In this document: positions 1 to 64,000 of the stretch, in pieces | Position numbering within the stretch: position 1 is the stretch's first letter | Layout of the letters: each line of letters opens with the position of its first letter | DNA from: the human T2T-CHM13v2.0 reference genome, Homo sapiens | Length of the DNA stretch: 64,000 bases | Direction: 5' to 3' (one strand) | Assembly (NCBI RefSeq): GCF_009914755.1 | Contig: NC_060933.1 | Made by a program: the position numbers and the translations under genes | The notes under the pieces: generated by a model | What the model was told of the DNA's origin: nothing | The model's input: the letters and a program-made list of their open reading frames with translations, nothing else | Databases searched by the model: none

Positions 1-1847
1 ACAAAGGACAAAGAAGTAAACTCATTTAAAGAGAGTAGTTACAAAATTTAGACAATGAATGTTCATTACTTGGATAAAAAGTGTGGAATAAGTGAATAAA
101 TAGGAAGTCATTTAGAAATTGCAGTAATACAACCCTTTTCTAGGCTGAAGGCTGGAGTCTCTACATCACAGACACTTGCAAATTTTTATGAGCAACTGAC
201 ATGTGGAAGAACATTTTTTCCTCTTTTGGTTTGCTTTTTGGTATTTTAAAAGTAAAGAATCTTATAAACACCGATGATTTTCAAAATCTATTAATAATAA
301 TCAATGTTATCTACAAAGATAAATAGAATTATTATTATCTATAATATTGAATCTCAGCAGATAAATGAGCAATAACTAGAAAGTTTTGTATTAAACTAAA
401 TGGGCCTACAGTCTCTAATGATCCAATCTCTCTTTTACTTATCAAGGCAACTGAAAGGCCTTCTCAGATATGCAAGTACTCAAAGAGATGCCAGCCACAA
501 TTATTTTCTAAACTTTTGTGACAAGAAAATACTGTTAAAATATATCTACATGATTTCACATTATATGCGTGTTTCTACCAAACCAAGGCTTCCTCCTGAG
601 AAGATGAAAATGGAAGTTTGGGGCGATGAGCAAAATCTAGAATTGAGTGGAAATGAGGTTGATTGGGCAGCAGGATGAGAAATCAGTCGGGGGCTGCATA
701 ATTCCTTGTTGTGCAAGCTGTGTAATTTTATACTTTGTCAACTTTTCCACATCTCAATTTGCATTAGTTTGAAATAAATAACTTAATGAAAACGCATATT
801 TAATCTTTCAAAAGAAGAAAAAAACGCAACATTTATTTTTATTTGTCTATCCAAATATCACAGACTTTTCAGTGGCTAGAATTCAAATGAATATTTTAAG
901 TAAAGGAAACTGCAAATCTTTCAATCAATATGAGTTCTTAAGATCTTTAAGATAAGGAGTGTGGTTTCCAGAATTGGTGATGTGCACTTATGTTGCACTT
1001 GCAAAAAAGTAACTCATTTTCTTCCAAGATGTTGAATGAGCTTCTACTTTATGCAATAATATTTCTGCTGTGTCCCTGACACATTCACTGGAGACATTTG
1101 TTGGAGAAGTGGCTATCAGAACATTTGAGTTGTGTGCGTATGTATTTGCTGTTTTATCGCATTATGTATTTTAACCTTTCTTAGTTAAAAAGTTTTCTGA
1201 GATATAATGCTTCATATGTTATTTATATTGTTAATGATACTACCACTAACATTTTCTTTATTATTTTTCTTTCCATGTAATGTTTTGAAAGCCATCTCTG
1301 AACTTAAAATTTAAAATATACCCATGTTCTCTTCTATTTCTTTTAATGTTTAATGCTAATATTTAATTTTTCATACAATCCTATTGTAGATAAACTATTT
1401 TCCGAGACAAACAACTATAATATAATAGCAAGTATATTTAATACTTACTCATCATTTGCTCTGTTTAAAAGCTTTGCATGAATTATCTCATTCAAGCATG
1501 TCTTAAGTGATTATTATTATTAGCCCTATTTTACAAACAATATTCTGTGGCTTAGAAAGGTTAAGTAATTACCCAAAGCCACAATGAAAGAGAGTTTGAG
1601 TTAAAACCTTACCAAAAACTTTTCGCGTATTCCTGTCATTTTTTAATCCCTAACTTCTTTAACACTCATTTATTAACAGATTTTGGCATTTTATTTACAA
1701 CTATATTTACTTAAATAATTCAAAATGTCAAGATAATGACTACATTTTTTCTTTACAATTACAAAATGATATTTAGGTAACAAAACAGCAATAATTGAAT
1801 AAATTGTGTCAAAGACAACTAAAAATGTAAAATAAAATCTCCACATA

Positions 1848-2205
1848 TGTATTAGTCCATTTTCATACTGCTAAATACCTGAGACTGAGTAATTTATAAA
1901 GAAAAAGAGGTTTAATGGACTCACAGTTCCACCTGGCTGTGAGGCCTCACAATCATGGCAGAAGGCAAAGGAGAAAAAAAAAGCACATTTTACATGGTGG
2001 CAGGCAAGGAAGCATGTGCAGGGAAACTGCCCTTTATAAAGCCATCAGATATTGTGAGACTTTTTTACTATCACGGGAACAACACGGGAAAAACCTGCCC
2101 CCATGATTCAATTACCTGCCACTGGGTCCCTCCCACTACACATGAGGATTATGGAAGCTGCAATTCAAGATGAGATTTGGGTGGGGACACAGCAAAACCA
2201 TATCA
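1848..2205 (-). mobile_element. THE1 (ERVL-MaLR) solo LTR
   Basis: TGTATTAGTCC...CCATATCA is the reverse complement of the THE1 LTR ends; 358 bp; 5-bp TSD ACATA at 1843-1847 and 2206-2210. Confidence 0.93.
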
Positions 2206-4739
2206 ACATATAATTGATTTGTGCTGTTTAGCCACAAAAATGTTTTAAATATTCAGGCTATTTCCACTACAGATAATATACGAAACAAGGTAAGTGGCTA
2301 TTTAATATACTACCTGGCCAGAACTATTTAAAGACATATTCAGTAGCAATTTATATATAAATATTTTATATAATTTTGCATTACAACATTTCATTTTCCT
2401 TTAATAGGAGAGAGTTAGATTCCTTATAGACAAGAAAAAGGATGCACTGGGATCAACCCAGTTTGCATTATAATTATTTTCTTCTCCTACTACTATTTTC
2501 TTCATCTAATATATCTTTGCCTTTTTTTCTTGTATTTTTCAGCCTTGGCAATACCGTTTACTTTTATATCATATTTTGCTCTTGTCTGTCATACACTGAA
2601 ATCTTTTTTCATATTTTTTTCTTTGTTTAAGCAGCCTCTTTCACAATGAGACTGCATGCTGTCTAAAGAAGTAGTTTCTTTGAAATGTAGCCATTGACCT
2701 CAATGCTGCCTCTTAATTTGGGGGTGATACTAAGAACAAAACAAGAAAATTGTTAAAAAAAAAAAAATGCTCACTGGATGCACTTGTGTCCTAGTAGTTC
2801 CTTTCTGTTTCTTCAGGAGGAATATAGAATTTCACTTCACTGTTCAAAATATTCCTTATCTACTTTTACATATTCCAAGTTTACTTTTCTTTAGCAACCC
2901 TGGTTTTCTACAATGCATATGATGACATTTGCCTCCTGGTTACTTAACATCTCTTTGACCACTTCTTTTCATTTATAGGAAATTTTAACACCTATATGAT
3001 AAAGTTAAGAAGATATGTTTTCTGTAATAACTGGACAGAAATACTAATTGTCACCTTTATAATTTATAAATACCATATTTGAATAACACACTTTCTTAAA
3101 AATGTAAACGTATCTCCTGAAAAATAATATGCCTTTGAAAGCCTGTACTAGAGATACTAACCAAGGTTTATTACTAATTCATAACTGCTTTTCTTTAAAA
3201 CTCATAAATTATTGATTCCATAAGAGGAATGTGGCACATACAGACTGCTACAAAACAATGATATACAAGAACACTATGAGAGAGACAGAGATGCACAGGG
3301 CTTGCTGGGAGAAAAAGAACCCCACCCCGGAGCTTACAATGATTGAAAAGAAGAAAGAGAATATGACAGAAACCACCAGACCACTGCAGAATTCAGGGAA
3401 AAGAGGACTAAATGTTAATATAATTCAGTAAAAATAGGAAGAAAAAATGATGGTTATAGAATAGAGAATTTTAGAAATACAGCCTGTAAGATTTAGTAAC
3501 CTCTGGTACCCAATAGTGTGGGCTAGAGGCTCAATCTCAACAAATTAAGGATGGGACTGCCATGGCCAGGACCTGCCCCAGGATGCTAGGAGTGGAGGGC
3601 ACCAGGAAGCAATCAGGTAGGTCTAAGGGGTCACAGAGCAGATGGATGAGAAATTATCAGAGAAGGCAAGAAGGTGGCAGGAGGCAGGCCCTTGGAGTCC
3701 AGGCTCCAAGCCTCAAGCACATATTCCCTCATCCAGTTGGATTTCACTTACGAAGTTCAAATTCAAAGAGAAAATCGTTAAGGATTTGGAAGTGAAAACT
3801 GCAGGACCTTAAGCCCCAAGTAGAAAGGCCCTTCTGAGCTTGGGGCCCTGTGCAACTCCACTGGGTACGTCGCCATGATGTCCTGGTGCTGGACAGTATT
3901 CTAGGTGATATATTATTGACCAAAAAAGGGACAAAAATAACCCTCACCAGCATGAAGTTTATACTCTCCTTATTGGTCAGACCTTCAACAAAATCAGTAT
4001 ATTTCTAATAAGTTCAAAGATGGAAATTTCTATAAAGAAAAATAAATCAAGGAAGGATATTGATTGCCAAAGAAAGGTGGCATAAAAACAGTAATAGAAG
4101 AACAGTAACAGAAAAACAGATTTTTTTTTAAATCCTGATAATAAAATTATCAGGAAATTATACTGCCATAGTGCGGGATAATTTGAAGTCACTGTATAGA
4201 GTCCTGCTTTGGGTGACTTTTTATTGTATATGATATCAAATAAAAGAAAACTATATTGCAAACAATATCAAATAAAGGAAAAGCATATTGCCTAATGATA
4301 TAATGTTTATGCATATATTTAATTTGTAGAGTTTTTAATGCTTTCTGGGATTTTATAATTTTTCTCAATGAAAAATGATGTTCTTTTTTAATGTAATCAA
4401 TTATGTTTGATCTTTGTCATTAGATAATAAATGAGCAAGTTTCCTAAGTAGGACCAGGGTACACTAGAAACTATGAAAAACATATTGCTATGCCCTCTTC
4501 TGCTCCTCCAGAGACATCGTGTTCCTGTTTCCCTTATTCTACATCTCTGTATAAATGTATGTCAGGAAGTAGCTGGTAATATTGAGCACTCCAAATAACA
4601 AAGGCATGATGAGGCTTAATGTGTTATCATGCAGTGAGTATTTGCATAATTCGTTTAATATTTTTACTTAGACTTATTTATTACAATATTATGATTTAAT
4701 ATGTCAAGTAAAACAACAAGACATTTTTATGAAAACTAT

Positions 4740-5900
4740 TCTTCTCACTACCCCTTTCTCTTCCTTAGAAGTCACCTCTTTCAATTCTTTTAGCTAATAA
4801 TTTGGCATTTGTCTGTATGTTTCTAAATAAGATATTTACACAGCTATTTCTTGGTTTTCACTTTCCAAAAATATCTGGCATGGATGCAGCTGGTTTCTTA
4901 CATACCAAACTCAAAAACACGTTTCCCATTCCTCCATTTCCTCAACTGCATTATGTAATCATGGTTGTTAAAGGCAGTTTTTGGTGTCAATGTCTTTATT
5001 ACACAAGTAAAAGTTATTGCGGAAGCACATCATGATTCAATTTGTTTCTATATACAACTTATTTTCTTGCAGTAATAATTATTTTTGTTTTGTTTGCATT
5101 GTTCTTTGTATCTTAACATACCAATAACTGATTCCTAAGCTGCCCTTCATAATTATGAACTTCATCTTAAAACATTAAAAACCATCACATATCCTATTAG
5201 ACATTTGTTTGAAAACATCCCTCCTGGAATCTTCTATCTTCTGCTCAAATCTTAGCTGCTGTTTTTCCAAACTCACTGCAAGGCTGTTATCTCACTCTTC
5301 ATTTTCCTTCTTTGGAGATTCTCTCTTAGCTGTAGTTCTAGCCCCTTGTTTATGATAATACATTTTCCTCTTTTAATTCATTATCTCATTTTGACAAAGT
5401 GCCTCTTTCAGTGGCATCCTTGGAAAGGGTGTAAGGAAGGCTAAAGGAGTATTTTGAATATCCACAAATGTCTCCAATCTGCTCTTACAACTATTTCTAT
5501 TAGGCCAACTACAGAATTCTAGGTTCAAAACAGATTGTAATTAATTGCTCCATTGTCTTCTCTAGTTTCTAGTATGGCTTCTGGAGACACTCAGTACCAT
5601 TATGATATGGCTTTTTAATCAATTCTCTAGACATTTAATTTCAATCTGAAAGTGCATGCTCTCTGTTCTTCAAAAATTGTTAAAAGTATTTGATAAGTGT
5701 CCCCCTTCCATTTTCTCAGTTCTCTCTGGAACTTAATTTTTCAGATGCTAGGCCTCCTAAATTTATTTCCTAATTTCATTTTTTTTCTTTTACTCTCCAT
5801 CTCTTTGCTCATTTTTCTACTCTTGGAAAAATATCTCAGTTTTATTTCTAATTATTTCATGTTTTGGTTGCTCAAAGCCAATTTCCTCTAGTTTGTTGAT
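4740..5900 (-). mobile_element. Very degenerate ancient L1 (L1ME/HAL1-like) fragments
   Basis: T-rich sequence with motifs typical of old L1 antisense strand (e.g. acagaattctaggtt, cagatgctaggcctcct); boundaries approximate. Confidence 0.35.
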
Positions 5901-6378
5901 ACAGTGAACTTTCTTTTGCAGGTACTGTGCAAGATTAGTTGCCAGCTGTACCAAATGTAAAACAGAATCAGGTAACAAACAACATCTTCCACAAATTTTC
6001 AAAAAACCTCCATTTGCATTTCCACTTGCAGTGATCCTTGTTGTCTTCTACATCTGAACATTTCTGTGGCCAGGTAGTGGGTTACCTCTCTTCTGCATTC
6101 CCGTGACTGCTAGTTTAGATTTCAAATTTCTCTAGCATTTGAAGTCACTGAATACTTACCTGTTTTCCCAGTTCCACAAATGTGTTGCAGTCATACCCTC
6201 TCCCATTCTCTTGTTCCTGTGGGTCTATTCTTTCACTGTAGTAATTTCAGTAAGGATTTGGAGAAAGCAAAGGTAAAAGCACGAATTCAATTCTTTGTGC
6301 TCAACAGAATGTCCTGGTACTTAACTCTCTATTTTTGGATTTCAGAAATAATTCCTCATTTAAAATAACTATGTTGCA

Positions 6379-7365
6379 GATCCAAGATGAATGGCTAGAA
6401 GCAGCTAGTGCATGCCTCTCTCATGGAGAGGAAACAAGATAGCAAGTACTTATTAACTCTTCAAGTGGATCATCTAAGAGATCATGCTGGGCTTCACCAG
6501 GGAAACAATGGGAACTCTGGAGAGCAGAGAGGAGTAAAGCCAGGCAGCTGCTGACCCAGGACCAGCACAAAACTGGGGAGGCTCCTTAATGTGGGTAAAG
6601 GGTGAGTGAGTGAGAGATGCCCAGGGATCCACACCTCCACCACAGACCTCATTAATCCTAGGCACAGGAGAGCCCCCAGATCTACCATGGGCCTCTAGAC
6701 CAACACAGAGAGCCAATTAGAGCCGGTGCACAGGCACCACTCAAGTCTACATGGAACACCACAGGGTTTTGATCCCTGAGTAGCCCAGCACCAGCTGCCA
6801 CCACCCTGCCAAAAAGGGAGGCCAGGCACTTTTATGCACCCCCCCAGGACAGATGCCACAGCCAGGGCACTGAGGAGCAGCCAGACTGCATACCAGGTGA
6901 CTCCCAACTTCCACTGCTCCCTGCCAAATAGGGCTTGCTGGCTTGGGCTCCCAGTGCACCTGCCCCACCCCCACCAGAACACTGCTCAGTGCTCCTCTGA
7001 GAGTACAACTCCCAGAGGTTGCTGACAAGCCCTTTGCAATTTTGGCCACTGCCACTGCCTCCACTCCTTCCACTCCTGGCCCAGGAAGGGAACAGGGAGG
7101 CTGAACACTTTTGCATGGCCCAGGTATAGATGCCGCAGCTGAGATATGGAGAAGCAGTGGACTGACTGCAAGCCCCATGATACCCTACCTCCACTGCTCC
7201 CTGGCATATGGGTTTTGCTGGCTTCAGTGATAGACCCTCAATCCAGTTTGTCAGTCCATGCCTGAATTGTATGGTCACAGCTTGGCATTCCTCTGAGATA
7301 CCAACTCCTAGAGTTTGCCAACAAGCCTTTCCCTGGCTTGGTAGGTGCCCTTACCCACCCCAGAC
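6379..7365 (+). mobile_element. Isolated 5'UTR of an older primate L1 (L1PA13-16/L1PB-type)
   Basis: Starts GATCCAAGATG..CTAGAAGCAGCTAGTG like an L1 5' end; GC-rich; internal diverged repeat 6816-6944 vs 7095-7224; no ORF1 follows. Confidence 0.7.
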
Positions 7366-7559
7366 CAGGGAGGAAATGTTGAGACCTGTCACCTTTGCAT
7401 ATCCTCAGCAGCAAAATCAGTGCCACTTCTGTGGAGGGGAAATGGGAGCATGCTATGTGCTCCCGGGCTGTGCTGAAATATATTTCCTGGTACAAGAGCG
7501 TTTCTTAAGCTCCCCACCCCTCCCCAATTTCCCAGGAGCAGGACCAAGAAAGAGGGAGG

Positions 7560-7775
7560 GATAAAGGATGCTTCTCCCAGCTAAAAGGGCTCCCTGAAAG
7601 CCGCCTTCTATGGTTTCCTTATCTCATATCGGTTCAAATTTTGTCTCAATGCCATGTCTAGATTTAAGAAAGACTGGGAAGTAGTGTCATTTAGCTGAAA
7701 ACATCAAGTCCCTAAGAAATATTGAGAATCTGCTACTAAAGAAAAAGGAAATTGATATTACGTGACAACTATTAT
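7560..7775 (-). mobile_element. Old MLT1-type LTR fragment
   Basis: gactgggaagtagtgtcatttagctg...tgctactaaagaaaaagg resembles old MLT1 LTRs; boundaries approximate. Confidence 0.4.
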
Positions 7776-8519
7776 GGCAGCTTTGGAAGATGCTTTCTTC
7801 CTTCAGCTTTTTCCACTGATGGCTAATCTGTAAACCTTCATATTTTTGCCCTCTTATTTTCTGCCTCTGTGGCTTCCTCTTCCCACCTTATCTTCATATG
7901 CTTTCCACTTCCTTACCTAACTATAATATAAAACTAATATATCCTTTATATTATTTACTATAACTTACTTTACGTTTCCATTAGCTTTGAAAGTGGTGAG
8001 CCTGATTATTTAATAATTTTTCATCTAAGGAACTTGATAAACTGAATGATTCTGCCTTTGCTTTATATAATTGTCTTATCTTTTGCCTCCCTTTTGGGTT
8101 AGGTTAGCCATAAAATAAAGACAATCTCTGACTTTTTCTGATAATACGGTGAGAAATGCCTGGCTTCTTCTCCTTCATTCCCTTTCCATATATAACTTTT
8201 AACCTCTGTGTTCATAGCTGTGAATCTTCTTTGTCTTTAAAGTGTTAATTCCTGTTTGTGAATTCCAACACTTAATCATATGTTAAATAAAATGTATCTT
8301 TTCACACTTGAGTTTTGTCTGTATGATTATGCTATTATACTAATTATATGCTTCTGAAAATATCTTGCAAAAATTGTAAGGTGTGTGGAGTAATAATGTA
8401 TTATCTGCAATTTCAGAGAAAATAAAAACAAATTTTGTGTTATTTTAATCATATATAATTAAAGATTAGCAGCTGGGTAAAACATCTAGAAAATTATATC
8501 CAATCATTCCTCCCTATAG

Positions 8520-8710
8520 CTGTGGTTGTCGAACTATAATGTGCATAAGGCTTACTTAGAGTCCTTGTTAAAACTGGAAATGCATAGGCCTCATCTCTAG
8601 AGACTCTGATTCAGTAAATGTAATGTGGGGCCCCCAAAACTGCATTTTAAATCAGCACACAAAGATCTGCAGATAGAATACCAGTTGTGATCTAAGAGAA
8701 AACAGAATGT
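8520..8710. mobile_element. MER5-like hAT-Charlie MITE
   Basis: cttgttaaaa...agagactctgattcagtaaatg...ggggccc...ctgcattttaaa core typical of MER5A. Confidence 0.65.
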
Positions 8711-8885
8711 GGAGTGATAGACCAAGGCTATAGGTGCTAAAACCAAATAAACAACAGAAAAAGAAGAGGTCAATGCATCTATGTTAAAAGCCTCTGTATT
8801 TAAGAGAATATACATGAGAGGAAAAGTGATTATACAGTAACTTTCCAATTTTGAGATGAAATTAAAGGAAAAGGGAAGATAATTA

Positions 8886-9269
<384 letters not shown>

Positions 9270-9519
9270 TCAGAGGTTAACTTATACCAGTATAAAATTT
9301 GGCAGACACTGATATTATATAACTGATCATAAACTATAAGTAACTGATTACTATCAAATAAGAACAATATAATGATTAGATTGATAATACAAAAAGATAA
9401 TGGTTAGGTTGAGGATCATCGAAAGACTATGCACTAATTTCTACACTATGTAAACAAAAGTTTAGTTTTTAAGATTTCTACTTCTGGAGTCAGTTCTAAT
9501 ATCTACTAGCTATATTAAC

Positions 9520-10160
9520 TTTAACAAAGTCTAGCTTATCGACTATTTCTTTCATGGATTGTGCCTTTGGTGTTGTATTTAAAAATTCATCTCCATACCC
9601 AAGGTCATCTAGGCTTTTCCCTACGTTAACTTACAGAGGTTTCACAGTTTTACATTTTACATTTAAGTCCATAATCCATCTTGAGTTAATTTTTGTTAAT
9701 GGTATAAGGTTTCCATCCAGATTCTTTTTTTTTTTATTTGCATATGGATGTCTGGTTGTTTCAGCATGATTTGTGAAAAACAAAAACATCTTTGCTCCAT
9801 CATATTGCTTTTTCTGCTTTATCAAAGATTAGTTTACTATATTTGTATGCATCTATTTCTGTACTCTGTATTGTGTTCCATTGATCTATTTGTCTATTTT
9901 TTACAAAAGTACTATGTTGTTTTGATTCTGTAGTTTTATAATAGGTTTTGAAGTCAGGTAGAGTTAGTCTTACAACTCTGTTCTCCTTCAATTTTGTGCT
10001 GGCTATTTTAGGTCATTTGCCTCTCCATATAAACTATAAAATCATTTTGTCAAGACCACAAAATAACTTGCTGTGATTTTTATTAGGATTGCATTGAATC
10101 TATAAATCTATAGATCAAGTTTGGAATAATTGACACCTTAAAAATATCGAGTCTTTCTAG
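9520..10160 (-). mobile_element. Old L1 (L1MB/L1MC-like) ORF2 fragment
   Basis: Minus-strand ORFs give L1 ORF2-like peptides (LTLPDFKTYYK, IDQWN, LIFDK, TKINSRWIMDLNVK). Confidence 0.9.
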
Positions 10161-13100
10161 TAACTATATTATAACAGATAATTTATTTAAGTCTCAGCTG
10201 TGTCAACATAAAATCAGGATTACATGTTAATAAATGCATGAGGTTACGATGATGACTAAATAAGACAATGTAGGTAATGTATGTCTACTGCATGAATGTT
10301 CAATATTATTATACTTACAACACACTCTTTCATATTGCCCAAAGTTGTGACTAAGAAATAAACAAGGATAAATTCAAATAATAAATTCTCGTGTTCTACA
10401 GCTACTGGGTCAGGGGACGATTGCTGAACAAAAGCTTTGTCTAATCCTGTGCTAAGAACATTTTCCCCTGGAGGGATCCATTTGCCTCTCAAATCTTGGC
10501 TGTCTTGAGAAAATTATTTGGAGTGAAATGCATGTGGAAATGAATTAAATCCTCTGACCATGGATTGCCAAGATTGCCTTCCCTGTAGCTACTTAAAACT
10601 GTCACTCTCTCATACATGTAATAGCGCCTAGAAAAGGAAAAAGGCTTAGATCTCTTCCAAAGGAAAATCCTCCATTCCTGCATCTATTTATCTGAACCCC
10701 AACATTGTCATGGGTTTCCTTGGGCCTGGGAAGATTAACTGAACAATTATATCCCTAACTCTTTCCTGCCTACAAACTTGGATTCAAAAATAGGAGAGAA
10801 TATGTATTATTTTATCTCATAGCTGATCTGTAGCTATGAATCAACTGAATCTAGTTTACTTGTCATCTTAAAGCAGGTACAAATTATCCTATTTAGTTTC
10901 ATTTTATGTTTCATAATTGAATACCTCAATTAGCTAGTTGCTAGAAGGAGATAGCAAAAACTAGAATAGCAGAACCATCTGGGTTCATTCAGTGTAGGAT
11001 ATCTATAAATGTCACAAAAATTCAATGGCTGTCATTGTCATCCCTCTGCTGGTGGCAACCAAATCTGTATTTCCAGCCCCAATATCTCTCCTGAGTTTGA
11101 GATCAATGGATTGAATTGCCTCCTGGATTTCAAACTGCTACTCAATTAATCATTCAACCATCCCCAGAGGTGTTCCTTCCAGATTGGTTTTGAATACATG
11201 ATATGGTGATGACCAGTTACCAAGCCCTACACTTATTCTCTGTCTACTTTTTAATATCCACACTAGCAGTCCTTAACTGTGGTCCCCTTCACCTCTTGTC
11301 CGGATTGCTAAAGCTTCCCCTTAAATTATTTCCTTTCACTCTTTTGCCTACTCCAACTTATTTTCTATATTATCAGTAGATTGATGTTTTAAACAATTCC
11401 AAAATTCTCCCTTCTATGGGTTACATCTTCCCATGACTACAGATAAAAATTAAATTTTATTTCCTTGGCATTGTACATTTTAGTGTGATCTTTGTGACCT
11501 CACGCCAGCTTAACTATACGGTTTCATCTGCAACTATCATCAAAGCCCACTAACCAATGGCCACCACACAAGTTTAGTCAAAGCTATTAAGGTTTATTGC
11601 AGCTTCCTGCAGCAAGGGAGAATACACATCAGAGGAACACAGCGCTTTTGTCAAAGAAAGTTAGGAGAGGCTTATGATAATATTCCGACATGTGCAGAGA
11701 GATTCTAAAGCAGATTTAGAGAAGTGCAGACAATTCTGGATAGGATGTTGTCAAGTACCAGGAACAAGTCAATGACTGGATATCCTTACATGTTTTTTAA
11801 TCTGGAAGACAAGGCATTCAAAGTGGAGCTAAAATTATCACTAGTAAAGAAACAGTAGTCACTTTTGCTTGCCTTTGGAAGGGGATGTTTAGTTACTGTG
11901 ATTGCAAGGTAGGTGTCCTTTCTTTGTCTTATTCTAGTGTGGTCACAGAGTGGCCTTGCCTGAGTATTGGTTCTATTCTAAGAAAGTTGTTTATGTTTAG
12001 TTGGGACAATTAAGGCAAACTGTTAGCTTCCAGCAGTGAGCTGCTAGGGTCATTTTTCACTTTCTCACTACCCATGTCTAGTTCTACATCCGGGTCTACT
12101 AAACAATTTGCAGCCCCTTGAAAGACTTGCATTCTTTCTAATTTATGAGTCTTGACAGAAGCAGTTTGGAAAGCTTGAAAAACATCCACTGCACTTTTTC
12201 CAGGATTTCCTCCTACTCATTCTTTAGAATTCTTTCCCCCTTCTTATGTGTGTGCACACATGCATTAATATATATTCAAGAAAATGAGTATATTCACATT
12301 ATTTTACAAAGAAAAAAACAAATGAATTAAGTAAAATAAAGTGATCTTTAATTCATTCATAAGCCATCTCATTCTTCTTCCCAGATTTAATCACTCATAT
12401 TGCTTATATAATTATAGGATTTTTTTCTATACACGCTTATGTATAAATGTAGTTTTACTCACTCAATAACACACATATTCAAATGCTTAGAATACAGTTT
12501 CTAATGTTGTTTAGCATGCTTTTTTAATAGCCCTTAAGAATGTTTTGAAAGTGTCTATATGTTTATCTATATCATTCCCTCATCAGAATGCAATATCATG
12601 GGTCTCCTCGGTGCCTGATGAATCTCAATAATGCCTGCACAATGCTGGACACAGAGTAAGTCCTCTTGATAAATGTATAGGGAACTGTAATAGAATGCTA
12701 TAAACTACTTCCATAGGAAACCAAATTATTAGAAATCTCCTCTTATAAGCATGAACTCAGAGTCAAGGGAGTTTGTTTTAGAAGTCAACTAATATAGCTT
12801 CAGGCCCTCCCACTCATTTTGACATGCATATTAAAGTTTGTTTCACAAAGATTCCACTACCCCTAAGCATTCTAGAATCAGCATTTCCAATGTTCCCTCC
12901 ATATCAACTCCTCTGTGGAGTGTTTGTGCTCACAGGCCTCCTGCAGTACATATTGGCTTACTTTATATTGTATATGAAACAACAGCTTAGGGACTCAATT
13001 GTTCAATCACAACCTTGTTATAGAGTTTACACCTTTGATAATTTCAAAATTTATCTTTTTGAGGTTAGGGATATTCTCAAATTTTTCAGGCAGAAGGCTT

Positions 13101-13175
13101 AAAAATATAAAGAAATGATGTACAGTTTAACATGTCTTCTCCTGTGACATTTAACATATTAATTGGCTCAATAGA

Positions 13176-13500
13176 GGCTGGGCTTGGTGGCTCACACCTG
13201 TAATCCCAGCACTTTGGGAGGCCGAGAAGGGTGGATGGATAACTTGATGTCAGGAGTTCGAGACCAGCCCGGCCAAAATGGTGAAACCCCATCTCTACTA
13301 AAAATACAAAAATTAGCCAGGCATAGTGGCACGTGCCTGTAATCTCAGCTACTCCAGAGGCTGAGGCAGGAGAATCGCTTGAACCCAGGAGGCAGAGGTT
13401 GCAGTGAGCAGAGATGGCGCCACTGTCCTCCAGACTGGGTGACAAAGCAAGACTCCCTTTCAAAAAACAGACAAATAAACGAACAAAAAACAACAAAAAA
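13176..13500 (+). mobile_element. AluS
   Basis: Full dimeric Alu followed by a mixed A-rich tail. Confidence 0.97.
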
Positions 13501-13821
13501 CATTAATTGGTTAATTGAAATTTTGATCAGAACCAAAAATAGGCAACTAGAGATAGCCTCTTTGAAGTACAGATATTCAGTATCACTGACTTTTTATAGA
13601 TCCACATTTTTTAACACTAGACATAAATTAAAACATTAAGGACTTTTAACATTAATTACACATTTTATAATATTTAACCTCAATGAATCAATATGTGGCT
13701 GGTGTAAATAAGGGCAAATATCAAATACTGATATGGAAATCAACAGATTTGTTTATATAATTGAGCAAGGCTGTTCAGAATTTGAAACTCTAGAATATAC
13801 AAAAAAAAATGAATTGGAATG

Positions 13822-13843
13822 GTGTGTGTGTGTGTGTGTGTGT
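13822..13843. repeat. (GT)n microsatellite
   Basis: Direct reading. Confidence 0.9.
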
Positions 13844-14959
13844 TTTCATGTGTGTTCACAGGCAGAAAATATACAAAACAAATGCTATCAATGTTTGCTT
13901 TTGAGCATAATGTAAATGAATGAATTTACCTGCATAATAGAAAGACTGACATTAGAAAATATATTTTCCCCAAACTAAATTAATTGAACTATTAGATAAA
14001 ATTGTTTGAATTATTCAGATAAAATTTCCCACCTGAAAGAAATTTGAGTTTGGGATAAGATTATATGAATAACAACCTGCATCAAGAATTCCTTAGTAAT
14101 TTTTTGGTCCCCTTAAAAACACGTATATCTCCAAATGCATTCTGAGTTTGGGGAATAGAATTGAACTCTCTTGGAAGTTAGAAGAAACTTTGTATCTTGC
14201 ATTATGCTGGCTTATGCTGGCGAATGAACTATGTCTTGCTGTAAGTAATTTGTTGAGGACATAGGAGAAAGTCATATCCACTAAAGGAAGATTATATAAT
14301 CACTGAAATATAAAAGGACTTTCTCTTGTTAGCTATGAAAGACCAAGATTAGAATAGCAAAATGTTCTATGCAAACTGTGTCAAATGCTGAAGAGCAAGC
14401 TAATGAATTGTGGGATAATTATGCATGCTTTTATAAAGAATGTGAGATATTAAAGGCTGGAATGTGATTAGAACATAATTTTTCCAGATTTTAAGATGTT
14501 GTGTTTTAATCTTTTAAGTTGTTCTACCAAACTTCTAGTTTTCAAACATGTATTTCAAATGCAAAAGAAATAATTGTTTCAAAATAAGAATAAGATTATT
14601 ATTTTCAAGGCTAACACCTTGAAAATATAACACATCAACAACACAGGGAATCTTTTTTATTTTTCTAGGACTGAACTTATACCCAATTAAGCTAAAAGTT
14701 ATTAATTTGGATTTCAGGGGGTTTAATAATATATTTAACAATATTAAGCTATTTTTATCCACATATCTTTTGTGGAGATCTATTTTAAAAAGACATTATT
14801 TTGCCAGTTCAACTATTCTACAGATAAGACTTTAAAATAACTAGTCTTGACTTTGAAATAAAATTCTCCAAATATATGAGAAAATAAAATATTCTGAAAT
14901 AAGAGAAAACATTTCTATTAATTATAATACCTGGAATAAATGCATTAGGATACACAATG

Positions 14960-15334
14960 TTATTTATAAACTAAAATTCACCAGAATACTATTGGCAGTA
15001 CAATAAAATTCAAATTATCTGTCAATACTTTAAATTGTACTAAAGAACCCTGTTCTACAATCCAAAATCTCAATAAACTTCACAACCACTTGCTAATTCA
15101 GTTAACACAATGTCATTTCAGCAAACTCTAAAAAGGGTGGTAAAATTATGACAATAATTATCATATAAACCTCAGATCAGGGCATAGAGAATGAGCTACA
15201 TTCTCTCACTTATAAGTCTATTAACAGAATCCTTTAGAAACCTAAGAGGTTAAAAGTAAATTAACAACAGAAGGAAGCCCAATCTAATGAGGCTTTGAAA
15301 TGTAGGCATAGCTCACTTTCCTCAAATAAAAATC
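14960..15334 (+). pseudogene. MT-RNR1: NUMT piece 1: decayed mitochondrial 12S rRNA, 3' half
   Basis: Colinear motifs versus recalled mammalian 12S: ttcaccagaatacta, cctgttctacaatc, cttgctaattcag, ttcagcaaactctaaaaagg, aatgagctacattctct, tcactttcctcaaata; left boundary uncertain. Confidence 0.8.
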
Positions 15335-17764
15335 TATATTAGTCTATTTTCATATTGTCATAAAGAAATGACTGAGACTAGGTAATTCATAAATTAATGA
15401 GGTTTAATTGACTCACAGTTTAGCATGGCTGGGGAAACCTCAGGAAACTTGCAACCATGGCAGAAGGAGAAGAGAAAGCAAGGCACCTTCTTCACAAGGC
15501 AGCAGGAAGGAGAAGTGCTGAGCAAAGGTGGAAGAACCCCTTATAAAACCAAAAGATCTTGTGAGAACTCACTATCATGAAAGCAGCCTGGGGCAAAGTG
15601 CCCCCATGATTCAATTACCCTCCACCTGGTCTCTCCCTTGACACATGGGGAGTATGGCAATTATAATTCAAGATGAGATTTGGGTGGGAACACAAAGCCT
15701 AACCATATTGTTCTGCCCCTGGCCCCTTCCAAATCTCGTCTTTTCACATTTCAAACAAATCATGCCTTCCCATCAGTCCACCAAATTGTTAATTCATTTT
15801 AGATTTAATCCAAAAGTCCAAGTCCAAAGTCTTATCTGAGACAAGGCAAGTCCCTTCTGCCTATAAGCCTGTAAAATAAAAAACAATTGAGTTACTCCCA
15901 AGATACAATGGAGGTAGAGGCATTGGGTAAATGCTCCAATTCCAAAATGGAGAAATTGGCCAAAATGAAGGGGCTACAGACCCCATGCAAATCCAAAATC
16001 CAAAGGGGCAGTCATTAAATCTTAAAACTCCAAAATGATCTCCTCTGACTCCATATCTTACATCCAAGCCACGCTGATGCAAGAAGTAGGCTCCCATGGC
16101 TTTGGGCAGCTCTGCCCCTTTGGCTTTGCAGGGTACAGCATCTTCCTAGCTGCTTTCACAGGCTGATGTTGATTGTCTGCTGCTTTTTCAGGCACACAGT
16201 GCAAGTTTTCAGTGGACCTATTATTCTGGTGTCTGGAGGATGGTGGTCCTAGTCTCATAGCTTAAGTAGGAAGTGCCCCAGTGTGGCCTCTGTGTGGCAG
16301 CCCCGACCCCACATATGCTTTCCACACTGCCCTAACAGAGGTTCTCCACGAGGACTCTACCACTGCAGCAAAGTCCTGCCTAGATATCCAGGCATTTCCA
16401 TACATCCTCTGAAATCTAGGCAGAAGTTCCCAAACCTCAGTTCTTCACTTCTGCACACCTGCAGGCCCAACACCATGTGTAAGCCACCAAAGCTTGGGGG
16501 TTGCACCCTCTGAAGCAGTGGCCAAAGCTATACGTTTGGCCCTTTCAGCCAGAGCTGCACAGCTGGGGCATGAGGCACTAAGTCCCGAGACTGCACAAAA
16601 GAACAAAGCCCTGGCCCAGTCCATGAAACCATTTTTTCCTCTGAGGCTTCCAGGCCTGTGATGGGGCAGGGTGGGGGGGCTGCCATGAAGACCTCTGATA
16701 TGCCCTGGAGACATTTTCCCCATTGTCTTGGTGATTAACATTTGGCTCCTCTTTACTTATGCAAATTTCTGAAGCAGGCTTGAATTTCTCCTCAGAAAAT
16801 GGGTTTTTCTTTTCTATCACATCATCAGACTGCAAATTATCCAGACATTCTCTGCTTCCCTTTTAAACACAAGTTCCAATTTCAAACTATCTCCCTGTGA
16901 ATGCATAAAACTGAATACTTTTAAGAGCACCCAGGCCACCCCTTGAACACTTTGCTGCTTAGAAATTTCTTCTGTCAGATAACCTAAGTCAACTCTCTCA
17001 GGTTCAAAGTTCCACAGATTTCTAGGGCAGGGGCAAATTGTCACCAGCCTCTTTGCTAAAGCATATCAAGAGTCACCTTTATTCCAGTTTTCAGCAAGTT
17101 CCTCATCTTCATCTGAGACCACCTCAGCCTGGATTTTATTGTCTATGTCACTATCAGCATTTTGTTCAAAGCCATTCAACATGTCTCTAGGAGGTTCCAA
17201 ACTTTCCCCTATCTTCTTCTCTTCTGAGCCTTCCAAGTCTCTGAGAGTTCTAAACTTTCCCACATTTTCCTGTCTTCTTCTGAGCCCTCTGTTCCAACCT
17301 CTCCCTGTTACTCAGTTCCAAAGTCACTTCCACATTTTTGGGTATCTTTATAGCAGTACCCCACTCTCTATGGTACCAATTTACTGTATTAGACCATTTT
17401 CATACTGCTATAAAAAACTATCTGACACTGAGTAATTTATAAAGGAAAGAGGTTAAATTGACTCACAGTTCAGCATGGCTAGGGAGATCTCAGGAAACTT
17501 ACAATCATGGCAGAAGGCAAAAGGGAGGCAAGGCACCTTCTTCACAAGGCAGCAGGAAGGAGAAGTGCTGATGGAAGGGTGAATAGCCCCTTATAAAACC
17601 ATCAGATCTTATGAGAACTCTCTCACTGTCATGAGAACAGGATGGGGCAAATTGCAATCATGGCCCAATTATCCTCCACCTAGTCTCTCTCTTGACATGT
17701 GGGGATTATGGGGATTATAATTCAAGATGAGATTTGGGTGGGGACACAAAGCCTAACCATATCA
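15335..17764 (-). mobile_element. Complete THE1D/MSTA-type MaLR element (LTR 15335-15710, internal 15711-17384, LTR 17385-17764)
   Basis: Two similar ~380-bp LTRs; 5-bp TSD AAATC at 15330-15334 and 17765-17769; internal MaLR ORF remnants (LNGFEQNADSDID, LWNFEPERVDLGYLTEEISKQQS). Confidence 0.95.
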
Positions 17765-17769
17765 AAATC

Positions 17770-17857
17770 TAACATAATATGAATAGTATAAAATAAGTAA
17801 TATGTATCGAAAAAATTAATACCATAAGTAAGCATATTACAAAGTCATTGGGCAAAC
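17770..17857 (+). pseudogene. MT-RNR1: NUMT piece 2a: 3' end of mitochondrial 12S rRNA
   Basis: taagtaagcatattacaaagtcattgggcaaac resembles the 12S terminus (ggtaagcatactggaaagtgtgcttgg) and continues piece 1 across the TSD. Confidence 0.65.
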
Positions 17858-17922
17858 CAAAGGACAATTTAAAGTGCAAAGCATGCCGCTGGGGAATTGA
17901 AACTAACCTTGAAGCCACTTGA
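17858..17922 (+). pseudogene. MT-TV: NUMT piece 2b: decayed mitochondrial tRNA-Val
   Basis: Position between 12S and 16S remnants, expected length, caaag...caaagca...cttga anchors; cloverleaf not intact. Confidence 0.55.
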
Positions 17923-19218
17923 ACCAATCCTAGCTCTAATTAAACTAAATACAATTCTTACTAATAAAGCAAGGAAAACTGTCACTAATAACTATACCAA
18001 ATTATTCCATATGGTATGGAACAGAGAAATCTAATTTAGATTTTAAAGAGTATAACAAAGAAAAAATAAAATACAAAATTGTCATAGAAGAACGGAGTAT
18101 ATTTTTATACCTTTGGCATAATGAATTAACTAGAACATTACAGAGAAATTTTACTTAAGACACAGAAAACAGACAAGCTACTTGTAAATAGTTAATTAGG
18201 AAAAATTCTTCTCTGTGAAAAAATAATGAGAAGGATTTATAGCTAGAGCTAAAAGCTGGTTATCCGAAGCAGAATTTAAGGTCAACTTTAAATTTACCTT
18301 AAGAAGAATCCATCTTAATGTAAATTTAAATGTTAACCAGAAGATATACAAGTCATTTGAAATAGGACAAAATCTTCCTTGGAGAGAAATTACTCATAAA
18401 ATTATAATTGGCTTAAGAGAAGCTTCAATTTCTCATGCATTCTATTCAATCATAACGAAATACCAATAAGCAAAATCACCTCCTAATACCTTATTGTTTT
18501 AATCCATGTATGCAGAGAAAAAATTAATATAAACAATAAGAAATACTTTTCTACATAAGCCCTTACAATAATGAATAAACCACTGATAGCAAATAGATTG
18601 AAAACATAGAAAGTATTAGTGTAATGTACTATTAACCTAAAATACAAATGTAATAAGATTAAAAGGAATAAAAGAAATTTAATAAACCATTATCTCCCCT
18701 CTATTTACTAAAAAAAACTTAATTTGTTAATTGAATATAGAAACTTATTGTCTAATTAGCTAAAGTAATCATGATCTGAATTAATTATTTTGGTTGAGGT
18801 GACCTCAGAACATAGTAAAGCCTCCCAATGATCAAAGCTAGACTAATCACTCAAATACGTGATCATTATTAGTTGGCTCAAGTTTTTTTGGTTGATAATC
18901 TATTTTATTGATGAACAGATTTTTCAATTGGTAATAATAAAATTCCATTTTAGAGGTCAAATTGATGATTAAGTTTATGATTTTATTGTTGCATCCATAC
19001 ATCCTAAAGATGTGACTTCTACTTAAGGTTCTTTAGTGCCATGGGTAAAGTTGAATGTTACCTAAGTTCATATCAGAGCAATTTCATTTGATGATTCTTT
19101 ATGCAAAGGTGTCTTACAATATGAAAGGGCTTTAAAAATGAGGTCCACTCTACAAAAGGGCTTAATATTAATTTGATATTTATCTAAGTACAATAAATTA
19201 TTAAAATCCTAGTCTAAG
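17923..19218 (+). pseudogene. MT-RNR2: NUMT piece 2c: decayed mitochondrial 16S rRNA with an internal deletion
   Basis: tatacctttggcataatgaattaactagaa (18106-18135), agctggttatcc, tcaactttaaattt, tgtaaatttaaatgtta, ttttggttgaggtgacctcaga (~18788-18809) match recalled 16S motifs in the correct order. Confidence 0.9.
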
Positions 19219-20698
19219 GGAGAGGCAGAACAAGTTGCTGGAATAAACCCTCCAGCAATCCCCACCCCGCCATGCCCCACTCCACCCTCAACCCTACCCC
19301 CGGTGTAGCCGCTCACTCAGGGAAACTTCAGATTAAATAACTATCCACACAAGAAAACTTCTTCTCACAAGAGGTAACTAAATCAGGTGAGAAATCACAG
19401 CACCAAGTTATAGCATAATAACAGGAAAGGATGTGTTAAAGAGGATAGGAAGAACAGTCTTGAACTGTCTTCATCACTCCTTTGCCAACCCCATGCAGCA
19501 CTGCATAGACAATCTGCTTGGGAGAGGAAGAGGAAAGTGAGTACGGGACTTTGCATTGGAACTTAGTATCAGCTTCCCCACAGTGAAACACAGTACCAGG
19601 CAGAAACACATGGCTCCCTTTTCCAGTCTGGTGCCTATGGAGGGAGCATTTAGGCTTTGCCCCAGGCAAGAAGAAAATCTGCAGCCTGGGCAGGAGGAAT
19701 CTGAGTCCTGATCTGCTTTACTACCAGCTGATTAAAGTGGCCTTTGGCACCAAATAAATGGACCCAATGGGTCCTCATTTTAGTGACAGGGAGGTCATAG
19801 TGATTACTATCCTTGGGTGAGCACTGTTATTGACATGGTCTGGAAGGCTATAAGCTTCAGATACGACTCAGTGAGACATAAGCTGCAGCAGCCACAGGAG
19901 TGCCCATGTCACCTCTCTGCCAACTCTAGGCAGTGCAGCTTTGAGAGAGACTTCTCCAGGGAAGAAGAGGGAAGTGTGCAGGAGACTTTGCCCTGGGAAC
20001 TAGTACCAACTCTGCCACAGTAAAACAGCCCTGAACTGAAAACCACAAGCCCTTATTTTTGGCCAGTGCTTCCAGACAACGCTTCTACCTCACCCCTAAC
20101 CAGAATGGAATCTGCTGCACTGGCAGGACAGACAGGAGTCCCATCCAGTCATCACCATTGACTGTACACACACATACACAATGGAATACCATTCAGCCAT
20201 AAAACAAAATGAAATCCTATCATTTGAGGCAACATGCGTGAACCTGGAGGATGTTATGTTAAGTGAAATAAGCCAGGCACAGAAACACAAACACCATGTG
20301 ATCTCACTCATAAGTGGAATCTAAAAAAGTTGGTTTCATAGAAGCAGAAAGTAGTATAGTGGTTACTAGAGGCTGGGGAAGAAAAGGGGCAGGAAAAGAC
20401 AAAGAGGTTGTTCAATGAGTAGAAAGTTACAGTTATACAGAAAGAATAAGTTCTGTTTTATTACAAAGTAGGGTGGCTATAACAAATAACAATGTAGTGT
20501 ATATTTCAAGATACCTATAAGAGAAGATTTTGAACTTCAGCTCAAATAAATGTAAATGTTTAAAGTGACAGATTAGTAATTACCCCAGTTTGATCATCAT
20601 ATAATGCATGGATGCATTGAAACATCACACTGTATTCCAGAAATATGTAAAGTATTATGTGTCCATTATAAATTCAAAAAATTAACTAACGAAAAAAT
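19219..20698 (+). mobile_element. Old L1 (L1M/L1MA) with 5'UTR joined directly to the 3' end
   Basis: Starts ggagaggcagaacaag (L1 5' end-like); L1MA 3' end from ~20165 (atggaataccattcagccataaaa); flanking repeat GTCTAAG at 19212-19218 and 20699-20705. Confidence 0.8.
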
Positions 20699-20705
20699 GT
20701 CTAAG

Positions 20706-21088
<383 letters not shown>

Positions 21089-21381
21089 ATGTTCCTAAGT
21101 AATTTATAATTGCAATATTTCCCTATTGTATTAGTTTAGGCCTTCTGAGGGCTTATCAAATAAAAAATTGGGTCACTGAATTTCAAAAAACCAACTAACT
21201 TAGTTCCATATGGATTATTTGAACCGATTGCAGATGTCATAAATGATATATTAAAGAATCATAAAAACCACTTCGATCTCTAATGCGATTAATAGTAACA
21301 TAGATTATTGCACCTGTTATGGTCCTGACCTTGCTTTAACAATTTGAGTGTCTACTTTATCATTATATCAGTTAATAGGTT

Positions 21382-21765
21382 TGTCTTAGTCCATTTTGTG
21401 TTGCTATAACAGAATATCACAGACTGGATAATTTATAAAGAAATGAAATTTATTTCTTAGAGTTCTTGAGGTTGAAAACTCCCACAGGCCCGCATCTGGT
21501 GACGGTCTTCTTGCAGAAGGTGGAAGAGCCAGAGATTGCAAGAGAGCAAGAGAGTAAGCAGGGGCCACTAGCTTTTACAGCAAGCCTACACTCAGCCCAC
21601 ACTCATGATAATTCACCTGTTCCCATGATAACAACATTGATGCATTCATGTGAGCTTTGCCTGCATGGCCTAATTACCTCTTAAAATTCCCACCTCTCAG
21701 TACTGTTGCATTGAGGATTTAATGTCCAGCACATGAACTCAGCAGGAAAAAATCAAACCAAAAGA
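21382..21765 (-). mobile_element. MST/MLT1A-type MaLR solo LTR
   Basis: tgtcttagtccattttgtgttgctataacagaata... terminus; imperfect TSD aggtt/agatt. Confidence 0.85.
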
Positions 21766-21911
21766 AGATTTAAAGCTAGAATTACTATTAGTCTTCTCTA
21801 TATGAAGCTTAGCAGTGTAGTCAGTCAAGCTCATAGTGTCCAGAACTTGAATAATCCAGAATCCTTTGAGCAGAAACAAAAATCATGAATTCCACGTAGG
21901 CAATTACTCTG

Positions 21912-21952
21912 TGGGGTGCGTGTGTGTTGTTGTGGGTGTGTGTGTGTGTGTG
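21912..21952. repeat. Imperfect (TG)n microsatellite
   Basis: Direct reading. Confidence 0.85.
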
Positions 21953-22957
21953 CACATGAGTCATTTACATTAAGAGCTAACTTCCCTGAATTATTTGCTC
22001 TGATCCACTTTTAACTTTCGAGAAAAGGCAGAAGAAATACAGAAAAGGTTTTAGTTACTTCATTGGATTTGCAACTCAGTGTATAAGTTAAACTTCCCAG
22101 CTTGATAAATGAGGAATTATCCTCTGTCTTTATATTTTATGTACAAAAATTATTCTCACATAGATTCATCTACCCTTGACTATTCTCAACAAATCACAAA
22201 GTGGTCACTGCTCTATATAGTGGAGACTGCCCTTAACTTGCTAATTCAGGGTGATTTTAATCAATGTGTAGTTTTATTAGGAGATGCTCAGATTTATAAC
22301 TGTTATTGCTTATTTCTTAGTAATAATTTTCTTAATCATAATACCGTCATGATTGGAAGATTTTGAAACTCATTAAGGCCATTAATTATAGGCACTCCAG
22401 ATAGAGCATTCTAATAAATAAATAAGCTTTTGATTATTGCCCCAGGATTCCTTTTACTGCTTGCAGCATCAACAGCAGGAGCAAGGCAGGACTAGAGTGA
22501 ACAGTGTGCCCTCCACCCACTGGCAGTCTAACACCTGTCGGCACGATAGATTTCTTTATCATCTTCCTCATCTAGCAAGGTTTCATCAATTTTAGGTGCC
22601 ATTAATTTTCTTACTGCAATTAATTAAAATAAAACCACCTTTTACATCCCAATACCACAGACCACTAATTCCATTTTCAGTATTATTACAACTTTTTATA
22701 ACTGCCATAGAAATCACTGTTAACAAAACAGAATCTAAGTATTACCTTTACAAATCTAACAGAAAGCAGAGACCCAATTTAATATCAACATTTGCGCTGA
22801 AGTGTTGGACATGCTGAAGGATACATGCTTTGGAAAAATTTCACATATTTTAACATAATGTTCAGGAAACCATTCTTTAGTTGCATAAAAACTAATCTGA
22901 GTAGCACTGCCAATTAGAATTTTAGGATTTATTGTATATCACGTTATAATTTAACCC

Positions 22958-23305
22958 TGTAGGGTCTGCATATTTATGTTTCCCCAAAATTAACATGCTA
23001 AAATCCTCACCCCCAAGGTGACGATGTTAGGACGTGGAGCTTTTGGGAATGATTAGGTCATGAGGGTTCTACCCTCATAATAAGATTAATGGCCTTATAA
23101 GAGAGGCTGGAGAGAGCTCCTTTACCCTTCGTTTTTGTGAGGACACAGAAAGAAGGCAGTGTCTATGAGGAAGTGTGTCCTCACCAGACACTGAATCTGA
23201 TGGCTACTTGATCTTGTACTTCCCAGCCTCTATCACTGTGAAAAATAATTTCCCTGGTTTATAAGCCACCTACTATACTATATATATTCAAACAGGCTAA
23301 AAAAT
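22958..23305 (+). mobile_element. MLT1A-type MaLR solo LTR
   Basis: cccaaggtgacgatgttagg...gattaggtcatgaggg...ccttataagaga...ccagacactgaatctg...ttataagccac motifs. Confidence 0.85.
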
Positions 23306-24078
23306 ACCCTGAATATTGAAATAGATGTGCAAGTACATCCAATTTCTGCTGCCATAATTATTACTATCGTATCAGAGGTTAAAGTCTTTGACTAGCTATG
23401 TTACAAGAATAACATAAGTGATCACCAGTTATACTCTGACTTATGTATTTTATTTGCCTATGTACTGCATATGGGCTAACAGGAGTTGTTTTATCTACTA
23501 AATGCATCATTTGTTTACTGATTCCTGTTATTTTTAAGATAAATATTATATCTTATATGAGGCAAGGCTCAACCACCATGTGTAGGTAATAATGGAACTG
23601 GTTTTTCCCAATATTTTCTTGGCCTTTCTGGAATGTAGCAATGATAATCAGCCTATACAGGTGCTGAAACAAGATGAAAACTCTGTCATCTATGAAGCCA
23701 CTAGTTCACTGATAGCAGTGATAATAAAATTCTTTATAAGATATTGGTAAAAATAAATTTACCAATCTTTACTTAATTTTATCAAAGTTAAATTATCTGT
23801 GTCTGTTAGCATATCAACTCTATCTAGGTTTTCAATTCCATATTTTTCACTTTAGAGAAATGTTCCCATTTCCATGTCTTATAATAGCATTTATAATTAG
23901 CTCTTTGGTATTTGGTATTATATATCTAATATTAAACACAAAATTAACTCACAAAAGCACCACAGATGCTTAAGAATTAGAAACAGTATGCACATCTTAC
24001 CTTTAATTATTTTAATTCTTATTGATCTTCCATTATTATGAAATTATGAATATTTAATTGTGGAGTAATAACTCATTC

Positions 24079-24360
24079 CTTTTTTTATTTTTCTTTTGAG
24101 ACAGGGTCTTGCTCTATCACCCAGGCTGGAGTGCACAGCAGTCTCGACCTCCCAAGTTCAGGCAATTCTCCTATCTCAGCCTCCTGAGTAGCTGAGACTA
24201 CAGGCACGTGATACCACGCCCAACTAATCATTGTATTTTTTGTAGAGACAAGGTTTTGCCATGTTGACCAGGCCAGTCTCAAACTCCTGGGCTCAAGGTT
24301 TCCACCCACCTTGGCCTCCCATTGTGCTGAGAGTACAGGCCTGGACCACTGGGCCCAGCC
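24079..24360 (-). mobile_element. AluJ
   Basis: gagacagggtcttgctct, aactcctgggctcaag diagnostics of AluJ; diverged, with a small internal deletion. Confidence 0.93.
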
Positions 24361-26340
24361 TCCATAATCCATTCCTAACTGCAGAAACAACAAGATGACA
24401 ATGAATTGAATTTATGATTATAGAGACTATGAAATTCTTAACTTTGATTCAGACGAAGATAATTATGTCTATAGAAATTGATATTCATGTAGTAATCCTC
24501 ACAGAACTGCCATCTAAACATTAACCTCATCAGAAGATGTGCTTCATTCATGAGCTGCTCCTTCTTTATATTTAGAACAGTTGCTTTTCCAGGACAAATA
24601 AAGTGAGAAGTATTAACGTTTACTAGACTTGACATTACAAACAATGCTCTTAAACTATGTAACTCAAATTATACCTTCATGGACTTTGTGCTCGAGGTAG
24701 TACTTTAGAATAGTTTGAAAACTGACCCATATCAGTGCTATAAATTCATAGGGGAGATAAATTATCATTAATTATTAAAGTTAAAGATGGAGAACTTAAA
24801 TCCCTTGCAAATGAAATACCACAATTAGATACAGTACTATAAACTACTAATATATTATCAATAATTCTAGTGATATTTTTAATGAAAATTTTTATGCTTG
24901 TAGTTTTGAACTATCACCCTCACCCGTAACACTTGAAACATCAATACTGAGTAACAAAGTAAGAGATAATTTTTATCTGCCTCTGTCCTCCAGCAATAGT
25001 AGGACTAGGTATTGTAAACTTTATTATTTTCTCAATAAATGCATTTCTTTCACCAAACCATCTTATTACAAATTGTAATTAGATGCTAACAGCAGATAGA
25101 CTAATTTTAAAGTAGCAAGTGTTAACTCATAGAGACTTGGCACAGGTTTTATCTCTAACATCAATTTAATCTCATTCCATTTACTGAAACTTCAGTCCTG
25201 CTAGTACCCATACCTCACACAGTTACCTAAGCCAAGCAATTCACAGCAAATTTAGGAATGGCCATCTCACTATGGGCAGAAACAGTTATTTTTTGTTTTC
25301 ATCATAAAAATGAAGCCTTATCAGAGTATTTTATATCCCAAGAAACACCTGCTATATGTGTGTCTATCTTTGTCATCATGATCATTCCTGGAATATTTAA
25401 CAAATAGTTTTAGCATTACGGTTTGCAGCAAACATTACAGTTTGCCACTTGTTAATTCACCTAGTTAGAGGAGCTGCATTAGCCCTATTACCAATTAGCC
25501 CATCAGTAGTCTCGATCAGGTTTATTATTTTAGTACTTCTTATGGTTTTAGAGTCCACAGTTAGCTGAATTCAATCATATATCTTCACATCTTCAGGAAG
25601 CCTATATTTACAAATAACACCTATTAACTAACATGCTAATCATATAATAAAATTAAGCCTTTGGCCACTAAGAGGAGGCTTATCTGCTAGACTCCATTTA
25701 ATTTATCATTTCTAGTAATAGTCATACTATTAAATAATGCACAAGCAATAGGCTATAAATAAAGAGATGGTGTTTAAGAGACTACTTTCACAGGTCCCTA
25801 GAGGTCAGTTGCACAAAAAGAACTTACATATGAAATAATCCCCTTCAATGTGCTAGAAATATTTTTTATTACAGGGTATTTTTTATCTTTCATTCAAATA
25901 TAGCCCCTATACCAAAACTTGGTAGAGTCTGATCACTAGCATGTATTAAAACACTAAACTACTATATCCATTAGCAGTATCATTTCTTAACACTTTTATC
26001 CTTCTAGTTGCTGGAGTAGCTATCACTTGGACCACCCCGCACTCCCACAATCTGAAAAAAAGAAATCAAAATGAAACATTACCAGAACTGTTTATCAACA
26101 CTACACTAGATGTTTACATTATGAGAAACCTCAGAATTATTATGAAACATTATACACTAGTTCTAATGACCTCTATGACTCAATATTATTTTTGACAAAA
26201 TGGATTTCATAGATTGTGTGTAATTACTGCTAAAGCTTTAATTATATGTTTTCTATGTCAAATAACATTTTGCTTCACTTTTAATCATTTTAGTTTTGAA
26301 ACTCACCCTAATACAGACCCTCTTAATTGTCATATAACTC

Positions 26341-27340
26341 TTTACTATTTTAATTTTTAATTTTTGTGGGTATATAGTAGGTGTATATATTTATGAGGTA
26401 CATGAGACATTTTGATATAGGTATCATGGAAAGTGGGGTATCCATCCTCTCAAGTATTTATCTTTTGTGTTACAAACAATCCAATTATAGTCTTGTAGTT
26501 ATTTTAAAATGTACAATTAAATTATTGACTATAGTCACCCTGTTGTGTGCTATCAAATACTAGGTATTAATAATCATCACATCATGGAGAATGAAGGATC
26601 CGTCCCCTCAAGCTTTTACCCTTCGTGTTAAAAACAGTCCAATTATAGTCTTTTAGTTATTTCAAAATGTACAATTAAGTTATTGACTATAGTCACCCTG
26701 TTGTACTATCAAAGAATAGGTATTTTTCATTCTTTCTATATTTTTTGTACTCATTAACCATCCCCACACCCTCACACCCAACCCCACCCACTACCCTTCC
26801 CAGCCTCTGGAAATCATCCTTATAACTCTGTGTCCATGGGTTCAATTGTTTTGATATTTAGATTCTACAAATTAGTGAGAATATACAATGTTTGTCTATC
26901 TGTTCCCGGCTTGAATCACTTAACATACTGATCTCCAGTTCCATCCACGTTGTTGCAAATGACAGGATCGCATTCTTTTTATGGCTGAATAGTCTTCATT
27001 GTATATACGTACCACATTTTCTTTATCCATTTATCCCCTGATGGACACTTAGGTTGCTTTCAAATCTTGGCTATTGGGAACAGTGCTGCAGCAAACATGG
27101 GAATGTAGATATCTCTTCTATATACTGATTTCCTTTCTTTTTTGTGGATTCCCAGCAATAGGATTGCTGGTTCCTAAGGTAGCTCTACTTTTATTTTTTT
27201 GAGGACCCTCCAAACTGTTCTCCACAGTGGAGACTGTACTAATTGACATAGTGGAGGTTGTACTAATTGACATTCCCACCAGTGTACGAGGATTCTTTTC
27301 CTCCACATCCTCACGAGCATGTTATTGCCTGTCTTTTCTT
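26341..27340 (-). mobile_element. L1MA 3' end (L1MA2/3-like) with an internal ~145-bp duplication
   Basis: ttttgtgggtatatagtaggtgtatatatttatg terminus; tgatggacacttaggttgc; duplicated block 26423-26568 / 26581-26725. Confidence 0.88.
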
Positions 27341-27344
27341 TTTT

Positions 27345-28615
27345 ACCAGGCCCATGGAAAGTACTGCCAGACTAATGCCAGTCTTTCCTTAAGGCGCAAG
27401 TGCTCTTCAGTCAGCTTGTAGTGAATGTTGCCTGGCTTGAGACTCACCCTTCAAGGCACTGGGCTCCCCTCTGGCTCAGGGAAGGTCTAGAAATGCCATC
27501 CAAAAATCAAGTTCTGGAACCGAGGACCCCAACAGTCCACTTGGTACTCTACTCAACTTGGCTGAACTGGTACCTAAAGTGCAAAACAAAGTCCCCTTTA
27601 TTTTTCCCTGTGGTTTTCTCAAGCACAAGGAGTCTCCAATAGCCACCATAGCTGAGAATGAGCTCAGTCTCACTTAAAGCTGGCAAGTCTCAGAGCCTCA
27701 CCTAAGGCCCTCCACATAGCAACTGGGTACTGCTGCTGGTTATTCAGGGCCCAAGAGCTTTTCAGTTAGCAGGAGATGAATCCTACCAGGACTTTGTCCT
27801 TCTCTTTAAGGCAGCAGGTGTCCTTCTGGCACAGGGAGTGTCTAGAAATGTTGATCAGGACCTCGGGCCTGGATAGTGAGACTGGTGACTCTGACCAGTG
27901 CCCGGTCCTGCTGTGATTGAGCTGGTCTCCAAGATGCAAGACAAAGTTCTTCTCTTTCTTCCCTCTCCTCTCCTTAGGTGGAAAGAAGGGGTTTCTTTTG
28001 GATCCACAAACTGTGCAGCCTGGGGTTGTGGGAGAGGTTATGCCAGCACTCCTTTAGCTGCCCTAGCTGGTGTCTCAGTAGGTCATGTGCCCCTCGAGTC
28101 TGGTTCTGGTCCCTCTCATGTAAAAGTTGCAGTCCCTGTGGCCTAGACTGCCTTTCAAGTTTATTTAGAAGTGCAGAGCAATTTAGCCCCTGGTGACAAG
28201 GTTTTAGAAACTCAAGTTGGGACCACTGGGATCAATGGTTCTCCTCTTGCTAGGACTGCTTTAAATGTTCCCTTATTGGGTGGGAATCAGCTGAGTTTGG
28301 CCTGTTTTTTCTTTCTGCTGTAACAAGGCAGCATTGAGTTCAATGGCTCAAAATTGCTGCTCTCTCCCTCCTCCAGCACACAGAAACACTCTGAGCACCA
28401 AACCACGGCTGCGAGGGGTTGAGAGGTGGCATTAGTGATTCAAAACTGTTTTTTCTACCTCTTCAGTGCCTTTTTCAGTGATACAAAGTTCAAACCAGAT
28501 ATTGTGAGTGCTCCCCTAATTTCTGGTTCTTATGAAGGTGCTTTTCTTGTGTATATAGTTATTAAATTGGTGTACTTGCAGAGGGATGATCAATGGAGCT
28601 GCCATTTTGCTCCCC
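27345..28615 (-). mobile_element. L1M 5'UTR, contiguous with the preceding 3' end
   Basis: Ends gccattttgctcccc (reverse complement of GAGCAAGATGGC-like start); internally repetitive GC-richer L1M1/M2-type 5'UTR. Confidence 0.75.
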
Positions 28616-29362
28616 ACATCCCTATAATATCCTTATTTCCTATATAACAGTGTGTTGATGACAATCATATTTTTATTTTATTAATTAGTACAACTAACTC
28701 CAAATCTGTTACTTTTAAGTCTAAGAAAAATAATCTAATAGTATCAAAACTATTTAATACAGTTTAGCTTCCATAATAGTAATTTCACCTTCTGATTGCT
28801 ACAATTATTACTTAGAGAAAAAAAAACAAATCCAGTGAATTTGGATTTGAAAATCTAGAACTGTCCCACCAAAAGCATTTAACAAAATCCTTCCTGGTAT
28901 CAGTGAAATTGTTACTATTTGAGCCTCAAATTTTACTCTTATTATTCCAACTACCTTGGAATTCTCAAGAAATTAACCTATAAATAATGCTTATTAAAAC
29001 AGTAATTCCTGTGATACTATGAGTCACAGACTTAGCCTACAGATGAATTAAAAACAAACTGGTAAGGCTAAAATTAGGTAGCTTAATAAGACAATTTTGA
29101 CACCTTAGATTATGATTACACCATAATTACCTGATATTCACATTTATATAAACATTTCAATAGCTTTTATAATAACCCTCTTTAAGTATTTTAATTTATC
29201 CCATATAATAACTTCATTACAATGCTTAGAGGGCATAACATCAGCATCAGCTATTATATGCTTTATTAACACTAAATGTTAACCTAACATCAAGCACCAC
29301 ATTTATATTGGCTGCTAGAAAACTGCTGTAGGATTAGCACTTCTGGTAATAGTGGAAGGTGT

Positions 29363-29367
<5 letters not shown>

Positions 29368-29397
<30 letters not shown>
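29368..29397. repeat. (TA)n microsatellite
   Basis: Direct reading. Confidence 0.92.
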
Positions 29398-29401
<4 letters not shown>

Positions 29402-30081
29402 CAACATTTTGTAATAATGTAAACATTTTACTTTACATATATATATATATTCAACATCATAATCTCACTTAATTTACTTGTAATATAATGCTGTACCACT
29501 AACTAGTCCCCAATAAATAATGTAATAAATTACTATTACTAGCATATGTATGACATTTATATTTTAAAATACCCCTATAAGACTGTGGCTTTGACTGTCA
29601 AAAGTGCACATCAAAGCACAGATTATACCAATTGCAGACTGAACGTATAGAGACAGGGCCCATATCTTTTTTTTATAACTACTATCCCTTAATATGTCTA
29701 TGAAAATGTCTACCACTAATGGGAATCTAATAACTTATTTAAGTACTGATTAATTAATTTTAAATGTGCTAAGTAGCTTATTTTATCTACTTTTGGGTGA
29801 AAAGCCCAAACATTTCTTCTTAGTTTCTCTCTTTCTAGGCTACAATTAATCACTGAAATTTGTGGATGTACACACTAATCCTTCCCCCATCTCAATAATA
29901 TTCCAACTGATTTACTCTTTATATCTTTACAATTAAAATTATCAATGTATATTTCTATAGGAAGATCAAATTTCCTGGTTTGTTCTTTATTCATTGGGTA
30001 AGAAAATTTGGATAAGTATTTATTACCAGAATTAGCTATTTAAATTATTAAATAATTATCTTGTTCTTTTAGACCAGCTTT

Positions 30082-30137
30082 TGCTCACCTTGAATACATT
30101 AGGATTCTTCTGCTCACCTTGAATACATTAGGATTCT
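30082..30137. repeat. Tandem duplication of a 27-mer (period 29)
   Basis: tgctcaccttgaatacattaggattct at 30082-30108 and 30111-30137. Confidence 0.92.
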
Positions 30138-31402
30138 GGTCTCTGCTGTGGGTAACACAAGTGCCAATAAGTATCATGGAGTCATGTTTTTAAATAAAAG
30201 CTTCACTTCTATAGCCTGAGTAAACCTAGTCATTCTTTTTCATGTCTACACTTGATTGTCCAGCAAAAAATAAAAAGATTCCCTCTTATTTGGGCTTCTT
30301 TCTTTTATGATTTTTCAGGTGTGCCTAATCAAACAATCACCGTGCAGGCAAAACTCTCCAGTGAATTTATTGACTGTAAATAGGGAAGAACATTTTTGTA
30401 ATACTAATGATCCCAATCCTGTTCCAAATCAAACAGAAATAATTGTGAATCAGAAGAAAGGTGAAGAACAAGAGTGTGGATTATAATGCACATACTTGAT
30501 GTGAATATCAGAGAGGCTGACTAAACATAGTGGACATTCTACATGTAAGGTTTTAAGATATTTTTCATAAGGATTGTTATGCTTTTTAGTCTGGTAATAT
30601 AATACAGGTACTTACTTGTCTTTGAACTGACAATAAAACCTTACTGAGGGCCGTAAATAACTAACACTCACTTACCACTCTTGCTAAGGCAGATCTTATC
30701 AGTCTCCCTCACTGTAAAGCTCTTGTATTTTATATTGATTGAGTGTTCTATTTTTATACTTACATTCCCCATATAAAAATATTATAGAGTATTCCTATAT
30801 TTTTTTCTAATCATTCCCAATTTTTTCATTACTGGAATTGTCTAAATTAAATTGAAAGGATTAAAATTAAGAAGTAAATATGCTGTGTGCCAAACATTAA
30901 AGTGTGCATACTAATTTTTAACAATCAGAATTTCTGAGAGACCTCAAACTTGAATTTCCATACATTTTACCTACAACCAAAACAAAGGGCATGCAAGACT
31001 TTGGTAGTGTGTTGCTTTTTCTGTTCTGACAGGGAGATTTTTGACAATTCCATCCAACATACTAGACCCTATTTCACCATTAGATGCTGTTAATTTATTT
31101 ACCCATAGTATATATGCATCCAGTGTTGAAGGCAGATAGGAAAATCTTTACGGGTTAGTGATGAAATAGCTATTTTTCTCTTTACAGCTAATGTAATATT
31201 TACTATGTCCTCCTATATTTTCTTCTAACAGAAAAAAAGACAATAAAAACAAAATAATGTAAACAAATCAACAGGATCCTAAGTCTATGAATAAAACAAC
31301 ACATAACGGATGTGAGCCATCACCTACATGTTAGAGGGAACAATGCTATATAACTTGGGCATATCAGCTCACTTAGTTCCACTTCCCAGTGAAGAAGGTT
31401 GG

Positions 31403-31764
31403 TGATATGGTTGGCTACGTCTCTACCCAAATCTCATCTTGAATTGTAGCTACCATAATTCCCACATGTCTTGGGAGGGACCCAGTGGGAGGTAATTGAA
31501 TCATGGGTGTGGGTCTTTCCTGTGCTGTTCTCATGATAGTGAATAAGTCTCACAATATCTGATGGTTTTATAAAGGGGAGTTCTCCTACACAAGCTGTCT
31601 TGCCTGCTGCCACGTAAGACGTGGCTTTGCTCCTCCTTGCCTTCTGCCATAATTGTGAGGCCTCTCCAGCAACGTGGAACTATGAGTCCGTTAAACTTCT
31701 TTCCTTTGTAAATTACCCAGTCTTGGGTATGGCTTTATTAGTAGCATGGAAACAGACTAATACA
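31403..31764 (+). mobile_element. THE1 (THE1B/C-like) solo LTR
   Basis: TGATATGGTT...CAGACTAATACA; 362 bp; TSD GTTGG at 31398-31402 and 31765-31769. Confidence 0.95.
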
Positions 31765-32519
31765 GTTGGGAACCCCTCCTGAGTACCATAATCTAGTTAG
31801 CTACTCTTCGTTATTCCTTACTGTGATCTTAGGTGAATGCCACTTATGATCTCCTTGAAGTATACCATAAAGGAATTGATTTTTATTTATCAAATTAACT
31901 CTTGGCTACTTAGTTACCACTTACCCCTCTAAAGCACCAAATTAGATCATCTCCCCCAAAGTTCAAACAAACTTTGCATCATAATAGTTGTTAAAATTAT
32001 TTTTACATTTTTTGTTAGTATACTTGTAATTACATTCATTGAAGATAATTTGAAATTGAAGAAATGCAGATTATAAAAATCATTTACTAGAATTCAAAAA
32101 TCAGTGATATTAGAGATAGTTTCTAACTTGTTCATAGTTTTATGCACAAATCCCAAAACAGCTTGGTACATAAAAATAAACATATGTAAAAATGCCACCA
32201 TTTAAAGATACTTGCTACAAAATGTCATGTCTCAGTCTTTCTTTACATTTCCATCTCTCATCGCCCAACCTGGCTAGACATTTATCGACAGAATCAAGTT
32301 AATTGCTAAACAGTGGGGTATTGGTTAAATAAATTACAGTATGTTTACACAGTCGACTACTAAACAATCACTAAAAAAGTTATAAAAATATTTTGTTGAT
32401 CTGATGATTGTTGTTTGACACTCTAGAAAAACCCGTTCCACATTCATTGTCTACAGTTAGTGTTACACGTAGAAAATGGAAGAGTGCATAGTAGACCAGG
32501 AAGCCTAATAGGGGAAATA

Positions 32520-32741
32520 TTTTGAGGAGGAGAATGTGATTGATTGTGTCAATGCTACTAATACCATGTAACAAGAGCTTAGCACTGACCTTTGGACGTA
32601 GTATATAACACTTACCACTGGCCTTTACAAGGGCTGTTTCAGTAGAGCAATAAGAATAAAAACTCAAATGAAGTCAGTCAAGAGAGAAAGGGAGGGAAGA
32701 ATTGGAGACTGCAGATACACATAACTCTTTTCAAGAGGTTT
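32520..32741 (-). mobile_element. L2 fragment, interrupted by the L1PA and continuing after 39492
   Basis: gggctgtttcagtagag...gaattggagactgcag...aactcttttcaagag is typical of L2 antisense sequence. Confidence 0.6.
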
Positions 32742-32955
32742 TATTTTTATTATTATACTTTAAGTTATAGGGTATACGTGCAGAAAGTGCGGGTTTGGTA
32801 CATAGGGACACATGTGGCATGCTGGTTTGCTGCACACATCAATCCATCATCTACATTAGGTATTTCCCCTAACGCCATCCCTCCCCTAGCCGCCCAACCC
32901 CTGCCAGGCCCTAGTGTAAGATGTTTTCCTCCCTGTATCCATGTGTTCATACTGT

Positions 32956-35900
32956 TCAACTCCCACTTATGAGTGAGAACATGCGGTGTTTAGTTTTCTG
33001 TTCTTGTGTCGGTTAGCTGAGAATGATGGTCTCCAGCTTCATCCATGTCCCTGCAAAGGACATGAACTCAACCTTTTTATGGCTGCATAGTATTCCATGG
33101 TGTATATGTGTCACATTTTCTTTATCCAGTTTATCACTGATGGGCATTTGGGTTGGTTCCAAGTCTTTGCTATTGTGAACAGTGCCGCAATAAACATATG
33201 TGTGCATGTGTCTTTATAGTAGAATGATTTATAAACCTTCAGGTACATACTCAGTAATGGGATTACTTGGTCAAATGGTGTTTCTGGTTCTAGATCCTTG
33301 AGGAATTGCCACACTGTCTTCCACAGTGGTTGAACTAATTTACATTCCCACCAACAGTGTAAAAGTGTTCCTATTTCTCCACACCCTCTCCAGCATCTGT
33401 TGTTTCCTGACTTTTGAATGATCGCCATTCTAACTGACATGAGATGGTATCTCATTATGGTTTTGATTTGCATTTCTCTAATGACCAGTGATGATGAGCT
33501 TTTTTTCATATGTTTGTTGACTGCATAAATGTCTTCTTTTGAGAAGTGTCTGTTCAGATCCTTCACCCACTTTTTGCTGGGGTTGTTTTTCCTGTAATTT
33601 TTTTTTTTTTTTTTTGAGACAGAGTCTTGCTCTGTTGCCCAGGCTGGAGTGCAGTGGTGCAATCTCAGCTCACTGCAAGTTCTGCCTCCCAGGTTCACAC
33701 CATTCTCCTGCCTCAGCCTTCTGAGTAGCTGGGACTACAGGTGCCCGCCACCACTCCCGGCTAATTTTTTTTTGTATTTTTAGTAGAGATGGGGTTTCAC
33801 CATGTTAGCCAGGATGGTCTCGATCTCCTGACCTCGTGATCTGCCCGCCTCAGCCTCCCAAAGTGCTGGGATTACAGGTGTGAGCCACCATGCCCAACCT
33901 GTTTTTCCTGTAAATATGCTTATGTTCTTTGTAGATCCTGGATATTAGCCCTTTGTCAGATAGACAGATTGCAAAAATTTTCTCCCACTGTGTAGGTTGT
34001 CTGTTCACTCTGATGATAGTTTCTTTTGCTGTGCAGAAGCTCTTTAGTTTATTTAGATCCCATTTGTCAATTTTGGCTTTTGTTGCCATTGCTTTTGGTG
34101 TTTTAGTCATAAAGTCTTTGCCCATGCCTATGGCCTGAATGGTATTGCCTAGGTTTTCTTCGAGGATTTTTATGGTTTTAGGTCTTAACGTTGAAGTCTT
34201 TAATTCATCTTGAGTTAATTCTTGTATAAGGTGTAAGGAAGGGTTCCAGTTTCAGTTTTCTGCATATGGCTAGCCAGTTTTCCCAACACCATTTATGAAA
34301 TAGGGAATCCTTTCCCGATTGCTTGTTTTGGTCAGGTTTGTCAAAGATCAGATAGTCGTAGATGTGTGGTGTTATTTCTGAGGCCTCTGTTCTGTTCCAC
34401 TGGTCTATATATATCTGTTTGGTAGCAGTACCATGCTGTTCTGGTTACTGTAACCTTGTAGTACAGTTTGAAGTCAGGTAGCATGATGCGTCAAGCTTTG
34501 TGCCTTTTGCTTAGGACTGTCTTGGCTATGCAGGCTCTTTTTTTGTTCCATATGAAATTTAAGGTAGTTTTTTTCTAATTCTATGATGGAAGTCAATGGT
34601 AGCTTGATGGGGATTGCATTGAATCTATAAATTACTTTGGGCAGTATGGCCATTTTCACGATATGCATTCTTTCTATCCATGAGCATGGAATGTTTTTCC
34701 ATTTGTTTGTGTCCTCTCTTATTTCCTTGAGCAGTGATTTGTAGTTCTTCTTGAAGAGGTCCTTCACATCCCTTGTAAGTTGTATTCCTAGGTATTTTAT
34801 TCTCTTTGTGGGAATTGTGAATGGGAGTTCACACATGATTTGGCTCTCTGTTTGTCTATTATCAGCATATAGGAATGCTTGTGATTTTTGCACATTGATA
34901 TTGTATCCTGAGACTGCTGAAGTTGCTTATCAGTTAAGAAGATTTTGGGCTGAGATGATGGGGTTTTCTAAATATATAATCATGTCATCTGCAAACAGAG
35001 AAAATTTGACTTCCTGTCTTCCTGTTTGAATATCCTTTCTTTCTTTCTCTTGCCTGATTTTCCTGGCCAGAACATCCAATACTATGTTGAATAGGAGTGG
35101 TGAGAGAAGGCATCCTTGTCTTGTGCTGGTTTTCAAAGGAAATGCTTCCAGTTTTTGCCCATTCATTATGATATTGGCTGTGGGTTTGTCATAAATAGCT
35201 CTTATTATTTTGAGATATGTTCCATCAATAACTAGTTTTCAGCATGAAGGGGTGTTGAATTTTATTGCAGCCCTTTTCTGCATCTATTGAGATAATGATG
35301 TAGTTTTTCTCATTGGTTCTGTTTATGTGATGGATTACGTTTATTGATTTGCGTATGTTGAACCAGGCTTGCATCCCAGAAATGAAGCCGACTTGATCAT
35401 GGTGGATAAGCTTTTTCAGGTGCTGCTGGATTTGGTTTGCCAGTATTTTACTGAGGATTTTTGCATCGCTGTTCATCAGGGATATTGGCCTGAAATTCTC
35501 TTTTTTTGTCGTGTCTTTGCCAGGTTTTGATATCAGGATGATGCTGGCCTCACAAAATGAGGTAAGGAGGAGTCTGTCTTTTCCTATTATTTGGAATAGT
35601 TTCAGAAAGAATGGTACCAGCTCCTCCTTTACCTCTGGTAGAATTTGGCTGTGAATCCATCTGGTCCTGAACTTTTTTTGGTTGGTAGGCTATTAATGAT
35701 TGCCTCAATTTCAGAACTTGTTATTGGTCTATTCAGGGATTTGACTTCTTTCTGGTTTAGACTTGGGAGGGTGTATGTGTCCAGGAATTTATCCATTTCT
35801 TGTAGATTTTCTAGTTCATTTGCATAGAGGTGTTTATAGCATTCTCTGATGGTAGTTTGTATTTCTGTGGGATCAGTGTTGATATCCCCTTTATCATTTT

Positions 35901-37097
35901 TTATTGCATCTATTTGATTCTTCTCTCTTTTCTTCTATATTAGTCTGGCTAGTGGTCTATCTATTTTGTTGATCTTTTCAAAAAACCAGCTCCTGGATTC
36001 ATTGATTTTTTGAAGAGTTTTTTGTGTCTCTATCTCCTTCAGTTCTGCTCTGACCTTAGTTATTTCTTGTCTTCTGCTAGCTTTTGAATTTGTTTGCTCT
36101 TGCTTCTCTAGTTCTTTTAATGGTGATGTTAGAGTGTCAATTTTAGATCTTTCCTGCTTTCTCCTGTGGTCATTTAGTGCTATAAATTTCCCTCTAAACC
36201 CTACTTTAGCTGTGTCCCAGAGATTCTGGTATGTTGTGTCTTTGTTCTCATTGGTTTCAAAGAGCTTATTTATTTCTGCATTAATTTCATTATTTACCCA
36301 GTAGCCATTCAGGAGCACATTGTTCAGTTTCCATGTAGTTGTGCAGTTTTGAGTGAGTTTCTTAATCCTGAGTTCTAATTTGATTGCACTGTGGTCTGAG
36401 ACACTGTTTGTTATGATTTCCATTCTTTTGCATGTGCTGAGGAGTGTTTTACTTCCAATTATGTGGTTAATTTTAGAATAAGTGTGATGTGCTGCTGAGA
36501 AGAATGTATATTCTGTTGATTTGGGGTGGAGAGTTCTGTAGATGTCTATTAGGCCACTTGGTCTAGAGCTGAGTTCAAGTCCTGAATATCCCTGTTAATC
36601 TTCTGTCTCTTTGATCTGTCTAATATTAACAGTTGGGTGTTAAATTCTTCCACTATTATTGTGTGGGAGTCTAAGTCTCTTTGTAGGTCTCTAAGAACTT
36701 GCTTTATGAATCTAGGTGCTCCTATATTGGGTGCACATATATTTAGAATAGTTAGCTCTTCTTGTTGCATTGACCCTTTTACCATTATGTAATGCCTGTC
36801 TTTGTCTCTTTTGATCTTTGCTGGTTTAAAGTCTGTTTTATCAGAGACTAGGGTTGCAACCCCTGTTTTTTTGTTTTGTTTTGTTTTTGTTGTTCTTGTT
36901 TTTGCTTGATAAATATTTCTCCATCCCTTTATTTTGAGCCTATGTGTGTCTTTGCATATGAGATGGGTCTCCTGAATACAGCACACTGATCGGTCTTGAC
37001 TCTTTATCTAATTTTCCAGTCTGTGTCTTTTAACTGGGGCATTTAGCCAGTTTACATTTAAGGTTCATATTGTTATGTGTAAATTTGATCCTGTCAT
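32956..37097 (-). pseudogene. L1 ORF2 (endonuclease/reverse transcriptase), disrupted
   Basis: Fragments [62 protein letters not shown]; stops, frameshifts and an Alu insertion. Confidence 0.93.
33598..33899 (-). mobile_element. AluY inserted in L1 ORF2
   Basis: cactgcaag, ttcacaccattctcc, ttagccaggatggtctcgatctcctgacctcgtgatc; TSD tgtttttcctgtaa at 33584-33597 and 33900-33913. Confidence 0.95.
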
Positions 37098-37160
37098 TAT
37101 GATGCTAGCTGGTTATTTTGTCCATTAGTTGATGCAGTTTCTTCATAGTGTCAATGGTCT

Positions 37161-38176
37161 TTACAATTTGCTATGTTTTTGCAGTGGCTGGTACCAGTTG
37201 TTCCCTTCCATGTGTAAAGCTTCCTTCAGGAGCTCTTATAAGGCAGTCCTAGTGGTAACAAAATCTCTCAGCATTTGGTTTTCTGTAAAGGATTTTATTT
37301 AGTTAGCTTAGTTTGGCTGGATATGAAATTCTGATTCAAAAATTCTTTTCTTTAAGAATGTTGAATATTGGCCTTCACTCTCTTCTGGCTTGTAGGGTTT
37401 CTGCAGAGAGACCCACTGTTAGTCTGATGGGCTTCCCTTTGTGGGTAATCTGACCTTTCTCTCTGGCTGCCCTTAACATTTTTTCCTTCATTTCAACTTC
37501 GGTGAATCTGATGATTATGTGTCTTGGGGCTCCTCTTCTCGAGAAGTATCTTTGTGGTGTCCTCTGTATTTCCTGAATTTGAATGTTGGCCTCTCTTGCT
37601 AGGTTGGGGGAAATTCTCCTGAATAATATCCTGAAGAGTGTTTTCCAACTTGGTTCCATTCTCCCCGTCACTTTCAGATACACCAGTCAAACGTAGGTTT
37701 GGTCTTTTCACATAGTCCCATATTTCTTGGAGGCTTTGTTTGTTCCTTTTTATTCTTTTTTCTCTAATCTTGTCTTCATGCTTTATTTCATTAAGTTGAT
37801 CTTCAATTTCTGATATCCTTTCTTCCATTTGATTGACTCAGCTATTGATTCTTGTGTATGCTTCACGAAGTTCTCTTGCTGTGTTTTCCAGCTGCATCAG
37901 GTCATTTATGCTCTTCTCTAAACTGTTTATTCTAGATAGCAATTCCTCTAACCTTTTTTCAAGGTTCTTAGCTTCTTTGCATTGGGTTAGAACATGCTCC
38001 TTTAGCTCGGAGGAGTTTGTTATTAACCACCTTCTGAAGCCTACTTCCGTCAATTCATCAAACTCATTCTCCATCCACTTTTGTTCCCTTGCTGGTGAGG
38101 AGTTGTGATCCTTTGGAGGAGAAGAGGTGTTCTGGTTTTTGGAATTTTCAGCCTTTTTGCGCCTGTTTCTCCCCAT
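37161..38176 (-). pseudogene. L1 ORF1, disrupted
   Basis: MGRNRRKKAENSKNQ, SLQEIWDYVKRPNLRL, KEKMLRAAREKG in separate frames. Confidence 0.93.
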
Positions 38177-40302
38177 CTTCACGGATTTATCTACCTTTGG
38201 TCTTTCATGTTGGTGACCTTCGGATGGGGTTTCTGAGTGGATGTCTTTTTGTTGATTTGGTGCTATTCCTTTCTGTTTGTTCTCCTTCTAATAGTCAGGT
38301 CCCTCTGCTGCAACTCTGCTGGAGTTTGCTGGAGGTCCACTCCAGACCCTGTTTGCCTGGGTATCACCAGCAGAGGCTGCAGAACGGCAAAGATTTCTGC
38401 CTGTTCCTCACTGTGGAAGCTTCATCCCAGAGGGGCACCCACCAGATGCTAGTCAGAGCTCTCCTGTATGACGTGTCTGTTGGCCCATGCTGGGAGGTGT
38501 CTCCCAGTCAGGAGACACGGGGGTCAGGGACCCACTTAAGGAGGCAGTCTGACCCTTAGCAGAGCTCAAACGCTGTGCTGGGAGATCCGCTGCACAGAAT
38601 CAGCAGGTAGGGACGTTCAAGTCTGCTGAAACTGTGCCCACAGCTGCCCCTTCCCCCAGGTGCTCTGTCCCAGGGAGATGGTAATTTATCAATAAGCCCC
38701 TGGCTGTGGCTGCTGCCTTTCTTTCAGAGATGCCCTGCCCAGAGAGGAGGAATCTAGAAAGGTGGTCTGACTACAGTGGCTTTGCTGAGCTGTGGAGGGC
38801 TCCGCCCAGTTGGAACTTCCCCAGGGCTTTGTTTACACAGTAAGGGGAAAACCTAGCTACTCAACCTCAGTAATGGCGGACGCCCCTCCCCCGACCAAGC
38901 TCAAGTGTCCCAGGTTGACTTCAGACTGCTAAGCTGGCAGCAAGAATTTCAAGCAAGTGGATCTTAGCTTGCTGGGCTCCGTGGGTTGGGATCTGCTGAG
39001 CTAGGCCACTTGGCTCCCTGGCTTCAGGGGAGTGAACGGTTCTGTCTCACTGGCATTCCAGGTGCCACTGGGGTATGGAAAACAATTCCTGCAGCTAGCT
39101 TTGTGTCTGCCCAAATGGCCACCCAGTTTTGTGCTTGAAACACAAGCCCCTGGTGGTGTAGGCACCCGAGGGAATCTCCTGGTCTGTGGGTTGCAAAGAC
39201 CATGGGAAACGTGTATATCTGGGCCAGGGTGCACAGTTCCTCACAGCACAGTCCCTCAAGGCTTCCCTTGGCTAGAGGAAGGAGTTCCCTGACCCTTTGC
39301 ACTTCCTGGGTGAGGCAACGGCCACCCTGCTTCGGCTTGACCTCTGTGGGCTGCACCCACTGTCTAACCAGTCCCAGTGAGATGAACCAGATATCTCAGT
39401 TAGAAATGCAAAAATCACCCACCTTCTGCATTTATCTCGTTGGGAGCTACAGACTGGAGCCATTCCTACTGGGCTATCTTGCTAGGTCTCCTCAAGAGGT
39501 TTCTTAAAAGGGAAAAGATAAATGGAAACATTTGAAGATGAATATGGGAAAAAAGCAAATACAATGGTAAATTTAACAGCATGTTTATAGGCTGATTGCC
39601 ATGAGCCAGTTTAAAAAAAAAGAAAGAAAGAAAGAAAAAACCTTGAATATTGAGGAAAGAACGGAAATAGTTGCTGGGGTCATTTTGTTGAGTAACAGGG
39701 AAGGCATTCGAGTGCATAAGAAATATGCACACATGATAGTAGCTAAAACACATTTCTCTTTCCTAATAACAAAATAGGAGAGAAATATGCCACAGATGTA
39801 GACAAGTGAGTTTAATCTTATAAAAGTGAGTTTGGTAACAAACTGATAAACTTAGTTTCTTAGTTTAACAAACATAGAAGCTTAGTCAGGAAACAGGAGA
39901 ATGCTTAGAGACTTGAGGAGATTGGAGAAGGCAGAAAATGATAGTTGAAGAGAAAGAAGAAAAACGGGAAAAGCAAATGTGGTACGATTATTATTCTATT
40001 CTGTCATTTGTTTTCTTCCTTTTTAGTATTTAAGTGAGAACAGGTCAACTTTAGCAAGATTGATATATTTTAAAAAAGAAGAAGCAAAGAAAAAGAAGGT
40101 ACTTTCAGTGTATTCTACTTCCTTCATGTCTGTCTGAATGTGTACTTGAACATTACCTAAGGTACTCCAGGGCTGCATGCTGTAGAACCTGATGATCAGT
40201 ACAGACAACAGAAAGAAAACTGTTAGTGTAGTTAATAATGAGGGCTATCACAGCTGGAAAAATCTCTCTCTGCTTTCTCTCTCACTAATTCTGTTTTAAG
40301 TA

Positions 40303-40835
40303 TGATCATGGTAAAAGTCAGCCCACAAGATGAACTCCAGTGATTATTGCTCTCTTGTGTTCATAAACTTGTCTAATCTCCTCCCACATAGAAGTAGGAT
40401 TGATCTCTGTGACCAATAAATATTGTCAAGTGTGATTTCCAGTTAATAAAAGGCATTGTAATTTCTGCTTTGGTCTTTAGGACTGCTTACTATGGGGGAA
40501 GCCCATCCTGTCGTGAGGACATTTAAGCAGCCACATTGAGAGGCTTTCATGAAAAGGAACTGAAGCCTCTTGGTAACATCTAGCACTAATTTGCCAGCTT
40601 TGCAGCAGCATGACCTGAAAATGAACACTTCAACTTTAATCAAATTTTCAGGTGTCTGTAGCCCATGCCAACATCTGACTACACCCTCAGGAGGTACCCT
40701 GAGTCAAAACTTCCCAGTCAAATCTCTTTAAAATTCCTGACCCAGGGACACTGTGAGACATATCAAGTTAGTATGGTTGGATTAAGGTAGTAATCTTTGC
40801 AAAAGATATGTTATTAAGTATTAGATAACTAATAA
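40303..40835 (+). mobile_element. MLT1 (F/G-like) LTR
   Basis: gtgaggacatttaagcagcc, ggaactgaagcctc, aaattcctgaccca, agataactaata terminus; boundaries approximate. Confidence 0.75.
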
Positions 40836-41091
40836 AATTGTTCCATTGGAGAGATACCTAACAAGGTGAAATTGTATGGTAAAGAAAAACCACGTAGCTC
40901 ACTGATTTTCTCTTTTCTTCAGGGTGCAAGCATTCCTGTAAGAGTTAGTTGGAATTTGAATCTGGGTAGGTTTGGGCCAAATTCCCACTGACTCCTATTT
41001 TTAAATTTTCTTCTTCAAACTTCACAATATTTTCTCCTGTCTCACGTTTATTTGATGGCTCACTTTAGACAAAGAAAGCTATCTTAGTTCC

Positions 41092-41454
41092 TGTCTTAGT
41101 CTTTTTGGCCTGCTATAATACAATATTATAAACTGGGTAGTTCATAAACACCAGGAATTTATTTCTTACAGTTGAGAGGTCCAAGATCAAGATATCTACA
41201 GACTCAGTGTCTGGCAAGGGCTTGCTTCCTCATAGATTGTGCCATCTCGCTGTATCCTCATGTGGTAGAAGGGGCAAACAACCTCCCTCGGAGTCTCTTT
41301 TTTTTTAATAAGGGCGCTAATCCCATTTATGAGGGCTCCCTACTCACGACCTAATCAGCTCCCAAAGGTTCTACCTCCTAATACTATCACTCTGGAGGTG
41401 AGGATTTCAAGATATGCATTTGAGGGGGCGAACACAAACATTTGGACGATAGTA
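41092..41454 (-). mobile_element. MLT1A-type LTR
   Basis: tgtcttagtc...ctgctataa...gtccaagatcaag...gggcgctaatcccatttatgagggctcc...acaaacatt. Confidence 0.85.
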
Positions 41455-41974
41455 GTCTCCTTAGCATAAATTCTGCATTTCAAAGTGCATTAAAAGTGCC
41501 TTACTAGTATCAGTGTAAATATACCAGATAGAACATAAAGGTAAATAATAGTAAATAGCCATCAAATACAAATGATCCATCGCTACTTGAAAAATTAGAA
41601 ATAGAGAGAAAATAAAATACAGATTTTTTTTTAAAAAAAAGGCATATTTCGGCACTATGCAAACAAGAACGTAAAGTCACTTCAGACTGACTAGAAGTCT
41701 AGATTGTCAAACAGTGTGAACTGATAAAGTCATGCACTTTACCAATTTCAGATATACCTTCAAGGGATCATCAGCTGAACAAAGATAAGCCACAAAGAGA
41801 AAGTGAAGGTACTAGAAAGACTGAAAAGAGTAAATGTTATCAGTATTATTTTCTGAATATCCATTTTTCATTTTCTTAGAAAGCTTCATCTTGTAAACAT
41901 TTCCATAATAAATAGATTGATATCTTTATCATCTTCTCTTTCATTTTACCATGAGAATTTCTGAAATATATTAA

Positions 41975-42150
41975 TTTAATCAATAAATATTTATTGAACA
42001 CCTACTCTATGCCAGACACTATTGTAAGCACTGGGGATAAAGTAGTGAAAAAGAAGACATAGCCTCCTCTTCATGGAGTTTAAAACTAGTTAAGGATAAA
42101 AGCAGTAAGGAAACATATTGCAATATCAGGTGGCATTAAGTGCTATGCTA
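41975..42150 (-). mobile_element. L2 3' end fragment
   Basis: caataaatatttattgaacacctactctatgccagacact motif. Confidence 0.75.
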
Positions 42151-44404
42151 TCTTAAGAAAAATAAAAAGATAAGATGAAACAAAATTAAAGATTCATGGT
42201 TTATTTAAGAGAGCATAATCAAAGTCTAGCAGAGTGAGATGTTCTTAAATAAGTACAAATTTGTTTCTCAGCACTTGAGTGTATGAACTCTGTTTCTTTG
42301 TGTTCCAAAGGTGAGTTCAATTTGGTTTTGATGGCTTCCTTATCTCTCCCCTCTTCTGAATATTTAGTGAGAAATTTAACATTAGTTATTTTGCAGAAGG
42401 GCCTTTCCTTTCCTTAGAGTCATGCAAGACTCCATACTTACCAACTTTGGAAAGCTTAAAGAAATACAACGAATTTATACACCATGGACCACACAAAGAT
42501 ATTCATTGTCCAAGGTTACATTGGTTATTCAAAGGCATACAGTACTGGTTCTCTGGCCATAGTCCCAGCTTTCTCATTGCTTTAATTCCCAAGGTGCTAC
42601 ACTTACATTTCAGTTCCCAGAAACCCAAGTGCTCCCTTAATTGTTCCTACCATTCCTAGGTCAGTGTGGAAGAGGGAAATATAAACCTTAAAGCAGCCAA
42701 TTTATAAGAGTTAGGGAACCCACATATTCCTAAGGGTCACCTCTCTCCTTTTCTCAAAACCTAGAACTCAACCAGCCTCAGACAATCCACCTGTACCTCC
42801 CCTGAGCCTCTCACGTATTCCATGACAGTAAGGGAAATTAGAGTCCCTGGGGAAAGAGGCAAACAATACCTATCTTTCTTTTCTGAAAAGTCCATAGGAA
42901 AGTACTATAGCAAAGTTTTTATTATCTGACACAGAACATAGGATAAAAAGGTATTAAATCAGCTTCCTCCATTTTTAATAGAGTTACATTGTCAGATTTG
43001 AGGATTTTACTATTAAACATTGCCATGTATGTGCATCCAAACAGAGTAAACTGGAAAAAATGGGATGTGGTACAAGACTTGCATATTCAGTATAAAGGAA
43101 AGCTAATTTGGGTTGGTTTGGCCTGTTGTAAGAGATCTAGAAATCTCTGCTGTTTATTGAGGTAAATATTTGACAATGGGGAATGAAATGAAGTATCAAA
43201 GAGTCTCAATATTCTGAGTGAGTAAGGCAAAGCAGGGAAAACCCAGACAGCCAAATATATGTTCTCTAGGTATGGTAAAAAATAAAAATAAATAATAAAT
43301 AATAAAAAAAATTGACAAGAAGCACAGGCTTGGGATCAGGGGTAAGACTACTAATTTTAGGAAAGGAAATCAATGAGAATAATATATGAATTTCAAAGCA
43401 GATTTTTGGCAAAAAAAGTTTTTTAAAAATGCAAAAATCAAATGAACATGGGTTGCTTTTCATTTTTCATGAAGTACAAAATAGAATATAGTAACGGCTT
43501 CAACATTTCTGACATGGGGGGTACAGGAAAATAACCCTATGTCTCATGGCATGGGTTAAGGGTACCTTATAGTGAAGAAGCCCATAAACCCCAGGTTATC
43601 AAGGGTAGTCTACTGTTCTTTCATCTTATCAAGGCACAGAGAGACCAGATGAAAACCAGGTGAAGCTGGAAGAGGTATCATGTTGTACTGCTCCAGGGAA
43701 GGGCCCTGTCTGCTGTTACAGAGCTTCTTATAGTACAAGTCTGTGAATAGTCTTGAAAGCGAGGTATAAAAGGAAGGGACCTAGGCACCAGAGAGTCTAA
43801 ATATAAATAGCAGTGCACATAGTTGCCTGGGAAATTGTATTTGAGCTATTAAAGCATTACTCCCCAACCATTTTATTTTCATTGTTGTCCCTTTAGGAAG
43901 TTTTATTGACATTTTCTTCCTGATAACACAACTGATGAAATTGTAATACCCCCAAATAGACTGCATTTGTTAACATACTGCATGCATATATGTGCTTTAT
44001 ACTTAAAAAGAGTAAGATTTTTTTGAACAACCTCATTGCAAGAAACACATTTTACTCCCTTGAGAATGGTATCAACCAAGTTAAGAATGCACACGTTAGA
44101 GAAAGAAAGGGAGTCTCTCCCATCTGAAAGTGAGCTTGGGTGCAATCCCTTCCATCAGGAAAAGTGTTTCTCCTGGTGATTCACCTGTCACAAGGCAACT
44201 GAGCTTCTGTGGTCATCCATACAACAATACTGCTTTTCTTTCTGTATTAAATCAAATAAATTAATGAAAAAAATCCAGACTTAAGACTGTAGAAATAAAA
44301 CTCAAATAGTTGATTCTGAGTTATTACAAGAGTTTGAACTCTTATTGCCTGTCCAGTTGTGGTCATAAAATACTTTAGCAACAACTTTTAAAATTTTAAC
44401 ATTG

Positions 44405-44900
44405 CAGTTCATAATTCACACCTACTCTGTGACACAAAAATTCCATTTTTAGGTTTCTCAAGAGACTCATTTTCTAAACAAGAATGTTTAAAGCAATTAT
44501 AATAATAATAGCTTCAAACTAGAAATAGCCCAAATGTCCACCAATAGCAGAATTATTCGATATATTAAGGTGTATTCATGGAATAGAAAACTACCCATCC
44601 ATTAACAAAAAAAAAAAAATGAACTACTGATAAATGTAAACACATGGATAAATTTGAAAACATTATGTTGAACAAAATAATTTAGGTATAAAAGATACAT
44701 GATATATGATACTTGTATAAAGTATTTACAATGTATGATGTATGGTTCCAATTATATGAAGTTCAAGTCCATGAAACACTAACCAATGTGATACCCTTAT
44801 TAGGTGATAAAAATATTCCATATCTTGATGTGAATATTTGTGCTGTCCACCTAAGATTTGTGCATTTGACTGCATAAAACTTGTGCCTCAAACCACATAG
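44405..44900 (+). mobile_element. L1ME-type 3' end fragment
   Basis: aaactagaaatagcccaaatgtccaccaatagcagaat...aacacatggataaatttgaaaacattatgttgaac. Confidence 0.7.
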
Positions 44901-44909
44901 TCATTTTAA

Positions 44910-45888
44910 CTGACACACAAAAAAGTATTTGACAAAATTCAGCAATCTTTCTTAATAAAAACTCTTAACAGCTAAGAATAGAAGGAAAGTTCTTCAACAT
45001 AATAAAGCCCATTTATGAAAAACCCACATCACAATCCATGGGGAACAACTGAAAGCGTTTCCACTAAGATCTGGTATAAGGCAGATACGTCTGCTCCCAC
45101 CACTTGTATTCAACATAGCACTGGCAAGAGCAAATCATTCCAGAAAAAAAAATAAAAGCATCCAAATAAGAAAGAAATAATTGAAATTATCTTTATTTGC
45201 AGATGACATGATCCCATATGCAGAAAACCCCAAATATTTCACATACCAGAAAATCTGTAAGAAATAATAAATGAATTCAGTAAAGTTGCAGGATACAAAA
45301 TCAACATACAAAAATCAGTTGCATTTTCACATATTTACACACAAATACTGACCTAGTTGAAAAAGAAATCAAGAAATCAATTTCATTTATAACAGTATCA
45401 AAAAATAAATACCTACAGATAAATTTAACCAACAAAGAGAAAGATTCGTACACTGAAATCTATAAAACATTAATAATAAAAGGAATTAAAGAAGACACAA
45501 ATAAATGAAAAGATATCCCAAGTACATGGATAGGAAGAATACTGTTAAAATATTCATAATGCTCAAAGCAATATACAGATTTAGTGCAATTCCTATCAAA
45601 ATTCCAATAGCATTCTTCATCAAAATATAAAAAGAATCCTAAAATTTGTATGAAAACACACACACACACAGACACACACACACATACATATAGCCAAAGC
45701 AGTACAGAGAAAGAAAAACCAAGCTGGAGTCATTATATTTCTTGATTTAAAATTATATTAGAAAGCTACAGTAATCAAAACAGTATGGTACTGGCATAAA
45801 AACAGAAACATAGACAATAGAACAGAATAGAGAGCCCAGAATAAATTCAAACATATACGGTCAATCAATTTTCACCCATGACACCACC
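44910..45888 (+). mobile_element. Old L1 ORF2 (RT region) fragment
   Basis: tttgcagatgacatgatc (FADDMI), gcaggatacaaaatcaac, acagtatggtactggcataaaaacaga; contains (CA)n at ~45655-45690. Confidence 0.9.
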
Positions 45889-46635
45889 AGATATGTAATT
45901 TGCAAATATTTCTTTTCCAACCTGTACACTGCCTTTTCATTTTGTTGATTGTTTCCATTAGTCCATTCTCACATTGCTATAAAGAACTACCTGCAACTCG
46001 GTAATTTATAAAGAAAAGAGGTTGAATTGACTCACAGTTCCACAGGCTGCACAGGAAGCACGGCTGAGGGGACCACGGGAAACTTACAATCATGGCAGAA
46101 GGTGACGGGGAAACAGGCACATCTTACATGGCCAAAAAAGGAGGAAAAGAGAAAAGGAGGAAAAGAGAAAATCTGGAAGTGCTACACACCTTTAAACAAG
46201 CAAATCCTGTGAGAACTCACTCACTATCACAAGAACAGCAAAGGAGAAGTCCACCCCCATGATCCTATCACTTTCCACCAGATCCCTCCTCCAACACTGG
46301 GCATTACAATTCAACATGAGATTTGGGCAGGACACAAATCCAAACCATATTACTATCCATAAACTTTTTGGTTTGGTGTAGTCCCATTTACTTATTTTTG
46401 CTTTTGTAATCTGAGCTTTTAGTGTGATATTCAAGGAATCATTGCAAGGCCAATGTCAAGTTTTTCTTCTATGTGGTTTTCTAGAAATTTCATGATCTTT
46501 CATTTAGGTCTTACATTTCATGGTCTTATGTTTGGGTCTTTTATACATTTAGCATTGACTTTTCTGCATCATGTGTAAGATAAGGGTCCAGGGTCCTTCT
46601 TTTGCATGTAGAAATCTAGTTTTTTCAGTTTCCCC
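45889..46635 (-). mobile_element. L1 ORF2 continuation in inverted orientation, interrupted by an MST LTR
   Basis: tttgcaaatattt, LKAQITKAKISKWDY peptide on the minus strand. Confidence 0.75.
45957..46352 (-). mobile_element. MSTA/B solo LTR
   Basis: attagtccattctcacattgctataaagaac...ccacaggctgcacaggaagca...ggacacaaatccaaaccata. Confidence 0.92.
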
Positions 46636-47316
46636 ACTTAATATAACAATCATTTCTTTACCTTCTTTTAAATGGGTTCATTCAATTTTAATGAATATTT
46701 TCATGTCTACAGTGAAGAACCTTTGTAGTCATTGCTGCAGATTTACCTGGACAAAATGCACCCTACCTATTAATTCTATCTAGATGTACTAAAGAGTACC
46801 TTCTAAATCACTTCTCACTGAAAGTCACTGGCCTGAGAACTGGAGTAAAACTGAAGGCAGGAAGGTATATATTAATGAGCTGGGACACTGAAGTTTGTGG
46901 GACTGATTGGTAATTCAAGAAAGCCTTAGTAGCCTCTGTACCTAATTTGATAAGACATTAATAACAAAATTAGATCTAGATTTGAATGTGCTGTCTTAGC
47001 ATATTACAAGTGAAATAAAAGGCGACAGAGAAAAAGAAGCACATTACTATAGTTTCCATTGCTTTAAAATAGGAAGCCATTTGAAACAGAAATGCATACA
47101 TGTGATCATTTTATAATGAATACATTTAATGTGTACATGTTGCTTAACATTTTCATTCTGATTTTTATTCTTTTCTTAGGTAATGTAAAATGAAAACTGA
47201 TTATTTTCCTTGGTAACAAACAGGCTTTCCCAAATTTGATCTAGTGAGCAAAGCTGATATTTTCATGAAAAGAAACTCCACCTGTCAAGGCTTTGGGAAA
47301 CCTATATGTACACCAG

Positions 47317-47319
<3 letters not shown>

Positions 47320-47352
<33 letters not shown>

Positions 47353-47359
47353 GTGTGTG
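47320..47359. repeat. (GT)n microsatellite
   Basis: Direct reading. Confidence 0.92.
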
Positions 47360-47674
47360 GTATATGTTTAATAACCAGTTTTGAAGCCTTCCTAATGGAT
47401 TGCTCAATATTTAGCTGGCCAAATTTGTGTGAAAATATAATATAGTGGGTAATAAAAGAATACACAGATACAAGAGATTTTTGTTGAATATTTTCTCATA
47501 GCAAGTAATGATGAAAGCTTTATTATGTAAGGAAATGGTTCTCTGTTCTTTCCATTACTACTTAGGAACCTTGACAGTAAATCCCTTAAAGATGGGGCCA
47601 TCAGTGTTCCAGGTAGTGTTTAAAGTAATGGTATATTAGTGAGCAAAATATGAGTAGTTAAATGCACCATGAGC

Positions 47675-47860
47675 TTTGGGACCAGATAGATAAGCTTTTG
47701 TATCTTGACCCTGCTGCTCTCCAGTTGTGGGACCTTAGGCAAGTTATATCAGCCTCATTTTCCTCTTCTATAAAATTAAGACAAGAAATAATCTTCCTCA
47801 TCGTACAAGTAATCCTAAAGGATAAATACAACATAACAAAAACACCTACCACATATTTAT
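47675..47860 (+). mobile_element. MIR fragment
   Basis: gtgggaccttaggcaagtta...gcctcattttcctcttctataaaat core. Confidence 0.7.
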
Positions 47861-47884
47861 ACCTAGAACACAGCCATTTTCTAC

Positions 47885-48374
47885 CTTAGATGCTTGAGGC
47901 TGCCTTAAAATATTACCACAAACGTGATGGCTTAAAACAATGGAAATATTTTCTCACAATTCTGGAGGCCAAAAGTTCACCATGAATTTCACTGGCCTGG
48001 AATCAAGGTGTTGGCAGGGCCATGTTACCTTCAGAGACTCTAAGGAAGAATCAGTTTCTTGCCTCTTCTAGCTCCTTGTGGCTGCCGGCATTCTTTGGCT
48101 TGAGTCCACATCACTCCAATCTCTCCACGTTTACAAAGCTTTATTCTCTTCTGTGTATGTCTCCTCCTTTCTGTTTCTCTCCTGTACAGTCATTTGTGAT
48201 GGTATTTAGTGTCCACTCAGATAATGCAGGACAATCTTCTTCTCATCTCAAGATTCTTAGCTTGATTACATCTGAAAAGACCCTTTTTTCTAAATAAGGT
48301 AACATTTACAGGCTCCAGGGATTACACTACAGGCACATTTTTGGTAGGGTGGGAGCATTTTATAGCCTACCACA
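47885..48374 (-). mobile_element. MLT1C-like LTR
   Basis: attaccacaaac..tggcttaaaacaa...ttctggaggccaaaag...ggcagggccatg; ends cctaccaca. Confidence 0.82.
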
Positions 48375-48415
48375 GTGTTCAATGAATGTTAGCAGACTTT
48401 CTCTGTCATATACAT

Positions 48416-48940
48416 CAGTGGTCCCCAACCTTTTTGGTACCATGGACCAGTTCTGTGGAAGACAATTTTTCCATAGACCAGGGATTTGGGGGCTGGTTTC
48501 AGAATAATTCAATTTTATTACATTTATTGTGCACTTTATTTCTATTATTACTACATTATAATATATAATAAAATAATTATACAACTCACCATAATGTAGA
48601 ATCAGTAGGAGCCCTGAGCTTGTTTTCCTGCAATGAGACAGTCCCATCTGGGGGTGATGGGAGACAGTGACAGATCATCAGGCATTAAATTCTCATAAGG
48701 AGCAACCTAGATCCCTTTCATGTGCGCTTCACAATAGGGTTCGTGCTCCTGTGAGAATCTAATGCCATCACTGATCTGGCAGGAGGCAGAGCTCAGGCAA
48801 TAATGTGAAAAAATGATGGGCAGCAGCTGTAAATACAGATGAAGTTTCCCTCCCCCGCCACTCACCTCCTGCTGTGTGGCCTGGTTCCTAACAAGCCACG
48901 GACCACTACTAGTCCATGGCCTGGGTGTTGGAGACCTCTG
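48416..48940. mobile_element. MER1A hAT-Charlie non-autonomous transposon
   Basis: TIRs cagtggtccccaac / gttggagacctctg; 525 bp; TA-rich imperfect 8-bp TSD. Confidence 0.92.
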
Positions 48941-50595
48941 TTATATATCATCTCTTAGAATATTGATTATGCCACTCATGTTTACCATGTAGACATGAGG
49001 AACAATAATTTTATCCTGTTCACTTCCTGAATCCATATTTGTAGGAATGGCCTACCAGCAGTGGGTGCAGAAAACATACTGTTTGTCACCATAGCTAGAG
49101 ATAATCAAAAGTCAAGGAAAATCTTAGAATTTTTTTCCAGGTATAAAAAGCATTCCACTAAGAAATATTAATATTACTTTATCAAGAAGTAAGCACTCAA
49201 CTAAATGAAGCTTAAAGACCAGTATTTCTCACGTAATATATGTATATTTTCCATGATACTTATATTTGTACAAAAATATGGAACATTCACACATTCAGTT
49301 ATTTGAATTTTGTGTCAGTAGAAAACAAAGCCAAAAAAACGTTGAGAGTTTCAAAGTAGGACACATATATAAAACAATACGTGGTGAAAGTACCTAACTT
49401 GGCAGATGGCTGAGAGTGAAATTACAAAGTGGTGCAGTGAGACATTTGATTAAAAAAAGCAATGATAAGCTGTCATCTAATGCATTATTAATTGCTCTAA
49501 AAACTCCTTCTTACCAAAATATCATAAAAGACAAAATATTTTGCACATAAATATATGTTAAAGCTGTTTCATAATCACTCGCGAAGAGGATGGTTTTTTT
49601 CCAATGCAGTAGGTTAGAAATCTTAAATATTAGACTTTCATAATCTTTCTACATAATTATTTGTAAACTATTACACAAAAGCAATTCTTCCGAAGGTGTT
49701 TGAATAATGCTTACATAATGAAAATAAAAAATAAAGCAACAAGGATTCTAAACCTAACTTCTCCATCACCCAAATGGAAAACATTTGTAATGGAAAGTAG
49801 AACGGGGATTACCTTCCATCTTTTCATAATGCAGCATTTTTTCAATCAACAAATTAGCATTCGAATAATACGCTATCAGTTCTTCTCGCAGGTAATTCCG
49901 AAGCTGAAGAGTTCTTTTACTGTTCAAACCTTTAACTACATAAAAACTACTTTAACTTCAGTATATGAGCCACGAACATTTCAAAAACATATTATATGGC
50001 ACCATGAAAGTCACACGTAGATATCTCTTACTGGCAGCATTTAGTGCTCTTGGTCTCAAATGTGCTTCAGATTCACATACCACATTTGAGATTCCAAATG
50101 TTCACAGCCCACAGACCCTTTTGCACTGTGCTTTCCACCCTGATTCCTAGTATCAGCATTGTTACCTAGGTTTGTGCATTTGATGAATTATTTCTTTCAT
50201 ACCTTGACCTCTTTAGAGGAAATGCATGTATGCTTGCCTTGTAAAGTTTATTTGAAAGGCTGTTCCAAGGGATTACTAGCCTTGCTTATGTTAAATTTAA
50301 ATAACCTCCTGGTCCCGTCGCTTCCTCAGTATTTCAAGGTGCTGCAACAGACACGGAACCTTTATGTCAGACTGTCATCCTCTTCAACCTCTGCTTAATA
50401 TTTTGGTTTTGTTTTACTTTTTTTTATAACCTGGTTATTCCTTGAGTAAGGAGAAGAATCTTGATGGCCTTGGTGGCCCATTCTGTTCTCTCTTTGGGAA
50501 GCCTAGGGAGACCTTAGCTCAGCAGGTCTGAGAGAGTAGCATTGCCACTGGAAAGATAATGGGTGTAAGCTTTTGCAAAGTGTAAGCTTTTGAAT

Positions 50596-50870
50596 AGGAT
50601 TACCAGATAAAATACAGAATGCCAATTTAAATTTTTATTTAGGATAAACAATAAGTACTATTTTGGGGTATGTCTCAATATTGTATGGGGGCATATCTCA
50701 TATATTTCATAATGCAGCATTTTTTCAATCAACAAATTAGCATTTGTTGATTAAAAAAACATGAAAACATACTAACAAATAAATTTACTAGTGATCTGAA
50801 ATTCAAATTTACCTTTGTGCTCTGTTCTTCTACCCCTCTCCCCCGCTCAAAAAAAAAACTGGCATCCTTA
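50596..50870. mobile_element. MER3/MER33-like hAT MITE carrying a foreign insert
   Basis: taggattaccagataaaatacagaatgcc...tgatctgaaattcaaattt...ctggcatccta-like termini. Confidence 0.75.
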
Positions 50871-51860
50871 ACCTAGACACTCACTCTTTCCTCTCTTTTG
50901 CTGATTTAGATAAAAACTCAGCAGTGCCCACTTGAAAAAAAGATAAACTTAAGAAAGAACTTTGTGCTTCATCTGACAGGCATGGCCTTGAGACGGTTCC
51001 ATTGCTTTCGATTCTGTTTCCTTACATGCACACAATCACAGTTTGTATATCACTGAAATGCTTTAAAAATTAAGTTTATATTTTTCTGTTATAAAGATAA
51101 TTTATGCTCATTCTAGAGAAACGGAAAATTGAGAAATGTATAAAGTCAATCACCTTTAGTGCTTCTGCTCAATATGGTAATACTATTAATAGTTTACAGT
51201 TATTTATTTCATGATCTCATTCAATTCTCACAGCGAAAGCATATGATAGGTTTTATTACATAATCTACTTTTACTGATGAAGCTGGATCTCAGGAAGAAT
51301 TTGTTAAAGAGCATGAGGCTGGTAAAGACCAGAGCAAAGGTCTAAGCCATGGTCTCTCTAACTCTAGAGTCCTCTTCTCTGTGCTCCCTCTATCCTGTTA
51401 ACATGTTGCTACATTTCATGTCAGGCTTATTTTTAAGGGCTATTTTGCATAGTATCAATTATAATGAATATGAATGCTCCAAAACAGGATATTTTTTAAA
51501 ACATTTGTTTAAAAGGAGGTATAGTTTTGCACAGAATAAAATGCCTCAGATTCTGTCATGACACTTTACTTAATTCCCTAGGCAACCCTGACTTCTCCCC
51601 CTCAATATGGCTAACGTGAAAATTTTGCTTTCAACACATAATTCATAATCTGCTAGAAGACAATATTGTGATATAATCCCCCACGTGTCCACACACAGGG
51701 ATGAGCACAAAGCAAGATTCCTATTAGTCTAACAGCCTCTAATTAGGTGTCTATATTATTGGAGGCTTTTCACACACATTATCTGTACTCTTCACAACAA
51801 CCTTACAAGGTAAATATTATGATGAGGAAATTGAGACTCAGAGAGGTTAACTAGCACCCT

Positions 51861-52017
51861 CAGGATGCATAGTACTTTTGTGGGAATGAGAAAAAGGCTT
51901 CTCTGCTTCTAGGCAGAAGCAGCCCTGAGCATCCCTCGGCAAGATCACTGCTGAATCCTTACTGGCTGAGAGAATTTGGACAGCGCACAACCTGCACAAC
52001 CATAGATGGCAGCTCTG
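51861..52017. mobile_element. MER91-like hAT-Tip100 MITE within MIR remnants
   Basis: agaaaaaggc...ggcagaagcagccc...ggacagcgcacaacctgcacaacc...ggcagctctg. Confidence 0.65.
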
Positions 52018-53574
52018 TTCTATATGACACAGCCAGTAAATAGTAAATGAGGTTTAAAGTCAAATTGTCTGACACCCAAACACATATGTATCTACTCTAT
52101 TCTGTGCAATCTCTGAATCTCTGGTTCCTCACATTTCAGTATGAAACCTGATATGTTAGTTTGGAAACATCATTGGAGCTACTATATCACCTTTCTTCCT
52201 ACAAATCCTCACAAGTCCCCAACTCTTACTCCAGATTCAATGCCAACACCCATGGCTGCTACATCTCCTCTCATCTGCCCCTGAGTAACATCATGCTTCA
52301 TGCTTCAGGGGGAATAACATCTTGGCATCAGATATACTTATATTAAATAGTAATTAAACCCATTAGTCTTTGATTGAAAGTGTAGAGTTAACTTGTCTTA
52401 TTGGTGAGGAAGGCATATAAAGCTGGGCAATTTTAATTCTCGACATATACCTTCATATTTTAATTGTTCGTAGGGTTCTTTCAATTTAAGAGACTCCCAT
52501 TGGACCCATATTAAAATGAAAGGGACTTGTGCAAATGAAAACGTCACTATCTATAGAGTAGGCCATGGGTAGGCCCACTTAAGGAACTCTTGAGAGCGTT
52601 AAATTGTGCAGCAAGAAACCAATTGGCTAACTGTATGGCTGTGGTTATGGCAGTGACGAAGGCCCTTTTCAGACTCTCAGGTAAAGTAGTATAATAAGTA
52701 GCTCTCCCAGAATCTAACATGGAAGATTCTGTACTTCAGGTGAATATCTAAACTTTAGCCATGTCTTTATGGAGAACTAAAAATGTTGAAGCCACATCCA
52801 CCTCTGCCATTACTTATTTTTGCATTTGTATAAGAATCCTTTGCATAGCTTGTTTGCCAGTGAAGTAGTAAAGTTAATAGACTAGGCCAGATCCAATTAT
52901 TATTTTCACCAGTATTCAAACCTAATCCAACTTTTTTGTCTTGCCTGTCACACAATATTTCACCTTATTTGTGCATCAAGCTTACCCTATTTAAGTTTGC
53001 TTATTCTTATTAAGTTTACTGAAAATGATTCCAAACATATGTATGAAATAGATAATAAAATGCACATTTAAAAGCTAGCCTTTTAGAGTAAAGGGACTTT
53101 TTACAGAATCAAGGCCAATTTTTGAAATAAATGATCTGTGCCATTGCTAGGATATGTGGTACCCTGAGAAAATAATTTCTGTGAGGCTCTCATTTCTACA
53201 AACAACTCGATTAAAAAATGTAGTAGGAAACTCCTGGATGCCTATTAAACGTAGTAATTTACTGATGACGACGTAGAATAATGCTTAAAGAGGAGGTACT
53301 TATATGTTTATTCATTGTTCATTCAGTAGACATGAAGATTCTTCATAGTGCCCAAGTACCATCTCTTCCTCTTCCAGTTTATAAATTCTCTCTTACGTTC
53401 TGTATTGTGAAATATGCTATCACTGACTAATTTCACATCCCCCTTCTTGAGAAAAACACAACACTGTTATTATCCATAATATCATGGCTTTATAGAACAT
53501 GCTTGTATTAAAAAATATAAAACTTGTTGTCCTTACAGTTCTCGATACCATTTATTTAATGCTAATTACATAAT

Positions 53575-54035
53575 TTCTTTTTAAATTTTATTTATTTATT
53601 TTTAAAGTTTTATTTTAGGTTTGGGGGCATACGTGAAGGTTTGCTACCTAGGTAAACTTGTATCATGAAGGTTTGTTGTACAGATTATTTCATCACCCAA
53701 GTATTAAGCCCAGTACCCAATAGTTGTCTTTTCTGCTGCTCTCCCTCCTCCCACCCTCCACCCTCCACCCTCAAGTAGACCCCTGTGTCTGTTGTTTCCT
53801 TCTTTGTGTTCATAAATTCTTATCATTTAGCTCCCACTTATAAATGGGACCCTACAGTACCTGGTTTCTTGTTCTTGCATTCACTTGCTAAGTATAATGG
53901 CTTCCAGCTTCATCCATGTTCCTACAAAAGACACAATCTTGTTCTTTTTTATGACCGGATAGTATTCCATGGTGTATACATATCACATTTTCTTTATCCA
54001 GTCTGTCACTGGTGGGAATTTAAGTTGATTCCATG
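53575..54035 (-). mobile_element. 5'-truncated L1PA (about L1PA13-16) 3' end
   Basis: gtttgttgtacagattatttcatcaccca, catttagctcccacttataa, tagtattccatggtgtata; T-rich tail at left. Confidence 0.9.
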
Positions 54036-56934
54036 TTTTATAATGCTGCAGTATCTAGTGTGTTACCCATAAATACTGACTTCTATTGACTCTCTCAGAA
54101 GTTATTATTGAGCATTGTTGACAATGACTACAAATTCAAGTTTTATCCAGATAAAATAGTAAAATGTACGTGATAATTCATTTTCTGATAATGTTAAATC
54201 TACCATTTATAATTTTACGTAACATAAAAGAAAACGTTTTCAAATAATATATTCTCTTGAACTCTAGGTCTTGACCACTGCTTTCTTAGAAGATAACGTA
54301 TTTCAATGTTAACCATACCTCTGCTTCCCACACACAATCAACAATGGAAAGAACAGGCAAGAGATCCATGATCAGAGAAATAAGCAGTTTCATTCATACC
54401 AGGAAAGTCTGTTCTTTATCCAGCATGATTTAAGACTAACCTGGGAAAGGACAATGTCACTGCATCTATTGGATGAAAGAAAGAATGTCAACTGGACAGT
54501 CCTACTGCATTTGAGGAGAAAATCTTTAAAGTCCTTGGAAGACATAGGCTCTACCACTACACGGAGAATGTGGCACAGAGACTGCGTACATGGTGAGGTG
54601 GCCAGCTTGAGTGCCAGTAACAGAAGGTGCACAGGGTAAAGGATGCCTGTTGCCGGCACTGTTGCTCTTGGTCGCTGCATCCTGGAGGCTAAACCGAGGT
54701 TGAAATATGGATGAGTGGGAACTTACACATGAAGCCACACACATGGCTTTAGCCCAAGGTTTCACAGTGGATCACTAGCAATCCAGAGCCTAAACTCATC
54801 CTGCGTCTAGCATGAGTGAGAACCAGGATGGCAGTAAAATTCAGAAAGCCAAATCTCATTCAATTTGTCCAAAGAAATACCAAGCTGTCCACTGTGGGCA
54901 ATCAACTTCCCAGGCCTGAGCTCAAACACAGGACCCTTAGAAAACTACATATGTGTTGGTTCTGGAGCTCATTGGAGCATCTGTTCCACCTTGTCCATGT
55001 AGGTAGAGTTCAGAGAGAATTCAGAAGTAAATTAAAGAGTGGGGCCCACACGGCCCCTCACATTGGTTTGGGGAATCCTACTGGGCACAGCTTGTTCTGA
55101 GTAGTCCCAGGCAACTAAGGGCAACCAGAAACTTATCAAGAGAAGTGCTCATAAGTGCAGTTGCCCCTGAGCACTTGACTGGCTCTAAAGTTGATACTGC
55201 AGATAATAAAACAGTGCTAAATGATGTGACCAAAGTCCCGCAAAGGTCTCCAAAAGAATTAATTCTATATCTCAGGTCTTTTTCCATACAGTGCTCTGAC
55301 CCTGCTAATGCATATTCCACTGAATTCCAGAATGTGAAAGTAACCTAAAGTTTATTTGTCAATCCCCACAAAAATGCATTTGTATCTGTACCATCTCCAC
55401 TAAGCAGTCTTGTATCTCTATATATCTCTTCTCTCTGCATTTCTAGTAACGGGAATCTTACCATCTCCCAACACAGCACACTTGCTCTCCAAAGAGTGAG
55501 TCAGAAACGGGGCTGAAAGAAATCTGTGTTCCCATGACTCCCACTTTGCAACTGTATAGCATGAAGTTGAAATACTCTGCAATATGATGTTTTCTCAAAT
55601 ACTGAGAAAAGGAGGAAGTCTTCTTGTAGTCTCCTTTTTCCTAGGTTAAAGACACTGTTTTGTTAGTGAGATATGATATGCTTTTCAGCTCTCTCAACAT
55701 TCTGATTGTTCCACTTTGTAAGTACTCTGCTCTTCTAAAATATGAGCAGGCCTACTGCGTTAGATCTGAAGCTTTCATTTTCAGATGTATTTACCAATAT
55801 TTTATTATTATGAAGTTCTTATCATTTCATTAAATACCATATTTGACCAAAAATAAATCTTTAGAATTACCTAAGGTTTAATTTCGCCAATAGATGGTCA
55901 TTATTTTCTAGATGGCATATTAGTAATACAGAGCTGTTTGTTCCTGCCGAACTTTACAAAGCAACTAATAAAGAAACAAACAGATAACTTTGCTCCAGGT
56001 CCAGAAGTAATATATACTAAACATTATATAGAAATTACATAAGACAGCCAATGAACATAAAATTACATTGACAAAGGTAAAGAAAAAAATCAGGACACTT
56101 TATGTTCTGATTATATCATAAAAAGACTCTAAGAACCGGTACTCATATAAGCTAGTTATATAAACAGTATTTCAGGTTAAAAAAACCCTGAATTTTGTCA
56201 AACAGTGTCTGCAACAATTATAAAACAAGTACATATGGCTTCTCTTAAGTCATTTTCTTTCTAGCAGCTGCGAATGAAATCCTAAGAGAGTTCACTCCAG
56301 GCAAATATGCCTTAATACGGAAATCAGCCTCAATATAGCCCCATTTCTCTCTGAAGGTCATGGAAAAGTTTTTTTGCCAAGTTATAGGCTTCGTGTAGTT
56401 TAGTTCCTTTGTACTTTTTTTCAACCAATGAGTCCTTTGCATGGAAAGGGAAAAAGTGAAGAATAATCTCTGTTATGATCCTAAGACACTTTTGTTTATC
56501 AAAGAAAGCATAGATAACATGAAAAAAATAAATATTCTGTACCAAGTTCTTAAAACAAGTTGCAAAAATTCCCAGGTCATGTTGAGCTCTATCTACTGGA
56601 AGTATTGATAGGCCAAAATATTTTTGACCCACCCATTCGAGCCAATAAAAGAAAGAATGATTTTATTTGAAGAGGGTGGACTCATTAACTTGTCTAGTTT
56701 CTGTAACAGCACATGAATTGCAGAAAAAGAACTATGGCTATAGGCCCTTAAGTCAGACTGCCTGGGTTCTAATTCTCCTACACAATAGGTGTATAACTCT
56801 GAGCAAGTAACATGAAAATGTTAAGATCCATCTAATAATAGTAACTTATAATGTATTTTACAGTTCAGAAGATGCTTTCATATCTGTTATTTTATTTGTT
56901 CTCATGCTAATTGTCTTAGAATGACAGGGTAATT

Positions 56935-57235
56935 ATTCTTTCTTCAACATGTATTCATTGAGAATCTACTTTGTGTCTGGGTATAACGTACTAAATAAGA
57001 TAGACAAGGTCTGTGCTTTCATAGAGATGTCATTCTATAAAAAAATAACAGACAACATCCAGTAAACAGAGTGATATCTAAGACAATTTCAGATAATAAT
57101 TGTAAAGAAGCAAATAAAGTTGGGGATAATTCAGGTTTATTGAGGGTGACCAGTGAAGACCCCTTTGAAAAGGTCTTATTTAAGATGAGAATTTGAATGG
57201 AGAGAGGAAGTCAGTCAGAAGATCACAATGAGTAG
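56935..57235 (-). mobile_element. L2 3' fragment
   Basis: ttcttcaacatgtattcattgagaatctactttgtg...agacaaggtctgtgctttcatagag. Confidence 0.6.
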
Positions 57236-58191
57236 GAGGAAAGGAGGTTTTCCCAATAAAATGCTTTAAGGAATAAAGCATTAGGTAGGGTTCCCTAACA
57301 AATGAAAAAGTCAGCAGAAGGGGAATAAGGTCAAGGACGATGGAAAGATAAGGGTCAGTATCCCTCTGCAGCTGCAGAAAGCAGGATCATAATCAGTAAA
57401 AGACCTTTCCAAGGTCACACAAGAGCCAGGACTAATGTCTGGATATTCTCACTCCATATATATTGCTCTTTTCCTTTGCAAGATTTCTTGCTTGATAAAC
57501 CAGACTGCTAGACAGAACCCAACAAAGAACACTTGTTCACTTTGAACATCTTTGTAAAAAAAAATTCATATCTTCCTATAAATTAATAACCTTACTATCA
57601 CCATCAACTATTACTGAGCTTCTTAAATGTAGCAGGCACTCAGCTGGCTTTTAAAATCACTTTTTATCCAATAACACTGAGATGATAATTTAGTTCATTT
57701 TTTAACTGATGAAACTTCAAGTTAGAGCTATTTAGAAACTTACCTAAATAAAACATCTAATAACTGGTGAGCTTAATATAGGTATAAATTTTCTTATACC
57801 TATGTGATTCTTTTGGGCATTTTGATGTAAGTCACCATAAACATCTGTGAGGAGAGTATAAATTTATAGTCAGTCCATAAGACATCACCCAGACACCTTA
57901 AAAAACATCCTTCTTCAGTGTTGGGAGCTTGTAGTGGTAGATTTCTTAAGACTGTATTAAAGTTTATCTTAGAAATCTCAAAATATACACAGTATATATC
58001 AAAGCTATGATTAGCACAAAGGTTGCTAGGCAGTGATCTTACTACTAATAGGTCTATATTTATCTTATTTGACATTAAAAAATGGATAGGCAGTGACTTT
58101 ATTCTTTAAACTTGAACAAATATGTTAACAATGGTTCAGATTGCTAAGGCTGCCTGGATATGATTGTTGGAAGTGTGTGTATGTTGGATAG

Positions 58192-58871
58192 TGTTACAAG
58201 TAGTTAGGCATGAGCCGGGCAGAAGAGGGCTCTTCCCCCACCCAGTAGGAATGTCAGGTGATGGTTCAACAATTATTATACTGCCTCTCTAAAAATGAAA
58301 AATGATAATTCCGCAGCAGTAGCCAGGGCACCAGGGAGAGACAATCTCCTGATGATCCACAGCTATAACATTAAAGTGTTAATTGAATGCAGATGCCAGG
58401 GAGAAGAAACTACCTGGGCATATGAATTGAGAGACAAAATGGTGAAGTATGACCTCCTGGGGACACTCCACCAGAAAAGGGAAGAAAGCCTCAGATGGGC
58501 ATGCGGGCAACTGTCTCAACACACTGTGTGCTCAATTCCCAGGGGTAAGGAAGGCCCTGTGCATGCAGAAAGCCCACCCTAAGGGAAGAATCATGGGAAA
58601 GAGGTGAGCCCATAAAGTCCTCAGATCAATGTTAAATGATCTCTTTGATCTTCAGGTGCCCATTTGGGTCTATTCCAAGTGAATTTTCCTTTCTTTCCTG
58701 TTCTAAATTCTTTTTAAAAATAAACTTCCACCTCACCTCAGTCTCTTCTTCTGCTTTATGTCCCTCCATCAAATTCTTTCTTCTGAGGAGACAAGAACTG
58801 AATTTGCTGCAGACCTATACGAATACGCCACTGGGAACTCGGGATAACTCAGATGCCTGGCACTGGTAACA
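58192..58871 (+). mobile_element. ERV1 (MER4-group, LTR29/MER50-like) solo LTR
   Basis: TGTTAC...GTAACA inverted termini, 680 bp, AATAAA near 58720, 4-bp TSD ATAG at 58188-58191 and 58872-58875. Confidence 0.88.
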
Positions 58872-59054
58872 ATAGGATGAGGTGGGGGGACACAGTAGTG
58901 ATGAGGCTTTTTTGTGTTGCATAACTGAAATTAATTTGGAGAAAGCACTAACAAGGATTTTTTTTTACTGTCTTTGAAAATTAGATGTGAATGTATGAAG
59001 CAAACACAAGGACATTCAACTGCTTTCATATTTTGTAGCATAACCATTACAGTT

Positions 59055-59255
59055 ATAGACCCTAGAGTCAGCCTGAGTTCTAATTCAAGTTATTCTATTT
59101 AATAGTTGTGTAACTTTAGGCAAATTGCCAAAGTACCATGTGCCTTGATTCCCTCATCTTCAATTGAAAATAATAGTACCTAGTTTATTACGGAACTTAT
59201 AAAGATAAATAATACTATACACATAAAACATACCTAATGATGTCTGACACATAGC
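59055..59255 (+). mobile_element. MIR
   Basis: gttgtgtaactttaggcaaatt...gtgccttgattccctcatct..aaaataatagtaccta core. Confidence 0.7.
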
Positions 59256-60932
59256 CACAGATTGACTGTAAAATACTTGTAGCTGTTGTTATCATGATCA
59301 TCATTGTTGCAGTACTTTATGACTTTTATACAAGCAAAACTTTGTATTTTCCAGTAACCTTGAAGCTAGCTTAACAATTGCCTATCACTATAGTAAATGT
59401 TATGGGAAATGTGTCAACATGCAGATGAATTCAGTGCCATTTTGTTTCTTCCACCTAAACAGTATTTCTCTAGATCCCGTTTTTAATTTTCCTATGCAGC
59501 AGAGCAAATAGTAAGTAGTTCTGAAATTTAATTATCATCTATAATTTCTGAAGTTTTCCCATTTTTCCAAAGTGAAAAAAAGGAAGTCTATTTTTCTGGC
59601 CTCTGTAGAGATTAAAGCAGAGAGACATCAGGCATTTTTGTCTGTTTTCAGTTTAACAAAATTTTATTGTAAACTGTATGTGCGAGGCACTGTTTGGCTT
59701 TGCATCACAGAAATAAATGCTAGAGAGTCCCTAAGCTTTCAAAGCTTCACATTTTTCTTGTTGGTCTTATTTTTCTCTTCTCTTTTTGCCTATCTGCATT
59801 TTAACAAAAATGTAAAGCAACTCATAAGTCAGTCCTGTCATGAGGCAGTTCAACGGTCACCAGAATAGGAAAATAAAAAGGGCAAAATTGCTTAAAACTT
59901 GCCTTGACTAAGAGGCACAGTCTTGGTATAGTATAAGTTTCTCTTTGGAAATGTGTGGCAGCAATGGTATCCAAATATAATTTCTGGCCAATTTTATTAA
60001 AGACAAAGTATATGCCAAATGCTATTTTGACCCTCTCCATAACTTTCATTTCTCCCTGTAATTTAATAAGCTCTTCCCATTGTTCAAATGAGGACCTTGT
60101 AATCCAGAGATTACAGTGATTCACCTAAAGTCATTTGCGGCAGGGGCAGAGCCGGAGGCAGAGACCCTATCCTCTGATTCTAACATCCTTACATTTCCCG
60201 CAGTACTGTGCCTCCATTGTTAGGGGCTTACTCATGTCTTTCCTAGTGTTTTCTCTCTTGACGCAGCAGTTAATTCAGGGAGTTTCTGAAGATTGAGATT
60301 GCATTCATGAGATTTTAGATTATATAACACAACAAACTCCTCCAGGATAGTGAACATGTATTATTCTTGTTTATATTGCCACATCTGAGTTGCTATTTAG
60401 AGAAATTAACACAACACACCTCCTGAATGATTCAACTAGTGAACCAATACATACAAAAGGGAAGCTGAGATAAAGAACTTACTCCTGGATAGAAAAGAAC
60501 CTACCTACCGTTTTAAAAAAGGCATTTTAAAGTCGGTATTGGACATCTTTTAACACCTAAAAGCACGTGACCTCTTGTTCAATGTATTTGTGGAACTTTT
60601 ACAGGAATTGTACCGAAAGCTGTAGTAATACAGAGAATAACAAAGTAGAATTCTATAAGGCCCTCAAACACTTGTGATAACTTGAATTTGCTGCAAAACT
60701 TTCCCATGGCTGGTAAGTAGAATATGTAGCAGGCAGTGAAGCAGGAGAAGTCAGCACAACTCACAAGCACAGATGGAATCTCAATAGTATGAAATATCTT
60801 TTCCTTAAACCAAAAAGTAACAGATACTGATTTTGCCCAAGACAAACAAATGTGTCTAGAGATTCCATGGGAAAATACAATAATTGTCTTCATATGAAAA
60901 TTCACCTAATAATGAATGACAAGCCCATTTAA

Positions 60933-61250
<318 letters not shown>

Positions 61251-64000
61251 TAAAAAACAAACAAACAAAAAACTTCACCTGGTGTTTAGCTAGTCTTAAA
61301 ACACAGCTTGAAGAAAAATCAACAAAACTGGACCCTTGCAAAAGAGACAAACTCCTCTTCAGTGCTTATAGGCTGAACCTAGACAAATTCTGAGCTGTTT
61401 GGACCTGACAGGCAAGAAGCACTGGGAACTGACTGTTCTCCATGCTTTCCCCAGGATGGCAGAAAGCTTATAATGTGTAAAAGCAAGCCCTGATAAATAT
61501 AGCTCTCTGTGAGAACGCTGACAAATTCACTCCCTCATTTAATGAAAAGCTGCCAAGTGTGATGATATTTCTAGGAATGGTGCAAATGAGCCACTGTGAG
61601 AATGAAAAAAGAAAAGCCCAGGACAGACGCTTTTCTATTTAAAAACAGAAAGCAGCACATTTGTAAGAGCTATTGGACTGATGAGCTTCTTTCAGATATG
61701 TACCCTTGTTTTTAGCAAAGAACTGAAAGTATCATTTCAAGAACATCAATCAAATACAATGCTTAAAATTCAAGTGCTTAAGAAACATACAGATCTTCCT
61801 TTGCTAAAGTTGAAGAAGCACTATTCATCTTGAGCTATTATGCAGATCACATAGGTGTAACATGGCAACACTATTTTTCATTTAAACCTTGTAAACTTGG
61901 CCGAGGAAAAGGAAGCATGCTCATAATCACCGGGGGGAGACAAGCAAGGAATTTTAGAAGCACAATTTAATTCTTGTTACAAACAATCAACTGAAGTAGG
62001 AAAGTCTAGATTTAATAGCCCGTGTCATAAACAGACAGCATACCAGTGTTGTCTTTACTAAAATTCTGATTAAAATATCCAAAAAGATTTTTAGCACTCC
62101 AATCAACCATTTTGTGATATGGATCATTTAGCAGAGGTTATGTATCAGCTCAGTTCCCATTTAGGTCAATAGATTGCTTTTGTTCTGATAGATTCACGTG
62201 CAAGGCTCACCCTACAGGCTAGATGAGAAAGGGCAGCAGCTGTCTTCTGCTTGCTCAATCCTAGCTAAGGCAGATAACTACAGCCTGAAACTCTAGCTGT
62301 TTTGCAAGTAGATGTGGTTTGTAACAGGGTTAGTGGCCCAGAGAGGGCCCCACAAATTCTCCAGTGTTATTAGAAAACATTATTGTGAAATGATTCTGTA
62401 TGACTAATAAGAGTATTTCTATTTACCGAATGTTGAACTCTTTGAAATGAAAGCCTCCACGGAGCTTATCTAAAACCATTATGAGTTTCATAGAGTGATG
62501 TAAGAACTTTTGTTTTCCAGAAAATAAACACCATATGAACAAATACAGCAACAAATATCACAACTCTATCCTATATCAAACAAACATATCACATCAGTTC
62601 TCTAACTTACTGAAAACAAGAGACCTCACAGGAGCCTACATTCAGAAAGATTTTCTGTATAGTCTGACAAGAAGTGTTTCCCTAAACGTGATAATCAGGT
62701 TTAGGGAAAAGTGCTGCTGGATAGCTGAGCTCAAGATTAAATGGATCAGGATCAGACAAAAATTTCAAAATGATTTTTTTCTGTTCTATTTGATATTCTC
62801 TCTTAAAATATCAGACTTAAGAACAAATATATTACAAATGTACTATTTTTAAGGGACAGATAGACAAGTGATAATCACGGGTTATCTGTTTGCTTCCAAA
62901 CATACAGATACACAAAAACACACATAAAGTGAAATAAAGTTCTTACTCCATTTTTACTATTTTTTTCAACAAATATAAGATCAGAGTTACGACTTTTTTC
63001 TTCTTTATAAAATAAGACTCCTAGAAATGTTTTTTATATTTGTACCTTGCTCAAACACAAAATAAATTAGCATTGTGCCTACCTTTTGAAAAAAAATAAG
63101 CAAGAGTATAGACATAGAGTATACTTTAAAATCTTAATTATGCTGTCATCATTAAATAAAAATTATTACATAACACCTGAAAAGGCAGTGATAGTAGTTG
63201 AGCTTATATTTGGAAAATGAATCAAAAAACAAAAAAAAATTTCTGTGAGAAGAAACATGAGAAACTCAAACATTTATAAATATGTGCAGTTGAATGAGCT
63301 GTATGAACTGCTTTAAAGAAAACACTCCTTAACATTGGACAGAATATATTTTAAAAGTAATTTATTTCATGCATTTATTATTTATTTGCTGCACTTTAAA
63401 ACATACGTTTAAAATGAAAATTTGGCTATGAAGTTTTCTGTTTGTTTGGTTAACTTCTTTTTGGAAATGGGAATCCCCTGTAGAAGACAGAATTTATGTC
63501 ACATAAGTATTAGCAACCCATTATGTGTTGTAGTATCATGTAGTGCCTATGGTATAATCTGTCCTGAGGAAATCTGTTGGTCAAGATAGCTATGCATAGT
63601 TAGAGATGAGGGATCAAATTAGAAAATCAGAGTAGTGCTTCCTTTCTCTTCTTCCTTTTAGGCTGCTATAGCAATAATCAGTCCAGGGTGAGCTCCCACT
63701 TATGGAGAAGGCCAAGTCAGCCTTGTGCTCTTATCTGTAAGTTCATCTTGTCAACCACTAAATAGCACAAGAGTGATATGGTGTAGTTTCGAAGGTGGAA
63801 GAGAAACTGTATATGTCTATATAGCCCAGTTCAGGAGAAACCTCTGCTTTGGAATTTTATTTCAGGAGAAAATTAAATATATATAAAATCTGTTACTTGG
63901 CTTTCTATGACATCATGACGCTATCTGTTGTGCCTGTTTCTTAACAGAGACATCACAGGGACATTTCATGGGCTCAAACAAGAACACATTAAAGTAAAAT

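What the first reader, a model, noticed from the sequence alone, without database searches (positions are those of the whole stretch)
14960..21975. Cryptic, very old composite NUMT (12S-Val-16S-Leu-ND1) broken into five pieces
Seen: once four transposons are removed, the remaining ~2.4 kb of AT-rich 'unique' DNA carries anchors in exact mitochondrial gene order. These are 12S motifs (14960-15334, 17770-17857), tRNA-Val, 16S (gcataatgaattaactagaa; ttttggttgaggtgacctcaga), tRNA-Leu(UUR), then ATG at 21089 and the ND1 peptide PYGLFEPIADVM. Established: this order is the vertebrate mtDNA order. Inference: it is a single insertion, so decayed and fragmented that default BLASTN-based NUMT catalogues may miss it or list only a fragment. 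I cannot check whether it is already catalogued.
Basis: partly seen in the sequence, partly recalled or inferred. Interest (0 to 1): 0.8.

Follow-up and report, generated by a model that had tools for sequence, protein, structure and literature searches.

The report
Old, transposon-riddled mitochondrial DNA insert (NUMT)

Summary
No chrM is held, so younger human NUMTs from the same genome served as mitochondrial references.

- **Extent:** every significant DNA match in the window is on the + strand and in vertebrate mitochondrial order: 12S, Val, 16S, Leu(UUR), ND1 start, then Asn/Cys/Tyr, CO1, CO2, Lys/ATP8, ATP6, CO3, Gly, ND3, ND4L and an internal ND4 piece. It spans window 14976-29642.
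- **Controls:** 11 of 47 blastn hits have E<1e-3. Reversed references give 0 of 35.
all four are real insertions. Two have exact target-site duplications, and profile gap lengths close across them (59 vs 58 nt, 130 vs 129 nt).
- **Not supported:** 21771-21975 as ND1. The ND1 3' part and ND2 are missing.
- **Annotation:** the RefSeq pseudogenes MTATP6P30 and MTCO3P30 are part of the same insert.
- **Age:** it is 59-62% identical to 13 younger NUMTs that are 77-97% alike among themselves. Second codon positions differ at 165 of 588 sites. It carries a nested LTR element whose LTRs are 85% alike. I infer an age of about 100 My or more.
- **Catalogues:** RHNumtS.2 lacks the locus. Two others list 141 bp and 325 bp.

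It is a non-functional fossil of a known kind.

The parts
14976..15334 (+). 12S rRNA remnant (3' half), the 5' end of the detectable NUMT
   Evidence: nhmmer profile E 1.4e-22. blastn 14966-15271, 62.7% identity, E 2e-19. Nothing significant upstream.
15335..17764 (.). Nested full-length LTR element. It looks like a THE1/MaLR element, but that name is recalled and not tested. Its 5-bp target-site duplication AAATC lies at 15330-15334 and 17765-17769.
   Evidence: The duplication was read. LTRs 15337-15708 and 17387-17762 are 85.4% identical (316 of 370), K2P 0.165. The profile gap of 59 positions matches the 58 nt of 17770-17827 once the element is removed.
17770..17857 (+). 12S rRNA 3' end
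   Evidence: The profile match starts at 17828. 17770-17827 fits only by length and is not significant on its own (31 of 200 shuffles reach its score).
17858..17922 (+). tRNA-Val remnant, with 8 nt including the anticodon deleted
   Evidence: Alignment to 13 NUMT copies, 63.9% identity to their majority base. ARAGORN does not call it.
17923..19218 (+). 16S rRNA remnant, with about 230 nt missing near 18715-18774
   Evidence: blastn 17848-18714, E 6e-34, and 18913-19156, E 3e-14. nhmmer 18775-19205, E 1.3e-24. 16S motifs match at 19 of 20 and 20 of 22 bases. The pangenome catalogue row chrM 1840-2194 equals window 18106-18430.
19219..20698 (+). Nested insertion that looks like an L1 3' end, with the 7-bp target-site duplication GTCTAAG at 19212-19218 and 19219-side copy at 20699-20705
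   Evidence: The duplication was read. 20176-20677 matches an unrelated repeat copy beside the chr17 NUMT at 68% identity, E 9e-60. The L1 name is recalled.
20700..20770 (+). Last bases of 16S and the 5' two-thirds of tRNA-Leu(UUR) (20715-20770). The anticodon TAA is kept.
   Evidence: The profile gap of 130 positions matches 129 nt once the L1 and the Alu are removed.
20771..21066 (-). Alu inserted inside tRNA-Leu
   Evidence: Rfam Metazoa_SRP matches on the minus strand at 20784-20927 and 20951-21065.
21067..21088 (+). 3' third of tRNA-Leu(UUR)
   Evidence: Alignment.
21089..21328 (+). ND1, about the first 80 codons, with stops and frameshifts
   Evidence: tblastn under code 2, 21080-21241, E 3.4e-6. 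Smith-Waterman z 19.5, 0 of 200 shuffles. nhmmer 21118-21328, E 5e-4. ATG 21089 aligns with the ND1 start.
21382..21770 (.). Old solo LTR-like repeat. It sits where about 2.1 kb of mtDNA (rest of ND1, Ile, Gln, Met, ND2, Trp, Ala) is missing. The flanks 21329-21381 and 21771-21969 are unassigned.
   Evidence: 2797 first-look candidates in the genome, of which 40 were scored. Near-full-length copies are 67-71% identical. The flanks are not significant.
21970..22164 (+). Remnant of the Asn / light-strand origin / Cys / Tyr tRNA cluster
   Evidence: blastn 21970-22505 to the chr17 NUMT at L014 9323-9901, E 2.4e-16. tRNA positions in the reference come.
22165..23671 (+). CO1 remnant (22165-22964 and 23306-23671) with about 340 nt of unassigned sequence between the two parts
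   Evidence: tblastn E 1e-10, 4e-4 and 1e-5. blastn 22562-22964, E 1.8e-15. TGA at 22177-22179 aligns with a Trp. The middle stretch is not significant.
23857..24702 (+). CO2 remnant split by an Alu at 24068-24364 (minus strand)
   Evidence: blastn 23878-24033, E 1.8e-9, and 24475-24602, E 1e-4. tblastn. Pfam COX2 E 0.0066, below the cut-off. Alu.
24745..24917 (+). tRNA-Lys and ATP8 remnant
   Evidence: Smith-Waterman z 8.9, 0 of 100 shuffles. ATP8 tblastn 24792-24917, E 1e-5.
24955..25618 (+). ATP6 remnant, annotated as RefSeq MTATP6P30
   Evidence: tblastn 25180-25610, E 6e-7 to 3e-8. The annotation was supplied with the finding.
25621..26359 (+). CO3 remnant. RefSeq MTCO3P30 covers 25621-26290.
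   Evidence: blastn 25211-26359 to the chr7 NUMT, E 1.5e-33. tblastn E 2e-16. PDB cytochrome c oxidase subunit 3, E 2.5e-9.
26360..28624 (.). Nested insertion(s) of about 2.3 kb. The start looks like an L1 3' UTR (recalled). It contains a 158-bp tandem duplication at 26442-26724.
   Evidence: 26659-27345 matches a repeat copy beside the chr17 NUMT on the minus strand, E 9e-57. TRF. No mitochondrial signal.
28625..29350 (+). tRNA-Gly, ND3, tRNA-Arg and ND4L remnants
   Evidence: blastn 28625-29258, E 6e-25. nhmmer 28641-29347, E 1.5e-19. tblastn ND3 28843-29040 and ND4L 29142-29384.
29362..29398 (.). (TA)18 microsatellite, where about 490 nt of the ND4 5' part is missing
   Evidence: TRF.
29427..29642 (+). 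ND4 internal piece (about codons 163-232), the 3' end of the detectable NUMT
   Evidence: All 6 references that hold this part of ND4 place it at the same ND4 position, with scores of 24-38 against shuffle maxima of 19-23. nhmmer 29521-29642, E 1.7e-5. tblastn alone is weak (E 0.21). Nothing is detectable beyond this point.

Best explanation
A single piece of mitochondrial DNA entered this AT-rich intergenic region of chromosome 9 in one event, long ago. I infer an age of about 100 million years or more. The piece ran at least from the middle of 12S rRNA to the middle of ND4, roughly mt 1150-11460. These mt positions rest on recalled rCRS coordinates, checked at one point.

Since then it has decayed as neutral nuclear DNA:
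- C-to-T drift and loss of CpG;
- stops and frameshifts in every gene;
- internal deletions in 16S, from the ND1 3' part through ND2, and in the ND4 5' part.

It has also been split by later insertions: an LTR element with both LTRs, an L1 3' end, two Alus, an old solo LTR, a block of about 2.3 kb, and about 340 nt of unassigned sequence.

About 6.8 kb of mitochondrial-derived sequence survives within a 14.7-kb span. It has no function. It is a molecular fossil.

Shown: homology, order, strand, nesting and decay. Inferred: the single event and the absolute age.
For: Homology and order:
- Of 47 blastn hits between the NUMT references and the whole 64-kb window, 11 have E<1e-3. All 11 are on the + strand and in mitochondrial order, between 14966 and 29258. 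The reversed references give 0 of 35 hits at E<1e-3, with a best E of 0.074.
- Under the vertebrate mitochondrial code, 21 of 38 tblastn HSPs with E<=0.01 have E<1e-3. All 21 lie between 21080 and 29384, on the + strand, in the order ND1, CO1, CO2, ATP8, ATP6, CO3, ND3, ND4L. The 9 HSPs outside the insert have E 0.001-0.01.
- TGA aligns with Trp in CO1.
- Profile searches confirm 12S, 16S, ND1, ND3-ND4L and ND4.

Nesting:
- Two insertions have exact target-site duplications.
- Removing the insertions restores reference spacing (59 vs 58 nt and 130 vs 129 nt).

Uniform divergence:
- Identity to the majority base of 13 NUMT copies is 64.2% for 12S, 63.9% for Val, 60.9% for 16S and 62.3% for Leu.
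- The coding blocks are 56-64% identical.

Age:
- The insert is 59-62% identical to each of 13 younger NUMTs, which are 77-97% alike among themselves.
- Codon positions 1, 2 and 3 differ at 189 of 591, 165 of 588 and 284 of 586 sites. The figure for CO1 position 2 is 58 of 242. For two younger NUMTs compared with each other, position 2 differs at 0.114. This nearly flat pattern is what neutral decay gives.
- The nested LTR pair has K2P 0.165.
- The nested solo LTR is only 67-71% identical to its genomic relatives.
- GC is 30% against 41% in the reference NUMT, and CpG counts are 23 in 6.8 kb against 162 in 9.5 kb.
Against: - Mitochondrial coordinates jump by about 2.1 kb across the old solo LTR (21329-21969). 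Two adjacent insertions cannot be excluded on that ground.
- No tRNA folds well enough for ARAGORN at default thresholds.
- Pfam on stop-free fragments gave only sub-threshold hits. Of 147 fragments, 10 had any hit at E<=0.1, and 3 of those were the right family at the right place. I did not run the minus-strand control.
- The ND4 piece is weak by tblastn (E 0.21).
- Tsuji et al. 2012 put their 141-bp fragment in age class 'a', meaning after the mouse split and before the rhesus split. That is younger than my estimate.
- My absolute age rests on recalled substitution rates and on alignments at about 60% identity.
- No non-human mitogenome or other mammalian genome was available.
Confidence: 0.9

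Rival explanations
1. There are two or more independent NUMT insertions that happen to lie side by side: one from 12S to the ND1 start (14976-21328) and one from Asn to ND4 (21970-29642).
For: There is a jump of about 2.1 kb in mitochondrial coordinates at 21329-21969. About 250 nt of unassignable sequence and an old LTR lie between the two halves.
Against: The two halves share strand, follow mitochondrial order and show the same 56-64% identity. The genome-wide searches run here from the ATP6/CO3 part found no second copy. A deletion linked to the LTR insertion explains the jump more simply. Other internal deletions of the same kind are present in 16S and ND4.
Confidence: 0.06
2. It is a single NUMT of primate or euarchontoglires age (under about 90 My) that looks older because it decayed fast in AT-rich DNA and because the references are themselves decayed NUMTs.
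For: Tsuji et al. 2012 place their fragment in age class 'a'. The firm lower bound from the LTR pair is only about 37-82 My, depending on the assumed rate. The PDB comparison of one CO3 piece does not separate the species: bovine 40.4 bits, human 35.5, mouse 30.8.
Against: CO1 second positions differ at 24% and all second positions at 28%. The insert is equally far from 13 NUMTs that differ from each other by only 3-23%. A nested repeat family is itself about 30% diverged from its relatives.
Confidence: 0.3
3. It is chance similarity of AT-rich unique DNA to mitochondrial DNA.
For: Some short pieces are not significant alone: 15272-15334, 17770-17860 and 19150-19218.
Against: E values reach 1e-33 with collinear order. 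Reversed references give nothing below E 0.074. Protein-level matches cover eight genes under the mitochondrial code.
Confidence: 0.005

Closest known systems
RefSeq/HGNC pseudogenes MTATP6P30 and MTCO3P30 (window 24955-26290)
   Same: They are the best-preserved coding part of this same insert. They share its strand and are collinear with it.
   Different: They cover 1.3 kb of a 14.7-kb structure. The rRNA, tRNA, ND1, CO1, CO2, ATP8, ND3, ND4L and ND4 remnants carry no annotation in the table supplied with the finding.
Ancient and pre-eutherian human NUMTs found with LAST (Huang & Frith, bioRxiv 10.1101/2025.03.14.643190; Results section parts 1 and 2 read)
   Same: They are highly degraded NUMTs missing from the 2011 UCSC track. 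They are detectable only with sensitive DNA and protein comparison, and are reported as at least 100 My old.
   Different: Whether this locus is among their 1,013 NUMTs or their 90 pre-eutherian ones could not be checked, because the supplements are closed. They report that most NUMTs are under 1 kb. This one derives from about 10 kb of mtDNA.
Catalogue entries at this locus: Tsuji et al. 2012 (PMC3467031, hg18 chr9:31489264-31489405, mt 2947-3088) and numt_845 (PMC13179385, chr9:31514106-31514430, chrM 1840-2194)
   Same: Both fall inside the 16S remnant described here. The second equals window 18106-18430 and agrees with my mitochondrial coordinates to within 1 nt.
   Different: RHNumtS.2 (PMC3228558) has no chr9 entry between 18.8 and 33.6 Mb.
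Large younger human NUMTs, such as the chr17 copy used as reference (L014/L015)
   Same: Same kind of event: many kilobases of mtDNA in native gene order.
   Different: The chr17 copy keeps recognisable tRNAs and long open frames under the mitochondrial code. The window copy is about 40% diverged, has no foldable tRNA and is riddled with transposons.

Membership tests
NUMT (nuclear mitochondrial DNA segment) | Significant sequence similarity to mitochondrial DNA | tested here: met
   11 of 47 blastn hits have E<1e-3, the best at 5e-34. Reversed references give 0 of 35. Profile hits have E values from 1.4e-22 to 2.5e-33.
NUMT (nuclear mitochondrial DNA segment) | Segments collinear with the mitochondrial gene order on one strand | tested here: met
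   The order 12S, Val, 16S, Leu, ND1, Asn/Cys/Tyr, CO1, CO2, Lys/ATP8, ATP6, CO3, Gly, ND3, ND4L, ND4 is found, all on the + strand.
NUMT (nuclear mitochondrial DNA segment) | Coding parts readable by the mitochondrial code, not the nuclear code | tested here: met
   The tblastn matches were obtained under table 2. TGA at 22177-22179 aligns with Trp in CO1.
NUMT (nuclear mitochondrial DNA segment) | Embedded in nuclear chromosomal DNA | tested here: met
   The window is chr9 of the assembly. The insert is interrupted by Alus and by elements with target-site duplications.
NUMT (nuclear mitochondrial DNA segment) | Pseudogenised: stops, frameshifts, lost tRNA structure | tested here: met
   There are 9 stops in 21089-21382 and stops in all HSPs. 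No tRNA is called at the expected places.
Pre-eutherian NUMT (sense of Huang & Frith 2025) | Orthologous presence in mammals that diverged from human at least 100 My ago | not testable with these tools
   No other mammalian genome or alignment is held. Only indirect clocks were available.
THE1/MaLR LTR retrotransposon (nested element 15335-17764) | Two direct LTRs, a 5-bp target-site duplication and similarity to the family consensus | tested here: inconclusive
   The LTR pair and the AAATC duplication are shown. The family name is recalled, because no repeat library was available.

The most novel reading that the evidence does not exclude
This may be a Cretaceous (about 100 My or older, possibly pre-eutherian) NUMT that originally held at least 10.3 kb of contiguous mtDNA. 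[quoted passage not shown] It would be a multi-gene snapshot of an early mammalian mitogenome, usable for calibrating nuclear against mitochondrial rates.
Probability: 0.4. Interest if true: 0.45.

Novelty: new member of a known kind. Interest (0 to 1): 0.3.

Why it matters
The locus shows how much of an old NUMT standard catalogues can miss. They record 0, 141 or 325 bp, or two pseudogenes, out of a structure spanning about 14.7 kb.

If its age is confirmed by orthology, about 6.8 kb of sequence spanning rRNA, tRNA and ten protein genes would be a long fossil of an early mammalian mitochondrial genome. It would also give a clean case of neutral decay with dated nested transposons.

It has no sign of function and does not change what is understood about NUMT biology.

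Tried and rejected
- **Rfam** at E<=1 on 10000-32000 gave only Alu/SRP and weak miRNA-like hits, and no rRNA.
- **ARAGORN:** the bacterial mode found nothing. The mammalian mitochondrial mode at default thresholds gave two calls, at window 24411-24492 and 28302-28357, neither at an expected tRNA site. At a lowered threshold it gave 401 calls and is useless.
- **Genome-wide Pfam NADHdh search** listed 93 ND1-like places, but not this one.
- **Genome-wide DNA search** with the ATP6/CO3 part found only itself.
- **Pfam on 147 stop-free + strand fragments** gave nothing over the cut-off. Its two hits to complex I families, Proton_antipo_N at 21875-21970 and Proton_antipo_C at 31933-32067, were not backed by tblastn or nhmmer.
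- **Searches for more NUMT outside the ends** were negative: upstream of 14976 and beyond 29642 out to 32900-34000.
- **One alignment made with --keeplength** gave shifted coordinates. It was redone, and only one search is used for positions.
- **The PDB species comparison** of one CO3 fragment could not date the insert.
- **Catalogue look-ups that failed:** the tables of the T2T NUMT paper (PMC10671835) were not in the held part of its supplement. The held supplement of Uvizl et al. (PMC10764098) has no coordinates. A text search for MTATP6P30 or MTCO3P30 found 0 papers.

Full report
**References used.** The assembly holds 24 contigs and no chrM, so I used younger NUMT copies from the same genome as references.
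- A chr17 copy (L014/L015) carries ND6, cytb, the D-loop, Phe, 12S, Val, 16S, Leu, ND1, ND2 and the Trp-to-Cys tRNAs. It then continues through CO1, CO2, ATP8/6, CO3, Gly, ND3 and ND4L. The tRNAs were placed by ARAGORN in mammalian mitochondrial mode.
- A chr7 copy (L016) covers ATP6 to cytb.
- Seven more copies cover ND4 and ND5.
- Twelve more cover Phe to ND1.
- Mitochondrial coordinates below are approximate. They rest on recalled rCRS gene positions. One catalogue row ties chrM 1840-2194 to window 18106-18430, which agrees with my mapping to within 1 nt.

I ran sensitive blastn (word 7, +1/-1) of the mitochondrial parts of the three main references against the whole 64-kb window.
- It gave 47 hits, of which 11 have E<1e-3.
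- All 11 are on the + strand and in mitochondrial order: 14966-15271 (12S), 17848-18714 (12S end, Val, 16S), 18913-19156 (16S), 21970-22505 (Asn/Cys/Tyr and CO1 start), 22562-22964 (CO1), 23878-24033 and 24475-24602 (CO2), 25211-26359 (ATP6/CO3) and 28625-29258 (Gly/ND3/Arg/ND4L).
- The same references reversed gave 35 hits, none below E 0.074.
- A profile built from 13 NUMT copies gives 14976-15336 (E 1.4e-22), 17828-18714 (2.5e-33), 18775-19205 (1.3e-24) and ND1 at 21118-21328 (5e-4).

- The element 15335-17764 is flanked by AAATC on both sides. The element 19219-20698 is flanked by GTCTAAG on both sides.
- Across the first element, the profile gap of 59 positions equals the 58 nt of 17770-17827.
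- Across the L1-like element plus the Alu, 130 profile positions equal 129 nt.
- The two quoted 16S motifs match the references at 19 of 20 and 20 of 22 bases.
- The ATG at 21089 aligns with the ND1 start codon.
- tRNA-Leu(UUR) occupies 20715-20770 plus 21067-21088, so the Alu sits inside the tRNA.
- tRNA-Val (17858-17922) has lost 8 nt including its anticodon.

**One piece is not supported.** The stretch 21771-21975 could not be assigned: 90 of 200 shuffles reach its score against the rest of ND1 through ND2. The same holds for 21242-21381 beyond about 21328. The mitochondrial signal resumes at 21970 in the Asn/Cys/Tyr cluster. About 2.1 kb of mtDNA (ND1 3' part, Ile, Gln, Met, ND2, Trp, Ala) is therefore missing around the old solo LTR at 21382-21770.

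**The insert is much longer than reported.** I ran tblastn under the vertebrate mitochondrial code with open frames taken from the reference NUMTs.
- It gave 38 HSPs at E<=0.01, of which 21 have E<1e-3.
- All 21 lie between 21080 and 29384 on the + strand.
- Their order is ND1, CO1 (four blocks), CO2, ATP8, ATP6, CO3, ND3, ND4L.
- The 9 HSPs outside the insert have E 0.001-0.01.
- A TGA at 22177-22179 aligns with a conserved Trp of CO1.
- After a (TA)18 microsatellite, 29427-29642 matches an internal part of ND4. All six references that hold that part place it at the same ND4 position, with scores of 24-38 against shuffle maxima of 19-23. A profile gives E 1.7e-5.
- Nothing is detectable upstream of 14976 or beyond 29642.
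- The annotated MTATP6P30 and MTCO3P30 are simply the best-preserved part of this insert.
- Further interruptions are an Alu at 24068-24364 inside CO2, about 340 nt of unassigned sequence inside CO1, and about 2.3 kb at 26360-28624 between CO3 and tRNA-Gly.

**One event or several?** All blocks share strand, order and divergence.
- Identity to the majority base of the 13 copies is 64.2% (12S), 63.9% (Val), 60.9% (16S) and 62.3% (Leu).
- The coding blocks are 56-64% identical.
- The only argument for two events is the coordinate jump at the old LTR. A deletion explains it as well, and similar deletions exist in 16S and ND4.
- I put one event at about 0.9.

**Age.** Firm points:
- The insert predates an LTR element whose two LTRs are 85.4% identical (K2P 0.165). 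That gives 37-82 My for rates of 2.2 to 1.0e-9 per site per year; the rates are recalled.
- It also predates a solo LTR whose near-full-length relatives in the genome are only 67-71% identical to it.

Indirect points:
- The insert is 59-62% identical to each of 13 younger NUMTs, which are 77-97% alike among themselves.
- Against the chr17 copy, codon positions 1, 2 and 3 differ at 189 of 591, 165 of 588 and 284 of 586 sites. CO1 second positions differ at 58 of 242. Two younger NUMTs differ at 0.114 at second positions.
- Second positions of CO1 hardly change in living mitochondria (established knowledge, recalled). Most of this difference is therefore neutral nuclear decay, about 0.23-0.25 substitutions per site for the window copy. 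That points to roughly 80-165 My.
- Composition agrees: GC is 30% against 41%, and CpG counts are 23 against 162.

Against this estimate:
- Tsuji et al. placed their 141-bp fragment after the mouse split.

**Comparison with what is known.**
- RHNumtS.2, the 2011 UCSC track, has no chr9 entry between 18.8 and 33.6 Mb (supplement table searched).
- Tsuji et al. 2012 list 141 bp, mt 2947-3088 (supplement table).
- The 2026 pangenome map lists numt_845, chrM 1840-2194.
- Huang & Frith 2025 describe 364 human NUMTs missing from the UCSC track and 90 pre-eutherian ones (Results section parts 1 and 2 read).

**Verdict.** The kind of object is known. The full 12S-to-ND4 structure is not in any source I could read. 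It is a real, single, very old and non-functional NUMT, a new and unusually long member of a known kind, of modest interest.

Noticed in passing
L014 1320-9901 and L015 1-4400 (G000 C17:23207319-23220300): There is a NUMT of about 13 kb on chr17 that runs ND6, cytb, D-loop, 12S and onward to ND4L, so it crosses the conventional start of the circular mitogenome. Its ND1 frame is open for 329 codons with only TGA 'stops'.
   Followed up: partly
L022 (G000 C5:100553000-100558500, minus strand): This NUMT has a 615-codon open frame under the mitochondrial code that covers all of ND5. It is therefore either very young or unusually well preserved.
   Followed up: no
Genome-wide: A 12S fragment of about 520 bp (query positions 752-1277) recurs at 19 listed places at 85-87% identity. 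Many are on acrocentric or pericentromeric parts of C13, C14, C15, C21 and C22. It looks like one NUMT spread by segmental duplication.
   Followed up: no
window 26442-26724: There is a 158-bp tandem duplication (1.8 copies, 86% match) inside the L1-like insertion that separates CO3 from tRNA-Gly.
   Followed up: no
window 31933-32067: There is a weak Pfam hit to the ND5 C-terminal family Proton_antipo_C (E 0.025). Its distance from the ND4 piece would fit mitochondrial spacing. Neither tblastn nor nhmmer supports it, so the NUMT may or may not reach ND5.
   Followed up: partly
window 21900-21960: A (TG)n-like microsatellite lies just before the point where the mitochondrial signal resumes. 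Rfam gives a sub-threshold EBv-sisRNA-1 hit there (24.5 bits against a gathering score of 58), which is surely spurious.
   Followed up: no
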